Of a stretch of DNA of 41,792 nucleotides, positions 1 through 41,792 are shown in pieces (within the stretch, counting starts at the first letter, position 1; the number at the start of each line of letters is the position of its first letter). Location of the stretch: contig DATIRX010000218.1 in the NCBI GenBank assembly GCA_035469225.1, positions 1 through 41,792 on the forward strand. Direction: 5' to 3'. The notes beneath the pieces are model-generated. The model did no database searches. It worked only from the letters and a program-made list of their open reading frames with translations, and had not been told where the DNA came from. The position numbers and the translations under genes were made by a program. This DNA is from Bryobacteraceae bacterium. GTDB lineage: Bacteria > Acidobacteriota > Terriglobia > Bryobacterales > Bryobacteraceae.

Positions 1-918
1 AGTCTTCCGGAGGCTCAGATGCTGTACGGCATCACGTCTTTGAGTGATGGGAGCGTTCTAACCGCGGGTGGCTTTGACGTGTATTGGCTCGATAGCAACT
101 ACTACGCCTCGCCGGCACTCTACGATCCGTCGTCAGAGAGCTTCAAATCTGTGCCTGTCCCCGTGACTTATACCGCAACGCAACTCCAAGACGGACGAGT
201 GTTAGTTTCGGGCGGGCAAAGCCCGACTGCGTTTCTTTATAGCCCTGCGCCGCGGGTGATCTCTTCGGCCAGCTTCGCGAGCAGGGTAGCGCCGGGATCG
301 TTGGCAACTCTGTTCGGCGTGGGTTTGTCCACGGAAACGGCAGCCGCCGGCCACGGCGCCTTGCCGGTCAACCTAGGCGGCTCCAGCCTCGCGATCGTCG
401 ACTCAGCCGGCACAACCCGGCTGGCGGACTTGCTCTATGTTTCGCCGGTGCAAATCAACTTTGTCGTGCCCTCGGACTTCCAACCGGGCAAACTAAGTTT
501 GACTGTGCAGCGAGGCGACGGCGTTCAGATCCGCGCCAACGCGGACGCGAATATCCTCGCGCCGGCTCTCTTCGCGTTTGAAGACAACACGGCCGCGGCA
601 TACGCCCTGCGTCTCGAACCCAATGGGCAACAAACCGTTCTGTCGGTCCGCGGCACGATCCTGCTCGACGACCGCCCGGTCTATTTGATCGCTTACGCCA
701 CAGGTATCCGCAACCGCTCGTCACTGGCGAACGCCCGCGCCACCATCGGCGGCATCAGCGTTCCAGTGGAGTACGCCGGACACGAAGGCAGCGGCTTGCC
801 CGGTCTCGACCAGGTGAATATCCGCCTGACGCCCGCCCTCAAGGGACTCGGTGTTGCGAACCTCGCGCTGACTGTCGACGGTAATCCTTCCAATACCGTC
901 TCCGTGGACATCCGCTAA
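1..918 (+). CDS. Partial (5' end cut by window edge) exported repeat protein: Kelch/beta-propeller-like repeats plus a TIGR03437-type 'Solibacter C-terminal' domain
   Basis: The reading frame is open to nt 1. C-terminal motifs VAPGSLATLFG, LLYVSPVQINFVVP, APALFAF, VEYAGHEGSGLPGLDQVNIRL and GNPSNTVSVDI fit the TIGR03437 family pattern. Confidence 0.7.
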   Translation, partial: SLPEAQMLYGITSLSDGSVLTAGGFDVYWLDSNYYASPALYDPSSESFKSVPVPVTYTATQLQDGRVLVSGGQSPTAFLYSPAPRVISSASFASRVAPGSLATLFGVGLSTETAAAGHGALPVNLGGSSLAIVDSAGTTRLADLLYVSPVQINFVVPSDFQPGKLSLTVQRGDGVQIRANADANILAPALFAFEDNTAAAYALRLEPNGQQTVLSVRGTILLDDRPVYLIAYATGIRNRSSLANARATIGGISVPVEYAGHEGSGLPGLDQVNIRLTPALKGLGVANLALTVDGNPSNTVSVDIR

Positions 919-1775
919 TACAGGATCGACGCCAGATACGCACCCGCCGGCTCGTTGTACAACCCCACCGTCATCAGGGTCATCGGCTCCACGACACGCA
1001 GCCCGTTTTCCAGGCACCATCGGAACAGCTCCGCGTTGCGCGTCGGCACCAGGATCCCCGACCCGCCGAATCCGTCTGCGGCCGCAATCAGCGCCTGCAA
1101 ATCCAGATTGCTCTCGGCCACCGCATGCCCGAAGAACGCCAGGCTGCTGCAATAGGCCGTAATTCTTCCGTGCCGTTCGACCACGGCCGCAGTCCCCTGC
1201 GCGATCGAATCCGCCAGGTCACCGCCGCGATCGTGCCCATGCACCTTCACCGACACCCGATTACACGCTTCCAGATCCGCTGCCGACGCCGGCCGAACCC
1301 TGCATCCCTCTATCGTTCTCTTGATGGCCGGACCCTGCATCACCGAAAGCGGCTCGCGCGCGTCGAACCCCAGCGTCGCGTATAGCGACAAAGACCGCGT
1401 GTGAAACGCCGCCTGCACCAGCCGCACGCCCGGAAAATTGCGCTCGCGAGCCCGATCCATCACCGCCTGCATCAGCTTCCTTCCGATGCCCCGATTCTGC
1501 GCCTCCGGATCGATGGTGATCGGCCCAATCCCCGCAATGGGCGAACGCTCGTCCATGCAGTTGCTCCCGACGATGCGTCCGCCTTCCTGCGCCACGACGC
1601 AGTAGAAACCGGGATGCCCGAACATCATGGTCATGATGCCGGCCACCGCCTCAGGCGACGCCATATCCGGCGGAAATCCGTGGGCGGTGTTTATCTTGTA
1701 AAACGCGTCGTAGCAAATCTTGGCGGAAGCGGGCGCGTCTTCCAGCGTCGCGCGTCGAATCGTGAGAGTGGACAT
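915..1775 (-). CDS. GNAT family N-acetyltransferase (two-lobed, 286 aa)
   Basis: Acetyl-CoA binding motif QNRGIGRKLM, with typical GNAT beta-alpha topology in the N-terminal half. The stop codon shares bases with the stop of the convergent gene. Confidence 0.85.
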   Translation of the reverse strand: MSTLTIRRATLEDAPASAKICYDAFYKINTAHGFPPDMASPEAVAGIMTMMFGHPGFYCVVAQEGGRIVGSNCMDERSPIAGIGPITIDPEAQNRGIGRKLMQAVMDRARERNFPGVRLVQAAFHTRSLSLYATLGFDAREPLSVMQGPAIKRTIEGCRVRPASAADLEACNRVSVKVHGHDRGGDLADSIAQGTAAVVERHGRITAYCSSLAFFGHAVAESNLDLQALIAAADGFGGSGILVPTRNAELFRWCLENGLRVVEPMTLMTVGLYNEPAGAYLASILY

Positions 1776-1790
1776 TCCTATATTTTAATT

Positions 1791-2450
1791 TTACGGCAGC
1801 CGGCTCACTCCATCCACCATCCAGCCGCCGCCGGCCTGCCGCGCCACATCGAACTTGTAGGACGCAGTGCCGCCCGACGGGAGCCCCACCCGCAGGGTCT
1901 GCTCGGCATGGTCGCCGCGGATGACCAGATCGGTCCATTCGTACGGACGATCCTGCAGCATCGGCGCAAAATCGGCCGACTTGACCACCGATAGGAACCG
2001 CCCATAAGACCCCGTGGATTTATGATTGGCGGGCGAGGCGAACTGAAACGCGGTGAAAATCCCGTGGTTCGGCAGGGGCGAATGGTTGTCCCGCAAGGCC
2101 GCCGCCACCGTCCGGATCGCCTCGCCTGGCTCCGCTGCGCGTCTGGCCTGCTGCTCCGGCCCGATTAAGACCGTGAGCACCACGAATAGATTCCAGACCA
2201 CCAATCCGGCATACCAATAGTTGATGAAGCGGATCATCCGCATGCGCTTGAGCGCGAAGCACGCCGCGATCAGCCCCAGCGCGACCGCTTTTGAGAGCGC
2301 CAGCCCCGCCACGGGCCCCCAGCGGATCAGCAAACGGATGAAAGGACTGGCCTCCGTGTTGCCCAGGCTGAATCCGATCAGCGTCGAAAGAACGTCCAAG
2401 AGCTGCAAATACAGGAAGATGATCACCCACCTGCGTTCATCCACACTCAT
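1791..2450 (-). CDS. Membrane protein: DUF5658-like N-terminal TM region fused to a DUF4864-like soluble domain
   Basis: N-terminus DVLSTLIGFSLGNTEASPFIRLL plus 3-4 TM helices. C-terminus FQFASPANHKSTGSYGRFLSVV...YKFDVARQAGGGWMVDGV. Confidence 0.6.
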   Translation of the reverse strand: MSVDERRWVIIFLYLQLLDVLSTLIGFSLGNTEASPFIRLLIRWGPVAGLALSKAVALGLIAACFALKRMRMIRFINYWYAGLVVWNLFVVLTVLIGPEQQARRAAEPGEAIRTVAAALRDNHSPLPNHGIFTAFQFASPANHKSTGSYGRFLSVVKSADFAPMLQDRPYEWTDLVIRGDHAEQTLRVGLPSGGTASYKFDVARQAGGGWMVDGVSRLP

Positions 2451-2522
2451 TGCGGCCAGCCTAGCACGACACGGGACGCGTTTTGTGTGTACAGTATCGG
2501 CAATCCCGAAAAGTGCCGCAAG

Positions 2523-2538
2523 CGGGGCTTCCGCCCCG
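2523..2538 (-). terminator. GC hairpin downstream of the sugar dehydrogenase gene (CGGGGC-GGAA-GCCCCG on the minus strand)
   Basis: Perfect 6-bp stem with a GNRA-type loop, 18 nt after the stop codon. A short CUUUUC run follows after 9 nt, so there is no classical U-tract. Confidence 0.4.
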
Positions 2539-2556
2539 ATCGGGTTTGGTACGCGG

Positions 2557-3855
2557 TTATTTGCCGGTGTAGCTGACCCGCCAGATCACTTTCGCGCCGT
2601 CATCGGTGACCAGCATCGAACCGTCCGGCGCTACAGCGATACCTACCGGACGGCCCCACAGCACCCCGTTGGTCGCGAAGCCGGTGAGGAAATCCTCATA
2701 CACTCCGCTGGCCCGTCCCCTTTCGAGCGGAATGCGGATGACTTCGTGGCCCGAGCCCGCGGCGTGATTCCAGGAACCATGCTCGGCCGCAAAGGCATCA
2801 CCGGAATACGCCGCGGGGAACTGTTTCCCGTCGTAGAAAGCCATCCCCAGCGAGGCGCTGTGCGGCTGGACCAGCACGTCCGGAACAGTCACTTTCCCTC
2901 TCAGCTCGGGATGCTTGCCCTCATGCTTGGGATCGTAATTCCCGCCGATGTAAAACCAGGGCCAGCCGTAGAAACCGCCCCGCTCCACATGGGTCACGTA
3001 ATCGGGAACCAGATTGTCGCCGTACGTATCCCGCTCATTGATAGACGTCCAGACTTCGCCGGTTTCAGGATGGATCGCCAGCCCGACGGGGTTACGAATG
3101 CCCGAGGCGTAGATGCCCACGAACTTGCCCTCGGGAGTGTATTCGAGAATGTTGGCGCGATGGAACTCCCGCTCGTTATCGTCGTTGTTTGACGCCGAGC
3201 CGACCGCCACGAACAAGCTCTTGCCATCCTTGGAGAAAACAATGTCGCGCGTGGAGTGGCCGCCCGCCGGAATATCCGAAATCAGCGTCTCAGCAGGACC
3301 CGTGGCTTTCAGGTCGCCATTCTTGTAAGGGAAGCGGACCAGCGTAGTGGTGTTGCTCACATACACCCACTGTGGCGTCGGGCCAGGCGGATAGAAGTTG
3401 ATCCCGAACGCATTCGGCAGGTTCGCGAACACAGACGTTTGTTGCGGTTTCCCGTCGGCGGTCACGCCGCGAAAGATCTTGACGGCGCCCGCGGCCCCGC
3501 CACTGGTTTCGGCAACGAAGATGTCGCCATTCGGGGCCCTGCGCATCTGGCGGGGATTCGTAAGTCCTTCGCCGACGTACATTCCAACCTTGAATCCCGC
3601 GGGCGCTTGCGGCATCGCATCCGCCGGACGAACCGCGCCGCGTCCGCCGGGAGTGTTCCCAGAAGGCGTGTCGCCGGGCTTCGGAAGATCCTTGGCAGTG
3701 ATTTTGCGGGCTACGCCGGGTTTCAGCGAAGCCGTGTTGCTGAAAGCCTGTTTCCCGGCGAGAATCGTCATGCCGTCCGTCTTGGCGGCATACAGCATCA
3801 GGCTGGCGGAGACGGCCAATAATCCAACCGGGAGGATCCATTGAAGTTTTTTCAT
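2557..3855 (-). CDS. PQQ-dependent sugar (glucose/sorbosone) dehydrogenase family, exported
   Basis: Signal peptide MKKLQWILPVGLLAVSASLMLYA. The six-bladed propeller family pattern is present (GLTNPRQMRRAPNGDIFVAE, GIRNPVGLAIHPETGEVWTSINERD, GGFYGWPW, GRPVGIAVAPDGSMLVTDD). Confidence 0.85.
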   Translation of the reverse strand: MKKLQWILPVGLLAVSASLMLYAAKTDGMTILAGKQAFSNTASLKPGVARKITAKDLPKPGDTPSGNTPGGRGAVRPADAMPQAPAGFKVGMYVGEGLTNPRQMRRAPNGDIFVAETSGGAAGAVKIFRGVTADGKPQQTSVFANLPNAFGINFYPPGPTPQWVYVSNTTTLVRFPYKNGDLKATGPAETLISDIPAGGHSTRDIVFSKDGKSLFVAVGSASNNDDNEREFHRANILEYTPEGKFVGIYASGIRNPVGLAIHPETGEVWTSINERDTYGDNLVPDYVTHVERGGFYGWPWFYIGGNYDPKHEGKHPELRGKVTVPDVLVQPHSASLGMAFYDGKQFPAAYSGDAFAAEHGSWNHAAGSGHEVIRIPLERGRASGVYEDFLTGFATNGVLWGRPVGIAVAPDGSMLVTDDGAKVIWRVSYTGK

Positions 3856-3881
3856 GGTCCCTTCAGGTTAACGCAGGGTAG

Positions 3882-4778
3882 CTAGCGTTTCCAGGCAGCT
3901 ACGTGCAGGCGGGGCGGAAGCTGCGCGCGGGCCAGGTCGAGGTCGTCCCCGGAGATCGGAATCGTCACCTCGATCGTTCCGGGAGGCGAGGGATAGTTCT
4001 GACTCATAGAAAGTTTCAGGGACCGCGGCGGCTCGCTGGCTTTTCCACGGCCGCTGGTGGCTCCCTCGACCAGTTTCAGCGTCCAGGTGGAGCCGAAGTA
4101 GCTTCTTAGCAGCTGGGCCTGCTTGGGATCGTCCGCGGTAAGCAGCGCTTCCCGAATCACGCGGTCCGCGGACGCGTACGTAATGACCCCCACCACGTGA
4201 GGCTCTTTGAGACGGGCATCCTTGGCGTCGTCCGGCGGGACTTCCAGTCCGGCGTAACGGCTGGTCGCAACGTCCCGCGAGATGGAGAAACTGAGCACCG
4301 GGACATAGGTATCGAACAAATGCTGCCCGCTGCCCAATTTGTGAACCGACCACCACTGCACTTCTTCCAGTCGGCGGTCCGTTACGAAGAGGTCGGGATA
4401 GACCGTGTGCCCGTTGGTCCCGGTCTGAGTGAGCGTATAGATGGGCTTCTGCTGGAGGTCGACGCCAAAAGGCCAGGCTTCCAGCGTCACCGTGGACTCG
4501 ACGCCAAGATCGCCCACCACTCCCCTGGAGTGGATGGTTTTCCGAAGTACCAGCCGCTCACTGGATGGCCGGCCGTGAATTCCGGTACCGGTAATCTCAT
4601 AACTGACGTTATGGATTTCGACAGTCTGGGAACCGTTCGCCGCGGTTGTCGTGTGGATGCTGGAAGAGGACTGCGCTTGCAGCGTCTTCGCCGGTGCCGG
4701 TTGGGCGGGGCCCTTCACCTGCCCGGCAGTGGCGCCCGCGATGGCGCAGATTACCGGAAGGAAAAACCACAGGCGCAT
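3882..4778 (-). CDS. Hypothetical exported protein, no domain recognised
   Basis: Signal peptide MRLWFFLPVICAIAGATAG. Coding-like composition. Lies 26 nt upstream of the dehydrogenase gene on the same strand. Confidence 0.6.
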   Translation of the reverse strand: MRLWFFLPVICAIAGATAGQVKGPAQPAPAKTLQAQSSSSIHTTTAANGSQTVEIHNVSYEITGTGIHGRPSSERLVLRKTIHSRGVVGDLGVESTVTLEAWPFGVDLQQKPIYTLTQTGTNGHTVYPDLFVTDRRLEEVQWWSVHKLGSGQHLFDTYVPVLSFSISRDVATSRYAGLEVPPDDAKDARLKEPHVVGVITYASADRVIREALLTADDPKQAQLLRSYFGSTWTLKLVEGATSGRGKASEPPRSLKLSMSQNYPSPPGTIEVTIPISGDDLDLARAQLPPRLHVAAWKR

Positions 4779-4862
4779 CTAGTCGTAGTATGTCAGAAGC
4801 AGCGGGCGGAGATTTGCATGGAGCAGAGGGATACGGAATCGCATATTTCTGGATAATTTTCC

Positions 4863-4890
4863 TTGACTGTTACAGGGGGAATGGTAGGAT
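4863..4890 (+). promoter_or_regulatory. Sigma70-like promoter TTGACT-16-TGgTAGGAT with an A/T-rich upstream flank
   Basis: TTGACT at 4863-4868, a 16-nt spacer, an extended -10 TGn at 4882-4884, and TAGGAT at 4885-4890. Preceded by atatttctggataatttt. Confidence 0.45.
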
Positions 4891-5007
4891 GTCAAGAACG
4901 TGCGGCGGGCTTCTTCCTCCGAGGGCCTGACCGCTAGTCGCCGGGGATGATCGGTCGGGCTGGCTGACCGCTGGAGCGGCCGATCCCCTGGGGCAAGAGA
5001 GTATCCC

Positions 5008-5185
5008 ATGTGGATGTGGATGAGCCTTTTGAGCGCGGTGGGTGCAGCGCTGGTGCTGCTGGCGTTGGTCGTCCGCAGCACGCGCAGGGCTGCGAGCAGG
5101 CGCAGGGGCCTAAAGCGAGCCACGCTGATGCGGCTCAGGCTTCAGGATCAGCCGAGCGAACCGCGCCGTATGTATCGCGAGGTTC

Positions 5186-5202
<17 letters not shown>
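5008..5202 (+). CDS. Possible small single-TM protein (64 aa)
   Basis: This is the only ORF downstream of the 4863 promoter. It has a hydrophobic N-terminus (SLLSAVGAALVLLALVV) followed by a basic tail. Its 3' end overlaps the convergent kinase gene by 17 nt. Support is weak. Confidence 0.25.
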
Positions 5203-7774
<2,572 letters not shown>

Positions 7775-7779
7775 CGGAT

Positions 7780-9132
7780 CTAAGGACGCAGCCGATCGAA
7801 GTAATCCAGGAGCGCATCGCGGCCGGCGTCGTCGATGCGGGCGCCCCAGCCGGTCATTTTATTGATCTCGGCGGTCCACTGCGCGCGCGTGAGGCGCTGC
7901 TGCCGGATGACGTCGTCGTTATGACAGAGCAGGCAATTGTTAAATGCAGCGGGCGGCCGTTGGGAAGCGTAGGCTTGCTCAGGAATCGCCGGCTTTGGAA
8001 CTGCGCTTCCCACGTTCACGTGCACGCGCTGAACCGCGTTCCAGAGATATCCGGACTGGTTCCATTCCTGATCCAGCGGCTGGGTGTTCCCCGCTGCATC
8101 GCGCGCCCGAGCCAGAATCGTAAAGTACGAAGCTTGCTGCGGAGTCCAGGCGAATTCCCACTGTCGCCAGCCGAAGCGTGTCCGCTGGCTGGCAATTAGA
8201 GACGCCGGCTTCCACACACGTCCGCCATCGATGCTGACGTCGACGGCAGCAACCGGATCGGCTCCCCAAGCCATCCCGCGAATCATCGTGGGGCTGCCGG
8301 GATCGAGCTGCGCGCCATCCAGCGGAGACGCGATGACGCTCTTGACCCGCAGGTTGGTGACCGGCCGCATGCGATCCAGAGGCACGGCGACGCCCGGAGC
8401 GACGGGCCGGCCGGGGTGGCGGTATGCGCTCTTCATCCAGAAGCCGTCGTGTTCCTGGTCGAGAACGCGGATGGACGTCAGCCACTTGGTCCAGGAATCG
8501 CCGGCCCAGCCGGGCGCCACGACGCGCAAGGGGAATCCATGTTTTACCGGCAGCGCCTCGCCGTTCATGTCGTATGCCAGAAGCGTGTTAGGGTCGAGTG
8601 CTTTTTCGAGCGGAAGCGAACGCTGGAAGTCCGGCATGCTGCCCAGGGGCACATCGGCGCCGTCCAAAAGGATTTCGCGGGCGGAAGCTTTCAGGCCGGC
8701 GCGTTTGAGCACGTCGGCCAGACGAACTCCGCGCCAGCGCGCATTCCCCACGGCTCCGTGGCCCCATTGCAGGCCGGGGACAGGAGGCTCAAAGAAAGCC
8801 CGCCCGTTTCCGGCGCATTCGAGCACGCTGACGAGTTCCGCCGCGGGCAGCCGTTTCAGATCATCCAGGGTCAGAGCCAGAGGCGACGCGACGGAGCCGC
8901 CTACGTTCAGACGCCATTCGCTGAGGTTGACCGTGGGAACGTAGACGTGCGCGCGAACGAAAAAATGTTCGGCTGGAGTGAGGTAGTCCGAAAAGCCGGA
9001 CAGCGGCATTTCGAGATCCTCCGGGCGGACCGAGCGACTGAGCATGTCGCGCTTGGGACGATCTTCCCCTCGAAGCACGGCAGCAGCGGCGGCGAGGAAC
9101 AGGAAGTCACGGCGGCGGAGGCGCACGCACAT
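7780..9132 (-). CDS. Tat-exported sulfite-oxidase-family molybdopterin oxidoreductase with a C-terminal haem c domain
   Basis: The chosen ATG at 9132 gives MCVRLRRRDFLF, a twin-arginine signal. The Mo-ligand Cys motif is LECAGNGR and the C-terminal haem motif is CLLCH. The 70 extra upstream codons in the ORF track overlap thrC and are rejected. Confidence 0.85.
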   Translation of the reverse strand: MCVRLRRRDFLFLAAAAAVLRGEDRPKRDMLSRSVRPEDLEMPLSGFSDYLTPAEHFFVRAHVYVPTVNLSEWRLNVGGSVASPLALTLDDLKRLPAAELVSVLECAGNGRAFFEPPVPGLQWGHGAVGNARWRGVRLADVLKRAGLKASAREILLDGADVPLGSMPDFQRSLPLEKALDPNTLLAYDMNGEALPVKHGFPLRVVAPGWAGDSWTKWLTSIRVLDQEHDGFWMKSAYRHPGRPVAPGVAVPLDRMRPVTNLRVKSVIASPLDGAQLDPGSPTMIRGMAWGADPVAAVDVSIDGGRVWKPASLIASQRTRFGWRQWEFAWTPQQASYFTILARARDAAGNTQPLDQEWNQSGYLWNAVQRVHVNVGSAVPKPAIPEQAYASQRPPAAFNNCLLCHNDDVIRQQRLTRAQWTAEINKMTGWGARIDDAGRDALLDYFDRLRP

Positions 9133-9142
9133 ATTGTAAACG

Positions 9143-10321
9143 TCAGGCCTGCGTGCGCGTTGCGTAAGCGTCGAGGTACTTGAGGCCCGAGCCCGTATTG
9201 TAGAGAACGATGCGGTCGGTGGGCGCGAGGAATCCATTCGCGAGAAGCTTGCGGGCAGCTGGGATGCAGGCCGCGCCTTCAGGAGCCGCGAACACCCCTT
9301 CGCGCGATGCGAGCTCGCGGCCGCCCGCCAGAATGTCTTCATCGCTGACGGCGATCGCCGTGCCCGCGCTCGCGCGGAGGATGTTCAGAATGAGCACGTC
9401 GCCCAGCGGCTTGGGAACGCGCAAACCCGCGGCCGCGGTGGAGGCGTTCTGCCAGAATTCGGAATGGGACGCGTTCTGCTCGAAGGCGCGGACGATGGGC
9501 TGGCAGCCTTCCGCCTGAACCGCGATCATCTTCGGGCGCTCACCGCCGATCCAGCCCAGCTGTTCGAGCTCGTCGAAGGCTTTCCACATGCCAATCAGTC
9601 CGACACCTCCTCCGGTGGGATAAAAGATGGCATCGGGCAGCTCCCAGTGGAACTGTTCGGCGACTTCATAACCCATGGTCTTTTTGCCTTCGACCCGATA
9701 GGGCTCCTTGAGCGTGCTCATATCGAACCAGCCTTCGCTTTCCTTACGCTCGCCGACGATGCGGGCGCAATCGCTGATGAGACCGTCCACCAGGGTCACG
9801 TGCGCGCCCAGCGTCTGGCATTCGATGTAATTGGCCTGGGGAACATCTTTCGGCATGAAAATGTGGGCTTCGATTCCACCGGCCGCGGCATAGGCGGCTG
9901 CGGCGCTGGCGGCGTTGCCGGCTGAGGGAATGGCGATCTTGCGGATACCCAGCTCTCGCGCCATGGTGATCGCCGTGGTCATGCCCCGGGCTTTGAAAGA
10001 TGCGGTGGGATTGAGGCCCTCGTCCTTCACCCACAACTGTTGCGCGCCTATCCCAGATCCCAAACGATGTGCCCGGATCAGCGGCGTCATGCCTTCCCCG
10101 AGAGAAACAATCGAGGCCGCGTGTTGCACCGGAAGAACGGGCAGATAGCGCCACAGATCCGTGCGCGCGGATCGCACCATCTCGCGGGTCCACGTGGCTT
10201 TCACCGCGGGAAGATCGTAGCGGACGTACAGCGTCCCGCCGCAGGCGCACAAGTTGTGCACCTGGTTGGCCGCCCAGCGGCGGGCGCACAGGCTGCATTC
10301 CAGATGAGTGACGTTAGGCAT
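9143..10321 (-). CDS. thrC: Threonine synthase (short form with N-terminal zinc ribbon)
   Basis: CSLCARRW...CACGG Cys4 ribbon, PLP-lysine motif SFKARGM, and SAGNAASAAAAYAA, as expected for the PLP fold type II family. Confidence 0.85.
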   Translation of the reverse strand: MPNVTHLECSLCARRWAANQVHNLCACGGTLYVRYDLPAVKATWTREMVRSARTDLWRYLPVLPVQHAASIVSLGEGMTPLIRAHRLGSGIGAQQLWVKDEGLNPTASFKARGMTTAITMARELGIRKIAIPSAGNAASAAAAYAAAGGIEAHIFMPKDVPQANYIECQTLGAHVTLVDGLISDCARIVGERKESEGWFDMSTLKEPYRVEGKKTMGYEVAEQFHWELPDAIFYPTGGGVGLIGMWKAFDELEQLGWIGGERPKMIAVQAEGCQPIVRAFEQNASHSEFWQNASTAAAGLRVPKPLGDVLILNILRASAGTAIAVSDEDILAGGRELASREGVFAAPEGAACIPAARKLLANGFLAPTDRIVLYNTGSGLKYLDAYATRTQA

Positions 10322-10467
10322 ACCTCACGAGAGTATCCTGACGAAGGCTTGCCTGGCTGCATCCTCGCATCTCAGGGGCTTAGTCCTCCGACACTGCGCC
10401 GATGATTTTGAAATAAGAAGCCGTGCTCTTCAGGCGGGCACGCTCTGCGTTGTAGATTTAGGGAAGG

Positions 10468-11040
10468 TCAGCCAAGAAGGGCCGCCAGCACATCCGCCGT
10501 CCGGATCACCCTGCAGTATTCGCCGTCCAAATTCGCCAGGCTCATGGCGTGGACTTCCTCCGCCGTGCGGAGACGGCCGGACCAATCTTTTCGCGCGAAA
10601 GTAAAGCAGGCGTCTTCGACCAGAAACGTATCGAACCCCAGATTTCCCGCCATGCGGACCGTGGCTTCCACGGAATTGTTGGTAATCACTCCGGTGATCA
10701 CCAGCACAGTCTGCCGTGCCGCACGCAGCCGGGCTTCGAAATCCGTACCAATGAACGCGCTGTTGACGTGCTTTGCCACCACAGTCTCCCCGGGAAGGGG
10801 TTGCGCTTCCGGCTTGAATTCGTTTCCGGGCTGGCCTGGACGATAGGTGGATGCGGGCTCGGTGGAATCGTGACGAACGTGATAGATCGGCCGATGCGAC
10901 GTTCGCCAGGCATGCAGGAGCGTGGCGACGTTCTTTTCGGCCGCTGGGTTGTTTCGCTGGCCCCAGCCGGGGTGATCGATGGCCCTTTGGAGGTCAATCA
11001 CGATCAGCGCCGCGGCATCTGGAAACACGCGCGGAATCAT
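10468..11040 (-). CDS. Isochorismatase-family hydrolase
   Basis: ALIVIDLQ near the N-terminus, and VLVITGVITNNSVEATVRMA at the usual nucleophile motif. Ser sits where Cys is usual. Confidence 0.8.
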   Translation of the reverse strand: MIPRVFPDAAALIVIDLQRAIDHPGWGQRNNPAAEKNVATLLHAWRTSHRPIYHVRHDSTEPASTYRPGQPGNEFKPEAQPLPGETVVAKHVNSAFIGTDFEARLRAARQTVLVITGVITNNSVEATVRMAGNLGFDTFLVEDACFTFARKDWSGRLRTAEEVHAMSLANLDGEYCRVIRTADVLAALLG

Positions 11041-11108
11041 GCTTCGATTATCGGACGGCCCGGCGGCCTGCAGGCCCGCTCCACATCTGCCGATAGAAAG
11101 GTACCTCT

Positions 11109-11750
11109 ATGTCCGCTCCTTTGGCCGGTAAGTTCCAGGATCACTACAAGGTTCTCGATATCGACGCCAGGTCAGACTCAGAGACGATCGCGCAGGCCTA
11201 TGGCAGACTGGCGCAGAAGTACCATCCGCGAAATGGCCAAACCGGTGATCAAGACAAGTTTGATGCCGTCAACTTGGCGTATGAGGTCCTCACCGACCCG
11301 GCGCTGCGGGCCGAGTTCGACAAACTAAGGACCGGCGGCGAGGAAAAGGCCGAGTTCAATTTCAGCGGCCTGGACTTTTTCACCGCGCTGGGGCGAGAGA
11401 CTGCTTTGCGCGCGACTCTGCTTTGCATCCTCTACGACCGCAGGCGCCTTAAACCGTTCACTCCCGGCCTGGCGATGCGAAGAGTGGAAGCCATGCTTGA
11501 GACTACCTCCGAAGGACTCAACTTCGCGCTGTGGTACTTGAAACAGCGCAGCCTTGTGACCAGCGATGACAAAAGCAATCTGCTGATCACGGTGGAGGGG
11601 ATGGATTACCTGGAAACGAATCCTCCCACACCCGAGATGGTGATGCCGCTCATCAAGGCCGGGGGACTGGCTCCCAAGACGCAATCGGCGGACGCCGCCC
11701 GAGGCGACCTCAACGTCAAGCGGATCCGGGAAGCACTCTCGCGGGTTTAG
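11109..11750 (+). CDS. J-domain (DnaJ-like) protein with a non-canonical HPR tripeptide and an uncharacterised C-terminal domain
   Basis: DHYKVLDIDARSDSETIAQAYGRLAQKYHPRNG...FDAVNLAYEVLTDPALRAEFDKL matches the J-domain helices I-III. Confidence 0.75.
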   Translation: MSAPLAGKFQDHYKVLDIDARSDSETIAQAYGRLAQKYHPRNGQTGDQDKFDAVNLAYEVLTDPALRAEFDKLRTGGEEKAEFNFSGLDFFTALGRETALRATLLCILYDRRRLKPFTPGLAMRRVEAMLETTSEGLNFALWYLKQRSLVTSDDKSNLLITVEGMDYLETNPPTPEMVMPLIKAGGLAPKTQSADAARGDLNVKRIREALSRV

Positions 11751-12198
11751 GGGCTCTCGCATTAGCGATCAGCCGGTCGAGAGAGAACGCTCCCGCGCCT
11801 CGAACCAGAACCGTGACGATGAGCGCGATTGCCAGCAGGTGATATTCGTAGCCTTCTCCCATCTGACGCCCCTGCCAGTTCATAAAGAAGTTTGGGTAAA
11901 GATGATTGGCGAAGGGCGCCACCAGCATCACTCCCAGTACGCCGGATGCCGCAACCCTGCTGAACAGGCCGAAGAACAAGCCGATGGCCCCGAATACCTC
12001 GGCCGTCATCGCCAGCACGGTTAAGGGCGCGGGAATGCCCATGGACTGCTCGAAGATCGCGATCGTGCCGGAAACTCCGCGGCCGCCGAAGAATCCGAAC
12101 ATCTTTTGCGATCCGTGAGCGAAGAAAATGACTGCCAGGATCACCCGCGCCAGGGTGAGGGTAGGGTCGCTGGGGGTCGAAAGCAGTTTACGGAGCAT
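11716..12198 (-). CDS. DoxX family membrane protein
   Basis: The start was chosen at the internal ATG (MLRKLL...). Four TM helices and the motif ARVILAVIFFAHGSQKMFG are typical of DoxX. The 3' end overlaps the convergent J-protein gene by 35 nt. Confidence 0.8.
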   Translation of the reverse strand: MLRKLLSTPSDPTLTLARVILAVIFFAHGSQKMFGFFGGRGVSGTIAIFEQSMGIPAPLTVLAMTAEVFGAIGLFFGLFSRVAASGVLGVMLVAPFANHLYPNFFMNWQGRQMGEGYEYHLLAIALIVTVLVRGAGAFSLDRLIANARAPKPARVLPGSA

Positions 12199-12302
12199 AA
12201 GGAAGCCTCCTGAACACGATATATTAATTCCCGGAGACGCGTATTCAACCGGGGTCACAGCTCGGACCGTATAAAATCGAGGCGCCCCTGGGCGCCGGCG
12301 GC

Positions 12303-14564
12303 ATGGGCGAGGTGCATCGCGCTCGCGACACGCGCCTGGGCCGGACGGTAGCGATCAAAGTCCTGCCGCATGACAAGCTGGCAGATCCCGAACGGAAGCG
12401 CCGGTTTCTGCAGGAAGCGCGTGCCGCCTCGGCGCTCAATCATCCCAACATCGTTACGTTGTACGACATTTCGAGCCAGGGGGATATCGACTTTCTGGTG
12501 ATGGAGTACGTGCCCGGCAAAGCGCTCGACCGCATGATTCCTCCCGGGGGAATGGCGGCGGCCGATGTGCGGGTATATGCGATCCAGATGGCCGGTGCGC
12601 TGGCCGCGGCCCATGCGGCGGGAATCGTCCATCGCGATTTGAAACCGGCGAACATGATCGTAACGCCGGAGGGGCAGGTGAAGGTGCTGGACTTCGGCTT
12701 GGCCAAACTGGCTGGGCCGGAGCACGGAGATCCTTCAGGGGATACGCGCACCATCGGACCGTCGCTCACCGAAACCGGCGTGGTGATGGGCACCGTGGGG
12801 TACATGTCGCCGGAGCAGGTGCGCGGCGAGGAGGCGGATCACCGCAGCGATATTTTCTCGCTGGGCTGCGTGCTGTACCAGATGGTGACGTCGCACCCGC
12901 CCTTCACCCGGCACACGGCGGCCGAGACCATGGCGGCGATTTTGCGCGACGATCCTGCGCCCCCCGGGAAGCCGATTCCCGCGGATTTAGAGCAGACCAT
13001 CCGGCGGGCGCTTGAAAAAAATCCGGCGGCGCGGTTCCAGAACGCCGGGGACCTGGGCGCTGCCCTGAAACGCGAACCCCGCGCGGAAGAGTCCCGGCCC
13101 GCCCGTCGATATCTGATCGCCGGAGCGGGCGCGGCGGTACTGCTGGCGGCCGCTGGAACATGGTGGCGGCGAAGCACGGGCGCGGCGCAAATCGATTCGC
13201 TGGCCGTGCTGCCGCTGACCAATGCGACGGGTGATCCGGCCAACGACTACGTCGCCGAAGGCATCGCGGAAAGCGTGATCAATCGCCTGTCCCAAACCAA
13301 GCTGAAGGTCACCGCGCGGGCCACGGCCTTCCGGATTCAGACCAGGGACTTCGATCCGGTGGCGGTCGGCAAGCAGCTCAACGTAGGCGCCGTGATGACC
13401 GGAAGAGTCACCAAGCAAGGCGACCAGCTGGTGGTCCAGACCGAACTGGTGAACGCATCCGATGGGACCCAGATGTGGGGCGACCGGTTTATTCGTCCGC
13501 TGGCGCAGATGCAGTTGTTCGAAGAAGAGATTTCGAAAAACATCGCCGAGACGCTGCGCTTGCGGCTGACACAGACGGAGAATCTGCAGTTCGCTAAACA
13601 CGACACCACCGATCCGGAAGCCTACAAGGCGTATCTGCAGGGGCAGTTTTACTGGAACAAGTACACCGACGAAGGCTTCGTCAAGGCAATCGAGTACTTC
13701 ACGACTGCCACGCAGAGGGATTCGAGTTATGCCCGGGCTTATGCCGGGCTTGCTCACGCGTACGGAATTCAGGCGGCCGATGTTTACCGGCCGCCTCGAG
13801 AGGTGATGCCCCAAGCGAAAGCCGCCGCGGAAACGGCCCTGCGGCTGGACGATGGCCTGGCGGAAGCGCATACGTCACTGGGTATCTACAACCTGTTCTA
13901 CGCCTGGGACTGGCCCGCGGCGGGGCGGGACTTTCAGCGGGCGCTGGCGCTCGACCCGAAGAGTTCGGACGCGCTCCACTTTTATAGCCACTATCTGGAA
14001 TCGCAGGGGCAGACGCAGGAAGCGATTTCCGTCATGAAACGCGCCGTGGATCTGGATCCGCTGTCGCTGATCATCAACAACGAATATGGCTACGCCTTGT
14101 ACATGGGGCGGAAGTTTCCCGACGCACACCGGGCTTGGCAAAGAGGGGTTGAACTAGATCGGAGCTTCGTCCTGTCTCAAATGGAACTGGCGCAGGCTCT
14201 GGAGCGATTGGGCCGATACGATGACGCCATCGAGGCGGTGAAGAGAGCGCTCCAGGTGGAGGCTTCCTCGAGTAATCAGATCGAGCTGGCCTGCGCCTAC
14301 GCGGCGGCCGGCAAACAATCAGAAGCCCGCAAGGTCCTGGAGCAGGTGAAGGAACTCAGCTCGCGGGAATTCGTCGACTTCGGAATGGTGGCGTACGCGT
14401 ACGCGGAACTCCATGATACGGAGGAAACCTTCCGGTGGCTCGAAAGAGCGTATGAGCAGCGGTCCACAACGTTGGTCATGCTCCAGGTGGAAGCCAAGTT
14501 CGATCCCGTACGGTCCGACCGGCGGTTCGGGGCATTTCTGCAGCGAATGAAGCTTACCGGCTGA
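12303..14564 (+). CDS. Ser/Thr protein kinase with TolB-N-like segment and TPR repeats; true start probably lies upstream of the first ATG
   Basis: VAIK, HRDLKPANMI, DFGLAK and SPEQ are present. The in-frame upstream codons 12228-12302 encode LGPYKIEAPLGAGG, the glycine-rich loop, but contain no ATG, GTG or TTG. Confidence 0.85.
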   Translation: MGEVHRARDTRLGRTVAIKVLPHDKLADPERKRRFLQEARAASALNHPNIVTLYDISSQGDIDFLVMEYVPGKALDRMIPPGGMAAADVRVYAIQMAGALAAAHAAGIVHRDLKPANMIVTPEGQVKVLDFGLAKLAGPEHGDPSGDTRTIGPSLTETGVVMGTVGYMSPEQVRGEEADHRSDIFSLGCVLYQMVTSHPPFTRHTAAETMAAILRDDPAPPGKPIPADLEQTIRRALEKNPAARFQNAGDLGAALKREPRAEESRPARRYLIAGAGAAVLLAAAGTWWRRSTGAAQIDSLAVLPLTNATGDPANDYVAEGIAESVINRLSQTKLKVTARATAFRIQTRDFDPVAVGKQLNVGAVMTGRVTKQGDQLVVQTELVNASDGTQMWGDRFIRPLAQMQLFEEEISKNIAETLRLRLTQTENLQFAKHDTTDPEAYKAYLQGQFYWNKYTDEGFVKAIEYFTTATQRDSSYARAYAGLAHAYGIQAADVYRPPREVMPQAKAAAETALRLDDGLAEAHTSLGIYNLFYAWDWPAAGRDFQRALALDPKSSDALHFYSHYLESQGQTQEAISVMKRAVDLDPLSLIINNEYGYALYMGRKFPDAHRAWQRGVELDRSFVLSQMELAQALERLGRYDDAIEAVKRALQVEASSSNQIELACAYAAAGKQSEARKVLEQVKELSSREFVDFGMVAYAYAELHDTEETFRWLERAYEQRSTTLVMLQVEAKFDPVRSDRRFGAFLQRMKLTG

Positions 14565-14567
14565 TTT

Positions 14568-14587
14568 GGTCGGTCTGAAGACCGGCC
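14568..14587 (+). terminator. Hairpin 3 nt after the kinase stop codon (GGUCGGUC-UGAA-GACCGGCC)
   Basis: 8-bp stem including one G-U pair, with a 4-nt loop. No U-tract. A TATACT -10-like hexamer follows at 14591-14596, ahead of metX. Confidence 0.3.
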
Positions 14588-14608
14588 CACTATACTAAGA
14601 GTATTCCC

Positions 14609-15679
14609 ATGGTGACGGAGGTTGCGAGCTGTACTTTCGACCGGCTGGAGCTGGATTCCGGGCTTAGCCTGGCTCCGGTGGAGGTCGCCTATGAGACCTA
14701 CGGCGAGCTGAACGCGGCCCGCTCCAACGCCGTCATGATTGTGCACGCGTTTTCAGGCGACGCGCACGCGGCCGGCGAAGGCGGCTGGTGGTCCACCATG
14801 ATCGGGCCCGGCAAGGCCTTCGACACCGACAAATACTTCGTCATTTGTTCTAACGTGCTGGGCGGATGCCGCGGGACGACCGGCCCCGGCTCCATCAACC
14901 CGGAAACAGGCTGCCCTTGGGCGATGACTTTCCCGCAAGTCACGATCGCCGATATGGTGCGGCTGCAAAAGATGCTGATCGACCATCTGGGCATCGGCCG
15001 TCTGCTGACCGTATCGGGCGGATCGATGGGCGGGATGCAGGCGCTGGAGTGGGCCGCCACCTATCCGGACCGGGTGGCGTCGGCCATCCCCATTGCGACC
15101 ACTGCCCGGCATAGCGCGCAGCAGATTGCCTTCAACGAAGTAGGGCGGCAGGCCATCATGGCGGATCCGGACTGGAACAACGGCAACTACTACGGCGGCC
15201 GGCTGCCGGGCCGCGGCCTGGCGGTGGCGCGCATGGTGGGCCACATCACCTACATGAGCGACGAGAGCATGCGCGAGAAGTTCGGCCGCAAGCTGCGCAC
15301 GCCGGATCAGTTCGAGGTGGAAAGCTACTTGAAGTACCGCGGCTACAAGTTCGTCGATCGATTTGACGCGAACTCCTACATCTACATCACGCGCGCCATG
15401 GACACCTTCGATCTGACCCAGCACGGCGCCCTGCAGACGCTATTCGAGTTGAACAAAACCCGGTTTCTGCTGATCAGCTTCACATCGGACTGGCTGTATC
15501 CGCCCTATCAGTCCCTGGAAATCGTGAAGGCCTTGCGCGGCCGGAATTGCGACGTAGCGTATTGCAATCTGGATGCGCGCTATGGGCACGATTCCTTCCT
15601 GGTGGAAGTGGAGCAGCAGACCGAAGTGGTGCGCGGGTTCCTGGCCAGCACGTTCCGGGAGGCGGCCGCGAATGCGTAG
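14609..15679 (+). CDS. metX: Homoserine O-acetyltransferase
   Basis: Alpha/beta hydrolase with nucleophile elbow [13 protein letters not shown]-terminus reads [10 protein letters not shown]...[12 protein letters not shown]. MetW follows directly. Confidence 0.9.
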
Positions 15680-15690
15680 CCGCATGCGTA

Positions 15691-16296
15691 ATGTCGATGC
15701 GTAAGGTCTATGGGCGGCGCGACTTCGCCATCATCGGAGAACTGATCGAGCCGCGCACGCGGGTGCTGGATCTGGGCTGCGGCGAAGGGGAACTGCTGGC
15801 CTGGCTCAAAGAGAACAAGCAAGTGGACGGGCGCGGCGTCGAGATGGAAGGCGCGCGCGTGCAGAAGGCCATCTCGCGCGGAGCTTCGGTCTATCAGGGC
15901 GATCTCGAGTCGGCCGTAGAGGATTATCCGGATCAAGCCTTCGATTACGTGGTCCTGTCACAGACGCTGCAGGAGACGCGTTATCCCCTGCGCGTCCTCA
16001 ATGGGATGCTGCGAGTAGGCAAGCGCGCCGTCGTGGCGTTCCCTAATTTCGGACACTATTCGGTCCGGCTCGCCTGGCTGCTGAGCGGCCGGGCGCCGCG
16101 GACCGACCTGTTTCCCTACGATTGGTTCGATTCGCCCAATATTCATTTCCTGACGGTGCTGGATTTCGAGGCGCTGGTTGAAAAGCAGGGATGGAAAGTG
16201 GAGCGGAGGATTTTCGTGGCCGGGGAGCGTCAGGTAACCTGGATGCCGAACCTCATGGCGGAAATCGCGGTCTTTGAAGTATCGGGAAAAGGGTGA
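15691..16296 (+). CDS. metW: Methionine biosynthesis protein MetW
   Basis: The ATG at 15691 lies 12 nt after the metX stop. SAM-MTase-like motif VLDLGCGEGELL. Typical MetW length and position. Confidence 0.85.
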   Translation: MSMRKVYGRRDFAIIGELIEPRTRVLDLGCGEGELLAWLKENKQVDGRGVEMEGARVQKAISRGASVYQGDLESAVEDYPDQAFDYVVLSQTLQETRYPLRVLNGMLRVGKRAVVAFPNFGHYSVRLAWLLSGRAPRTDLFPYDWFDSPNIHFLTVLDFEALVEKQGWKVERRIFVAGERQVTWMPNLMAEIAVFEVSGKG

Positions 16297-17183
16297 AGAT
16301 CCGTTTCACGGGTGAATCGGGCCAGCGCCTGGACCATTTCCTGCAAGAGCAACTTAGCGCATACAGCCGGTCGCGGATTCAATCCTGGATCAGGGAAGAC
16401 CGCGTGCTGGTCGATGGCGCTCCGGCGAAATCCTCACTCCTGCTGCGCGGCGGAGAAACCATCGACGTTTCCCCGGCCGATCTGCCTCCGCTGAAGGCGA
16501 CAGCGGAAGACCTTCCGGTCGAAATCCTGTACGAAGACGCTGCGGTGATCGCCGTGAACAAGCCGGCCGGACTGACCGTCCACGCGGGCGCAGGCCAACA
16601 CGCCGGGACCCTGGTCAACCGGCTGGTGCATCACTTCCAGGGGCTGTCGCAAGTGGGAGGCGATGAGCGTCCCGGCATCGTGCACCGTCTGGATAAGGAC
16701 ACCAGCGGGGTCCTTCTGGTGGCCCGGACCGATGCGGCGCATCGCGCCCTGGCGGCGCAGTTCTCCGGACGCACGGTGGAGAAGGTCTATCTGGCGCTGG
16801 TTAACGGACAGGTGAAGGATGATTCGGGGCGCATCACCAAACCCATTTCCCGAGATCCCCGGAGACGCATTCGCATGACGGCGCGGCTGGGTACCGGCCG
16901 GGAAGCCATTACCGAATATCGCGTTCGGCAGCGCTGGGAGAAGTTCACGTACCTGGAAGTGCGCATCAGGACCGGCCGTACGCATCAAATCCGGGTACAC
17001 CTGGCCAGCCTCGGGCATCCGGTGGCCGGCGATCGCACCTATGGAGCGCCTCCGGCCGCGCGGCTGTTCCTGCATGCCTGGCGAATCGGCTTCATAAGCC
17101 CTGCAACCGGCCAGGCCGTGACCGTGGAGGCTCCGCTGCCTCCGGAGCTGATGGCGTGGCTCGAGTCGCTGGCGGGGCTATAA
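16293..17183 (+). CDS. rluD: RluA-family 23S rRNA pseudouridine synthase (RluD-like)
   Basis: S4-like N-terminus, catalytic motif HRLDKDTSGVLLVA, and GRTHQIRVH. The GTG start overlaps the metW stop (GTGA). Confidence 0.85.
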   Translation: MKIRFTGESGQRLDHFLQEQLSAYSRSRIQSWIREDRVLVDGAPAKSSLLLRGGETIDVSPADLPPLKATAEDLPVEILYEDAAVIAVNKPAGLTVHAGAGQHAGTLVNRLVHHFQGLSQVGGDERPGIVHRLDKDTSGVLLVARTDAAHRALAAQFSGRTVEKVYLALVNGQVKDDSGRITKPISRDPRRRIRMTARLGTGREAITEYRVRQRWEKFTYLEVRIRTGRTHQIRVHLASLGHPVAGDRTYGAPPAARLFLHAWRIGFISPATGQAVTVEAPLPPELMAWLESLAGL

Positions 17184-17191
17184 TAAGTGCC

Positions 17192-18130
17192 ATGAAACGC
17201 GGAATCATTGCGCTGCTGAGCGTGGCGCTGGTATTCGGGCAGAACGCCAAACAACGGCCCGCAGGAGCGCCGCCCGACGACCAGAGCCGCATTACGGTGG
17301 ATGTGACCCGCGTGAATCTGCTGTACACCGTGACGGACAAGAAGGGCCGCTTCGTCAGCGATTTGACCAAAGACGAGTTTGAGATTATCGAGAACAAGAA
17401 GAAACAGACCATTCTGGAGTTCACCGCCGAAACCGACCTGCCGCTGCGCCTGGCGATCCTGATCGATACCAGCAACAGCATTCGCGACCGGTTCCGGTTC
17501 ATCCAGGAGGCCGCGACCAATTTCATCACCACGGTGATGCGTCCCGGCAAAGATAAGGCCATCGTGGTCAGCTTCGATACGTCGCCGGAGCTGGTGGCGG
17601 ATCTGACCGACGACCAGGTTGCCGTCACCAAAGCCATCCGCGAGCTGCGGCCCGGCGGGGGCACGGCTTTGTACGACGCGATTTTCTTTTCCTGCCGGGA
17701 TGTTCTGATGAAAGATCAGCCGCGCGACAAGTTCCGCCGCGCCGTGGTGGTGTTGAGCGACGGCGACGACAATCAGAGCCGCTGGACGCGCGAACAGGCT
17801 CTGGAAATGGCGCACAAGGCGGACGCCGTGATTTACACCATCTCCACCAACATCACGCACCTGGAAACCAGCGGCGACAAGGTGCTGAAGCGTTACGCGG
17901 AAGAGACCGGCGGAATGGCGTTCTTCCCCTTCAAGGCCGAGGACATGGGGCAGTCTTTCGAGAACATCTCCAATGAGCTGCGGCACCAGTACAACGTGTT
18001 CTACCGCCCGGATCCGCTGCGCACCGACGGCCTATATCATCCCGTGGAAATCCGGGTGAAGGACCACAAAGAGTTCACCGTGCGGGCTCGCCACGGCTAC
18101 TACGCGCCAACACTGCCTCTGGCGCCTTGA
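17192..18130 (+). CDS. VWA domain protein (acidobacterial TIGR03436-like)
   Basis: Signal peptide MKRGIIALLSVALVFG, MIDAS motif LAILIDTSNSI, and family C-terminal motif RHGYYAP. Confidence 0.8.
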   Translation: MKRGIIALLSVALVFGQNAKQRPAGAPPDDQSRITVDVTRVNLLYTVTDKKGRFVSDLTKDEFEIIENKKKQTILEFTAETDLPLRLAILIDTSNSIRDRFRFIQEAATNFITTVMRPGKDKAIVVSFDTSPELVADLTDDQVAVTKAIRELRPGGGTALYDAIFFSCRDVLMKDQPRDKFRRAVVVLSDGDDNQSRWTREQALEMAHKADAVIYTISTNITHLETSGDKVLKRYAEETGGMAFFPFKAEDMGQSFENISNELRHQYNVFYRPDPLRTDGLYHPVEIRVKDHKEFTVRARHGYYAPTLPLAP

Positions 18131-19040
18131 GCTGTGCCGTCGGCGTGGCGTAATAACCGTTGCGCGTGCGGACCGTGGGCCGCCCGAAACCGGTGACGGT
18201 CACCTTGATCTGCCGGAACGAACCATCCAGCACCTGGTTGGACGACGTGTATCCGAGAACATATTGGTTCCGGAGCTCGTGGGCCACCCGCGGAGTAATC
18301 TCCTCGACATCGCTGAGGTTCTTGGGATAGTAATCCATGCCGCCGGAAGCTTCCGTCAGCGCCTTCAAGGCTTTTTTCGCCGCGCGCGCATCGCGGGCTT
18401 CTTCTTCGTTCAGCATCCCGATGGCATAGATCAGAACCTCGCTATTTTGCGACTTGCGAAGCACCTGTTCCAGTGTTGCGTTGCTGGAGTTATCGTTGCC
18501 GTCGGTGATCACCACCAGAACCTTCTTGTCCTTCTTCCCGTATCGCTTCAGGTAATCGATCGACTGGCTGAGCGCGTCGCGCATGGCCGTGCCCCCGCGG
18601 GCTTCCATGCGGGCCAGCGCCGATTGAAGCTTCTTCACGTCGTTGGTCAGAAGCTGATCGAAATGCGTATCGTCATTAAAATTGACGATGAAGACTTCGT
18701 CTTCCGGGTTGGATTGCTTCACCAGTTCGAGAGCGGCCGCCGCGACGCGGGAACGCTTGCCGTTCATGCTCCCGCTGTTATCGACGATGATGCCCATCGA
18801 AACCGGCACGTCCTCGCGCCGAAACAGCTTGAGGGGTTGCTCCACGCCGTCCTCCCATATCTTGAAGGCCGACTGGGGAACGTTGGTGATCAGTCTTCCG
18901 TTCTTATCTACCACGCTGGCGTGCAGCAGCACCAGCCGCGCATCCAAGCGGTACAGCGGAAGATCGTCCTGCGGGGCTGGCGCTTGGGCGAGCGCGAGTC
19001 CGGCCACCAACATCCACCCGAAACTGCGTGCGTACATCAA
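18075..19040 (-). CDS. VWA domain protein (paralogue, TIGR03436-like)
   Basis: Signal peptide, MIDAS motif MGIIVDNSGSM, and C-terminal RNGYYATP. The 3' tail overlaps the convergent paralogue by 56 nt. Confidence 0.8.
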   Translation of the reverse strand: MMYARSFGWMLVAGLALAQAPAPQDDLPLYRLDARLVLLHASVVDKNGRLITNVPQSAFKIWEDGVEQPLKLFRREDVPVSMGIIVDNSGSMNGKRSRVAAAALELVKQSNPEDEVFIVNFNDDTHFDQLLTNDVKKLQSALARMEARGGTAMRDALSQSIDYLKRYGKKDKKVLVVITDGNDNSSNATLEQVLRKSQNSEVLIYAIGMLNEEEARDARAAKKALKALTEASGGMDYYPKNLSDVEEITPRVAHELRNQYVLGYTSSNQVLDGSFRQIKVTVTGFGRPTVRTRNGYYATPTAQLKAPEAVLARSSRGEPAR

Positions 19041-19044
19041 CTGC

Positions 19045-19596
19045 TTAGAGTCTATCAGGCCCGTTCGAAGGAGTGCCTAGAGGGAGCCCTGGGTAGGTAA
19101 CCAATTCACCTTCCACCCTCGCGAAAGGCGTGTAGGCATGAGGTTTCCGGCTGGCGGCGCTGAGAATGTGTTGGACTTCGATCCCCCGCGCCGCCAAAGC
19201 ATCGGCGATCAGCGAGCGGTGACATCGCCAGGGGACTGCTTCCGCGCACATGATCACGGTCGGGCAAGCGGCTGCGAGATCGATGAGCTTGGCCAGACCC
19301 TCCCGGAAGCCGTCTGTCTGCATGTAATCGGCGTAGCCTCGAAAGCTGGCGTTCTTCCAGCCGGTATTGATGGAGTCCTTCCGGGCGTGCCGGAGCCCGC
19401 CCAGACCGGGCAGATGCACGTACTGAATTCCCTGCTGCCCGAGCGAAGCCGCCAGTTCATCCTGCCCGAATTGAGGATTCCGGCGCGATTTCGGAATCGT
19501 GCGGACATCGATGAGCTGCCGGATGCCATGCGCCCCCAGTATTTCGAGGAATTTCTCGATGGGAAGCGTCGAGTGGCCGATGGTGAAGATCGTCAG
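19045..19596 (-). CDS. DUF488 family protein, probably initiating at CTG 19596
   Basis: The ORF track starts at GTG 19419 (124 aa). However, the same frame stays open up to 19647 and encodes the canonical DUF488 N-terminus (L/M)TIFTIGHSTLPIEKFLEILGAHGIRQLIDVRTIPKSRRNPQF. Confidence 0.6.
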   Translation of the reverse strand: MTIFTIGHSTLPIEKFLEILGAHGIRQLIDVRTIPKSRRNPQFGQDELAASLGQQGIQYVHLPGLGGLRHARKDSINTGWKNASFRGYADYMQTDGFREGLAKLIDLAAACPTVIMCAEAVPWRCHRSLIADALAARGIEVQHILSAASRKPHAYTPFARVEGELVTYPGLPLGTPSNGPDRL

Positions 19597-20336
19597 GGTT
19601 TTACTACCGTGCGCAGATACGAAAGAATCGCCCCCAACTCGGCGTCGCTATAGGAACCGATCACGCCCGAGTGCCGCCAGGTGCTGCCGTCTCGCGTTTG
19701 AACCGTCGCAGGCGATTCGGTTCGCAGCACGGGAGGCGAGCTGGTGAGATCGTAAAACAGCACCGAGCCGGCTTTCTTGCCGACCACCAGGGCAGGCATG
19801 GATTCGCTGCCGATGCTGACGGTGGAAACCTGCGGAGTAGCAAGCGCTTTTAGCGCCGCGGCATCGAAGGGCACTTTGGCGATGGGTGTCGCGACGGCGA
19901 TACCGAGCCCTCCGATCTCATGACAGGTCGAGCAGCGGCCAAAGCCGCGGACAGCGTCCGAGAACAGAGCACGGCCGCGGGCGGCGTCGCCTGTCAGCTT
20001 CGCGGCAGGTGCGCCCGGGGGGCCGCTGTTTGCTACGAGATTCGCAATACCGTTGAGGGACGCCACATAGGCCACCACGGCCGTGGCGTCCGCCCGGGAA
20101 AGCGTGGTTCCAAACGCGGGCATGGCCGTTCCGGGAACGCCGTTGCGGACCGTGTTGGCGATAAAGGCTTGATCGAATCCGCGGGCGGCAATGCGCGGCG
20201 CTCCGCCGTTGGTTCCCCGAGCGCCGTGGCAGTATCCGGTGGCGCAGGACTTTTGGAACACCGCCTCACCCTGCTTGACGATGTCCTGTGCGGGGGTGAG
20301 CACGGCTACCGCCAGAAACAACCAGCCGCGCTTCAT
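19593..20336 (-). CDS. Exported two-domain c-type cytochrome
   Basis: The internal ATG at 20336 gives the signal peptide MKRGWLFLAVAVLTPAQ. Haem motifs are CATGYCH (CX4CH) and CSTCH, with GTAMPAF as a candidate Met-ligand motif. ATGA overlap with the PQQ dehydrogenase stop codon. Confidence 0.75.
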   Translation of the reverse strand: MKRGWLFLAVAVLTPAQDIVKQGEAVFQKSCATGYCHGARGTNGGAPRIAARGFDQAFIANTVRNGVPGTAMPAFGTTLSRADATAVVAYVASLNGIANLVANSGPPGAPAAKLTGDAARGRALFSDAVRGFGRCSTCHEIGGLGIAVATPIAKVPFDAAALKALATPQVSTVSIGSESMPALVVGKKAGSVLFYDLTSSPPVLRTESPATVQTRDGSTWRHSGVIGSYSDAELGAILSYLRTVVKP

Positions 20337-22021
20337 CGCGATCCCTCCGGCAAGGCAAATACGACTAACGTGGACCCCTGGCGGAAGCTCTCTTCGGGAA
20401 AGAGCCCGACGGCCGCGCCTCCGACCAATGACTGCTGGAATCCGGTGGTCACCGCGATGTATTGCCGGCCGTTGACCGAGTAGGAGATCGAGCTGCCGCG
20501 GTTCCCGGCGCCGGTCTGGAAGCTCCACAGCTTGTTGCCGCTGCGGGCATCCAATGCGAAGAAGTTGCCTTCAGGATCGCCGGTGAAGACCAGATCGCCG
20601 GCCGTGGCGAGCATGGACGACATCAGAACGAACTTGTAAGGCAGACTCCAGATGCGCTTGCCGGTGACGGGATCCCAAGCGTCCACATGACTGTAGGTAG
20701 TGCGGTTGGGCGGGAGCTTCATGGGGAAATCGCCATTCATGAAGAAGCGGCCCTCGCTGGGCTTGGTGTCGTTAGGCGTGATGTCGGTGCAGATTTCGTT
20801 GGTGGGCGTGTAGAGAAATCCGGTACGCGGCGAGTAGGCCATGGAGTTCCAGCTCTTGGCGCCGGCCGCGCTGGGACAGAAGTTCTTCGTTTTGCCCATC
20901 TCGGGCTCATTGCGGCCGACCAGCTTGCCGTCTTCGGTGACGCCCGAGATCCAGTTGGAAATCTCTGGCACGTTGAAGGAGCTGAGAAATTCTCCGGTGA
21001 CGCGGTCGAACACGAACGTCAGGCCGCTCTTGTTCATGTGAACCAGGATCTTGCGCATCTGGCCTTTGATCTGACGATCCATTAAGAGGACTTCGTAGGA
21101 GGCATCGAAATCCCAGACGTCGTCGGGAACCTCCTGGAAATACCAGCGCAGCTTGCCGGTGTCGGCGTCGAGCGCGACCATGCTGGCGGTGTAGAGGTTG
21201 ACGTCCTTGGATTTGTTAGTACCCGCCGCGACGCGGTCGGCGTCGTAGAAATCCGCTGCGGCGTTGCCGGTCCCCCAATAGACCAGGTTGAGGTCGGGAT
21301 CGAAGGAGCCGGTGAGCCAGGGCGAGCCGCCGCCGAAGCGCCAGCTATCCCCTTTCCATGTTTCATGGCCCTTTTCGCCGGGACCGGGCACGACATACCA
21401 GCGCCAGGCCGAGCGGCCGGTCTTCGTGTAGAAGGCGGTGAGATAGCCTCGATGCGCCTGATCGCCGCCGTTGCCGCCGACGATCACCTTGTCCTTGACG
21501 ATGAGGGGGGCGCCGGTGATGTTGCAGCCGCACTGCTTGGGATCGTCCACGCTGACTTTCCAGACTTCCCGGCCGGTTTTCTGGTCGAGCGCTACGACGA
21601 AGTTATCTTTCGTTCCGAAGATGACCTTTCCATCGCCGACGGCGACCCCGCGATTCTGAATGAAATCGGAGTGGCTGCCGGCGATGCCGGGACGCACGGC
21701 GGGATAGCGGTACTGCCAGATCACGGTCCCCTTGGCGGCATCCAGCGCGAAGACGCGCGCGCCGGCGGAGATGAGATACAGGACGCCATCGGCCACGATA
21801 GGCGTGGAGCCGAGGTTCTCCGTGTAGTCTCCGGTTTGGAAGATCCAGGCGGGAAGCAGGTTTTTGACGTTGGATGTATTGACCTGATCGAGCGCGCTAT
21901 AGCGCCAGGAGAATTGCGTGCCGCCATAATGCGGCCAGTCGGCACGCGTGGGCGCGGCGTCCTGGGCGGAGAGCGGCACCAGGATCGGCGCAAGGATGAG
22001 CAGCGAGTTCAATAGACGCAT
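20333..22021 (-). CDS. PQQ-dependent dehydrogenase, methanol/ethanol family-like, exported
   Basis: Signal peptide MRLLNSLLILAPILVPLSAQ. Eight-bladed propeller W-motif repeats. Catalytic region DVWDFDAS. N-terminus reads DWPHYGGTQFSWRYSALDQVN. Confidence 0.85.
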   Translation of the reverse strand: MRLLNSLLILAPILVPLSAQDAAPTRADWPHYGGTQFSWRYSALDQVNTSNVKNLLPAWIFQTGDYTENLGSTPIVADGVLYLISAGARVFALDAAKGTVIWQYRYPAVRPGIAGSHSDFIQNRGVAVGDGKVIFGTKDNFVVALDQKTGREVWKVSVDDPKQCGCNITGAPLIVKDKVIVGGNGGDQAHRGYLTAFYTKTGRSAWRWYVVPGPGEKGHETWKGDSWRFGGGSPWLTGSFDPDLNLVYWGTGNAAADFYDADRVAAGTNKSKDVNLYTASMVALDADTGKLRWYFQEVPDDVWDFDASYEVLLMDRQIKGQMRKILVHMNKSGLTFVFDRVTGEFLSSFNVPEISNWISGVTEDGKLVGRNEPEMGKTKNFCPSAAGAKSWNSMAYSPRTGFLYTPTNEICTDITPNDTKPSEGRFFMNGDFPMKLPPNRTTYSHVDAWDPVTGKRIWSLPYKFVLMSSMLATAGDLVFTGDPEGNFFALDARSGNKLWSFQTGAGNRGSSISYSVNGRQYIAVTTGFQQSLVGGAAVGLFPEESFRQGSTLVVFALPEGSR

Positions 22022-22076
22022 CGCCCTATATCATACATACGATGAAGTGATAGAATTGCGTGCCAGAAAGAGCACT

Positions 22077-22889
22077 ATGAATACACTACGCCGCGGTCCG
22101 GCTACCGCCGGTATGCTGTTGGCCGCTGTTTTCACATTCGCACCTCATCCCCTTCGCGCCGCCGATGCCCTCACGTGGCAGCAAAAAGAGGAGTTTCTTA
22201 GCAAGGCTAAGATCGTTCAATCCAAAGAGGCCAAGAAGGGGGTTACGGGAACTTCCCGCGTTACCCTCACCGATGGGACCATTACGCACGACGCAAGTGT
22301 GCAGACGCTCGACGAGTCCAAGCCGTTCTTCCTGGGAGAGATCGGCTTTAAGGACTCCTACAAGTTCAACATCGCCGCATGGAAACTGGCCCGGTTGCTC
22401 GGGCTGGACGACATGGTTGCTCCTTCCGTGAAGCGCACGTACGAAGGGAAGACGGGCTCCTATACCTGGTGGGTCGAAGACGTCATGATGGATGAGACGG
22501 ATCGGAGATCCAAGAATCTGCAGGCTCCCGACGCAACCGTCTGGCAGAACGAAAACAACATCAAGCAGGTCTTCGATCAGTTGATCTTCAATGTGGACCG
22601 CAATCAGACCAATATGCTGATCGACAAAAACTGGCATCTTTGGATGATTGACCATGGACGTTCGTTTCGTACTCTTAAGACGCTCAAGGACGCCAGTACC
22701 CTCAAGGGAATCGATCGGGATATGCTGGCCAAAATGAAGCTGCTGGACGAAGCGACTTTGACCCGGGAATTCGGGCGGGACGTCACTAAGAACGAGATCC
22801 AGGGCTTGCTGGCGCGGCGCGATTTGATCGTCCAGTTCTTCGAAGGCAAGGGTTCGGGCGTAGTGTTCGGGCGGGCCGCGCGGAATTAG
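22077..22889 (+). CDS. Hypothetical exported protein with PI3K/PI4K-like (atypical kinase) catalytic motifs
   Basis: The ATG at 22077 gives a signal-like N-terminus, MNTLRRGPATAGMLLAAVFTFAPHPLRA. The motifs are FNVDRNQTNMLID and WMIDHGRSF. Confidence 0.6.
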   Translation: MNTLRRGPATAGMLLAAVFTFAPHPLRAADALTWQQKEEFLSKAKIVQSKEAKKGVTGTSRVTLTDGTITHDASVQTLDESKPFFLGEIGFKDSYKFNIAAWKLARLLGLDDMVAPSVKRTYEGKTGSYTWWVEDVMMDETDRRSKNLQAPDATVWQNENNIKQVFDQLIFNVDRNQTNMLIDKNWHLWMIDHGRSFRTLKTLKDASTLKGIDRDMLAKMKLLDEATLTREFGRDVTKNEIQGLLARRDLIVQFFEGKGSGVVFGRAARN

Positions 22890-22913
22890 CTTTTTCGCGG
22901 TAGTGCTAGCATT

Positions 22914-23345
22914 GTGTCCGTGAGGCTCCTGCTCTGCTGTCTGATGCTGGCTGCGCCCTGGGGCTTGACGGCAAATGAGATTACGGATCGCGCTGCCGTC
23001 GATAAACTCATTTTCTCCTTGAAGGATGCGCTCGGCCATCGCGACGAAAAAGCAGTGTCCAGGCTGCTGGCTTCCGACACAAATCGCGCCGAGCTGAGCC
23101 GGGCGCTTCTGAATCTCAATCCGGAAACCCCCGATTCCTCCGAAAAACCATGGTCGGAGTTCAGCCGCCCGGTGCTGATCATCAATTCCGTGCGGTTTCC
23201 TGAAAAGAACGTCGCCGAAGTGGAAACAGCGGCTACGCAGTACGGTTCCGTCTTAACGCGCAGCGCGATCATCGTCTTCCTGCTCAAGCGCGAGAAGTCC
23301 GGATGGAAGATCGAGTCCATGCGGGCGGGTCCGCCGCCGCGGTGA
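22914..23345 (+). CDS. Hypothetical exported small protein (NTF2/SnoaL-like fold suspected)
   Basis: GTG start and signal peptide MSVRLLLCCLMLAAPWG. The size and the C-terminal FLLKREKSGWKIES pattern resemble DUF4440/SnoaL-like proteins. The assignment is weak. Confidence 0.5.
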   Translation: MSVRLLLCCLMLAAPWGLTANEITDRAAVDKLIFSLKDALGHRDEKAVSRLLASDTNRAELSRALLNLNPETPDSSEKPWSEFSRPVLIINSVRFPEKNVAEVETAATQYGSVLTRSAIIVFLLKREKSGWKIESMRAGPPPR

Positions 23346-23953
23346 ATTTCGAAGCCGCGTTCATCAATGTGGCGCTGCTGTGGCTGCTGACGACCCCGCA
23401 TGAATTCGCGCATGCCTGGGTCGCGACCAAGTTGGGCGACGACACGCCGCAGCGGGAAGGCCGCGTCACGCTCAATCCAATGGCGCACGTGGACTGGATC
23501 GGCACGGTGCTGCTTCCGGCGCTGACTTCGCTGCTCGGCGCGGGTTTCCTCGGATGGGGCAAGCCGGTGAACACCAATCCCACGCGGCTCCGGGGCGGCC
23601 TGAACGGCCTGGCGCTGGTGGCGCTGGCGGGACCTGCCAGCAATGTGGTGTTCGCGCTGGTGCTGGCGGCGGTGGCCGTGGCTGCCGCCAAGGCGAGTCT
23701 GGCGGTCGCCAGCTTCGCGGCCCAGGGTGCCGAGCTGAGCCTGTACCTGGCGCTGTTCAACATGATCCCTATCCCGCCGCTGGACGGATCCAAGCTGCTG
23801 CTGGCGGCTCGACTCCCGCTGCAGGCGTACAGCATGGTGGCGCGCTATGGATTCCTGGTGCTGATCGTATTGATGGTCCGCACCAACATCGGATTTACGC
23901 TTTCGTCCTGGAGCACCGAAGCGACGCGGGCGATGCTGGGATGGTTCCGCTAA
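23342..23953 (+). CDS. Site-2 protease (M50) family small membrane metalloprotease
   Basis: HEFAHAW zinc motif and NMIPIPPLDGSKL. The GTG at 23342 overlaps the upstream stop codon (GTGA). The ORF-track start at 23303 is also possible. Confidence 0.75.
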   Translation: MNFEAAFINVALLWLLTTPHEFAHAWVATKLGDDTPQREGRVTLNPMAHVDWIGTVLLPALTSLLGAGFLGWGKPVNTNPTRLRGGLNGLALVALAGPASNVVFALVLAAVAVAAAKASLAVASFAAQGAELSLYLALFNMIPIPPLDGSKLLLAARLPLQAYSMVARYGFLVLIVLMVRTNIGFTLSSWSTEATRAMLGWFR

Positions 23954-23957
23954 GGGC

Positions 23958-24338
23958 TTACTTGCCGGCTTCGGCCTTGAGCTGCTGCACCAGCGGAATT
24001 TCCTTGGCTTCCGGCGAATCCGGCAGCGTTTTGATATACGCCCAGATGTCGGCCAGCTGCGCGTCCGACAGAACCTTCGCCGAGTACGACGGCATCTGAT
24101 TGGTGCCCGGAGAGCGCACGTATGCGGTGAACACCGGCGCCAACATCTTCATCGGAACCAGCCGCTTGCCCGGACCGTTCTGACCTGAAAATCCGTGGCA
24201 GGCGTAGCAGCTGTAATCGACAAACATTTTGCCGCCTTTTTTCGCGTCGCCCTGCTGTCCGTAGGCGGCCACCGTCAGCATCGCCAGGGCGGCCGCGGGC
24301 GCAAGCATTCCGAATACCAGCTTCTTCATAAGTCTCAT
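23958..24338 (-). CDS. Exported monohaem class I cytochrome c (126 aa)
   Basis: Signal peptide MRLMKKLVFGMLAPAAALAMLTVAAYG, haem motif CYACH, and distal Met candidate NQMPSY. The ATG overlaps the stop codon of the ThDP enzyme gene (ATGA). Confidence 0.75.
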   Translation of the reverse strand: MRLMKKLVFGMLAPAAALAMLTVAAYGQQGDAKKGGKMFVDYSCYACHGFSGQNGPGKRLVPMKMLAPVFTAYVRSPGTNQMPSYSAKVLSDAQLADIWAYIKTLPDSPEAKEIPLVQQLKAEAGK

Positions 24339-26239
24339 CCTCGCGGCTGCGTCACTACGTCGATCAATACAGGCTCGCCCTTCTTCACCCGCTCGATGCC
24401 GCGCTGGAGGGCCGGAGCAAGATCCTTCGGATCCGTAATGGGACCCTCCGCGTATAGCCCATAGCCTTTGGCGATCGACGCGTAGTTGATGTCCGGATCC
24501 CACAGCTTGGTCCCGATCCCGGCCCGCTCCGCGCCGCGATTGTGGACGCTGGCCATCTGCTCGACGAACATCACTTCCTGGTGGTAGCCGCGGTTGTTGT
24601 GCATGATGCTCAAGAGCGGAATGCGATGGTGCGCCGCAGTCCAGAACACACCGGGCGAATAGTTGAAATCGCCGTCGGTCTGGATGTTGATCGAGAGCCG
24701 TCCATATTTGCGATTGGCCAGCGCGGCCCCCACCGAAGCGGGAGCGCCGTAACCCATGCCGCCGGCTCCCTGGCCGCCGATGTAGTGATAATGCTTCTCC
24801 ATGTTCCAAAGGCGATTCGGCCAATTGGCGACAAAACCCTGCGGCGATACGAACGACCAGTCTTCGTTCTTGATCAGCGGCCACAGCTCGGCGGCGATGC
24901 GCCCCACGCTCACCGGGCTCGCGTTCCAGCCATACTGGAGGGCTTCCACATCCGCCTCGCGATTCTTGCGATGCGCCTCGGCAAACTTCGCGCCGCGATC
25001 CTTGAACGCACGCTGGCGGTCCGCGGTGATCAGCTTCTTGCAGGCCTCGATCAGATACGGCAAAGTGGCCTCGGCATCCGCGCCGATATCCAGATCGATG
25101 TCCGCGTAATGCCCGAAATCCTGGATATTGCTCTTGTGCGCCAGCGAAACGGAAGAAATGTGGATAACCTTGCCGTTGGCCGGACGCGCGGTGCGAGCCA
25201 CCTGGAGAATGTCCTGGACCTCCAGCGCCAGCGTGAGATCGGGCTGATATCCCGCGCCGCCGTTGCCTGCCAGCGGATGGCGGTTGGGAAAGTTCATGCG
25301 CTCGCGATTGTTGACCGGCGCCTGCAGAAGTTCCGCCAGCTCGATCAGGAGCTTGACACCTTCCGGAGTGCGGGCGTAGCGCTCCGGGATGATCATGGGA
25401 CGCTCTGCCGCCACCAGCATCCGCGCGGCTTCCGCCACCGCGCCCATATCGCCCGCCGGAGGCGACGTCAGCACCAGCTTGGGAATGCGCGGGCGCTGCC
25501 CTTCCATCGCATGCGACTGGATTTCGTTGCTGGCCACGATCAGCACGGGGCCCATGGGCGGCGTCATCGCGATTTTGTAGGCGCGCACCGCGGACTCGGC
25601 GAATGCGCCCAGTGAATACGGCTGGTCGTCCCACTTGGTGTAATCGCGAACCAGGGCGCCCAAATCCTGCGCGCTGTGGAAGGTCTGAACGCCGGGGTTG
25701 CGCTCGGCGCCATCGGCGTGATTACCCACCACCATATAGACCGGCACGCGATCGCAATAGGCGTTATAAATCGCCATGCCGGCGTGCTGCAGGCCGATGT
25801 CGCCGTGGATCAGCGCCATCATGGGCTTGCCCTCTACCTTGGCGTAGCCGTGGGCCATGGCTACGGCGTTCTCCTCGTGGGTGCAGGTGAGGAACTCCGG
25901 CATTTTGTTGTCGCCGTAATTGATCAGCGATTCGTGCAGCGATTCGAAGGTGGACCCGGGGTTGGAGCCGAGATATTCGATGTTGAGCGTCTTCAGCACG
26001 TCGACCATGAAGTCGGAGCCGGGGTTTTCGATGATGCGGGAGCTGGCTGCCGGGCGCGCTGCGCCGGTTTCGCGCGCCACGGCCGCTCCGCTGGGAGCCT
26101 GGGCGCCTCTTGGCGCCGGCTGCTGGGCCCTTTCTTGAGCATGGGCGAGTTGGGGCTTCGCAGCCAAAACGGCTGCTCCCGCTGCCGCACCTTTCAAGAA
26201 ACCGCGACGTCCGACGGAAGGTTTTGTGGACTTAGCCAT
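24335..26239 (-). CDS. Tat-exported thiamine diphosphate-dependent enzyme (acetolactate synthase/pyruvate oxidase superfamily)
   Basis: Tat signal SVGRRGFLKGAAAGAAVLAAKPQLAHA, catalytic-Glu motif THEENAVAMAHGYA, and ThDP-Mg motif TDGDFNY...IMHNN. Confidence 0.85.
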   Translation of the reverse strand: MAKSTKPSVGRRGFLKGAAAGAAVLAAKPQLAHAQERAQQPAPRGAQAPSGAAVARETGAARPAASSRIIENPGSDFMVDVLKTLNIEYLGSNPGSTFESLHESLINYGDNKMPEFLTCTHEENAVAMAHGYAKVEGKPMMALIHGDIGLQHAGMAIYNAYCDRVPVYMVVGNHADGAERNPGVQTFHSAQDLGALVRDYTKWDDQPYSLGAFAESAVRAYKIAMTPPMGPVLIVASNEIQSHAMEGQRPRIPKLVLTSPPAGDMGAVAEAARMLVAAERPMIIPERYARTPEGVKLLIELAELLQAPVNNRERMNFPNRHPLAGNGGAGYQPDLTLALEVQDILQVARTARPANGKVIHISSVSLAHKSNIQDFGHYADIDLDIGADAEATLPYLIEACKKLITADRQRAFKDRGAKFAEAHRKNREADVEALQYGWNASPVSVGRIAAELWPLIKNEDWSFVSPQGFVANWPNRLWNMEKHYHYIGGQGAGGMGYGAPASVGAALANRKYGRLSINIQTDGDFNYSPGVFWTAAHHRIPLLSIMHNNRGYHQEVMFVEQMASVHNRGAERAGIGTKLWDPDINYASIAKGYGLYAEGPITDPKDLAPALQRGIERVKKGEPVLIDVVTQPRG

Positions 26240-26283
26240 GCGAGTGAATCCCCCTGAGTTTGTTGGCGTGTGAACCGCTCACC

Positions 26284-26312
26284 ATCGTAGTTTTGCGGGC
26301 GGTGGGTGTCAA
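26284..26312 (-). promoter_or_regulatory. Sigma70-like promoter TTGACA-17-TACGAT for the ThDP enzyme/cytochrome c operon
   Basis: On the minus strand, TTGACA corresponds to plus-strand 26307-26312 and TACGAT to 26284-26289, with an exact 17-nt spacer. An AGGGGGA Shine-Dalgarno sequence lies 9 nt before the ATG at 26239. Confidence 0.45.
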
Positions 26313-26395
26313 GGCAACGCATAACGGATGCTCGGTCTGCGTGGGCGACGACCGAAAGCTTGCGGCTTTTCGAGCCTTCGCTGAAACGGCAAGCT

Positions 26396-27496
26396 CTAGT
26401 TCCCGTTCAACGGAAATCGCTTAGGATAAGCCCATCTAAGGTCGTCAGCGTGCTCTGGGGTCATCCGAGACTTCACGTCTTCCAGCCAGCCGAGGAAAGC
26501 ATCCATGTTCTCAACGCTGAAAACTTTGCATCCAAAGTCCTGTTCAACCCTGACCCGTTGGTCGTTCATGAGTCTTGCCATGGCCTTATCTGTAAAGTAG
26601 CCGTCGCAATATGGAGCGTAGGTAGCGGCATGCTCGATGTCGGAGAAAAACCCGGAGAGCTTGTCTCGTGTCTTCCTTGACGTGGGGTCAGGTTTCGTCC
26701 AACTCGAACGCAGGCTCTGTCTGTAGGCACTGAACAATCGAGCCGATAATTGCACGGTCGGGACTTCTGTAAAGTGTTGTGCCCTAAAAAATCCGCCGAT
26801 TACTGCAGGGTCCATTCCCTCCGCCTTAACTACACGCCACATGTCTTCCACAACCGAGGCCCTCACCGGTGAATCTATCAGGGCAGAAAAGTCCCCCGTC
26901 ATAAGCCGGGCGGTTTTGGTCGTATAGCTATCGATCAAAACCCGCGCAGTATCGTTAATCTCCAGCTCCATGTCGTCTTCAAACGTCCGGGCCTTGTTTG
27001 CCCATTGGGGCAACACCTTCAAGAGTTCATCAAGAGCCTGTTGCTTGTGCATGGATCTGCGGTCTACATCCCTCGCCGCGCTAAAGACGCTAACTGAGTA
27101 ATCGCCATCCCAATCGTGAACGCTGGGACATAACGCGTCACGTTCCTCTTTCTGATACGTCGCCGCTGCGTTTTCCAAGTAGGCATGGAACGCTTTCAAA
27201 ATCTGTATTTCTTCGACGCGCCAATATGGTTCGAAGTGATGGCCCCTGGCTACTCCCTGAATAAACTGCACCAGCGCGTCCCGATACTCACCGTTCAAAT
27301 CAGCCTCGGCTACATGAGTGAAAGAATAGGGAATCGCCAGCAACTGCAGGTCGAGTAATTCCTTCACCTTTGCCATCGGCACCGTCGCCCATTCATTCGC
27401 AGCACCTCCTCTCTGAACAGAAGAAAAGAAATTCTGATCGAGATATAGAATGCTCTTAAGCGTTTGATTCCCGAGCATTTGTTTTGTAACAAGCAT
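26396..27496 (-). CDS. Orphan hypothetical protein (366 aa) in a low-GC patch; split PIN-like motifs
   Basis: Long ORF with no recognisable family. Sampled 60-mers are 50-55% GC, against about 65% for the flanks. The motifs are ILYLDQNFF, SFTHVAE, and FSDIEHAATYAPYCDGYFTDKAM. Confidence 0.65.
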   Translation of the reverse strand: MLVTKQMLGNQTLKSILYLDQNFFSSVQRGGAANEWATVPMAKVKELLDLQLLAIPYSFTHVAEADLNGEYRDALVQFIQGVARGHHFEPYWRVEEIQILKAFHAYLENAAATYQKEERDALCPSVHDWDGDYSVSVFSAARDVDRRSMHKQQALDELLKVLPQWANKARTFEDDMELEINDTARVLIDSYTTKTARLMTGDFSALIDSPVRASVVEDMWRVVKAEGMDPAVIGGFFRAQHFTEVPTVQLSARLFSAYRQSLRSSWTKPDPTSRKTRDKLSGFFSDIEHAATYAPYCDGYFTDKAMARLMNDQRVRVEQDFGCKVFSVENMDAFLGWLEDVKSRMTPEHADDLRWAYPKRFPLNGN

Positions 27497-27689
27497 GAAC
27501 AGAAGACCGTTGGGAAGCGGAAAAATGCGCCTACCATCTATATTTTACGCGTGTCAGTACAGGCCCTGGCCTGAGTGTCGCCGGTATGTCGGAGACACGT
27601 TCGCCTCAACATCCCCAACCTCCCAAGGGGCTTCCTCCCTTCTGGACAACCACTTGCGACTTCGATCACCGCGGTATCCTCTCCTCCTG

Positions 27690-27730
27690 GCCTAATCTTT
27701 AGGCAGCTTTCTTGGGTTCGTTTTGTATTT
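27690..27730 (+). terminator. Attenuator-like hairpin GCCUAA-UCU-UUAGGC followed by a U-rich tract in the thiC leader
   Basis: 6-bp stem at 27690-27704, then AGCUUUCUUGGGUUCGUUUUGUAUUU. A second TTTAGGC copy at 27728-27734 could pair alternatively with 27690-27695. Confidence 0.3.
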
Positions 27731-27781
27731 AGGCTCTTCACCCGCCGCTCCCGGGCGGACCGCGATAGTTACATCTGGTAA

Positions 27782-29161
<1,380 letters not shown>

Positions 29162-29177
29162 TATCATCTTGCTAGCA

Positions 29178-30338
29178 ATGGTTTTAGAGCTGGGAGCCAC
29201 GCAAGCTCAGATCCAGCGGATTCTTCAAAGCAAAGCGTTTCGTACTTCGGAAGTCCACCGTAATCTTCTGAGTTACCTCGCCGAGAAATCGCTTTCCGGC
29301 ACCGCCGACAGCTTGAAAGAATATACCGTCGGGCTGGACGTGTTTTCAAAGCCGTCTTCCTACGATCCGCGCCAGGAATCCACCGTCCGCATGCACGTGG
29401 CGCGACTCCGCCAGAAGCTCAGCGAGTATTACCGCACCGAAGGCGTGGACGATCCGATCATGGTGGATCTGCCCAAGGGCGCGTTCAAGCTGACGTTTGA
29501 GCCTCGCGAGATCCGCGTGGAAGCCGTTCCTGAGCCCGCCGTCGTGCCCGCGCAGCGCTTCTGGAGGCCGAAGGAAATCGCACTGGCAGCCGCACTCCTG
29601 ATAGCCCTGGGCTTGGCCGTCTATTTCGGAACGCGCTTGTGGCAGGTGGAGCGGGCCGACATTCAAGCCAACATCAACTGGACTCCCGAATTGAAGCAGC
29701 TGTGGGAGCCTCTGGTGTCTTCCAATCGACCTTTGATTATTTGCCTGTCTTCGCCGGATCCGGGCATTGGAGAAATGGGAACGGCCACCGGAGGGGTCCT
29801 GCTGGGGCAGTTCCTGGGGATGCTCCAGAAACGCGACGTGCTGGTCACCAGTAGCGACCAGATCGCGGCCCCCGAAGTCGCCATGGGCAACGTGGTCTTC
29901 CTGGGACCGGTGGTGGGGAACCGCCAGATGCAGGCTATGTCGGCGGACTGGCCATTTATGCTGGAGCCCGATGGAATCCGAAACACGCATCCCGCACCGG
30001 GGGAGCCCGGGTTGTTCAAGGACAAACCCCCGAAGGATCCGCAGGATACGGAAGAGAGCTATGCTCTGGTGAGCCGTGTTCCCGGTCTGTATGGCAATGG
30101 CGAGGTCCTGTACTTGTCGGGGAGCCGGATTTCGAGCATCACCGGCGAAGTTCAAGCCTTCACCGACCCTATGTTCGCGAAAACATTGGTCGCGAAGATG
30201 AAGAAGGCGGATGGCAGCCTGCCTCGCTACTACCAGGTGGTTCTCAAAGTGAAATCGATGGACAACATGCCCATCGAGGTGGCTTACGCCGCGCACCGGG
30301 AACTTCCCCGGCCCTCCCAGTCAGCCCCTAAACAGTGA
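29178..30338 (+). CDS. ToxR/CadC-like membrane-anchored regulator: N-terminal OmpR-type winged helix, one TM helix, uncharacterised periplasmic domain
   Basis: Wing motif STVRMHVARLRQKLSEYY...IMVDLPKGAFKLTFEP and TM helix IALAAALLIALGLAVYFG. A TTG at 29169 is an alternative start. Confidence 0.65.
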   Translation: MVLELGATQAQIQRILQSKAFRTSEVHRNLLSYLAEKSLSGTADSLKEYTVGLDVFSKPSSYDPRQESTVRMHVARLRQKLSEYYRTEGVDDPIMVDLPKGAFKLTFEPREIRVEAVPEPAVVPAQRFWRPKEIALAAALLIALGLAVYFGTRLWQVERADIQANINWTPELKQLWEPLVSSNRPLIICLSSPDPGIGEMGTATGGVLLGQFLGMLQKRDVLVTSSDQIAAPEVAMGNVVFLGPVVGNRQMQAMSADWPFMLEPDGIRNTHPAPGEPGLFKDKPPKDPQDTEESYALVSRVPGLYGNGEVLYLSGSRISSITGEVQAFTDPMFAKTLVAKMKKADGSLPRYYQVVLKVKSMDNMPIEVAYAAHRELPRPSQSAPKQ

Positions 30339-30357
30339 TTCTGTAAGCAGTTACAGT

Positions 30358-30379
30358 GTCACTCACCGGTCACTGACCG
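30358..30379. promoter_or_regulatory. Operator-like motif GTCACTCACCGGTCACTGACCG, copy 1
   Basis: 18/22 identical to 31938-31959. Contains the palindrome CGGTCA-C-TGACCG and GTCACT direct repeats 11 nt apart. Ends 77 nt before the ATG at 30457. Confidence 0.4.
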
Positions 30380-30456
30380 CTCTTGACCCCTCCGCTAGTG
30401 TAACCGCCCCTCCATCGTGTTAGTCTCCTCATGGGACTAGGTGCAGCCTTCAAAAA

Positions 30457-30954
30457 ATGATGTCTCTTCTCGAAATCGCCAAGTGGCTCCAGGAAACTCC
30501 AGGCAGTATTTCCATCCGGGAGTCGATTCTGATGTTCCCGGTGCTGGAGGGTTCTCATCTTTTGGGGATCGCTGTCTCGGCCGGAACCATCGCCATCTCG
30601 GATCTCCGCATGATGGGGCTCATCTTCAAGAAGGAGTCGGCCTCCGACGTCTTTCATCAGCTCATCCCGTGGACGAGCGCGGGTTTCGCGATGATGATCA
30701 TCACCGGAATGCTGCTGCTGTGGTCCGAACCCGTCAAGCTCTACAACAGCATCTGGTTCCGCTATAAAGTGCTGTTCCTGATTCTGGCCGGGCTGAACGT
30801 GTTGATCTTCCACTCCTCCAGGGTCTATCGCACCATCCGTGAATGGGAATGGGACGCGAACCCTCCGCGGGCCGCGAAGATCGCCGGCTGGGTGTCGCTG
30901 ATCAGCTGGGGCATCGTGATTATCGCCGGCAGGACCACGGCGTACAACTTCTAA
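30457..30954 (+). CDS. 4-TM membrane protein, type 1 (uncharacterised; H-x8-G-x5-DLR motif)
   Basis: Four hydrophobic helices. Shares WLQxT..IRES.L.FP, the H...DLR motif and LLLW with 34874-35401. Confidence 0.75.
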   Translation: MMSLLEIAKWLQETPGSISIRESILMFPVLEGSHLLGIAVSAGTIAISDLRMMGLIFKKESASDVFHQLIPWTSAGFAMMIITGMLLLWSEPVKLYNSIWFRYKVLFLILAGLNVLIFHSSRVYRTIREWEWDANPPRAAKIAGWVSLISWGIVIIAGRTTAYNF

Positions 30955-30960
30955 AAACCC

Positions 30961-31443
30961 ATGTGGCAATCCTTCAAACCGTTCTTTGAGTGGAGTGACA
31001 AGATTTGGCTGGGCCAGGCGATCTCGTCCACCGTGTGGGCCTTTCCGGTGATCGAAACGATCCATATTCTGGCCCTGACGATTATGTTCGGCGCCATCGT
31101 GATCATCGATTTGCGGATGATGGGCGTCGGCTTGAAGAAGCAATCGGTGGCGTTGCTGTCCAGGAGCCTGGACCCTTACATGACCACCGGGCTGGTAATC
31201 ATGCTGGCCACCGGGTTCATGCTGTTCACCTCGGAAGCCATGAAGTGCTTCGTCAACGATGGGTTCAAGTTCAAGATGGCGGTGCTGTTTCCTGCCGTCA
31301 TTTTCCAGTTCACCCTATTCCGCTGGGTGACGCACAAGACCGAAGACAAGCGCCCGATGCTGCTGGGCTGGGTCGTCGCGCTGCTATCGCTCACGCTATG
31401 GTTCGGCGTCGGCGTCGGCGGCCGGGCCATCGGATTTGTATAA
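30961..31443 (+). CDS. 4-TM membrane protein, type 2 (uncharacterised; H-x8-G-x5-DLR motif)
   Basis: Lies 6 nt after the previous gene. Shares WAFPV.E..HI...DLR..G.G.KK and a C-terminal GFV/AFV with 34408-34860. Confidence 0.75.
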   Translation: MWQSFKPFFEWSDKIWLGQAISSTVWAFPVIETIHILALTIMFGAIVIIDLRMMGVGLKKQSVALLSRSLDPYMTTGLVIMLATGFMLFTSEAMKCFVNDGFKFKMAVLFPAVIFQFTLFRWVTHKTEDKRPMLLGWVVALLSLTLWFGVGVGGRAIGFV

Positions 31444-31479
31444 TCGCAGTCGAGGGTTAAGCGGGGAGGACCGCGCGAA

Positions 31480-31908
31480 GTGTACCGAGGGATGAACGCC
31501 AGGTCGGCCGGCAGCACGGTCATACTCACGCTGGCCCTGTGCTCGGCGCCTTTGCTTGCCCATCACGCCTTTTCAGCGGTGTTCGATCTAGCCAAACAGA
31601 GAGACTTCAAGGGAACCATTTCCAGAGTCGAGTGGTTGAACCCGCACGCGCGTTTCCTCCTGGATGTCCCGCAATCAGGCGGAAAGACCATAAGCTGGGA
31701 GTTCGAGCTGGGCAGTCCCAACGCCCTCATGCAGCATGGCTGGAACAGGTACACGCTGAAGAAAGGTGACGTGGTTACGGTGACGGCTGTTCTGGCCCGG
31801 GACGGATCGAACTATGCGCATGCGCGCGCAGTCACGCTGGCGGGCGGCAGCCGGATTTGCGACTACGACCGGTTCAATGGCCCCGAGTGGTCGTGCCCCG
31901 AGAAGTAA
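31480..31908 (+). CDS. Small exported protein (DUF6152-like), predicted mature N-terminus His-His
   Basis: The GTG at 31480 is preceded by GGGGAGGA; the ATG at 31492 is an alternative start. The signal peptide ends CSAPLLA, followed by HHAFSAVFD...VEWLNPHARFLLDV. Confidence 0.7.
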   Translation: MYRGMNARSAGSTVILTLALCSAPLLAHHAFSAVFDLAKQRDFKGTISRVEWLNPHARFLLDVPQSGGKTISWEFELGSPNALMQHGWNRYTLKKGDVVTVTAVLARDGSNYAHARAVTLAGGSRICDYDRFNGPEWSCPEK

Positions 31909-31936
31909 CCGCAGCGCAACCTACTGAAACCACGAT

Positions 31937-31969
31937 AGTCACGACCCGGTCATTGACCGGCATGTGACT
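31937..31969. promoter_or_regulatory. Nested 33-nt palindrome AGTCAC-N3-CCGGTCA-T-TGACCGG-N3-GTGACT, operator-like motif copy 2
   Basis: 13 of 16 arm positions are complementary, and the inner 7-bp arms are perfect. The motif lies upstream of the TonB receptor ATG at 32014 (44 nt after the palindrome end, 54 nt after the conserved block). Confidence 0.4.
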
Positions 31970-32013
31970 TGTCTCCGGCGAGGATCAGGCCGCTCTCATG
32001 TTAGGCTCCCCGC

Positions 32014-34320
32014 ATGTCTATCTTCCAGGGGTACTTGTGTCTGGTTTTCTCTGCAGGGATCGGTCTGGCCCAGCAGCTTTCCATTTCCGGGACGGTTCGC
32101 GACGCCAGCGGCGTGGTGCCGGACGCATCCGTGACGCTTCGCGCCGGAGGGAATGCCCTTCGGACGACCACCACCGACGGCATGGGCCACTACGCCTTCG
32201 AGGGGTTGCGGGCAAGCTACTACGAGCTTTCGTTCGCGAAGTCCGGATTCGACCCGGTCACGCGAAATCTGGACCTCGGCGTCAATTCGGGCACTGTGGA
32301 TGTGACGCTGGCGGTAGGAGCAGTATCGTCCACCGTCACGGTAACGGACGTGGCCGGAAAAGCGACGGCTTCGCGTCTGGATATTCCGGATGAAGACTTG
32401 CCTGTGCAGGTCAGCTCCATTCCAAAGGAGCTCCTCCAGGAACAGGGCGTCAATGACATGGTCACGGCGTTGCGGAACGCCTCGGGGGTCCAGGCGCAGC
32501 GCTTCTATGGCGTCTACGAGCAGTACACCATCCGTGGCTTCAATGCGGGCGACGTGATGCTGGTGGACGGAATGCGGACGGAGGCCATCTTGAACCGCTA
32601 CAACACGCAACTGAACAATGTGGAGAGCGTGGAAATCCTGAAGGGGCCGAGTTCCGTGCTCTACGGCGGCGAGGCCGTGGTTGGCGCGATTAACGTGATC
32701 CGCAAGAAACCGCAGGGGCAGCGCGCGTACGACCTGTTGTACAAGGGCGGCCGGTTCAACACGCACCAGGCGGGCGGCGGCGCCACCGGACCTCTCTTTG
32801 GCAGTAACTCCTGGCTCTACCGGGCGGACGTGAGCCAGGACTATTCGGACGGCTGGCGGGGCGCGGGGGCGAACCGCTTCAACGCATCGCCGTCCCTAAC
32901 CTGGCTGATGAGCGAGCGATCGCGCGTCACGGTTCACCAGTCGTTCATCCGGGACAACTACAAAGGCGACGGCGGCGTGCCGGTCCGTTGGACCACGGCG
33001 CCGGGTTTCGATCCCAGTCGCCGGTTCAGCACACCGCAGGATTTCGCTCTGATCGAAGACTCGCAGACGCACGTCCTGTTCAATTTCAGCCTGTCCCCCT
33101 CATGGGAATTCCGCGACGGCTTCCTGATGCGGCGTACCAGCGAGGAATACTTCATCACGGAAGGTTCCCTGGGCTTCGATCCGGTAGCCAATGTGATCAC
33201 CCGCGAGGGCCTTCAATTCCACCATACCCGCCGGCCCAAGGTGAACCAGGCCGAACTCGTAGGACGCTTCAACTTCCTGAACATGCATCACACGGTGCTC
33301 ATGGGTTACGACTACCGCGACTTCTACACCAAGACCGGCACCACGGATGGCGGCGGTTTCTTCGAATTCACGCCCATCAGCCTGGCCGATTTCAAGGAAA
33401 CTCAGCCGCCCGTCGATCCGTTCAACATCGTGCGCTACACCTACTCTGCCAACCGGACGAACGCATTCTTTTGGCAGGATCAGATCGACCTCGGGCGCAA
33501 GATCAAGATCAACATCGGGGGCCGCTTCGACGATTTTGATCGCCACACCCATCGCATTTTCCTGACAGCTCCCAGCACGCTTACCAGGGTCCAGGCTGTG
33601 CATCAGAGTGCCTACACGTATCGGGCCGGCATCGTCTACGAACCTGTGACAGGCCATCAAGTATACGCGAACACGTCCAGTTCATTTACTCCGGTGCAGG
33701 ATTTTCTAACCGGCCTCGAGCTGAAGCCGCGCTATGGCCGCGGCTACGAAGCGGGCTATCGATGGCAGGGCTGGCAGGGCCGCATCCAGACCAGCATCGC
33801 GGCGTATCACATTGAACAGAACAATCTCAGCTTCACTACGTCTCCCGGAACGGTGGTTCAGGCCGGCAAGCAGACCTCCAAGGGAATCGACCTGGACATC
33901 AACGCGGATCTCAGCCATGGCACCCGGCTGGTCCTCAACTACGGGTACACCGTTCCGAAGTTCAACCAGTTCCTAGATCCCGATGACGGAGATTTGGCCG
34001 GGAACCTGCCCCGTTTTACGCAGAGGCAGGCGCTGAACGTGTGGCTACACAAGGCCTGGACTTCGGGATTCACCGCAGGCGTTGGCACGCGATACCTGGG
34101 CCCGATGTTCACCAACAATACCAACACTATCCTGTTGGGCGGCTGGACGACGTTCACCGGATCGGCCGGATACCGCAGGGAATCCTGGGAGTGGAACGTG
34201 CATGCGGAGAACCTGCTGAACCGGGAGCGCTACTTCCTCGGTTCGGATTACAGCAACCAGGTGTACCCGGGTGCTCCGATCAACGTTTTCGCCTCCGTGC
34301 GGTTTAGATTTAACCCTTAG
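32014..34320 (+). CDS. TonB-dependent receptor with N-terminal carboxypeptidase-regulatory-like domain
   Basis: Signal peptide, CarboxypepD_reg-like segment ISGTVRDASGVVPDASVTL...GHYAFEGL, plug motifs TIRGF and VESVEILKGPSSVLYGGEAVVGAINV, and a long beta-barrel. Confidence 0.88.
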   Translation: MSIFQGYLCLVFSAGIGLAQQLSISGTVRDASGVVPDASVTLRAGGNALRTTTTDGMGHYAFEGLRASYYELSFAKSGFDPVTRNLDLGVNSGTVDVTLAVGAVSSTVTVTDVAGKATASRLDIPDEDLPVQVSSIPKELLQEQGVNDMVTALRNASGVQAQRFYGVYEQYTIRGFNAGDVMLVDGMRTEAILNRYNTQLNNVESVEILKGPSSVLYGGEAVVGAINVIRKKPQGQRAYDLLYKGGRFNTHQAGGGATGPLFGSNSWLYRADVSQDYSDGWRGAGANRFNASPSLTWLMSERSRVTVHQSFIRDNYKGDGGVPVRWTTAPGFDPSRRFSTPQDFALIEDSQTHVLFNFSLSPSWEFRDGFLMRRTSEEYFITEGSLGFDPVANVITREGLQFHHTRRPKVNQAELVGRFNFLNMHHTVLMGYDYRDFYTKTGTTDGGGFFEFTPISLADFKETQPPVDPFNIVRYTYSANRTNAFFWQDQIDLGRKIKINIGGRFDDFDRHTHRIFLTAPSTLTRVQAVHQSAYTYRAGIVYEPVTGHQVYANTSSSFTPVQDFLTGLELKPRYGRGYEAGYRWQGWQGRIQTSIAAYHIEQNNLSFTTSPGTVVQAGKQTSKGIDLDINADLSHGTRLVLNYGYTVPKFNQFLDPDDGDLAGNLPRFTQRQALNVWLHKAWTSGFTAGVGTRYLGPMFTNNTNTILLGGWTTFTGSAGYRRESWEWNVHAENLLNRERYFLGSDYSNQVYPGAPINVFASVRFRFNP

Positions 34321-34322
34321 CC

Positions 34323-34338
34323 GTCCGCGGATGCGGAC
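34323..34338 (+). terminator. Hairpin GUCCGC-GGAU-GCGGAC 2 nt after the receptor stop codon
   Basis: Perfect 6-bp stem followed by AAAAC with no U-tract. It may only attenuate readthrough into 34408. Confidence 0.3.
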
Positions 34339-34407
34339 AAAACTCCGCCCGCACGTCACGTTTGTTATGATCGGTTCCGGTTTGTTGTCCGAAAGGTTGA
34401 ATCATTC

Positions 34408-34860
34408 ATGGCATTCTTTTTGGCTTACGATGTAGCAAACAATCCGCTGAATACAAATGAATGGGCGTTCCCGGTGTGTGAAGTGCTGCATATCATCGGG
34501 TTCGCCATTGCGATCGGAACCATCACCATGGTGGATCTGCGGCTTCTGGGGATCGGGATGAAGAAGGAAACGCCCGCGGACCTGGTAAGAGACACGGCTC
34601 CATGGACGCTGGGCGGCCTGGCACTGGTGCTGATCTCGGGTCCGCTGATTTTCTCCTCCGATCCAAATCTGTATCTGCACAACCTGTCGTTCCGGTTCAA
34701 GATTACAGCACTGGTTTTGGCGATCATCTTTAATTACACGATTCACCGCTGGGTAGCGCTGAAACACACCTCGGGCGGCGTGGCAGCTCTCACGGGCTTA
34801 GTCTCACTCCTCTTGTGGGTCAGCGTGGTGTTCGGCGGAATCTTCATAGCGTTCGTCTAA
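34408..34860 (+). CDS. 4-TM membrane protein, type 2 paralogue
   Basis: See 30961-31443. Motifs are WAFPVCEVLHIIGFAIAIGTITMVDLRLLGIGMKK and a C-terminal AFV. Confidence 0.75.
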   Translation: MAFFLAYDVANNPLNTNEWAFPVCEVLHIIGFAIAIGTITMVDLRLLGIGMKKETPADLVRDTAPWTLGGLALVLISGPLIFSSDPNLYLHNLSFRFKITALVLAIIFNYTIHRWVALKHTSGGVAALTGLVSLLLWVSVVFGGIFIAFV

Positions 34861-34873
34861 AGGGAGAAATCCG

Positions 34874-35401
34874 ATGCCTCCAGAATTCATCTTATGGCTT
34901 CAAAATACGTCGATCGCTACGGCCATTCGCGAGTCGGCACTGGTGTTTCCGATCATCCTGTCCCTGCATTTAACAGGGATGGGGCTGTTTGGCGGAATGA
35001 TCCTGATGACCGATCTGCGCATCCTGGGACTGGCGATGACCAAGCGCCCGGTTTCAGAAGTAGTGAACGGCCTGCGGCCGTGGAAGCACCTGGGGCTTAC
35101 CCTGACGGCCACCTGCGGAATCCTGCTGTTGTGGTGCAAGGTGGCGATCTATTACCCCAATCCATTTCTTCGGATCAAGCTGGCGCTGTTCGTGCTGATC
35201 CTGATTCACGCGCTGGTATTCCGGAGCGTTTATCGCAACATTACGGATTTGGATGGCAGTCCGGTGATTCCCGGGCGGGCGAAGGCGGCTGCGGTGCTCT
35301 CGATGGTCCTGTGGATCGGTGTAGTAACCTCGGGCCGTTGGATCGGCTATTGGGAGCCCAAGGGCGAGCCGGCGAACGCGGCCCGGGTGGTCAACCAGTA
35401 G
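34874..35401 (+). CDS. 4-TM membrane protein, type 1 paralogue
   Basis: See 30457-30954. Motif is WLQNTSIATAIRESALVFPIILSLHLTGMGLFGGMILMTDLR. An AGGGAG Shine-Dalgarno sequence lies upstream. Confidence 0.75.
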   Translation: MPPEFILWLQNTSIATAIRESALVFPIILSLHLTGMGLFGGMILMTDLRILGLAMTKRPVSEVVNGLRPWKHLGLTLTATCGILLLWCKVAIYYPNPFLRIKLALFVLILIHALVFRSVYRNITDLDGSPVIPGRAKAAAVLSMVLWIGVVTSGRWIGYWEPKGEPANAARVVNQ

Positions 35402-35409
35402 CGGCGGGT

Positions 35410-36240
35410 TCAACTCGTTACAAGCTCTTCGGGGTCTTCCTCGACGCGCGGCTGCACGTTGCGGCGGACCAGGATCGCCAACACCACGGTTGTGGCCAGC
35501 GTAATGGCGCCGCCGGTGATGTGCGAGGCGACCGTTATCACCACAGGCAGGGCGGTCTCCTCCGCCATGGATCTCATGATGAGCGCGGTCATGCCCAGGA
35601 ATACCTGGCCGAAAGCCACGCCTAACAGGGCCTTAGCAGCAGCCTGGAGGGCGCGGTGGGATTTGAATTGCTGCAGCACGAAGATGCATTGCATCAGAAT
35701 CACCAAAGCCACAAACATCGCGCCTAATACGTGCGGCATTAAAGTCATGGCCTTCTGCCGGAAGGCCGCCCCGAGCGCGATCTGCATCAGCACCAGTACC
35801 GGACTGACGATGGCCAGCGACCGGTTGGACGGCCAGCCATAGTCGTGGACCAACTCGGGGCCGCGGGACCAGGCCGGCGATGTGACGGTAGCGATGGCTA
35901 CTAAAGCGGCGAAGAAAAGCTGCGCCAGGCAGGCGTGCGCGATTCGCGCTGTTTGCGGGAGCATCGCTTGCACGGCCGACATGCCCGCGACTCCCTCCAG
36001 CGCCGCGATCGTCAAGGTAAGAAACCCCAGGAGGCGCGCCTCCCGGCGAGGATCGGACACCACCAGCCAGATCGTCAGGCCGAGGGTCAACAGGCCCATC
36101 GCGATCGCCGCGGCGCGGTGTGCGGACATCGCCGAGGGATCCACTGCCGTCCCCGAGCCGGCGATGGCTCCGTCGATAATCAGCAGGAGTGCGCCGACGG
36201 CCAGCAGGATGGCAAAGCGGTGCAGCCAGACTTTCTTCAT
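35410..36240 (-). CDS. COX15/CtaA-like (haem A synthase family) membrane protein
   Basis: The internal ATG at 36240 gives MKKVWLHRFAILLAV. There are about 7-8 TM helices with His residues in or near TM segments (HRF, HRAAA, AHACL, PHVLG, ASHITGG). The family call rests on overall pattern only. Confidence 0.6.
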   Translation of the reverse strand: MKKVWLHRFAILLAVGALLLIIDGAIAGSGTAVDPSAMSAHRAAAIAMGLLTLGLTIWLVVSDPRREARLLGFLTLTIAALEGVAGMSAVQAMLPQTARIAHACLAQLFFAALVAIATVTSPAWSRGPELVHDYGWPSNRSLAIVSPVLVLMQIALGAAFRQKAMTLMPHVLGAMFVALVILMQCIFVLQQFKSHRALQAAAKALLGVAFGQVFLGMTALIMRSMAEETALPVVITVASHITGGAITLATTVVLAILVRRNVQPRVEEDPEELVTS

Positions 36241-36252
36241 GGAGCTATCTCC

Positions 36253-36280
36253 ATCATAGGACGGATGATTGACAGGTCTA
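36253..36280 (-). promoter_or_regulatory. Possible promoter TAGACC-16-TATGAT for the CtaA-like gene
   Basis: On the minus strand, TATGAT corresponds to plus-strand 36253-36258 and TAGACC to 36275-36280. It lies back-to-back with the plus-strand promoter. Confidence 0.3.
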
Positions 36281-36297
36281 GGCGCATCTAGTAACAT
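36269..36297 (+). promoter_or_regulatory. Sigma70-like promoter TTGACA-17-TAACAT for the large TonB receptor gene
   Basis: Perfect -35 at 36269-36274, a 17-nt spacer, and a -10 at 36292-36297. A GAAGGGG Shine-Dalgarno sequence precedes the ATG at 36335. Confidence 0.5.
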
Positions 36298-36334
36298 CGG
36301 CGCTAGATTAGCTACTCGCTTTAGAAGGGGAATT

Positions 36335-39300
36335 ATGCGTTTCAGATCCAGGTTGTATCTCGCCGTTTTGGCATTGGCGCTGGGAGCCAGTCTTTGGGGA
36401 CAGGCCACTTCGCAGATTCAAGGAGTGGTGTTGGATCCCGCGGGCGCCGCCGTTCCAGCCGCAGAGATCAAAGCCACGCAGACCGATACGGGCATCGTCC
36501 GGACTACCACCAGCGGCAACGACGGTACCTACGCGCTGGCCAATCTGCCGATCGGCCCCTATCGTGTGGAAGTCACCAAGCCGGGATTCTCCACCTACGT
36601 GCAGACGGGAATCGTGCTTCAGGTGGGGTCGAATCCGACCCTGAATGTGTCTCTCAAAGTGGGCGCGGTGAGCGAGAGCATCCAGGTGGAGGCGAATACC
36701 ACGCAAGTGGAGACGCAGGCCACCAGCATCGGCGGGGTGATCGAGAACAAGCGTATTCTCGAACTGCCGCTCAACGGACGGAACGCGGTGGAGCTTATCG
36801 CCCTTGCCGGCGCAACGATTCCCGGAGGGAAAAACGGCACCGCGGGCTTCCCGGGCGGACTGAATTTCTCGGTGGCGGGCGGCCAGCTCTCGGGCATCGG
36901 CTACTTTCTGGACGGAACCGCGTACAACAATCTATTCGACGCGGTGAATCTTCCGTTTCCCTTCCCGGACGCGTTGCAGGAATTCAAGGTGGAGACCAGC
37001 ACGCTTACGGCGCAGAACGGAACCCACTCGGCCGCGGCTGTCAGCGCAGTGGTGAAATCGGGCACGAATCAGTATCACGGCGACGCGTTTGAGTTTCTGC
37101 GGAATGCCGAGATGAATGCGCGCAACTTCAAAGCTCCGCGCCGCGACACCCTGAAGCGCAACCAGTACGGCGGCACGTTCGGCGGTCCGATCATGCAGAA
37201 CAAGCTGTTCTTCTTTACCGGGTACCAGGGAACCAAAACGCGGTCTGACCCCGCCGATCTAACCGGATTCGTTCCCACTGCGCAGATGCTGGCGGGCGAC
37301 TTCACCGGATGCTCCACCTTCCCTGCCACGCTGCGAGATCCCAACGGCGGAACGTTCTCGAATCGTCAGATTCCGACTGGCCGGTTCAGTCCGCAGGCCC
37401 TGGCGATCGTCAAACTGCTGCCCACTACGACGGATCCCTGCGGGAGAACTCCCTACGGTCCCGTCACCAAGATCAACGAGTACCAGGTGCTGGGCCGCAT
37501 GGATTACCAGATTAGCGCCCGCCAGCAGCTCTTCGGCCGGTATATGGCGACGACATTCCTGCAGCCGGCGTCCTACGGGTTCTCGAAGAACCTTCTGGAC
37601 ACCACTCAGGGCGGGCTGGATAACCTGGCGCAGACATTCACCCTCGGGCACACGTTCCTGATTTCGCCGACCACCGTAAACCAGTTCCGGACGTCGGCCA
37701 ATCGCGTTGCGGTCCACCGCTTCAACGACGACTACTTTTCGGGCTGCGACCTGGGCGTGAAAATCTACTGCTATCTGCCGCATCAAACGGTAGTGGGCGT
37801 GACGGGAGGCCCGACCATCGGAATCGGAACAGCGGTGGAGGCGGCCTTCGTACCCACCAATTACACGATGTCCGACGACGTCAATCTGATTCGCGGATCG
37901 CATCAGTTTGCGTTCGGATATTCGGGTTTCAAGTACCAGCACAGCCAGAAGGCCAACGTTTTTTCGGTAGCCTCCTTTGCGTTTAGCGGTCTGGTTTCAG
38001 GCCTAGGAATGGCAGACTTCCTGCTGGGGCAGAGCAGCGGCTTGACACAGGCGACTCCCAATACGGTGTTCACGACCAAATGGGGTCACAGCCTGTACGG
38101 ACAGGACACGTGGAAAGTAAACCGACGGCTGACGCTCAACCTGGGCATACGGTGGGAGCCGTTCCTTCCACAGAGCCTCAATAACGGGGCCGTTTTCAAT
38201 TTCAGCCGGGACCGCTTTAATGCGGGCGTGCACAGCACCGTATTCAAGAATGCTCCCGCCGGACTGCTGTATGCCGGCGATGCGGGATTCGAAGGAAATA
38301 CCGGCGTGAACAAGCGGTACAACCAGTTTGCGCCGCGCATCGGAGCGGCCTTCGATCCGAAAGGCGACGGCAGAACGTCGATTCGGACTTCGTTCGGAGT
38401 GGCCTACGATTTCCCGAATATCCAGATCATGTCTACGCCGGCCACGGCTCCGCCCTTCGCCAGCACGGTGAACGTGCCAGGCCCGCTCAGTTTCGCGGAT
38501 CCGTACGGGAACTTCCCGGGCGGGAATCCGTTCCCCGGCAACTTTACGGTCGGACCCAATGTGCCTTTTGTAGCTTTCGGTTCATATGTCGCGCAGCAGC
38601 CGGACGCCCGCGGCACCACCGTGCTCACGTGGAACTTCGCGGTGCAGCATCAGTTTGGAAAAGACTGGCTGGTTTCGGCGACGTATCTGGGCACAGAGAC
38701 GTCCCATCTGTGGGTGAGTTTCCAGCTCAACCCCGCGGTGCCTACGATAGCCGGGGCGAACACGGGGAACACCAACACCCGGCGGTTAGCGTACCTAAGG
38801 AATCCATCCGCCACCGAGGGAGGCCTGCTGGGATTCGTCGATCAGTTCGAATCCGGCGGGACGGCCAGTTACAACGGAATGATTCTGTCATTGCAGAAAC
38901 GCCTGAGCCAGGGCATCAGCTTCAATGCGAACTACACGTGGTCTCACTGCATCGGCGACGTAACCATCGGCTCCCTGGTCGGCGGCGCGGGCGGCACCTA
39001 CTCGGATGCCAATGACCGGCGTCGCGACCGCGGGAATTGCCAGACGGGCACGCTGGATGGAACTCAGGCCCTGGATCGGCGGCACATCGCGAACTTCAAT
39101 GCGGTGCTCGAATCTCCCAAGTTCAAGGGTGCCATCCTGCGGACGCTGGCCAGCGACTGGAGGCTGTCGCCCAGCTACCGGATCTTATCGGGCGCGTTCC
39201 AGACGGTTACCACCGGCATCGACTTCGCGCTGACCGGAGCAGCGGCGCAGCGTCCCAACCAGGCGCTCGCGAATCCTCTGTGTGAGCACCCCAACGCGGC

Positions 39301-39592
39301 TTGCTGGATCAACCCGGCAGCGTTCACGCAGCCGGCCAATGGCACGCTGGGCAATCTGGGGCGGTCCAACGTCCCCGGGCCCGGTTTCTGGACCGTCGAC
39401 ATGGCGCTCTCCCGCGGCTTCCGCGTGCGCGAGAACATCAATGTCGAGCTGCGCGGCGAGGCGTTCAACCTGACCAACAGCTACCGTGCGGGGCCCGTTA
39501 CAACGGCTCGTAACAACACGGCGCAATTTGGGCAGATCCTGACGGCGCAGGATCCGCGGATCATGCAGGTGGCGTTGAAACTGGTTTTTTAA
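36335..39592 (+). CDS. Large TonB-dependent receptor / CarboxypepD_reg domain outer-membrane protein (Oar-like, 1085 aa)
   Basis: Signal peptide MRFRSRLYLAVLALALGASLWG. Motifs IQGVVLDPAGAAVPAAEIKA...GTYALANLPIGPYRVEV and ELPLNGRN, and a C-terminal beta-barrel ending ALKLVF. Confidence 0.88.
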   Translation: MRFRSRLYLAVLALALGASLWGQATSQIQGVVLDPAGAAVPAAEIKATQTDTGIVRTTTSGNDGTYALANLPIGPYRVEVTKPGFSTYVQTGIVLQVGSNPTLNVSLKVGAVSESIQVEANTTQVETQATSIGGVIENKRILELPLNGRNAVELIALAGATIPGGKNGTAGFPGGLNFSVAGGQLSGIGYFLDGTAYNNLFDAVNLPFPFPDALQEFKVETSTLTAQNGTHSAAAVSAVVKSGTNQYHGDAFEFLRNAEMNARNFKAPRRDTLKRNQYGGTFGGPIMQNKLFFFTGYQGTKTRSDPADLTGFVPTAQMLAGDFTGCSTFPATLRDPNGGTFSNRQIPTGRFSPQALAIVKLLPTTTDPCGRTPYGPVTKINEYQVLGRMDYQISARQQLFGRYMATTFLQPASYGFSKNLLDTTQGGLDNLAQTFTLGHTFLISPTTVNQFRTSANRVAVHRFNDDYFSGCDLGVKIYCYLPHQTVVGVTGGPTIGIGTAVEAAFVPTNYTMSDDVNLIRGSHQFAFGYSGFKYQHSQKANVFSVASFAFSGLVSGLGMADFLLGQSSGLTQATPNTVFTTKWGHSLYGQDTWKVNRRLTLNLGIRWEPFLPQSLNNGAVFNFSRDRFNAGVHSTVFKNAPAGLLYAGDAGFEGNTGVNKRYNQFAPRIGAAFDPKGDGRTSIRTSFGVAYDFPNIQIMSTPATAPPFASTVNVPGPLSFADPYGNFPGGNPFPGNFTVGPNVPFVAFGSYVAQQPDARGTTVLTWNFAVQHQFGKDWLVSATYLGTETSHLWVSFQLNPAVPTIAGANTGNTNTRRLAYLRNPSATEGGLLGFVDQFESGGTASYNGMILSLQKRLSQGISFNANYTWSHCIGDVTIGSLVGGAGGTYSDANDRRRDRGNCQTGTLDGTQALDRRHIANFNAVLESPKFKGAILRTLASDWRLSPSYRILSGAFQTVTTGIDFALTGAAAQRPNQALANPLCEHPNAACWINPAAFTQPANGTLGNLGRSNVPGPGFWTVDMALSRGFRVRENINVELRGEAFNLTNSYRAGPVTTARNNTAQFGQILTAQDPRIMQVALKLVF

Positions 39593-39596
39593 GGCT

Positions 39597-39619
39597 GACA
39601 GGCGACAAGATCGCCTGTC
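39597..39619. terminator. Perfect 9-bp hairpin GACAGGCGA-CAAGA-UCGCCUGUC between convergent genes
   Basis: Lies 4 nt after the receptor stop codon and 4 nt before the MBL gene stop codon. A T6 run sits on its plus-strand 5' side. Likely a bidirectional terminator. Confidence 0.55.
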
Positions 39620-39623
39620 CTAC

Positions 39624-40499
39624 CTACTCGTAAAATTCAGGAGCCTTCTTCAGCTTGGCGTTGTCGGCAGTGCCGTGCTGGATCCACAGGACCGCACCTG
39701 ACTTCTTGATGAAGGCTTCGAGATCGGCGCGGGACTTGCGCGTCTGATCCGCGTTGAAGTCGAACCCAGGAACGATACCCAGGCTGCGCTCTTCGGGATA
39801 GTGATACAGGTCGCCAGAGAGCACCACCGGACCCGTTTTCGCGAATTTTAGAAATAGCGACTGATGGCCGGGCGTGTGACCGGGCGTGAACTTGATGATG
39901 ACAGTTCCGTCGCCGAAGACATCATGATCCTCGCTGTGAAGCAGGGTCGTTTTGCTCTTTTCGAGTTTGCTGAAATAGGCAAGATCCGGAGTGGTCGGCC
40001 CTTTGGCTTTCGCGTCCTGCTTCGCGAACATGGCGGCGCGCTCGACATCCTGGACGATCCAGTTTGAGCCGGCAAAGGCGTTGGCGTTGGCCACGTGATC
40101 GCCATGATAGTGCGAGAGCGCGAGGTAGGTGATATCAGCGGGCGTGTAGCCGAGCGCGGCGAGCTGCGGCAACAAGGGCCGGGTGATGGCGAACGCGCCA
40201 GCCTTCGTCGGATTTCCCTTGAAATCGGCGTCCGGGATTTCACCGGTGTCCCATATCATCGTGCCGCGCGGATGCACCACGAGGTAGCAAGGCGTGACCA
40301 TTCTGGAATCGGCCAGCTGGCCCTGCTTGAACCCGAACTGTGTTTCTCCAACGCCGGTGATATCGCCGCAATCGAGAATGTATAGGCGCAGCGACTTGGG
40401 GGCTGCCGGCTTCTTCGTCTGCCCAGTTGCCGCGAAGGGCAGGATCGCGGACAGGACCAGCGCCGCGGCTGGTATTGCGATGCGAAAGATTTTCTTCAT
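39624..40499 (-). CDS. Exported MBL-fold metallo-hydrolase (N-acyl homoserine lactonase-like)
   Basis: Signal peptide MKKIFRIAIPAAALVLSAILPFAA and zinc motif LSHYHGDHVANA (HxHxDH), with downstream TPGHTPGH and HG motifs. Confidence 0.85.
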   Translation of the reverse strand: MKKIFRIAIPAAALVLSAILPFAATGQTKKPAAPKSLRLYILDCGDITGVGETQFGFKQGQLADSRMVTPCYLVVHPRGTMIWDTGEIPDADFKGNPTKAGAFAITRPLLPQLAALGYTPADITYLALSHYHGDHVANANAFAGSNWIVQDVERAAMFAKQDAKAKGPTTPDLAYFSKLEKSKTTLLHSEDHDVFGDGTVIIKFTPGHTPGHQSLFLKFAKTGPVVLSGDLYHYPEERSLGIVPGFDFNADQTRKSRADLEAFIKKSGAVLWIQHGTADNAKLKKAPEFYE

Positions 40500-40569
40500 G
40501 AAAGCTCCTTAGGCCGTTCCCGATTCTACCGCTGGCGAAGGGACGCCGCTACTGCGTATCATCGTGTGC

Positions 40570-41792
40570 ATGGATTCGGCCGTCCTGATGCACCGTCTCC
40601 ACTTCGCCTTCACGATCACGTTTCACTATCTGTTTCCGCAGCTGACCATGGGGCTGGCGCTGCTGATCGTCATTCTGAAGACGGCCGCGCTGCGCACCGA
40701 TGACCCGCGCTATCACGCCGCCGCCCGTTTCTGGGGGAAGATTTTCGCGATCAACTTCACGATGGGCGTGGTAACCGGGATCCCCATGGAATTTCAGTTC
40801 GGAACAAACTGGGCGGGGTTTTCGAAAGCAGCCGGCGGCGTGCTCGGGCAGACGCTGGCGATGGAGGGCGTCTTCTCGTTCTTTATGGAGTCAGCCTTCC
40901 TGGGATTGTTCCTCTTCGGCGAAAAGCGTTTGAGCCCCAGGCGCACTGGGCTTCGGCCTTTCTGGTGTTTCTCGGATCGTGGCTATCGGGATTCTTTATC
41001 ATCGCGACCGATGCGTGGATGCAGCATCCGGTGGGCTACTCGCTGGGCCCGGATGGCGCGATCCGGCTGGACGATGTCTGGGCGGTGCTGCTGAATCCCT
41101 GGGCGTTCTGGCAGTATCTCCATAACATGATCGCTTCGGTGGTCACAGCCAGTTTCGTGATGATGGGACTGGGCGCATTCTATCTGCTGCAAGGCCGGAG
41201 CACGGAGCATGGCCGGATATTTGTCCGCACCGGGGTGGTGGCGGGCTGCATCGCATCCGTGCTGATGATCTTTCCGACGGGCGACCGGCAGGGTAAGAAC
41301 GTGGCGACGTATCAGGCCGTCACGCTGGCGGCGATGGAGGGCTTGTTTGAAAGCAAGGAAGGCGCGCCCATCGCACTGCTGGGCCAGCCGGATATGCAAA
41401 AGAAGCGGCTGGATAATCCCCTGCTGGTGCCGCGAGCGCTGAGCATGCTCACCTATCAACGATGGAAGGCGGAGGTGAAAGGCCTGAATGCGTTTCCGCC
41501 GGAGCAGTGGCCGGATAACATCCCGCTGCTGTACTACAGCTACCACATCATGGTCGGGCTGGGGACCATTTTCATCGCGATCCTGGCGGTCTCCACCGGG
41601 CTGCTGTGGACCGGACGGCTGTATCACGCACGGGGATGGTTGTGGGTGACCATGCTGTCGCTGCCCTTTCCCTATATCGCGACCACAGCCGGCTGGATCA
41701 CCGCCGAAGTCGGCCGGCAGCCGTGGCTCATTTACGGCCTGATGCGGACCAGCCAGGGCGCGTCCATGAATGTTTCGGCGGGGAACGCGCTG
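40570..41792 (+). pseudogene. cydA: Cytochrome bd ubiquinol oxidase subunit I, interrupted by a -1 frameshift near 40935-40938; 3' end cut by window edge
   Basis: Frame 1 encodes MDSAVLMHRLHFAFTITFHYLFP...GEKRLSP and then diverges to a stop codon at 41094. The adjacent frame continues AHWASAFLVFLGSWLSGFFIIATDAWMQHPVGY...QYLHNM...GRQPWLIYGLMRT to the window end. Confidence 0.8.

Follow-up and report, generated by a model that had tools for sequence, protein, structure and literature searches.

Gene organization at the locus

The window, meaning the whole stretch of 41,792 nucleotides that was analyzed, comes from a soil acidobacterium and carries on its reverse strand a gene for a PQQ-dependent dehydrogenase, followed by genes for a c-type cytochrome and a DUF488 protein.

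20333..22021, (-) strand: PQQ-dependent dehydrogenase gene, methanol/ethanol family, periplasmic, uncharacterized clade, 562 aa
19593..20336, (-) strand: gene for a secreted c-type cytochrome, 247 aa, with two haem motifs; proposed electron acceptor
19045..19596, (-) strand: DUF488 gene, 183 aa, CTG start (PF04343, E 9e-34)

The reading frame and motifs that an earlier sequence-only reading had reported for the dehydrogenase were all present at their coordinates. As also claimed there, the TGA stop codon of the dehydrogenase gene overlaps the ATG of the cytochrome gene (ATGA junction). The TGA of the cytochrome gene in turn overlaps the CTG of the DUF488 gene (CTGA junction), and PF04343 matched the DUF488 protein over its full length (profile positions 2-121 of 121) solely when it was read from this CTG. 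Signal peptides are present on both the dehydrogenase and the cytochrome.

Conservation was examined with the window protein and 83 related genome loci from soil Bryobacterales/Terriglobia MAGs, at 66-93% identity. The cytochrome gene lies directly downstream of the dehydrogenase gene in about 66 of the 83 loci (ca. 80%), and the other neighbors differ between loci. Clustering of ca. 620 ORFs from 80 loci revealed no widely recurring neighbor besides the cytochrome and gave no clue to the substrate. Promoter and terminator scans gave matches no better than those in shuffled sequences. Parts of the dehydrogenase, cytochrome and DUF488 genes have 95-99% identical counterparts among metatranscriptome contigs, which is weak evidence of expression; these contigs are fragmentary and mostly from relatives, the libraries may contain DNA, and co-transcription is not proven by them.

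Family and fold of the dehydrogenase

The dehydrogenase belongs to the methanol/ethanol family of PQQ dehydrogenases. It matched NCBIfam model TIGR03075 over its full length with 502.4 bits (curated cut-off 480.05) and the Pfam PQQ profile PF01011 with an E-value of 5e-85 (286.9 bits, cut-off 26.7). The top matches in a phmmer search of the PDB were XoxF 6dam (3e-96) and 1kb0 (5e-95), with homology to solved enzymes beginning at about residue 23-28. The AF2 model is of moderate quality (pLDDT 75, pTM 0.81). Foldseek aligned it to 30 PQQ-ADH/MDH chains with TM scores of 0.79-0.85, the best match being PedH 6zcw (TM 0.82), which agrees with an eight-bladed β-propeller fold. A BamB-like non-enzymatic propeller was rejected, as the BamB models scored far under their cut-offs and the Foldseek TM score to BamB was ca. 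0.47. An exact-protein look-up returned no record identical to the window dehydrogenase. The features discussed below are as follows.

21965..22021, (-) strand: Sec-type signal peptide MRLLNSLLILAPILVPLSA, aa 1-19, read from the sequence, with a putative cleavage site
21665..21670, (-) strand: S118-D119, canonical position of the vicinal Cys-Cys ring, which is absent (alignment with six references)
21524..21535, (-) strand: Q163-C164-G165-C166, invariant Cys pair, proposed disulfide
21461..21463, (-) strand: D187, replacing the metal-coordinating Glu (E172 of SolV XoxF, E197 of 6dam)
21263..21265, (-) strand: N253, metal-coordinating Asn (N256 of SolV XoxF)
21104..21115, (-) strand: W303-D304-F305-D306, with catalytic base Asp304 and lanthanide-type Asp306 (alignment to solved enzymes)
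21029..21031, (-) strand: K331, Arg/Lys position of the PQQ pocket
20789..20878, (-) strand: C382 and C411, invariant pair (alignment A1), aligned with XoxF/MxaF references

A neighbor-joining tree placed the dehydrogenase in its own deep clade apart from XoxF/MxaF and the quinohaemoproteins, bearing out the earlier suggestion of a divergent clade.

The metal-binding site

Residues were mapped by multiple alignment with six PDB-derived references (4mae, 6dam, 1g72, 4tqo, 1kb0 and 1kv9). In this alignment D304 and N253 correspond to D297 and N255 of the W3A1 enzyme and to D299 and N256 of SolV XoxF (4mae), and D306 coincides with the Asp that coordinates the lanthanide in XoxF (D301 in SolV). 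MxaF (1g72, 4tqo) has Ala at this position, and the quinohaemoprotein ADHs 1kb0 and 1kv9 have Thr. The sequence-only reading had proposed D306 as a lanthanide-type Asp, and the structure-derived alignment indeed places it inside rather than outside the metal site. The same holds for its statement that the metal-binding Glu appears as Asp: the Glu of the G-x-E-x-G-V-R-G segment is absent, and D187 occupies its place within GGDQAHRG (aa 185-192), in a register that is ungapped relative to the R-G that comes next.

N253, D304, D306, K331, C164 and C166 are conserved in all 84 sequences and D187 in 83 of them; the metal-site and pocket residues were invariant also in 121 database homologues. The near-invariance of these states across the related loci implies that the site is under purifying selection.

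From these residues the dehydrogenase is predicted to use a lanthanide. According to the cited parts of PMC5487730, PMC8546591 and PMC11996626, tested enzymes with Asp at the DxD position are lanthanide-dependent, and those with Ala, Ser or Thr use calcium. The rule may not transfer to the window enzyme, because Asp at the metal Glu position is absent from every solved lanthanide enzyme compared. The main alternative is an active PQQ dehydrogenase with Ca2+ or another non-lanthanide metal, in which Asp306 compensates for the charge or reach lost with the Glu. This reading draws on the nearly uniform Glu-to-Asp change and on the origin of the DxD rule, since the enzymes from which it was derived all have the Glu and the ring; moreover, ring-less uncharacterized clusters commonly have Asp for Glu (27 of 144 compared sequences, representatives and references taken together). 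We nevertheless consider it rather unlikely. Every Asp-type enzyme tested in the sources above depended on a lanthanide, and D187, D304 and D306 provide three carboxylates that together with the Asn make the site suitable for a trivalent hard cation. Furthermore, a six-bladed PQQ protein from Bryobacteraceae is described as binding La in the cited passage of bioRxiv 10.64898/2026.07.10.737718, from which it follows that the lineage handles lanthanides.

The missing Cys-Cys ring and the CxC loop

In canonical enzymes the vicinal Cys-Cys ring lies over PQQ. The ring cysteines C103-C104 of the W3A1 enzyme and C104-C105 of 4mae align onto S118-D119 of the window protein, in the segment GSHSDFIQNRGVAV (aa 115-128), and none of the 84 sequences has Cys-Cys in this region. 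The absence of the ring that had been noted by eye is thus confirmed.

A different cysteine pair is strictly conserved. C164 and C166 lie in a loop 3-5 residues ahead of the PQQ-binding Thr169 and are also found in all 121 database homologues; sister clades have CxC or CxxC there. Such a loop pair occurred in 9 of 62 ring-less representatives as compared to 0 of 82 ring-bearing ones. We infer that C164-x-C166 may form a disulfide with a role of its own, in a loop (residues 161-169) that the AF2 model gives with pLDDT <50. ExaA depends on its Cys-Cys ring to hand electrons on to cytochrome c550 (Mennenga 2009, cited via PMC8546591). With the ring missing, electron exit must then take a remodelled route. 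C382 and C411 align to the conserved distant Cys pair of methanol dehydrogenases, suggesting a second putative disulfide.

The partner cytochrome

Three features of the cytochrome are relevant to its proposed role.

20226..20246, (-) strand: C31-A-T-G-Y-C36-H37, atypical CX4CH haem-attachment motif in the N-terminal class I domain
20121-20123, (-) strand: M72, likely distal haem ligand, invariant
19920..19934, (-) strand: C135-S-T-C138-H139, second haem motif, of canonical type, in the C-terminal region

Residues 20-91 matched PF13442 with an E-value of 3e-20. This class I domain (PF13442/PF00034) has CxxxxCH in place of CxxCH, and haem attachment to it is putative. In alignments with CcoP and the Skermanella partner, the CX4CH motif corresponds to their CxxCH but has two inserted residues, and CxxGYCH was present in essentially all partner cytochromes; C31, G34, Y35, C36, H37 and M72 are invariant in the cytochrome alignment (A2). 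The second motif, CSTCH or CATCH, is conserved and likewise invariant in A2. The C-terminal part was weakly matched by TIGR02603 and by Kustd1711, a dihaem protein. About 1800 homologues of the cytochrome were found.

The sequence-only reading had called this protein a plausible XoxG-like acceptor. Its gene overlap and conserved pairing with the dehydrogenase were confirmed, but descent from XoxG was not. The NCBIfam models for cL or methanol-related cytochromes did not match the 247-aa protein, and the PedF model gave 20.1 bits against a cut-off of 122. BLASTP against the Sagittula XoxG, for which we took the 'c-type cytochrome, methanol metabolism-related' encoded beside xoxF5, gave an E-value of 0.009 restricted to the haem region. 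Because it is not XoxG by descent and has two motifs, one of them the unusual CX4CH, the protein can be at most a functional analogue of XoxG. We nonetheless infer from gene order and conservation that it is the electron acceptor of the dehydrogenase. The AF2 model of the cytochrome is poor (pLDDT 58), and Foldseek with this model returned no match below an E-value of 0.06.

The DUF488 gene

The earlier claim that the DUF488 gene belongs to the same tightly coupled operon held in part: the CTGA overlap is real, but DUF488 follows the cytochrome in only 7 loci, all with at least 86% identity. Both overlaps are kept in the window and 5 close relatives, which would fit one functional three-gene module in which DUF488 takes part in function or maturation. 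We regard such a module as improbable. Some 59 other loci have the dehydrogenase and cytochrome genes side by side but no DUF488 after them, and in one related locus (L071) the DUF488 gene is found at a different place and starts with a GTG of its own. Furthermore, DUF488 has no signal peptide and must therefore be cytoplasmic, unlike the exported dehydrogenase and cytochrome. The flanking M50 and VWA genes are likewise common to the close relatives with DUF488, which points to plain synteny. DUF488 is probably a lineage-specific neighbor and not a functional part of the system.

PQQ pocket and PQQ supply

The PQQ pocket, which we take to comprise the stacking Trp, Arg109, Thr153, Arg/Lys324, Glu55 and Asn387 in W3A1 numbering, is kept at four of these six contacts (W235, R124, T169 and K331). 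The equivalents of Glu55 and Asn387 are G71 and S390, and these two contacts are not conserved. At position 331 the enzyme has Lys as in ethanol-type ADHs, where XoxF and MxaF have Arg.

A Pfam scan of the ca. 40 ORFs in the window found no pqq biosynthesis genes, as had been stated before, and no PqqU-type importer is present in the window. A nearby TonB-dependent receptor is of the siderophore type, with 44 bits compared to 1200 for PqqU. Scavenging of PQQ without biosynthesis is common (PMC12124388), and PQQ is probably taken up from the surroundings or synthesized with genes at another genomic location.

The least probable alternative is that of an 'empty', non-catalytic quinoprotein in an organism that makes no PQQ, with the propeller serving for binding or scaffolding. 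The lack of pqq genes in the window, the loss of the ring and of two PQQ contacts, and an incomplete match (391 bits) to the acido-empty-quinoprotein group A model, TIGR04528, would be in line with this. However, PQQ scavenging could account for the first, the 391 bits are far under the cut-off of 650, whereas TIGR03075 passed, and a dedicated cytochrome c is conserved beside the dehydrogenase. Moreover, the 84 sequences show no variation at the catalytic Asp, at the metal ligands (save one exception at D187) or at the stacking Trp, Arg, Thr and Lys, which would be surprising in a protein without catalysis. The score of 391 bits excludes membership of TIGR04528; sister clusters of the window protein gave 319-439 bits. 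Group A resembles the window enzyme in consisting of acidobacterial full-length homologues of methanol/ethanol-family quinoproteins, and the clusters scoring highest on TIGR04528 (P0137, P0154, P0130) likewise lack the Cys-Cys ring. Unlike the window dehydrogenase, they carry H-D-W-D and Arg and have no loop Cys pair.

Proposed mechanism

Taken as a whole, and judged from conserved residues and gene order, it is reasonably probable that the locus encodes an active PQQ dehydrogenase with a likely lanthanide metal that passes its electrons to the co-encoded cytochrome. The enzyme would act in the periplasm and oxidize most likely an alcohol, an aldehyde or a sugar-like hydroxyl group, a substrate class that is itself conjectural. 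The active-site metal, most likely a light lanthanide, would be held by D187, N253, D304, D306 and PQQ, with D304 serving as catalytic base. The two electrons of PQQ would be transferred singly to the co-translated two-haem cytochrome c and from there to the respiratory chain, with C164-x-C166 in the neighboring loop as the best candidate substitute for the lost ring.

More tentatively, the enzyme could be a distinct lanthanide quinoprotein, in which the strained ring has been lost and its function taken over by a redox-active CxC disulfide (CxxC in sister clades) in the loop of the adjacent blade, the metal site is of an Asp/Asn/Asp/Asp rather than a Glu/Asn/Asp/Asp type, and electrons go to a co-evolved dihaem cytochrome that binds its first haem through CX4CH. 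If this is true, it would be a second solution to electron exit from PQQ, with the shorter ligand perhaps altering which metal is preferred.

Comparison with known PQQ dehydrogenases

PedH/ExaF (6ZCW) shares the eight-bladed PQQ propeller, the Asp two positions after the catalytic Asp and the pocket Lys with the window dehydrogenase, and is likewise periplasmic and soluble with a c-type cytochrome as expected acceptor. Identity is ca. 34% and the two fall in separate clades of the neighbor-joining tree. The window enzyme differs by the absence of the ring, Asp in place of the metal Glu, loss of the Glu55 equivalent and the extra CxC loop, and its partner is the 247-aa two-motif cytochrome instead of PedF.

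The XoxF1-5 enzymes (4MAE, 6DAM, 6OC5, 7O6Z) have the DxD motif, the Asn ligand and a cytochrome gene directly downstream in common with the window system. Unlike these, the window dehydrogenase has Lys331 instead of Arg, lacks the ring and has Asp for Glu; the equivalents of the MDH-specific Trp467 and Trp531 are absent, it is not followed by a XoxJ-type binding-protein gene, and its cytochrome is unrelated to XoxG. In the tree XoxF and MxaF (4mae, 6dam, Sagittula XoxF5 and MxaF) group apart from the window clade. Assignment to XoxF3 or another XoxF type was rejected on the basis of Lys331, the tree and the cytochrome.

The type II quinohaemoprotein ADHs (1KB0, 1KV9, 1YIQ) show comparable sequence similarity, as seen with 1kb0, have the pocket Lys and also combine one PQQ domain with one dedicated cytochrome c unit. 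Their cytochrome is fused and has one haem, whereas in the window a gene of its own, overlapping that of the dehydrogenase, encodes a cytochrome with two haem motifs. They also differ in having the calcium-type Thr, the metal Glu and an intact Cys-Cys ring.

Distribution and significance

A DxD-type PQQ dehydrogenase is less of a rarity in Acidobacteria than might be assumed. The cited passages of PMC11996626, PMC10875860 and bioRxiv 10.64898/2026.07.10.737718 widely predict such enzymes from metagenomes, for clades of Acidobacteria and of other soil and ocean phyla, by the same DxD inference. Because many have already been reported, the presence of a DxD enzyme is in itself not new. Those passages make no mention of ring loss, Asp for Glu, the CxC loop or the CX4CH cytochrome, and the clade matched no clade name in the literature passages searched. 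In the supplementary tree of PMC11996626 other proteins of the relevant MAG AA64 are present and the window orthologue is absent. The dehydrogenase represents an abundant, uncharacterized offshoot of an established family of enzymes and not a new kind of system; it is the ring-less, Asp-for-Glu, CxC architecture with its cytochrome that is uncharacterized.

To our knowledge lanthanide-dependent quinoproteins are so far the only established lanthanide enzymes, and the structural and kinetic knowledge that we found is all from ring-bearing, Glu-containing XoxF, ExaF and PedH types. The present clade breaks two supposedly constant active-site features while the rest of the site is under strict selection. 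A member of it could show whether DxD alone predicts lanthanide use, as large metagenomic surveys assume; if the enzyme is calcium-dependent, surveys based on DxD overcount. The clade also bears on how electrons leave PQQ without a Cys-Cys ring and on which carbon substrates are oxidized in the periplasm by a dominant soil phylum. It is abundant in soil Acidobacteria, with >7800 database homologues and often several paralogues per genome. A paralogue subgroup of 13 loci keeps the CxC pair and has no adjacent cytochrome gene.

Family and fold of the dehydrogenase

The dehydrogenase gene and the motifs that the sequence-only reading had quoted from it, every one of which was found at its given coordinates, are as follows (motifs read from the translated ORF).

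20333-22021, minus strand: PQQ dehydrogenase gene, 562-aa ORF
21104-21115, minus strand: W303-D304-F305-D306
aa 115-128, minus strand: GSHSDFIQNRGVAV
aa 185-192, minus strand: GGDQAHRG

The protein matched Pfam PQQ (PF01011, E 5e-85) and scored 502 bits on NCBIfam TIGR03075 (PQQ-dependent dehydrogenase, methanol/ethanol family), passing the cut-off of 480. The runner-up NCBIfam model, TIGR04528 (acido-empty-quinoprotein group A), scored 391 bits and was rejected, its cut-off lying much higher, at 650. The top PDB sequence matches were almost level: XoxF 6dam (3e-96), the quinohaemoproteins 1kb0 (5e-95) and 1kv9 (9e-89), and PedH 6zcw (1e-86); MxaF sequences followed at about 1e-72. An AlphaFold2 model built with 46 homologues as input (pLDDT 75, pTM 0.81) superposed on all solved PQQ alcohol/methanol dehydrogenases with TM values of 0.79-0.85, PedH giving the highest; BamB-type propellers gave only about 0.47. 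Because of the family scores, the near-level PDB matches and the model superposition, the protein is assigned as an eight-bladed quinoprotein dehydrogenase, roughly equidistant from all characterised subgroups.

A large protein database held >7800 homologues (E < 1e-20). The best 120 of these were 72-95% identical, came, where named, from Bryobacteraceae, Acidobacteriota or Terriglobia MAGs, and bore the names alcohol dehydrogenase (cytochrome c) or PQQ-dependent dehydrogenase. Scanning one genome per species gave 80 loci, every one in a MAG, 66-93% identical to the window protein and nearly all labelled Bryobacterales, Bryobacteraceae or Terriglobia; several genomes carried two or three paralogues. 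Columns of a 46-sequence alignment were on average 76% identical. A MAG titled Bordetella parapertussis (locus L012, CALQCC020000010.1) also contained a 78%-identical copy with its cytochrome. Since this pair is otherwise found almost only in Acidobacteriota-labelled MAGs, the label looks wrong.

Among 50%-identity cluster representatives (P-numbers), the closest full-length neighbours were only 41-48% identical. Neighbour joining of 147 sequences placed the window family with P0121, P0123, P0126, P0125, P0128 and a Skermanella plasmid protein, separate from both the XoxF/MxaF and the quinohaemoprotein groups, which bears out the divergent clade suspected earlier. Common to this clade are the missing ring (the vicinal Cys-Cys of canonical enzymes), the DxD pair (E-L-D in P0123) and the Lys, and Asp replaces the metal Glu throughout, P0123 excepted. 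Only the window family and P0121 passed the TIGR03075 cut-off, and no clade member reached that of TIGR04528. The Skermanella enzyme (S. rosea plasmid pSR-3, L085, 3905-6897) is 41% identical and has a CSGC loop, Asp for Glu, and DxD. Next come genes for a small cytochrome with an ordinary CxxCH motif and for a substrate-binding protein, an xoxF-G-J-like order. As its host is a cultured alphaproteobacterium, it could serve as an experimental model of the clade.

Active-site residues

The window protein, family members, sister clusters and annotated XoxF5 were aligned with six near-full-length references (4mae, 6dam, 1g72, 4tqo, 1kb0, 1kv9), whose sequences were taken from HMMER alignments and agreed in length with the coordinates printed there.

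Residues of the dehydrogenase and their counterparts in the alignment
D187: SolV XoxF E172 (metal Glu)
N253: SolV XoxF N256 (metal Asn)
D304: SolV XoxF D299 (catalytic base)
D306: SolV XoxF D301 (lanthanide Asp)
S118-D119: W3A1 C103-C104 (vicinal ring)
R124: W3A1 Arg109 (PQQ pocket)
T169: W3A1 Thr153 (PQQ pocket)
W235: W3A1 Trp237 (PQQ stacking)
K331: W3A1 Arg324 (PQQ pocket); Lys also in 1kb0, 1kv9
G71: W3A1 Glu55 (PQQ contact), not kept
S390: W3A1 Asn387 (PQQ contact), not kept

The six W3A1 residues from Arg109 to Asn387 are PQQ contacts described for that enzyme in the literature. E172 and N256 of SolV XoxF are reportedly metal ligands (Pol et al. 2014); the reference sequence has Glu and Asn at indices 172 and 256, in agreement with this. 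D299 and D301 are lanthanide ligands of SolV XoxF (PMC8546591). The sequence-only reading had placed D306 at the lanthanide site and had named a proper alignment as the check that could refute this; the multiple alignment put D306 inside the metal site. Its column contains Ala in both MxaF, Thr in both quinohaemoproteins and Asp in all XoxF sequences, and the same position is Ser in PedE versus Asp in PedH (PMC5487730). The absence of the ring and the replacement of the metal Glu by Asp, both read by eye before, were likewise recovered, the latter in a register that is ungapped up to the following R-G. Across the window protein and 83 related loci, C164, C166, N253, D304, D306 and K331 were conserved in 84/84 sequences and D187 in 83/84; Cys-Cys at the ring position occurred in none of the 84.

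A cysteine pair in the loop before the PQQ-binding Thr

C164 and C166 lie 5 and 3 residues ahead of T169. Their loop appears to take the ring's relative position, which is before Arg109 in canonical enzymes, shifted one blade onward. Except for P0125 the whole clade has a Cys pair here; P0128 and Skermanella have CxxC, the four other clusters CxC. Among 144 representatives and references, the pair was found in 9/62 ring-less and 0/82 ring-bearing sequences (Fisher p = 4e-4, sequences being counted regardless of relatedness), at no fewer than three separate positions of the tree. Three ring-less clusters outside the clade (P0158, P0221, P0209) have a Cx4-7C pair in the same loop, which hints at repeated, independent acquisition. 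According to Mennenga 2009 (as quoted in PMC8546591 and PMC5487730), ExaA cannot pass electrons efficiently to cytochrome c550 unless it has the ring; a replacement disulfide is therefore an attractive hypothesis. The loop has a pLDDT below 50 in the AlphaFold2 model, and a CxC disulfide that takes over the ring's role in electron transfer is conceivable but rather doubtful.

The adjacent cytochrome

19593-20336, minus strand: 247-aa cytochrome c gene, its ATG overlapping the dehydrogenase TGA (ATGA)

The cytochrome, of the database family mono/diheme cytochrome c, begins with a signal peptide, and its aa 20-91 match a class I cytochrome c domain (PF13442, E 3e-20). Its first haem motif, C-A-T-G-Y-C-H, is a CX4CH site with a two-residue insertion relative to CcoP, the p-cresol methylhydroxylase cytochrome and the Skermanella partner (CVYCH). 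The second, C-S-T-C-H, is canonical (aa 135-139), and the C-terminal part beyond it is beta-rich in the predicted model. Multihaem cytochromes are known to use CX4CH as a non-canonical site for haem c (e.g. PMC11492766); the literature searched did not mention such a site in any partner of a quinoprotein. The cytochrome had been thought XoxG-like, but family models and BLASTP to XoxG gave no kinship to XoxG, cL or PedF.

The cytochrome gene lies directly 3' of the dehydrogenase gene in about 66/83 loci, other neighbours differing, and nearly all complete cytochrome ORFs there encode CxxGYCH and C[SA]TCH. In 39 homologues C31, G34, Y35, C36, H37, M72, C135, C138, H139 and H222 were invariant. 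A paralogue subgroup of 13 loci (loop QCGCS, metal segment GDNAHR, 68-70% identical; including L064, L066, L068, L069, L072, L073, L075, L076, L079 and L080) has no adjacent cytochrome and retains all active-site states. Several genomes possess both paralogue types. In L072 an unrelated ORF comes next, which resembles, by eye, a luciferase-like monooxygenase.

Proposed function

The reading with most support, judged from sequence, is that of a catalytically active PQQ dehydrogenase in the periplasm, of the alcohol-dehydrogenase type and with a lanthanide-signature metal site, which would pass electrons to its own dihaem cytochrome. The metal is somewhat more probably a lanthanide than not, the main rival being that the Asp-for-Glu site takes calcium or another metal. 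Electrons are probably accepted by the adjacent cytochrome. That the protein is a catalytic quinoprotein is highly probable; a non-catalytic, empty quinoprotein is unlikely because the catalytic residues are strictly conserved and a dedicated cytochrome is present.

Large numbers of predicted lanthanide PQQ dehydrogenases with DxD have already been reported in Acidobacteria and a wide range of other phyla, in one survey with up to 70 per genome (PMC11996626, PMC10875860 and bioRxiv 10.64898/2026.07.10.737718), so such an enzyme in Acidobacteria is not in itself new. In a limited literature search we found no description of the combination of a missing ring, Asp for the metal Glu, a loop CxC/CxxC and a dedicated CX4CH/CXXCH cytochrome. 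The enzyme-cytochrome pair is directly testable by expression of one pair.

DUF488 and flanking genes

19594-19596, minus strand: apparent CTG start of DUF488, overlapping the cytochrome TGA (CTGA)

DUF488 is full length only when read from this CTG, with Pfam coverage of profile positions 2-121/121 versus 49-121 from the first canonical codon; no ATG, GTG or TTG precedes its conserved N-terminus TIFTIGHS. The junction is identical in five of the seven closest relatives (L004, L006, L007, L008, L038), and in L071 DUF488 is relocated with a GTG start. The pattern points to a conserved start at a non-canonical codon or to termination-reinitiation. Of the tightly coupled operon proposed earlier, the ATGA and CTGA overlaps stand, but among the 83 loci only those seven have DUF488 after the cytochrome. 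They also share an upstream M50 protease gene and two downstream VWA genes, and the DUF488 sequence has no signal peptide. We take the position of DUF488 to reflect tightly packed, genus-level synteny rather than a functional module. Between the M50 and PQQ genes lies a 269-aa ORF (22080-22889, plus strand) that faintly matches an atypical kinase; it is missing from syntenic relatives, where these two genes abut, and is probably a lineage-specific insertion.

Cofactor supply, expression and other genes in the window

32014-34320, plus strand: siderophore-type TonB-dependent receptor gene, 213 bits on TIGR01783

A Pfam scan of about 40 window ORFs detected no pqq genes, as had been stated. Gram-negative bacteria commonly scavenge PQQ that they do not make themselves, and PqqU-less Acidobacteria may depend on endogenous synthesis or diffusion (PMC12124388). 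The TonB-dependent receptor was rejected as PqqU (44 bits versus 1200). Its flanks carry four genes for DUF6644 membrane proteins and one for a DUF6152 protein (30457-35401, plus strand), and a role in metal uptake, lanthanides included, is possible.

The window sequence occurs in many soil metagenomes. Sediment and rhizosphere metatranscriptome assemblies contained short contigs 95-99% identical to parts of the dehydrogenase, cytochrome and DUF488 genes, which is weak evidence that all three are transcribed.

Further redox genes were seen, all on the minus strand.

2557-3855: 432-aa putative quinoprotein, glucose/sorbosone-dehydrogenase-type six-bladed propeller (PF07995, E 1e-21)
7780-9342: SorA-like molybdopterin sulfite dehydrogenase, scoring 332 bits and so missing the cut-off of 600
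23958-24353: 131-aa c-type cytochrome, overlapping the 3' end of the thiamine-pyrophosphate enzyme gene by about 19 nt
24335-26239: 634-aa thiamine-pyrophosphate enzyme with a twin-arginine export leader (GRRGFLKGAAAGAAVLAA)

A recent study reports that a Bryobacteraceae protein of the glucose/sorbosone-dehydrogenase type binds a lanthanide (bioRxiv 10.64898/2026.07.10.737718). It is unusual for an exported thiamine-pyrophosphate enzyme to be paired with a cytochrome c, and the two may form a further periplasmic dehydrogenase-cytochrome pair. The C-terminal stretch of the SorA-like protein matches the SorB cytochrome subunit, and the protein appears to be a fusion of catalytic and cytochrome parts.

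What the first reader, a model, noticed from the sequence alone, without database searches (positions are those of the whole stretch)
23958..26239. Tat-exported thiamine-diphosphate enzyme translationally coupled to a periplasmic cytochrome c
The 634-aa ThDP-family protein has the catalytic Glu motif HEENAVAMAHGYA and the ThDP-Mg motif GDF...NN. It starts with a textbook twin-arginine signal (SVGRRGFLKGAAAGAAVLAAKPQLAHA) followed by a Pro/Ala/Gln-rich linker. Its stop codon overlaps (ATGA, 24335-24338) the start of a 126-aa signal-peptide monohaem cytochrome c (CYACH). The pair has its own TTGACA-17-TACGAT promoter. Characterised ThDP enzymes of this superfamily (acetolactate synthase, pyruvate oxidase, benzoylformate decarboxylase and others) are cytoplasmic. 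A periplasmic ThDP enzyme that hands electrons to a c-type cytochrome would be a new kind of periplasmic 2-oxoacid or aldehyde oxidation module.
Basis: partly seen in the sequence, partly recalled or inferred. Interest (0 to 1): 0.75.

Follow-up and report, generated by a model that had tools for sequence, protein, structure and literature searches.

The report
Periplasmic thiamine enzyme with cytochrome partner
A thiamine-diphosphate enzyme of a normally cytoplasmic family carries an export signal for the periplasm and is almost always encoded next to its own small cytochrome c, in hundreds of soil bacteria, pointing to an undescribed kind of periplasmic oxidation enzyme.

Summary
Window 24335-26239 (-) encodes a 634-aa ThDP enzyme with a consensus twin-arginine signal, a disordered linker, the catalytic Glu and the GD(F)-X-NN motif. 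A Sec-signal monohaem cytochrome c follows. One correction: its start is most likely the second ATG (24329, 123 aa), 5 nt after the stop, not the ATGA overlap.

The pairing is not a one-off:
- All full-length relatives down to about 42% identity carry the RR signal and form one clade. The signal-less relatives (41% identity or less) form the sister clade.
- In 79 genome loci holding 88 genes, mostly Acidobacteriota, 69 genes have a CxxCH gene directly downstream.
- The pair recurs in Rhizorhabdus wittichii RW1, in Pseudomonadales and Verrucomicrobiia genome bins, and in further metagenome and long-contig loci.
- Enzyme and cytochrome co-diverge (r = 0.77), and duplicated pairs keep their own cytochromes.

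The middle domain lacks the FAD/ADP-binding motifs of pyruvate oxidase and acetolactate synthase and resembles benzoylformate decarboxylase. No Cys is conserved.

Best reading: a Tat-exported, probably flavin-free ThDP enzyme that oxidises a carbonyl substrate and reduces its dedicated cytochrome c. The redox step and the substrate are inferred. Nine literature searches found no description.

The parts
24335..26239 (-). Gene for the 634-aa Tat-signal ThDP enzyme (benzoylformate-decarboxylase-like branch of the ThDP decarboxylase superfamily)
   Evidence: ORF. Pfam TPP_N, weak TPP_M and TPP_C. NCBIfam best hit PRK08327 at 253 bits (cut-off 456), then BFD. PDB best hits BFD-like 4q9d, BAL and ALS. 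AlphaFold pTM 0.80; Foldseek BAL/GCL/BFD/AHAS, TM 0.65-0.72.
26138..26239 (-). Twin-arginine signal peptide, residues 1-34 (VGRRGFLKG, h-region GAAAGAAVLAA, AHA|Q cleavage site)
   Evidence: Sequence. The RR motif is present in 115 of 120 close homologues, in all full-length representatives at 42% identity or more, and in 107 of 112 members of the RW1-type subclade.
26030..26137 (-). Variable Ala/Pro/Gln/Arg-rich linker (residues 35-70) with a semi-conserved ARE(T/N)G motif
   Evidence: pLDDT below 50 for residues 1-51 and 58-67. Variable in length and sequence among homologues.
25700..26020 (-). PYR (N-terminal ThDP) domain; the catalytic Glu122 codon is at 25874-25876
   Evidence: Pfam PF02776, residues 74-180. 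H121-E122 invariant. E122 is at least 93% conserved across both clades.
25205..25438 (-). Middle domain (part matched by Pfam), without FAD/ADP-binding motifs
   Evidence: Weak PF00205 match. Alignment with E. coli PoxB, Gcl, IlvI, IlvB and Oxc shows IIPERY in place of GxG, LEVQD in place of G(V/A)RFDDR, and ISSVS plus a KSNxQDF insert in place of (I/V)DIDP.
24356..24832 (-). PP (C-terminal ThDP/Mg) domain; the GDF-X22-NN motif is at 24593-24673
   Evidence: Pfam PF02775, residues 470-628. D522, G523, D524, N548 and N549 invariant.
23958..24329 (-). Gene for the 123-aa monohaem class I cytochrome c (an alternative in-frame start at 24338 gives 126 aa). Sec signal at residues 1-24 (24258-24329), CYACH at 24195-24209, Met79 at 24093-24095
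   Evidence: Pfam Cytochrome_CBB3 and Cytochrom_C. Homologues are 123 aa and begin MKKL. CY.CHG, MP and IPLL are conserved in 58 partner cytochromes.
24338..24342 (-). GAGGA Shine-Dalgarno-like site inside the 3' end of the ThDP gene, 8 nt before the ATG at 24329
   Evidence: Read from the sequence. Stop-to-start spacing of 2-14 nt is typical of related loci.
26284..26312 (-). Promoter-like TTGACA-17-TACGAT site, 45 nt upstream of the ThDP start
   Evidence: Consensus scan, 10 of 12 matches. Not conserved in relatives. Function unverified.

Best explanation
This is a self-contained two-gene periplasmic module.

Export. The ThDP enzyme folds, dimerises and binds ThDP-Mg2+ in the cytoplasm. ThDP active sites are built from two subunits. 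The Tat pathway then exports it and the signal is cleaved after AHA. The small cytochrome c is exported by Sec and receives its haem in the periplasm.

Catalysis. In the periplasm the enzyme attacks a carbonyl substrate with the ThDP ylide. The substrate is a 2-oxo acid, or possibly an aldehyde or an alpha-hydroxyketone/diketone, and gene neighbourhoods hint at plant- or lignin-derived aromatics. This forms the enamine/carbanion intermediate, with loss of CO2 in the 2-oxo acid case. Instead of protonating it and releasing an aldehyde, as benzoylformate decarboxylase does, the enzyme has the intermediate oxidised in two one-electron steps by the dedicated cytochrome c. The resulting acyl-ThDP is hydrolysed to a carboxylic acid. 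The reduced cytochrome feeds the aerobic respiratory chain.

Electron path. No FAD/ADP-binding motifs and no conserved cysteines are present. The electron path is therefore most likely direct, from ThDP to haem.

Shown versus inferred.
- Shown: the ThDP catalytic motifs, the conserved Tat signal, the conserved and co-evolving cytochrome partner, and the absence of flavin motifs.
- Inferred: export itself, the redox coupling, the direct electron path and the substrate class.
For: - Tat signal conserved: 115 of 120 close homologues, every full-length representative down to 42% identity, and 107 of 112 in the proteobacterial subclade.
- The Tat-bearing sequences form one clade. The signal-less ones (41% identity or less) form the sister clade.
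- Cytochrome c lies directly downstream of 69 of 88 genes in 79 genome loci. Two more have it directly upstream.
- The same pair occurs in R. wittichii RW1, a Pseudomonadales MAG and four further divergent loci.
- Apart from the cytochrome, no neighbour is conserved in more than 10 of the 79 loci.
- Pairwise divergence of enzyme and partner cytochrome correlates: r = 0.77, with 0 of 999 permutations reaching that value. Tandem paralogous pairs each keep their own diverged cytochrome.
- Catalytic Glu and the GD-X-NN motif are invariant.
- FAD/ADP motifs are absent and BFD-like motifs (RxxFPxRHP, WTAAxH) are present. No Cys is invariant.
- Precedent for a Tat-exported enzyme from an 'oxidase' family that uses a dedicated periplasmic cytochrome c: NicA2/CycN (bioRxiv 10.64898/2026.08.27.747611).
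Against: - No biochemical precedent is known to me for a ThDP intermediate oxidised directly by a c-type haem.
- The closest solved relatives (BFD, BAL, carboligases) are non-redox.
- About 11 of 88 genes have no cytochrome c nearby, and some loci have two ThDP genes for one cytochrome.
- Absence of flavin is argued from missing motifs in an alignment, not from a structure with ligand.
- No expression, localisation or activity data exist.
- The substrate is unknown.
Confidence: 0.55

Rival explanations
1. The enzyme is a non-oxidative periplasmic ThDP decarboxylase or lyase (BFD- or BAL-like). The co-transcribed cytochrome c serves another periplasmic dehydrogenase, for example a PQQ alcohol/aldehyde dehydrogenase acting on the aldehyde product, and not the ThDP enzyme itself.
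For: The closest solved and curated relatives are BFD and BAL. No flavin motifs are present. PQQ dehydrogenase genes lie on the same strand in 10 of 79 loci, directly adjacent in L022, L043 and L078, and one lies 2 kb away in the window.
Against: The cytochrome, not a dehydrogenase, is the conserved neighbour: 69 of 88 genes against 10 of 79 loci. It is tightly spaced, co-diverges with the enzyme, and is duplicated together with it. The pair also stands alone in Proteobacteria with no dehydrogenase gene nearby.
Confidence: 0.2
2. The enzyme is a pyruvate-oxidase-like flavo-ThDP dehydrogenase. It binds FAD or another redox cofactor in a non-canonical way, and the flavin relays electrons to the cytochrome.
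For: All known two-electron oxidising members of this superfamily (POX, PoxB) use FAD (established knowledge). The three-domain fold is retained, and Foldseek also matches the FAD-binding GCL and AHAS.
Against: Four sequence motifs shared by the E. coli FAD/ADP binders are all replaced or deleted in the whole clade: GxG after beta1, the G-rich loop, G(V/A)RFDDR, and (I/V)DIDP. The Pfam middle-domain match is below threshold and partial.
Confidence: 0.12
3. The cytochrome c acts as electron donor or as a regulatory or redox-sensing partner, rather than as the acceptor of substrate electrons. An example would be a reductive ThDP reaction or redox activation of the enzyme.
For: Only the gene linkage itself. 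The direction of electron flow cannot be read from sequence.
Against: Class I monohaem cytochromes c have high potentials, whereas ThDP enamine/acyl couples are strongly reducing (established knowledge). That makes cytochrome-to-ThDP electron flow unfavourable. Known periplasmic enzyme and small cytochrome c pairs run enzyme-to-cytochrome.
Confidence: 0.06
4. The RR motif is not a working export signal and the protein stays cytoplasmic. The cytochrome neighbour is then a coincidence of gene order.
For: No localisation data exist. Export cannot be tested with these tools.
Against: The RRxFLK consensus, the h-region and the AxA site are conserved, while the linker that follows varies freely. This holds across roughly 40-94% identity and at least two phyla. 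The signal-less relatives form a separate clade. The adjacency is far too regular to be chance.
Confidence: 0.03

Closest known systems
Benzoylformate decarboxylase / benzaldehyde lyase branch of the ThDP decarboxylase (DC) superfamily, and the uncharacterised NCBIfam PRK08327 'thiamine pyrophosphate-requiring protein' group
   Same: Three-domain PYR-middle-PP fold, catalytic Glu and GD-X-NN motif. A middle domain without a nucleotide-binding signature. Shared RxxFPxRHP and WTAAxH motifs.
   Different: About 20% identity to solved structures. It scores below the curated cut-offs of both NCBIfam models (253 against 456; 149 against 493). It has a 70-residue N-terminal Tat signal plus linker, a KSNxQDF insert and a dedicated cytochrome c gene. 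The known members are cytoplasmic and non-redox.
Pyruvate oxidase / PoxB (ThDP + FAD; electrons to O2 or quinone)
   Same: Same superfamily. The proposed chemistry, oxidation of the ThDP-bound enamine to acyl-ThDP, is the same.
   Different: PoxB binds FAD and sits on the cytoplasmic face of the membrane. Here the FAD motifs are missing, the protein carries an export signal, and the inferred acceptor is a soluble cytochrome c.
2-oxoacid:ferredoxin oxidoreductases (PFOR/OFOR)
   Same: They oxidise the ThDP intermediate by one-electron steps without flavin, passing electrons to a metal centre about 13 A away (established knowledge).
   Different: Unrelated domain architecture, Fe-S clusters, cytoplasmic, CoA-dependent, with ferredoxin as acceptor. 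Here there are no conserved cysteines.
Periplasmic dehydrogenase plus dedicated small cytochrome c pairs: NicA2/CycN, PQQ methanol or ethanol dehydrogenase with cytochrome cL/c550, SorAB sulfite dehydrogenase
   Same: Same genetic and cellular logic. A cofactor-loaded enzyme is exported (by Tat for NicA2 and SorA), an adjacent monohaem cytochrome c is the physiological acceptor, and electrons go to the respiratory chain (for NicA2/CycN).
   Different: The catalytic cofactor there is FAD, PQQ or molybdenum. A ThDP enzyme in this role has not been described in anything I could find.

Membership tests
ThDP-dependent decarboxylase (DC/POX) superfamily | N-terminal PYR domain with the catalytic glutamate that activates the ThDP aminopyrimidine | tested here: met
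   PF02776 at 2e-19, residues 74-180. HEE with E122 is invariant in 16 diverse members and at least 93% conserved across 76 sequences.
ThDP-dependent decarboxylase (DC/POX) superfamily | C-terminal PP domain with the GDG-X(24-27)-NN ThDP-Mg motif | tested here: met
   PF02775 at 1e-25. D522-G523-D524 and N548-N549 are invariant. The third residue is F/L/M instead of G.
ThDP-dependent decarboxylase (DC/POX) superfamily | Three-domain fold | tested here: met
   AlphaFold pTM 0.80. Foldseek matches BAL 2uz1 at 6e-32 (TM 0.71-0.81), and GCL, BFD and AHAS similarly.
ThDP-dependent decarboxylase (DC/POX) superfamily | Actual binding of ThDP and catalysis | not testable with these tools
   Needs purified protein.
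FAD-dependent members (pyruvate oxidase, AHAS, glyoxylate carboligase) | Nucleotide-binding motifs of the middle domain: GxG after beta1, a G-rich loop, G(V/A)RFDDR, and (I/V)DIDP | tested here: not met
   L-INS-i alignment with E. coli PoxB, Gcl, IlvI, IlvB and Oxc shows all four motifs replaced or deleted in the window protein and in 6 Tat-clade and 6 sister-clade members.
NCBIfam PRK08327 (NF006203) and benzoylformate decarboxylase (NF005485) equivalogs | Score above the curated whole-protein cut-off | tested here: not met
   253 bits against a cut-off of 456; 149 bits against 493. It is a relative of these families, not a member.
Tat (twin-arginine) substrates | N-terminal S/T-R-R-x-F-L-K motif, a moderately hydrophobic h-region and an AxA cleavage site | tested here: met
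   VGRRGFLKGAAAGAAVLAAKPQLAHA|Q. Conserved across the clade. NCBI itself names several homologues 'twin-arginine translocation signal domain-containing protein'.
Tat (twin-arginine) substrates | Tat-dependent export of the folded protein | not testable with these tools
   Needs fractionation, reporter fusions or tat mutants. TatP and SignalP are not available here.
Class I c-type cytochromes | Sec signal peptide, a single CxxCH and a distal Met ligand in a domain of about 100 aa | tested here: met
   PF13442 at 1e-8 and PF00034 at 3e-7. CYACH, and NQMP with Met79; CY.CHG and MP are conserved in 58 partners. 120 of 120 homologues have one CxxCH.
Periplasmic dehydrogenase / dedicated cytochrome c redox pairs | Conserved adjacent genes and co-evolution of the two partners | tested here: met
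   69 of 88 genes have the cytochrome downstream. The pair is present in Acidobacteriota, Alpha- and Gammaproteobacteria and a Verrucomicrobiia MAG. Mirror-tree r = 0.77.
Periplasmic dehydrogenase / dedicated cytochrome c redox pairs | Substrate-dependent electron transfer from enzyme to cytochrome | not testable with these tools
   Needs enzymology. No model coordinates or complex prediction could be obtained here.

The most novel reading that the evidence does not exclude
This would be a fourth way of oxidising the ThDP-bound enamine, beside lipoamide (2-oxoacid dehydrogenase complexes), flavin (pyruvate oxidases) and iron-sulfur clusters (PFOR). It would be a flavin-free, periplasmic ThDP:cytochrome c oxidoreductase. 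The thiazolium-bound intermediate would hand single electrons directly to a docked c-type haem. Soil Acidobacteriota and Proteobacteria would use it, in many paralogues, to burn carbonyl compounds outside the cytoplasm.
Probability: 0.4. Interest if true: 0.85.

Novelty: new variant of a known kind. Interest (0 to 1): 0.72.

Why it matters
As far as I know, ThDP enzymes of this superfamily are cytoplasmic. They either do non-redox chemistry or need FAD to pass electrons on.

A large, conserved clade is exported with its cofactor by Tat and is genetically welded to a private cytochrome c. It occurs in at least 590 stretches among GTDB species genomes and often in several copies per genome. Three consequences follow:
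1. It would add ThDP to the short list of periplasmic redox cofactors (PQQ, Mo, flavin, haem, Cu).
2. It would imply a new electron path out of a ThDP intermediate.
3. It would reveal an unrecognised route of extracytoplasmic carbon oxidation in Acidobacteriota, one of the most abundant and least understood soil phyla.

These genes are at present annotated as 'acetolactate synthase large subunit'. That annotation is almost certainly wrong and would mislead metabolic reconstructions.

The hypothesis is directly testable, because a cultured, genetically tractable bacterium carries the pair: Rhizorhabdus wittichii RW1, protein ABQ67889.1.

Tried and rejected
- Literature. Nine full-text searches combined thiamine/ThDP/TPP, Tat/twin-arginine, periplasm, cytochrome c, Acidobacteria, wittichii and diketogluconate. 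None found a paper on such an enzyme.
- Natural fusions. I looked for ThDP-cytochrome fusions as 'Rosetta stone' evidence. The three candidates (P0251, P0350, P0372) retain the cytochrome's own signal peptide inside the chain, so they are read-through or frameshift artefacts.
- Hybrid gene. Close relatives have ThDP-A / ThDP-B / cytochrome c. I tested whether the window gene is a deletion hybrid of the two. It is A-type along its whole length (86-98% against 39-80% identity per 60-column block of the alignment), so this is rejected.
- Sister clade. I looked for a partner that might reveal the chemistry of the signal-less clade. The two contigs found were too short or uninformative.
- Other neighbours. 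I searched 79 loci for a conserved third gene. None occurs in more than 10 loci. PQQ dehydrogenases (10 loci) and tannase/feruloyl-esterase genes (7 loci) recur only locally. Neighbours of cytochrome-less paralogues were heterogeneous.
- Promoter. The upstream regions do not align with those of relatives.
- RNA elements. Rfam found nothing in the window, including no TPP riboswitch before thiC. No tRNAs were found.
- Complex prediction. I considered a fused-chain AlphaFold prediction of the enzyme-cytochrome complex. I dropped it because the tool returns neither coordinates nor inter-chain error, so no haem-to-ThDP distance could be read.
- Clade-specific residues. Comparing the Tat clade with its sister clade showed little beyond the signal peptide and N371.
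Full report
WHAT IS THERE. On the minus strand, 24335-26239 encodes a 634-aa protein. Pfam finds the N-terminal (residues 74-180) and C-terminal (470-628) ThDP-binding domains. The central domain matches only weakly and below threshold. The catalytic HEE (E122) and the TDGDF...HNN ThDP-Mg motif are present and are invariant in diverse relatives.

The first 34 residues, MAKSTKPSVGRRGFLKGAAAGAAVLAAKPQLAHA, match the Tat consensus with an AxA cleavage site. About 35 residues of low-complexity linker follow, which AlphaFold leaves disordered.

Directly downstream lies a small cytochrome c with a Sec-type signal, one CYACH and an NQMP methionine ligand.

The ATGA overlap exists. However, homologues are 123 aa and start MKKL. 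A GAGGA sits 8 nt before the second ATG. In related loci the cytochrome starts 2-14 nt after the ThDP stop. The start is therefore most likely 24329, 5 nt after the stop.

The promoter-like site at 26312-26284 is a 10-of-12 consensus match and is not conserved in relatives. The ThDP start codon is well supported, because conservation among relatives begins exactly at ATG-GCN-AAR.

IS IT MORE THAN A ONE-OFF? Yes, on five counts.
- Close homologues. Of the 120 closest (at least 70% identity; Bryobacteraceae and other Acidobacteriota from metagenomes), 115 carry RRGFLKG. The five that lack it are N-terminally truncated sequences or have a different called N-terminus. NCBI's pipeline already labels some as 'twin-arginine translocation signal domain-containing protein'.
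- Representatives. An exhaustive search of 1.84 billion representatives gave 997 hits at E of 1e-30 or better. Every full-length representative at 42% identity or more has the RR signal plus a 60-70 residue extension. Those at 41% or less (560-610 aa) start right at the PYR domain. In a neighbour-joining tree the two groups are separate clades. The signal is thus a clade-defining gain.
- Genome loci. The best 79 loci are 77 Acidobacteriota MAGs (Bryobacterales, Vicinamibacterales, Terriglobia, Acidiferrales), one alphaproteobacterial MAG and one Verrucomicrobiia MAG. These loci hold 88 ThDP genes. Nearly all carry the signal, and the exceptions look like frameshifts or truncations.
- Cytochrome neighbour. 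Of the 88 genes, 69 have a CxxCH gene directly downstream. Two have it directly upstream, two are cut by a contig end, and about 11 have none nearby.
- Other lineages. The pair recurs in Rhizorhabdus wittichii RW1 (45% identity; ABQ67889.1), a Pseudomonadales MAG and four other divergent loci. In the RW1-type subclade, 107 of 112 full-length proteins have the RR motif.

No other neighbour is conserved in more than 10 loci, so the unit is these two genes.

FUNCTIONAL LINKAGE. Across 58 pairs, divergence of the enzyme and of its partner cytochrome correlates. Pearson r is 0.77 and 0 of 999 permutations reach that value. Genomes with tandem copies keep a separate, diverged cytochrome for each enzyme copy: enzymes differ by about 36% and cytochromes by 50-56%. 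The pair was therefore duplicated and maintained as a unit. Variants exist. The closest relative (93% identity, syntenic, including thiC and the M50 peptidase gene) has two Tat-ThDP genes before one cytochrome. The window has only the first of these and is not a hybrid.

WHAT KIND OF ThDP ENZYME. The best curated model is PRK08327 at 253 bits (cut-off 456), then benzoylformate decarboxylase. The best solved relatives are a BFD-like protein (4q9d), benzaldehyde lyase and catabolic acetolactate synthase. Foldseek matches the whole superfamily about equally, at roughly 20% identity.

I aligned the protein with E. coli PoxB, Gcl, IlvI and IlvB (FAD binders) and Oxc (ADP binder), using sequences fetched. 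The Tat clade and its sister clade lack all four motifs those proteins share:
- the GxG after the first strand (here IIPERY);
- the glycine-rich loop (deleted);
- G(V/A)RFDDR (here LEVQD);
- (I/V)DIDP (here ISSVS plus a KSNxQDF insert).

No cysteine is conserved. The enzyme is thus probably flavin-free and has no Fe-S cluster.

MECHANISM. ThDP is made in the cytoplasm, and ThDP active sites form at a dimer interface (established knowledge). Export of a pre-folded, cofactor-loaded dimer is exactly what Tat is for.

In the periplasm, a small monohaem cytochrome c encoded next to an exported enzyme is normally that enzyme's electron acceptor. Examples are PQQ dehydrogenases, SorAB and NicA2/CycN.

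I therefore propose that the ThDP-bound enamine, formed from a 2-oxo acid, aldehyde or alpha-dicarbonyl, is oxidised in two one-electron steps by the cytochrome, and that the acyl-ThDP is hydrolysed to an acid. Without flavin, the transfer would be direct from ThDP to haem. It would be comparable in principle to PFOR, where an Fe-S cluster takes single electrons. This step is inference, and I put the oxidative reading at about 0.55 and the flavin-free direct path at about 0.4.

SUBSTRATE. Unknown. Neighbourhoods hint at plant or aromatic compounds and outer-membrane uptake:
- tannase/feruloyl esterase genes upstream in 7 Bryobacterales loci;
- PQQ dehydrogenases on the same strand in 10 loci;
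- Rieske dioxygenase, hydrolase and CoA ligase genes in RW1;
- LigB and LigXa-type Rieske genes in L093;
- an Amidohydro_2 gene and TonB receptors in L094 and L095.

Together with the BFD/BAL-like features, this makes aromatic 2-oxo acids or aldehydes a reasonable first guess, at low confidence.

COMPARISON AND NOVELTY. The protein is a member of the ThDP decarboxylase superfamily: the PYR, PP and fold features were tested and met. It does not meet the tests for the FAD-dependent subgroup or for the PRK08327 and BFD equivalogs. It works, I infer, like the periplasmic dehydrogenase-cytochrome pairs. Nine full-text searches found no description, and databases call these genes acetolactate synthase. 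I rate it a new variant of a known kind. It would become categorically new if the direct ThDP-to-haem path is confirmed.

LIMITS.
- No signal-peptide predictor, no model coordinates and no complex prediction were available.
- The tree is neighbour-joining with midpoint rooting.
- The co-divergence statistic partly reflects shared ancestry of linked genes, though the paralogue result does not.
- Only the best 79 genome loci were inspected.

Noticed in passing
window 27794-29161 (+): thiC (phosphomethylpyrimidine synthase, thiamine biosynthesis; 747 bits) lies 1.5 kb from the ThDP-enzyme gene. Rfam finds no TPP riboswitch upstream of it, even at E = 1. thiC is also next to the orthologous ThDP gene in the closest relative (L092).
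   Followed up: partly
window 19593-22021 (-): A PQQ-dependent methanol/ethanol-family dehydrogenase (20333-22021) is followed by a cytochrome c. Its first haem site reads CATGYCH (CX4CH, an unusual spacing) and its second reads CSTCH. This is a second periplasmic dehydrogenase-cytochrome pair, 2 kb from the ThDP pair.
   Followed up: no
window 7780-9342 (-): A SorA-like sulfite dehydrogenase (332 bits, below the equivalog cut-off) with a C-terminal SorB-like cytochrome c domain fused to it.
   Followed up: no
window 26396-27496 (-): A 366-aa ORF directly upstream of the ThDP gene has no hit in Pfam or NCBIfam. It is not present at the corresponding place in the syntenic relative L092.
   Followed up: partly
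L092 8001-12291; L093 8001-12195; L008 5925-10404: In close relatives, two tandem Tat-signal ThDP genes (about 60% identical to each other) precede a single cytochrome c. The window has only the first gene. This raises the possibility of hetero-oligomeric enzymes or of shared use of one cytochrome.
   Followed up: partly
L080 7465-8001 (R. wittichii RW1, CP000699.1): A 178-aa predicted multi-pass membrane protein overlaps the start of the ThDP gene (ATGA-type junction) in RW1 and in a second assembly (L081). It is absent from the acidobacterial loci. It could be a membrane anchor or partner in Proteobacteria.
   Followed up: no
window 26030-26137 (-) and homologues: Within the otherwise variable linker after the Tat signal, a short motif (L/V)ARE(T/N)G is kept in most acidobacterial homologues. 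Its role is unknown.
   Followed up: no
window 23958-25634 (-): The cytochrome reading frame stays open for 558 codons upstream, across the ThDP gene. This is a high-GC artefact and not a gene. Several database 'fusion' proteins (P0251, P0350, P0372) arise from the same kind of read-through.
   Followed up: yes
window 5186-7774 (-) and 12303-14564 (+): Two Ser/Thr protein kinases with C-terminal TPR repeats.
   Followed up: no

Follow-up and report, generated by a model that had tools for sequence, protein, structure and literature searches.

The window analysed here, that is, the whole stretch of 41,792 nt of contig DATIRX010000218.1 from a Bryobacteraceae bacterium (GCA_035469225.1), a soil acidobacterium, carries a set of genes that, judged from their sequences and those of orthologous loci, form a single conserved and co-regulated unit. 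Its core consists of a membrane-anchored regulator (reg389), a pair of small DUF6644 membrane proteins (T1-T2), an exported DUF6152 protein, a variable slot, occupied here by a TonB-dependent receptor, and a second DUF6644 pair (T2b-T1b), and this core is kept in the orthologous loci. We propose, with a probability of about 0.45, that it is a periplasm-facing module that acquires a redox-active transition metal and hands it over, copper being slightly favored over iron as the cargo.

A conserved unit with its own regulator and operators

The list of ORFs of the window and their translations contains all six same-strand genes, T1 to T1b, of which the cluster was thought to consist in the initial annotation. 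The features of the region are the following:

29169..30338, + strand: reg389, membrane-anchored one-component regulator (ORF; 18 homologues)
30357..30388, + strand: operator 1, TGTCAC-N5-GGTCACTGACC-N5-TTGACC, upstream of T1
30418..30426, + strand: TGTTAGTCT box, conserved columns upstream of T1 (six orthologous loci)
30457..30954, + strand: T1, DUF6644 protein of the long-loop type, 4 TM (PF20349, 30.3 bits)
30961..31443, + strand: T2, DUF6644 protein of the short-loop type, 4 TM (PF20349, 59.9 bits, E 4.3e-16)
31480..31908, + strand: DUF6152 exported protein, 142 aa as called (PF19649, E 3.5e-26)
31937..31968, + strand: operator 2, AGTCAC-N5-GGTCATTGACC-N5-GTGAC, 5' of the receptor gene
31999..32007, + strand: TGTTAGGCT box, ending 6 nt 5' of the receptor ATG
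32014..34320, + strand: TonB-dependent receptor (CarboxypepD_reg, Plug and TonB barrel in Pfam)
34408..34860, + strand: T2b, DUF6644 protein of the short-loop type (40.2 bits, E 4.9e-10; DUF2214, 1.8e-5)
34874..35401, + strand: T1b, DUF6644 protein of the long-loop type (47.0 bits, E 4.1e-12)
35410..36240, - strand: COX15/CtaA-like polytopic membrane protein (Pfam COX15-CtaA, 44.5 bits)

The six genes are real, but the left edge of the unit extends to reg389 and the operator, both of which had been missed. The receptor, taken at first for a constant member, is an exchangeable accessory, since the same slot holds a PepSY_TM gene or is empty in close relatives; across these neighborhoods it is the association of reg389, T1-T2, DUF6152 and T2b-T1b that is kept. 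The cluster contains no ABC transporter, ExbBD/TonB, or known permease, as already noted in the initial annotation, and none was found in any large ORF scanned elsewhere in the window.

The product of reg389 appears to have an N-terminal winged-helix (OmpR/ToxR/CadC-like) region and one TM segment near residues 135 to 155, and the N-terminal block is conserved across 18 homologues. The likeness to ToxR and CadC extends to the periplasmic sensor-type domain, the putative direct-repeat site, and the putative promoter devoid of a -35 element; however, the match to Pfam Trans_reg_C is weak (E 0.029) and the periplasmic domain (ca. 220 aa) has no family match. Of the 14 DUF6152-centred genome loci with a DUF6644 pair, 11 have reg389 directly 5' of the DUF6152/DUF6644 genes. 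Between reg389 and the first module gene, the operator was found in 16 of the 17 loci whose spacer was read; that of L053 is a variant (GGTCACTGACC-GC-GTCACTGACC). Operator 1 is both a direct repeat and a palindrome (GGTCAnTGACC), and in six orthologous loci it stands as an invariant block amid variable intergenic DNA. From its position and this co-occurrence only, we infer that reg389 binds the operator.

The palindrome occurs at exactly two sites in the 41.8-kb window, 30368 and 31948 (0.04 expected). The second one, operator 2, is homologous to the DNA upstream of PepSY_TM genes (L003, L004, L005, and L001) and of a receptor gene (L089), and its location indicates that the gene in the slot, be it the receptor or the PepSY_TM of sister genomes, is driven by a second copy of the operator. 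The TGTTAGTCT box resembles an extended -10 element (TGnTAnnnT) and probably acts as part of a promoter, with no recognizable -35 element beside it. The same box, TGTTAGGCT, precedes the receptor and PepSY_TM genes, and because it ends so close to the ATG the receptor mRNA may start with a very short leader or with none at all. No metal-responsive boxes (Fur, CueR, or CopR) were identified for the module.

DUF6644 pairs and the exported DUF6152 protein

T1, T2, T2b, and T1b all score above the PF20349 gathering cut-off of 27 bits (E 5.6e-7 to 4.3e-16), which is also that of PF19649, and both families had been guessed correctly, DUF6644 for the four membrane proteins and DUF6152 for the exported one. 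Neither family is named in any paper found in the searched literature, in agreement with the earlier remark that these proteins had no characterized function. The H-x8-G-x5-DLR motif described in the initial annotation has identical spacing in the four proteins, which are 30 to 35% identical in pairs and share invariant H34, G43, and D49-L50-R51; since all of them pass the DUF6644 gathering score, the common motif reflects paralogy rather than chance. Across 107 diverse members, however, invariance is limited to the His, one Gly, and one Lys, and DLR is just a majority feature.

In each subunit, the invariant His is located about eight residues into TM1 and the invariant Lys at the start of TM3. 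In the AlphaFold2 model of T2 (pLDDT 91.9), two short N-terminal helices precede four long ones, which we take to be the four TM helices. In natural fusions, exported domains are N-terminal and CxxCH domains C-terminal, which argues for an N-out, C-out topology and therefore for an invariant His in the outer leaflet; H35 and K105 of T2 would thus be near the periplasmic face. Neither DUF6644 nor DUF6152 has conserved Met or Cys residues of the kind that usually handle Cu(I).

DUF6644 genes are always found in ordered pairs, either T1 then T2 or T2b then T1b, with 6 to 13 nt from stop to start. This holds for the fetched loci labelled Bryobacterales or Terriglobia that are neither cut nor degraded and for the metagenome contigs L085 and L086. 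Single-chain fusions of two DUF6644 domains recur in many assemblies (cluster P0241, with 61 members on many contigs, and P0243). Gene order, spacing, and natural fusions favor the hetero-oligomers suggested for T1 and T2; DUF6644 proteins come in fixed hetero-pairs (T1/T2 and T2b/T1b) with eight TM helices per pair. In other genomes, the fused pairs stand alone, without DUF6152 or receptor. Other fusions join DUF6152 to DUF6644 (P0321) or a cytochrome c' to DUF6644 (the P0245 cluster, with 19 members including a Bryobacteraceae MAG protein, and the P0387 cluster, with 11), and cytochrome c'-like genes are located between or beside DUF6644 pairs in L085/L086, L098, L133, and L182. DUF6644 ORFs of the same size are located on the minus strand in L159 and L169.

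As for more distant kin, the 107 DUF6644 proteins give recurrent sub-threshold Pfam matches to DUF2214 (41/107, best 1.2e-7), CopD (10/107, best 1.7e-4), HemJ/UPF0093 (PF03653; 7/107, best 1.1e-3), SirB (5/107), and also PpoB2. These matches lend some substance to the resemblance to CopD and HemJ proposed before and weakly suggest that DUF6644 belongs to a CopD/HemJ/DUF2214 group, homology to CopD being indicated by faint but recurrent hits. No protein of the window matches CopD (PF05425) at E ≤0.1, none matches HemJ/UPF0093, and the hhalign comparisons of DUF6644 with YebZ (E 0.26) and with a YebZ alignment (E 0.36) are not significant. The best path of these nonsignificant alignments places H35 on YebZ His154 and K105 on YebZ Lys230, with equal H-x8-G spacing. 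DUF6644 and HemJ/PgdH2 (UPF0093) are both small 4-TM proteins with a conserved TM1 His followed by a Gly-rich helix face, and both are dimeric or predicted to be so; however, HemJ, which acts in haem synthesis, forms homodimers, and DUF6644 proteins are predicted to form hetero-pairs. To our knowledge, HemJ does not share operons with exported metal-binding proteins.

The exported protein matches positions 4 to 94 of the 98 in the PF19649 profile (91.6 bits), and since its homologues are mostly of 138 aa, translation probably begins at the ATG at 31492. Its AlphaFold2 model (pLDDT 88.2) retrieves OB folds with Foldseek (SSB, PriB, and the LysRS N-domain), so it is predicted to be an exported OB-fold protein, with a mature N-terminus that would begin with His-His (A|HHAF). 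Among 127 DUF6152 paralogues, A-H-H directly follows the hydrophobic core in 98%, NPH is present in nearly 100%, and D36, W52, D62, W73, and E76 are each kept in at least 93%; the strand topology suggests that the three His cluster on the fold. In a His-brace, copper is bound by the amine and the imidazole of the mature N-terminal His and by a second His, and the N-terminal sequence of DUF6152 is compatible with such a copper site (CopC, YcnI, LPMO-type). With YobA, the E. coli CopC homologue, hhalign found similarity in the signal peptide only, none of it significant. Another small exported OB-fold protein is CusF, a periplasmic Cu(I)/Ag(I) chaperone that serves efflux and has His, two Met, and Trp as ligands. 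The two share a conserved His and Trp and a metal hand-off to a membrane complex (proposed in the case of DUF6152), but hhalign gives E 0.18, with no sequence similarity, and DUF6152 has instead three His plus carboxylates and the N-terminal His-His.

Relatives of DUF6152 are abundant: at least 589 stretches of the reference genome collection match and encode one, with several copies per Bryobacterales MAG. Of 79 DUF6152-centred Bryobacterales loci, 44 have a gene for an unannotated periplasmic protein ("X-core") beside DUF6152 and 14 have a DUF6644 pair; DUF6152 is therefore not dedicated to DUF6644. The link between both families stands insofar as DUF6152 adjoins the pairs in two lineages, but its commoner partner is the X-core family. 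In the second DUF6644 lineage (ca. 35% identical), 37 loci span 5 kb or more, and in 35 of them DUF6152 directly precedes the pair, the remaining two being cut at a contig end; the stop and start codons are 0 to 3 nt apart or overlap, and the DUF6152 protein keeps HH, the third His, and the Glu. L085 codes for DUF6152 followed by three DUF6644 pairs.

The receptor and its slot

The receptor has an N-terminal CarboxypepD_reg domain and clear Plug and TonB barrel domains. It scores 213 bits against the siderophore receptor model TIGR01783, just under the NCBIfam cut-off of 223.5, versus 62 bits against the haem receptor model TIGR01785. Its best PDB matches are PiuA (5fok), FetA (3qlb), CrtA (9rvq, a copper-chelate importer and the third best), and FhuA, the top two structural relatives being ferric-siderophore importers. 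By sequence, it is a TonB-dependent receptor, apparently of the siderophore/metallophore type, and is itself the accessory cargo of a variable slot. The link to metal-chelate traffic made in the initial annotation gains support from the fact that the receptor carries the module's own operator.

PepSY_TM is absent from the window and fills the receptor slot in L003 to L006, L008, and L001/L016 (PF03929; E 1.6e-14 for L003). PepSY_TM proteins are haem-dependent periplasmic metal reductases, and operons combining a TonB-dependent transporter (TBDT) with PepSY_TM supply copper to haem-copper oxidases, with no inner-membrane importer among their listed genes (PMC12914433, PMC13038864). As in the CrtA/CrpH operons (PMC12914433, PMC13038864), a TBDT and/or PepSY_TM is found here under one metal-related control region, no inner-membrane importer is among the genes, and a link to respiratory oxidase biogenesis exists (here through the CtaA-like neighbor). 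However, the receptor and PepSY_TM replace each other in the slot rather than being partners, the cruR/DUF2946 upstream ORF is absent, and DUF6644 and DUF6152 are not among the operon genes listed in the source paper. The conserved ligand-site residues of CrtA are Y130, W265, E337, Q356, H358, and R395, of which H358 is essential (PMC12914433). In the phmmer alignment of the receptor with CrtA, H404 falls on this His358, but Q356 corresponds to F402 and Y130 to Ala; as only one of the three checked residues is kept, the receptor does not match the ligand site of the CrtA subfamily at these positions.

The systems for reductive release of iron from ferric siderophores, FoxA/FoxB and FpvA with FpvGHJK and FpvC, also offer a parallel: a siderophore-type receptor and a haem-dependent inner-membrane reductase (the PepSY_TM of sister loci), accompanied by small membrane proteins as accessories and by a periplasmic protein to which the released ion would pass. 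However, neither an ABC- or Feo-type importer nor a Fur box was recognized here, the families of the small and periplasmic proteins are unrelated, and the sister-locus PepSY_TM has no PDB sequence match to FoxB.

A proposed metal hand-off and alternative roles

In the role that we propose, a metal chelate would cross the outer membrane through the receptor, and the metal would be reduced and released in the periplasm, by PepSY_TM in the sister loci; the cytochrome c' partners, in relatives carrying them, or the DUF6644 units could also do the reduction. DUF6152 would capture the ion at its His-brace-like N-terminal site and dock on the two-His site of the DUF6644 heterodimer, as CopC (YobA) does on the two His at the periplasmic side of CopD (YebZ). 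The metal would then enter the membrane or cytoplasm or go to membrane or periplasmic metalloproteins, e.g., haem-copper oxidases; delivery within the periplasm would explain the missing permease. The ToxR-like reg389 would activate both promoters through the GTCAC/GGTCAnTGACC repeats. The initial annotation had envisaged a complete uptake route from the receptor to the inner membrane, but periplasmic reduction and hand-off fit the data at least as well as import. The surroundings of the module agree with traffic in metal chelates, given the siderophore-type receptor, the PepSY_TM of sister loci, the CtaA-like neighbor, and, in L085, an adjacent Czc-type efflux system together with a TlpA-like redoxin and a small protein rich in Cys and His.

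The proposed module is analogous to a CopC/CopD pair joined with CrtA/CrpH. In CopC/CopD (YobA/YebZ; fused as YcnJ in B. subtilis), copper uptake by YebZ requires His135 and His154 (PMC11923076). The exported partners have, or in the case of DUF6152 are predicted to have, a mature N-terminal His (YobA WA|HAHL; DUF6152 LA|HHAF), the polytopic partners are made of 4-helix bundles, and the essential His of CopD would have a counterpart in the invariant DUF6644 His, predicted to be near the periplasmic face. In the CopD family, "truncated" 4-helix proteins with a single His make up about 35%, CopC fusions ca. 9%, and proteins with a cytochrome c domain ca. 4% (PMC11923076), and DUF6644 shows the same variants, i.e., the single-His 4-helix form, the fusion with the periplasmic partner (P0321), and the cytochrome fusions (P0245/P0387). 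However, the DUF6644 unit is divided between two distinct 4-TM genes and exists in duplicate, as two types of pair, no sequence comparison of DUF6644 with CopD is significant, and the module has its own ToxR-like regulator, operator, and receptor/PepSY_TM slot. DUF6152, as a predicted OB fold, makes the arrangement analogous without being the same partner.

It is possible, though rather unlikely, that the module serves electron transfer. The two outer-leaflet His of the DUF6644 heterodimer would hold a haem b, much as is reported for the dimeric HemJ, with the Lys on a propionate, and link the quinone pool to small periplasmic redox partners, either cytochrome c' or DUF6152, the latter acting as a mononuclear metal centre, which in turn would serve a periplasmic enzyme or substrate (here the receptor-imported chelate, in other loci mostly the X protein). 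HemJ/PgdH2, the family weakly matched by 7 of the 107 DUF6644 proteins, is described as a membrane b-type haemoprotein and a stable dimer (PMC13564367), and the PepSY_TM and CtaA-like neighbors both come from families of haem-binding membrane proteins. The invariant residues of DUF6644 are His and Lys, without acidic, Met, or Cys residues of the transport type, and the fused pairs would work without DUF6152. The cytochrome c'-like domains fused to DUF6644 and the cytochrome c' genes beside the pairs suit a pure electron-transfer role equally well, and in the loci with such cytochrome c' genes an "X430 + DUF6152 + pair" set adjoins a "pair-cytochrome c' + X430" set, as if DUF6152 and cytochrome c' were interchangeable. 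However, cytochrome c fusions are also found in the CopD family and do not discriminate between the models, a single haem near one face cannot take electrons to the other side of the membrane, and there is no evident quinone site. Foldseek found no structural match to any haem protein, a three-His-plus-carboxylate site that includes an N-terminal His typifies metal binding or catalysis rather than a classical electron carrier, and the operator-linked receptor and PepSY_TM indicate metal chelates as the cargo.

A role in metal defense or buffering seems improbable. DUF6152 would sequester excess periplasmic metal, and DUF6644 and the regulator would take part in an envelope stress or detoxification response, much as the original "copper resistance" annotation of CopCD implies. 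In L085, the module is divergent from a Czc/Cus-type RND efflux operon (OEP, CzcB-type fusion protein) and the Cys/His-rich protein, with the operator in between. DUF6152 is, besides, greatly expanded, as is common for buffering proteins. However, efflux pumps, multicopper oxidases, and P-type ATPases are absent from the module of the window and its surroundings, and the operator additionally controls either the outer-membrane importer or the PepSY_TM reductase, which suits uptake and not defense.

The tetrapyrrole cargo contemplated in the initial annotation, with DUF6644 and the CtaA-like protein binding and processing what the receptor imports, found little support and is most improbable in spite of the distant HemJ ties and the COX15/CtaA-like neighbor, considering that the receptor fits the siderophore model far better than the haem one, that the PepSY_TM sharing its slot has no reported tetrapyrrole role, that DUF6152, a small protein with a predicted OB fold, has a metal-type site of three His and shows no evident pocket for haem, and that the promoter region of the CtaA-like gene lacks the operator.

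The CtaA-like gene probably starts at the ATG at 36240 and codes for a protein of 276 aa that passes the COX15-CtaA cut-off (29.9 bits) and has no sequence match in PDB. It is a frequent neighbor of uncertain membership in the module. Five His are invariant across 12 homologues of its product, and in L014, L050, and L080 the gene is located directly 3' of the T2b-T1b pair on the same strand.

Gene content and the variable slot

The six same-strand genes named in the initial annotation were all recovered at the coordinates listed below, and the H-x8-G-x5-DLR motif it had reported in the small membrane proteins is real, with identical spacing across four paralogues of 30-35% mutual identity. Each of these four proteins scores above the Pfam gathering score for DUF6644 (E 5.6e-7 to 4.3e-16), the exported protein belongs to DUF6152 (Pfam, E 3.5e-26), and the large protein, in which Pfam finds CarboxypepD_reg, Plug and barrel domains, is a TonB-dependent receptor. 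Family membership was found for DUF6644 and DUF6152 only, and not for CopD, HemJ or the subfamily of CrtA, a copper-chelate TonB-dependent importer. Neither DUF6644 nor DUF6152 is mentioned in the literature searched. The receptor reaches 213 bits against the NCBIfam siderophore-receptor family TIGR01783, just below its cut-off of 223.5, and its top solved relatives in the PDB are PiuA, FetA, CrtA and FhuA.

Genes of the unit and copies of its operator palindrome
29169-30338, reg389, ToxR-like regulator (385-390 aa in orthologues): N-terminal winged-helix-like region, one TM segment, periplasmic domain
30368, GGTCAnTGACC palindrome, copy 1, upstream of T1
30457-30954 (+), T1, 4-TM DUF6644 protein
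30961-31443 (+), T2, 4-TM DUF6644 protein
31480-31908 (+), exported DUF6152 protein
31948, GGTCAnTGACC palindrome, copy 2, upstream of the receptor
32014-34320 (+), TonB-dependent receptor
34408-34860 (+), T2b, 4-TM DUF6644 protein
34874-35401 (+), T1b, 4-TM DUF6644 protein

We mapped custom HMMs on 79 DUF6152-centred genome loci and on contigs retrieved by exact-protein look-ups; nearly all related loci come from MAGs labelled Bryobacterales or Terriglobia, which assigns the window to an acidobacterium of this group. Orthologous loci share the order ThiC, reg389, T1, T2, DUF6152, a variable slot, T2b, T1b, a divergent COX15/CtaA-like gene and a large receptor. The slot holds a siderophore-type receptor in the window and in locus L089, a PepSY_TM protein in L003-L006 and L008, and nothing in L092-L094, while a fourth contig (L095) stops just beyond the first pair. 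Since its position varies in content among close relatives, the receptor is an exchangeable accessory outside the conserved core; the unit proposed earlier is thus made of real genes, but the receptor is not a constant member of it. A chance juxtaposition of the six genes is ruled out by this conservation and by the operator described below.

In 11 of the 14 Bryobacterales loci bearing a DUF6644 pair, the gene immediately upstream encodes the regulator reg389. This candidate ToxR/CadC-type protein has one TM segment and a conserved, winged-helix-like N-terminal region that matches Trans_reg_C at E 0.029 only; the periplasmic domain has no family match. A BLAST hint (E 0.009-0.024) that this domain is homologous to X430/X-core, an unannotated periplasmic family, was rejected, as the X-core HMM retrieves no reg389 even at E 10. 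The neighboring thiC (27794-29161, within 27497-29161; ThiC_Rad_SAM, E 4.6e-189) adjoins reg389 in loci down to ca. 53% DUF6152 identity (L024, L077), which may be plain synteny. No Rfam TPP riboswitch was found upstream of thiC at the gathering threshold, nor any other RNA family or riboswitch across 26000-41792.

In the spacer between reg389 and T1, the block (T/G)GTCAC-N5-GGTCACTGACC-N4-6-TGACC is invariant in six orthologues with variable flanks; further downstream comes a conserved TGTTAGTCT box similar to an extended -10 element. All 17 loci whose spacer was read have some version of the block between reg389 and the gene that follows, with the same repeat-plus-palindrome layout except in L053, which has a tandem variant. 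GGTCAnTGACC is present exactly twice in the 41.8-kb window (0.04 copies expected). The region upstream of the receptor aligns with those upstream of the PepSY_TM genes of L003, L004, L005 and L001, including the repeats and the TGTTAGGCT box, which suggests that one regulated promoter cassette drives whichever gene occupies the slot. Judging from position and co-occurrence, reg389 probably binds the repeats as an OmpR/ToxR-type activator would. The operator was not found in the intergenic region between the CtaA-like gene and the large receptor, even allowing one mismatch; therefore, the search does not support placing these two genes in the regulon.

A nine-codon mini-ORF (ATGGGACTAGGTGCAGCCTTCAAAAAATGA, 30431-30460) starts 5 nt past the TGTTAGTCT box and its stop codon overlaps the T1 start (ATGATG), but it is not conserved in L003-L008 and so is probably fortuitous. 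Right after the receptor stop there is a GC-rich hairpin without a T-run (34321-34345, GTCCGC-GGAT-GCGGAC). In the alignment, the sequence just past this stop is variable. Next comes a leader preceding T2b (GTTTGTTATGATCGGTTCCGG...GTCCGAAAGGTTGAAT), which is conserved both where the slot is empty and where it holds a receptor, and which may represent the border of the inserted segment.

DUF6644 pairs and the exported DUF6152 protein

DUF6644 is a large family (6,797 clusters at 50% identity, E <= 1e-3) whose genes come in ordered pairs (T1 then T2, T2b then T1b) in every fetched locus save L006, in which a T1 ORF was not recovered, and L091, truncated by the contig end. Gaps within pairs are 6-13 nt in the window, and in a second DUF6644 lineage, which shares only about 35% identity with T1, stop and start codons overlap or lie 0-3 nt apart. 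Single polypeptides with two DUF6644 domains recur across many assemblies, such as P0241, which represents a cluster of 61 members, and P0243, found on several contigs (8 in one look-up, 19 in another). Because of this fixed order, the short gaps or overlaps and the natural fusions, the sequences support obligate heterodimers totaling eight TM helices.

The AlphaFold2 monomer of T2 (pLDDT 91.9) has two short N-terminal helices and four TM helices, and Foldseek gave no significant match to it in the PDB (none better than E 1.8). The only residues without variation over 107 diverse members are His35, Gly85 and Lys105 (T2 numbering). Exported domains are fused to the N terminus (DUF6152 in P0321, CarboxypepD_reg in P0339) and CxxCH cytochrome c'-like domains to the C terminus (P0245, 25.1 bits vs the 26.5 cut-off, and P0387). 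From these fusions, both termini must be periplasmic, which would place His35 in the outer leaflet and Lys105 where TM3 begins on the periplasmic side. Several long-loop relatives of T1 (P0263, P0320, P0337 and P0352) carry a conserved periplasmic tail with two Cys, NWFDCDxQPQPxxxNWxxxC, that could be a disulfide or metal site; the DUF6644 proteins of the window do not have it.

The 107 members also gave sub-threshold Pfam matches to DUF2214 (41), CopD (10), HemJ/UPF0093 (7), SirB (5), DUF2269 (3) and PpoB2 (2). Comparison by hhalign with YebZ, the Escherichia coli CopD homologue, was not significant (E 0.26 with a single sequence, 0.36 with a 16-sequence alignment); its best, non-significant path sets His35 on YebZ His154 and Lys105 on Lys230 with the H-x8-G spacing matched. 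The SirB2 paper offered no mechanistic lead, and a PDB sequence search returned nothing usable for the DUF6644 profile, DUF6152, the CtaA-like protein, the sister-locus PepSY_TM or X430. In architecture and fusion pattern, then, DUF6644 resembles the CopD/HemJ superfamily, but its identity as CopD or HemJ proper is not established.

DUF6152, with hundreds of copies in Bryobacterales genomes, is predicted to be an exported OB-fold protein with a candidate three-His site. Among 127 unique Bryobacterales paralogues, A-H-H directly follows the signal-peptide core in 98% and N-P-H is found in ca. 100%, while D36, W52, D62, W73 and E76 are each conserved in at least 93%. In the second lineage the HH is kept in 43 of 46 proteins (the rest being one HHSN variant and two truncated ORFs), the third His appears as ANH in 45 of 46, and the Glu is present in 42 of 46. 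The AlphaFold2 model of the mature monomer (pLDDT 88.2) is a five-strand barrel with one helix, for which Foldseek retrieved OB folds such as those of SSB, PriB and the LysRS N-domain (E ~4e-3, TM-score ~0.5-0.57). No significant similarity to CusF or CopC (YobA) was detected with hhalign. A mature N-terminal His is also found in CopC/YobA and YcnI, a parallel to DUF6152 (from its predicted cleavage) beside a CopD-like partner.

Partners of DUF6152 and DUF6644 across loci

A metagenome scan with P0281 sampled the second lineage, in which DUF6152 lies immediately upstream of the pair in 35 of 37 loci of at least 5 kb, the other two being cut at the contig end. From the DUF6152 side the pairing is weaker: the pair is present in 14 of the 79 Bryobacterales DUF6152-centred loci, an X-core member replaces it in 44, both occur in one and neither in 22. 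Fused DUF6644 pairs are also found standing alone. Therefore, the two families are frequent but not exclusive partners.

X-core, related to the 430-aa exported protein X430, has no match in Pfam, NCBIfam or the PDB. This family is the commonest neighbor of DUF6152, often as DUF6152-DUF6152-X, and lies upstream of DUF6152 and the DUF6644 pair in ca. 44 second-lineage loci, but is absent from the window. The second-lineage operon consists of X430, DUF6152 and the pair, often convergent with a pair-cytochrome c' fusion, which in L098 is followed by a second X430. In L085 and L086, DUF6152 precedes three pairs, a gene for a cytochrome c'-like protein (signal peptide, CANCH) lies between pairs, and the neighbors are a Czc-type efflux operon, a TlpA-like redoxin and a small Cys/His-rich protein. 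A 101-aa protein of L085 (4498-4803, -), encoded between the efflux operon and DUF6152, has an N-terminal hydrophobic segment and a CFCCCHH motif (DUF2946 at E 0.078 only); GGTCAnTGACC is found in the shared intergenic region. The DUF6644-linked cytochrome c'-like domains score 20-25 bits with Pfam Cytochrom_C_2, just under the 26.5 cut-off.

Partner proteins in related loci
X430 (ca. 430 aa, exported): L098:11354-12652 (+); L098:14277-15563 (-); L145:2641-4041
X-core versions (ca. 250-330 aa), e.g.: L021:10802-11650; L059:10400-11131; L087:9114-10097
Cytochrome c'-like domains ending in CxxCH, fused C-terminally to DUF6644 or between pairs: P0245/L098:10001-11299; P0387; L085:6712-7269; L133:5068-6336 (-); L182:8338-9630 (-)

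A putative metal relay and its alternative

Considering sequence, gene context and published analogues, on which our functional statements rest, we find the best support for a regulated periplasmic module that would take a redox-active metal from an imported chelate and pass it on. The receptor would import the chelate, and the metal would be reduced or released at the inner-membrane surface, with PepSY_TM as the putative agent in the sister loci; in the literature, PepSY_TM proteins reduce ferric siderophores in a haem-dependent way, or else, like CrpH, the PepSY_TM partner of CrtA, are putative copper reductases (PMC13038864). DUF6152 would then capture the ion and dock on the two-His site of the DUF6644 heterodimer, analogously to YobA, the E. 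coli CopC homologue, on YebZ. Copper import by YebZ depends on His135 and His154, close to the periplasmic side; within the CopD family, ca. 35% of proteins have four helices and a single conserved His, ca. 9% are CopC fusions and ca. 4% carry a cytochrome c domain (PMC11923076). The published operons of CrtA/CrpH systems, which serve haem-copper oxidases, list no inner-membrane importer (PMC12914433), and likewise no permease turned up in the cluster or in the large ORFs scanned elsewhere in the window.

Copper is slightly favored as the cargo because of the CopD-like family ties, the N-terminal His, the CtaA-like, redoxin and Czc-type neighbors, and the similarity of the receptor to CrtA, including an aligned essential His. 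Iron follows close behind, since the two top structural relatives of the receptor and its near-threshold family are ferric-siderophore receptors, and given the function classically assigned to PepSY_TM.

The main rival is pure electron transfer, in which haem b held between two His, as in HemJ, described as a dimeric b-type haemoprotein (PMC13564367), would pass electrons to DUF6152 or cytochrome c' and ultimately to X-type proteins. The cytochrome c' fusions and neighbors speak for it, as does the lack of transport-type invariant residues in DUF6644. It shares most of its parts with the metal relay, and both could be partly true.

The metal relay would work like CopC/CopD joined to a metal-chelate route of the TonB-dependent transporter/PepSY_TM kind, but is built from other families. 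Its distinctive parts are the split and duplicated 4-TM unit (DUF6644), the OB-fold protein with a predicted N-terminal His (DUF6152), the ToxR-like regulator with a dedicated repeat/palindrome operator, and the exchangeable cargo slot. We give roughly one chance in four to the broader proposal that DUF6644 pairs are an unrecognized minimal (2 x 4 TM) redox/metal-relay class common in Acidobacteriota, a distinct envelope machinery rather than a CopCD variant, with DUF6152 as an N-terminal His-His "brace" OB metalloprotein, X430/X-core and cytochrome c' as partners, and a swappable cargo (TonB receptor or PepSY_TM) behind the regulator and operator.

In soils, Acidobacteriota rank among the most abundant bacteria, and their metal acquisition is little characterized. 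Gene order, fusions, the shared operator and conserved ligand-type residues tie two uncharacterized Pfam families to putative metal-chelate traffic, which bears on the hand-over of periplasmically released copper or iron where no inner-membrane importer is encoded nearby. If this reading holds, an OB-fold protein with an N-terminal His joins the known periplasmic metallochaperones, and the fixed pairs and two-domain fusions become genetic evidence for CopD/HemJ-like 4-helix hetero-pairs with eight TM helices in total. The presence of a receptor, a PepSY_TM or nothing behind one operator would then be a natural "cargo-swap" experiment that makes the function testable.

Other genes of the window deserve mention. 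Some 8 kb upstream, 19593-22021 (-) encodes a cytochrome c (19593-20528) along with a PQQ-dependent dehydrogenase (20333-22021). In L003, L098 and L102, too, PQQ dehydrogenases are found less than 10 kb away from DUF6644 genes, a proximity that may be coincidence because Acidobacteriota carry many such genes. A 176-aa ORF at 40564-41094 (+) covers only positions 2-118 of the 418 of the cytochrome bd subunit I profile (E 3.6e-51) and appears to be an interrupted gene, through a frameshift, pseudogenization or sequencing error. Two Ser/Thr protein kinases with TPR repeats are encoded at 5186-7774 (-) and 12303-14564 (+), the first adjoining a molybdopterin oxidoreductase of the sulfite-oxidase type (7780-9342).

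Follow-up and report, generated by a model that had tools for sequence, protein, structure and literature searches.

Which function can be assigned to a small exported protein that is predicted to begin with two histidines, and which of its genomic neighbours bear on that function? Such a gene lies directly upstream of a TonB-dependent receptor gene in the window, by which we mean the whole 41,792-nt stretch of DNA analysed. A first-pass annotation had placed His-His at the start of the mature chain, had regarded a His in that first position as the hallmark of the histidine-brace copper sites of CopC/PcoC and LPMOs, and had taken the adjacent receptor as a sign of a periplasmic metal shuttle.

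The ORF at 31480-31908 was confirmed as listed, both in the ORF list and in the sequence, with GTG as the listed start. Most of its closest homologues, with identities of up to 87%, are 138 aa long and begin at a Met equivalent to the ATG at 31492, which is therefore the probable true start. The GTG, preceded by GGAGG 10 nt upstream, may also serve as the start, and the mature protein is identical from either codon. Numbered from the ATG, residues 1-23 form a signal peptide, in which a positively charged n-region and a hydrophobic core lead up to Pro, Leu and Ala at positions -4, -3 and -1, respectively. Cleavage by signal peptidase I after Ala23 is most likely, as we infer from the -3/-1 rule and from conservation. 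Tat export was rejected because the precursor has no twin-arginine motif. A lipoprotein was rejected as well: the Cys within the hydrophobic core directly follows a Leu, at odds with a lipobox, and homologues do not conserve this Cys. The positions of all features are collected in Table 1.

Table 1. Positions of the DUF6152 gene, of its candidate functional residues and of the surrounding gene cluster in the window
Feature	Position	Strand	Evidence or remark
Putative ToxR-like membrane regulator, head of the cluster	29169..30338	+	Upstream in 14 metagenome loci; no Pfam match
DUF6644 T1, four predicted TM helices, CopD-like	30457..30954	+	Pfam PF20349; alignment A3; hhalign against CopD
DUF6644 T2, directly upstream of the DUF6152 gene (48-nt gap)	30961..31443	+	Pfam PF20349, E 4.3e-16
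DUF6152 gene	31480..31908	+	ATG 31492 likely, giving a 138-aa precursor and a predicted 115-aa mature chain; Pfam PF19649
Predicted Sec signal peptide, 23 aa, ending P-L-L-A	31492..31560	+	-3/-1 rule and conservation
His24-His25, predicted mature residues 1 and 2	31561..31566	+	358/359 and 356/359 domains
Asp32 (mature Asp9), candidate carboxylate ligand	31585..31587	+	Asp in 342/359 domains
W48-L-N50-P51-H52 loop, H52 being mature His29	31633..31647	+	Alignment A2; strands from the model
Glu72 (mature Glu49), candidate ligand at the end of strand 3	31705..31707	+	Glu in 340/359 domains
His82, invariant in its own clade only	31735..31737	+	79/79 in the Cys-tail clade; variable in 291 others
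His110, invariant in its own clade only	31819..31821	+	79/79 in the Cys-tail clade; Asn/Ser elsewhere
C-terminal tail C123-D-Y-D-R-F-x6-C135	31858..31896	+	Clade-specific Cys pair
TonB-dependent receptor (CarboxypepD_reg, Plug and barrel), variable cassette	32014..34320	+	Pfam, NCBIfam
DUF6644 T2b	34408..34860	+	Pfam PF20349
DUF6644 T1b	34874..35401	+	Pfam PF20349
COX15/CtaA-like membrane protein, end of the cluster	35410..36408	-	Pfam PF02628, E 1.3e-11

The protein belongs to Pfam family DUF6152 (PF19649; E 3.5e-26, 91.6 bits against a cut-off of 27, profile positions 4-94 of 98), with which it shares the His-His start, a W-x-N-P-H loop and the G-S-P-N / G-W motifs. This was the sole match in a Pfam scan at E <= 0.01, and CopC (PF04234), LPMO and DUF1775 families were not hit. 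An exhaustive search returned 8,835 cluster representatives of DUF6152 at E <= 0.001. Single soil genomes contain dozens of copies. The family is catalogued in Pfam and is unstudied: we found no mention of DUF6152 or DUF6644 in the searchable literature, the function of DUF6152 is undescribed, and ESM Atlas gave only family names for the proteins looked up.

Alignment A2, with 102 sequences of 35-87% identity, contained only four invariant columns: H24, H25, P51 and H52. W48, N50, D32 and E72 were each conserved in at least 90% of the sequences. His-His, whose conservation the first-pass annotation had left to an alignment of homologues, thus proved invariant in this set, and the segment VEWLNPHARF, which had merely looked conserved, does hold the conserved W48, N50, P51 and H52. 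Residues were counted in 359 non-redundant DUF6152 domains pooled from databases, the host genome and fetched loci. His occupied position +1 in 358 domains and position +2 in 356, and the loop His of N-P-H was present in 353; the full triad was kept in 352. Asp32 and Glu72 were found in 342 and 340 domains, respectively. Before the predicted cleavage site, position -4 was Pro in 267 domains, position -3 was L, A or V, and position -1 was Ala in 339. The pattern of Ala followed by His-His is far beyond chance. One paralogue in the host genome (C106:6508-7650) has lost all three triad histidines together. No Met was conserved in alignments A1 and A2. An ATCUN site, already discounted in the earlier annotation, was rejected because residue 3 of the mature chain, which starts H-H-A, is Ala; position 3 is Ser or Ala in 339 of the 359 relatives.

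Several observations suggest that the free N-terminus itself matters. The -3/-1 rule is obeyed at Ala|His-His in 335 of the 359 domains, against 221 at the nearest alternative site, which bears out the earlier placement of His-His at the predicted mature N-terminus. His1 has a median position of 24 in database proteins. Where it comes later, it is still preceded by a signal-peptide-like 'P-x-x-A', and these entries look like over-extended gene calls. Among 63 longer proteins, 47 were fusions of DUF6152 with the domain of a partner protein described below, and in 44 of these DUF6152 came first, with His-His at residues 16-36. Of the three fusions in reverse order, one had no His-His; the other two carried a signal-peptide-like 'PAWA' segment immediately before His-His and are therefore probably merged gene calls. 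Eight tandem proteins had an internal second DUF6152 domain, which never carried the full triad: four of these domains retained His-His with the loop His replaced by Arg or Asn, and four were without His-His. The cleavage rule, the polarity of the fusions and the loss of the triad in internal domains together place His-His at a predicted free N-terminus.

The host genome (4.7 Mb), whose closest loci indicate a Bryobacterales-like acidobacterium, contains 59 DUF6152 genes, and 47 of them directly adjoin a gene for a second exported protein, referred to here as the barrel partner. This unnamed family (f0) has proteins of about 260 aa with two invariant Cys, is present in 152 copies in the host genome and has no Pfam family. 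The window copy is among the 12 exceptions: DUF6644 genes replace the barrel partner as its flanks. The exception is accompanied by sequence marks. A C-D-Y-D-R-F-x6-C tail together with Val in place of Glu at mature position 7 was found in 20 of 21 DUF6152 genes flanked only by DUF6644, whereas the Cys pair occurred in none of 97 DUF6152 genes flanked by the barrel partner. The two C-terminal Cys pointed out in the first-pass annotation are therefore present (C123 and C135) as a mark of their own clade and not of the family as a whole. His82 and His110 behave in the same way, being invariant in all 79 clade members and variable elsewhere. This clade-specific His2Cys2 set may form a second site, or it may consist of a disulfide and contact residues.

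Two MAGs and about 24 metagenome contigs contain orthologues with 69-99% identity, which share one common cluster. Its order is the ToxR-like gene, two DUF6644 genes, DUF6152, a variable cassette, two further DUF6644 genes, the COX15/CtaA-like gene on the opposite strand and a large CarboxypepD_reg outer-membrane barrel. The COX15/CtaA-like gene occupies the same position in loci L013 and L014 and in 16 metagenome loci. Across the orthologous loci, the cassette slot holds a 768-aa siderophore-type TonB receptor, a FoxB/PiuB-type PepSY_TM protein, both or nothing; in a contig whose DUF6152 protein is 99% identical, the receptor is absent and only its last few codons are left. Receptor adjacency is thus a variable feature, and the constant feature of the orthologous loci is the flanking DUF6644. 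The receptor in the window was closest to siderophore-type models in Pfam and NCBIfam, and haem-receptor models fitted it much less well. In the host genome, 5 of 44 TonB-type receptors lay within 3 kb of a DUF6152 gene, compared with 5.6% of the genome that is so close to one, so that there was hardly any enrichment. A scan of 30250-35500 for promoters and terminators gave nothing above the shuffled background. The earlier argument from the receptor to a metal shuttle is hence weak: a periplasmic metal-handling role fits the neighbourhood, but the adjacency on which the argument was based is not conserved, and the case appears better argued from the conserved CopD-like DUF6644 flanks.

The four DUF6644 proteins of the window and their relatives (alignment A3) have four helices, the first of which contains an invariant His, and G-x5-D-L-R comes after this residue. 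Their genes formed adjacent pairs at every locus examined. In five other Acidobacteriota genomes, six of eight loci with a DUF6644 pair had DUF6152 and/or the barrel partner within 1.5 kb. Three Pseudomonadota MAGs also carried DUF6644 pairs beside DUF6152 and/or the barrel partner, in operons similar to one of the host genome that runs barrel partner, DUF6152, DUF6644, DUF6644. Ten DUF6644 members gave sub-threshold matches to DUF2214 (six of ten), UPF0093/HemJ (two) and CopD (one). No DUF6644 member examined reached the Pfam cut-off for CopD, and the sole match to the CopD model in the host genome was a DUF6644 gene. We found no literature linking HemJ, CopD and DUF2214.

In a profile comparison by hhalign, 95 DUF6644 sequences were set against six acidobacterial CopD proteins, with a probability of 61% (E 8e-5, 93 columns); the overall range was 46-61%, with E from 8e-5 to 2e-4, while the controls (COX15-like, PepSY_TM, ToxR-like and reversed CopD) gave 0.1-0.4%. 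When E. coli YebZ was added, the invariant DUF6644 His (H34 in A3) aligned to the periplasm-facing His154 of YebZ. The H154A mutation of YebZ abolishes copper uptake, and YobA, the CopC partner of YebZ, was modelled docking beside a neighbouring conserved His (PMC11923076). DUF6644 thus appears to be a remote relative of CopD, with a similarity that is moderate. No fusion of DUF6152 with DUF6644 or CopD was seen among the 63 longer proteins, although this word-based search is weak evidence.

A single-sequence AlphaFold model reached a pLDDT of only 39, and the model built on the 102-sequence alignment was used instead (AlphaFold2; mean pLDDT 90.7, pTM 0.80). The model comprises five strands and a helix that links strand 3 to strand 4. 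The loop that joins strand 1 to strand 2 carries N-P-H, and strand 3 ends with Glu72. Confidence drops at the tip, to a mean pLDDT of 76 over residues 21-30. Among the matches listed by Foldseek with VIA-align there were only OB-fold proteins (SSB, PriB, the LysRS anticodon domain and CcmE), the top ones with Z of 8-9.5 over residues 33-120. As the matched region begins at residue 33, the His-His segment (residues 24-32) extends the modelled barrel on its N-terminal side. The predicted fold is an OB barrel and not the CopC fold. CopC, YcnI and CusF did not appear among the listed matches, an absence that does not by itself exclude beta-sandwich copper proteins. Searching PDB sequences with profiles of DUF6152, DUF6644 and the barrel partner brought up no relatives. 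Of the proposed likeness to CopC/PcoC and LPMO braces, the predicted His1 stands; kinship to these proteins does not, given the lack of a Pfam match and the OB-barrel model.

We propose, with a probability of about 0.5, that DUF6152 is a periplasmic metal-binding partner of the CopD-like DUF6644 proteins and that its site is built around the N-terminal His-His. The precursor would be exported by the Sec system and cut after Ala23, leaving a 115-residue periplasmic OB-fold protein that starts with His-His. A transition metal would be bound by the free amino group, the imidazoles of His1 and His2, and His29, probably with help from Asp9 and Glu49; such a site would resemble a histidine brace on a new scaffold. 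In a hand-over like that of CopC/CopD or YcnI/YcnJ, the DUF6152 protein would capture the ion once it has passed the outer membrane, and would pass it to, or take it from, DUF6644 heterodimers in the inner membrane. In loci that have the cassette, the ion could enter through the TonB-dependent receptor, and the PepSY_TM reductase may release it. Copper is favoured as the metal because of the CopD link and the brace precedent; nickel, iron and zinc are also possible, and the siderophore-type receptor and the FoxB-like PepSY_TM cassette speak for iron no less than for copper. Two observations sit less easily with this proposal. The four internal second domains that keep His-His with no free N-terminus count against it, and 59 paralogues in 4.7 Mb would be odd for a simple metallochaperone and would better fit a diversified enzyme or binding module.

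That paralogue number leads to the question of whether DUF6152 could be a catalytic or redox subunit, similar to LPMOs or to the CuB site of pMMO. Copper at His-His and the loop His would then act on a small molecule, the barrel partner would present it in most family members, and the membrane neighbours would feed electrons and not transport an ion. The co-occurrence of 59 DUF6152 and 152 partner genes in one genome, with 47 of the 59 adjacent, together with the 44 fusions, is typical of enzyme families diversified by substrate, and the neighbouring families include haem-binding redox proteins (COX15/CtaA, PepSY_TM and, through its weak UPF0093/HemJ match, DUF6644). The window clade, however, does without the barrel partner, the window offers no clue to a substrate, and the DUF6644 His aligns with a residue needed for copper uptake by YebZ. 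The N-terminal-His proteins characterised in PMC12537917 also had little oxidase or peroxidase activity, and we consider a catalytic role unlikely. The same membrane neighbours, COX15/CtaA-like and PepSY_TM, could instead be served by a periplasmic haem carrier resembling the OB-fold chaperone CcmE, in which the histidines would bind haem or another tetrapyrrole. Foldseek lists CcmE at rank 16, the OB fold agrees, and some TonB receptors import haem, though the receptor in the window fits haem models much less well than those of siderophore receptors, which are its closest matches. CcmE does not match better than OB folds in general do, and the CcmE-type His-x3-Tyr tail is lacking. Haem ligation, moreover, could do without a free N-terminus, whereas the placement of His-His at the N-terminus is strongly kept in the family. 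A haem carrier is in our judgement distinctly unlikely.

Two further explanations need no metal at a His-His tip. His-His and N-P-H might form a docking or latch surface for the barrel domain or for DUF6644, or a pH-sensitive switch, on an OB protein that binds a ligand or acts as a scaffold without any cofactor. OB folds commonly serve as scaffolds for binding proteins and ligands, DUF6152 is strongly co-inherited with its partner proteins, and the four internal domains that keep His-His have no free amine. Three invariant histidines with a conserved Asp and Glu, the first His being at the mature N-terminus, are on the other hand the typical signature of a metal site; one paralogue has lost the whole triad at once, and internal domains always lose part of it. 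A cofactor-free role therefore seems rather improbable. It is also conceivable that the signal peptide is cleaved at another point, such as after mature residue 5, which would remove His-His or leave it internal: A-F-S|A obeys the -3/-1 rule here, as the corresponding site does in the 221 relatives counted above. But the Ala at -1 (339/359) and the Pro at -4 (267/359) are conserved relative to His-His, and the alternative site is much less so; residues within a cleaved signal peptide are also not expected to be the most conserved of the family. We regard cleavage at another site as very improbable. The metal-binding partner of DUF6644 is the reading that we carry forward.

If the His-His tip does bind metal, DUF6152 would be among the largest unstudied families of exported bacterial metalloproteins, and the N-terminal-histidine solution would have evolved on the OB fold as well as on beta-sandwiches. 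The window provides the cleanest functional handle so far, with a compact syntenic cluster, proteins like copper importers, a putative regulator and an exchangeable receptor or reductase. New here are a defined clade without the usual partner, a cluster of four CopD-like genes with a swappable cassette, the finding that the DUF6644 His aligns with a CopD His of proven function, and the clade-specific His2Cys2 set. A wider proposal would make DUF6152 a new and very large OB-fold class of histidine-brace type and, together with the barrel partner and DUF6644, an undescribed periplasmic metal/redox system, in which the window clade would acquire or load metal through the N-terminal His3 site and a second His2Cys2 site, fed by the swappable TonB-receptor/PepSY-reductase cassette. 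In this full form, the proposal is speculative and more probably wrong than right by a wide measure.

Among known proteins, CusF is a periplasmic OB-fold metallochaperone for Cu(I)/Ag(I) that hands its metal to a membrane transporter. Its site, made of His, two Met and Trp, is inside the barrel, and it has no N-terminal His. DUF6152 resembles CusF as a small periplasmic protein with a predicted OB fold and with a conserved Trp (W48) beside the candidate ligand loop; it differs in having no conserved Met for a CusF-type His/Met/Met/Trp site.

A different group of relevant proteins consists of periplasmic binders with an N-terminal His found by 'signal strapping', namely DUF4198 (Ni), DUF6702 (Ni/Co/Cu) and Ang-1/Ang-2 (Cu) (PMC12537917). 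Neither the paper nor its supplements name DUF6152. This family shares with these binders a His placed right after the signal peptide, in DUF6152 by prediction, and a further His follows about 28 residues on: His29 in DUF6152 compares with His28 of DUF6702, whose set is His1, His28 and His32 (PMC12537917). TonB receptors or metal permeases nearby are another likeness. These binders are beta-sandwiches, unlike the modelled DUF6152, and their His1 is less strictly kept, at 65-79% in DUF4198 and DUF6702 against more than 99% in DUF6152.

The closest parallel in gene organisation is offered by CopC/YobA with CopD/YebZ and by YcnI with YcnJ (PMC11923076, PMC12362106). CopC and YcnI (DUF1775) are beta-sandwiches and have no sequence kinship to DUF6152, which is modelled as an OB fold; where these periplasmic or extracellular Cu(II) proteins have a His1 brace, beside a CopD-family importer, the putative site of DUF6152 comprises His1, His2 and the loop His. 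Cu(II) passes between YcnI and the CopC domain of YcnJ (PMC12362106), and truncated CopDs with four helices make up about one-third of the CopD family (PMC11923076). As in these systems, an exported protein with a predicted His1 is encoded beside CopD-like membrane proteins, and two four-helix DUF6644 proteins together would supply eight helices, the number found in full-length CopD.

The genes encoding DUF6152 proteins were frequently found beside those of an exported family of about 260 residues. Among the 59 DUF6152 genes of the source genome, 47 directly adjoined a member of this family, and in 44 database proteins the two were fused, with DUF6152 first and the partner domain after it. The partner family has two invariant cysteine residues and, among its motifs, C-x-P-x-G-x-P-R, D-G-R-x-H and W-E-G-D-T-L-V-V; it matched no Pfam family, and no relative was found among PDB sequences. 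The source genome carries 152 copies of it, all outside the window.

In one DUF6152 paralogue, the three signature histidines (the predicted mature N-terminal His-His and the His of the N-P-H loop) were lost together, H-H becoming Q-R and N-P-H becoming N-P-S; its neighbours in the same array retained them. In eight tandem two-domain DUF6152 proteins from the database (P0130, P0160, P0199, P0204, P0121, P0187, P0188 and P0189), the second domain either had an internal His-His with the loop His replaced by Arg or Asn, or was without His-His.

Coordinates of the features described
Feature	Location	Position	Strand	Remark
~260-aa exported family, example	source genome, locus L008	669-1439	+	
~260-aa exported family, example	source genome, locus L038	2444-3247	-	
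DUF6152 paralogue without signature His	source genome, contig C106	6508-7650	-	
DUF6644 pair	window	30457-31443		
DUF6644 pair	window	34408-35401		
Receptor slot borders	window	31909-32013; 34321-34407		
Receptor slot, comparison	locus L069	1190-1440		
COX15/CtaA-like membrane protein	window	35410-36408	-	closes cluster in all longer orthologous loci
Second outer-membrane protein, 1107 aa	window	36269-39592	+	CarboxypepD_reg + OMP_b-brl_4
Cytochrome bd oxidase subunit I, overlapping ORFs	window	40564-41094; 40965-41792	+	

The content of the TonB receptor slot varied among orthologous loci: the receptor alone, a PepSY_TM protein alone, the two together, or none of these. One contig, whose DUF6152 is 99% identical, retains just the final codons of the receptor, which points to a recent deletion. 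The COX15/CtaA-like protein matched the haem A synthase family only in part. The 1107-aa outer-membrane protein comes after the cluster, with synteny kept in orthologous loci. Further on, the coding sequence of cytochrome bd subunit I is divided between two ORFs that overlap and are read in different frames, the upstream one matching Pfam positions 2-118 and the downstream one 128-387. This arrangement suggests that the gene is frameshifted or a pseudogene, or that a sequencing error is present.

The DUF6644 genes occurred as adjacent pairs of two subtypes in every locus examined. Each pair totals eight helices, the same number as full-length CopD. The invariant first-helix His of DUF6644, predicted by the positive-inside rule to lie near the periplasmic end of that helix, aligns with His154 of YebZ, the E. 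coli CopD-family protein in which this residue is needed for copper uptake.
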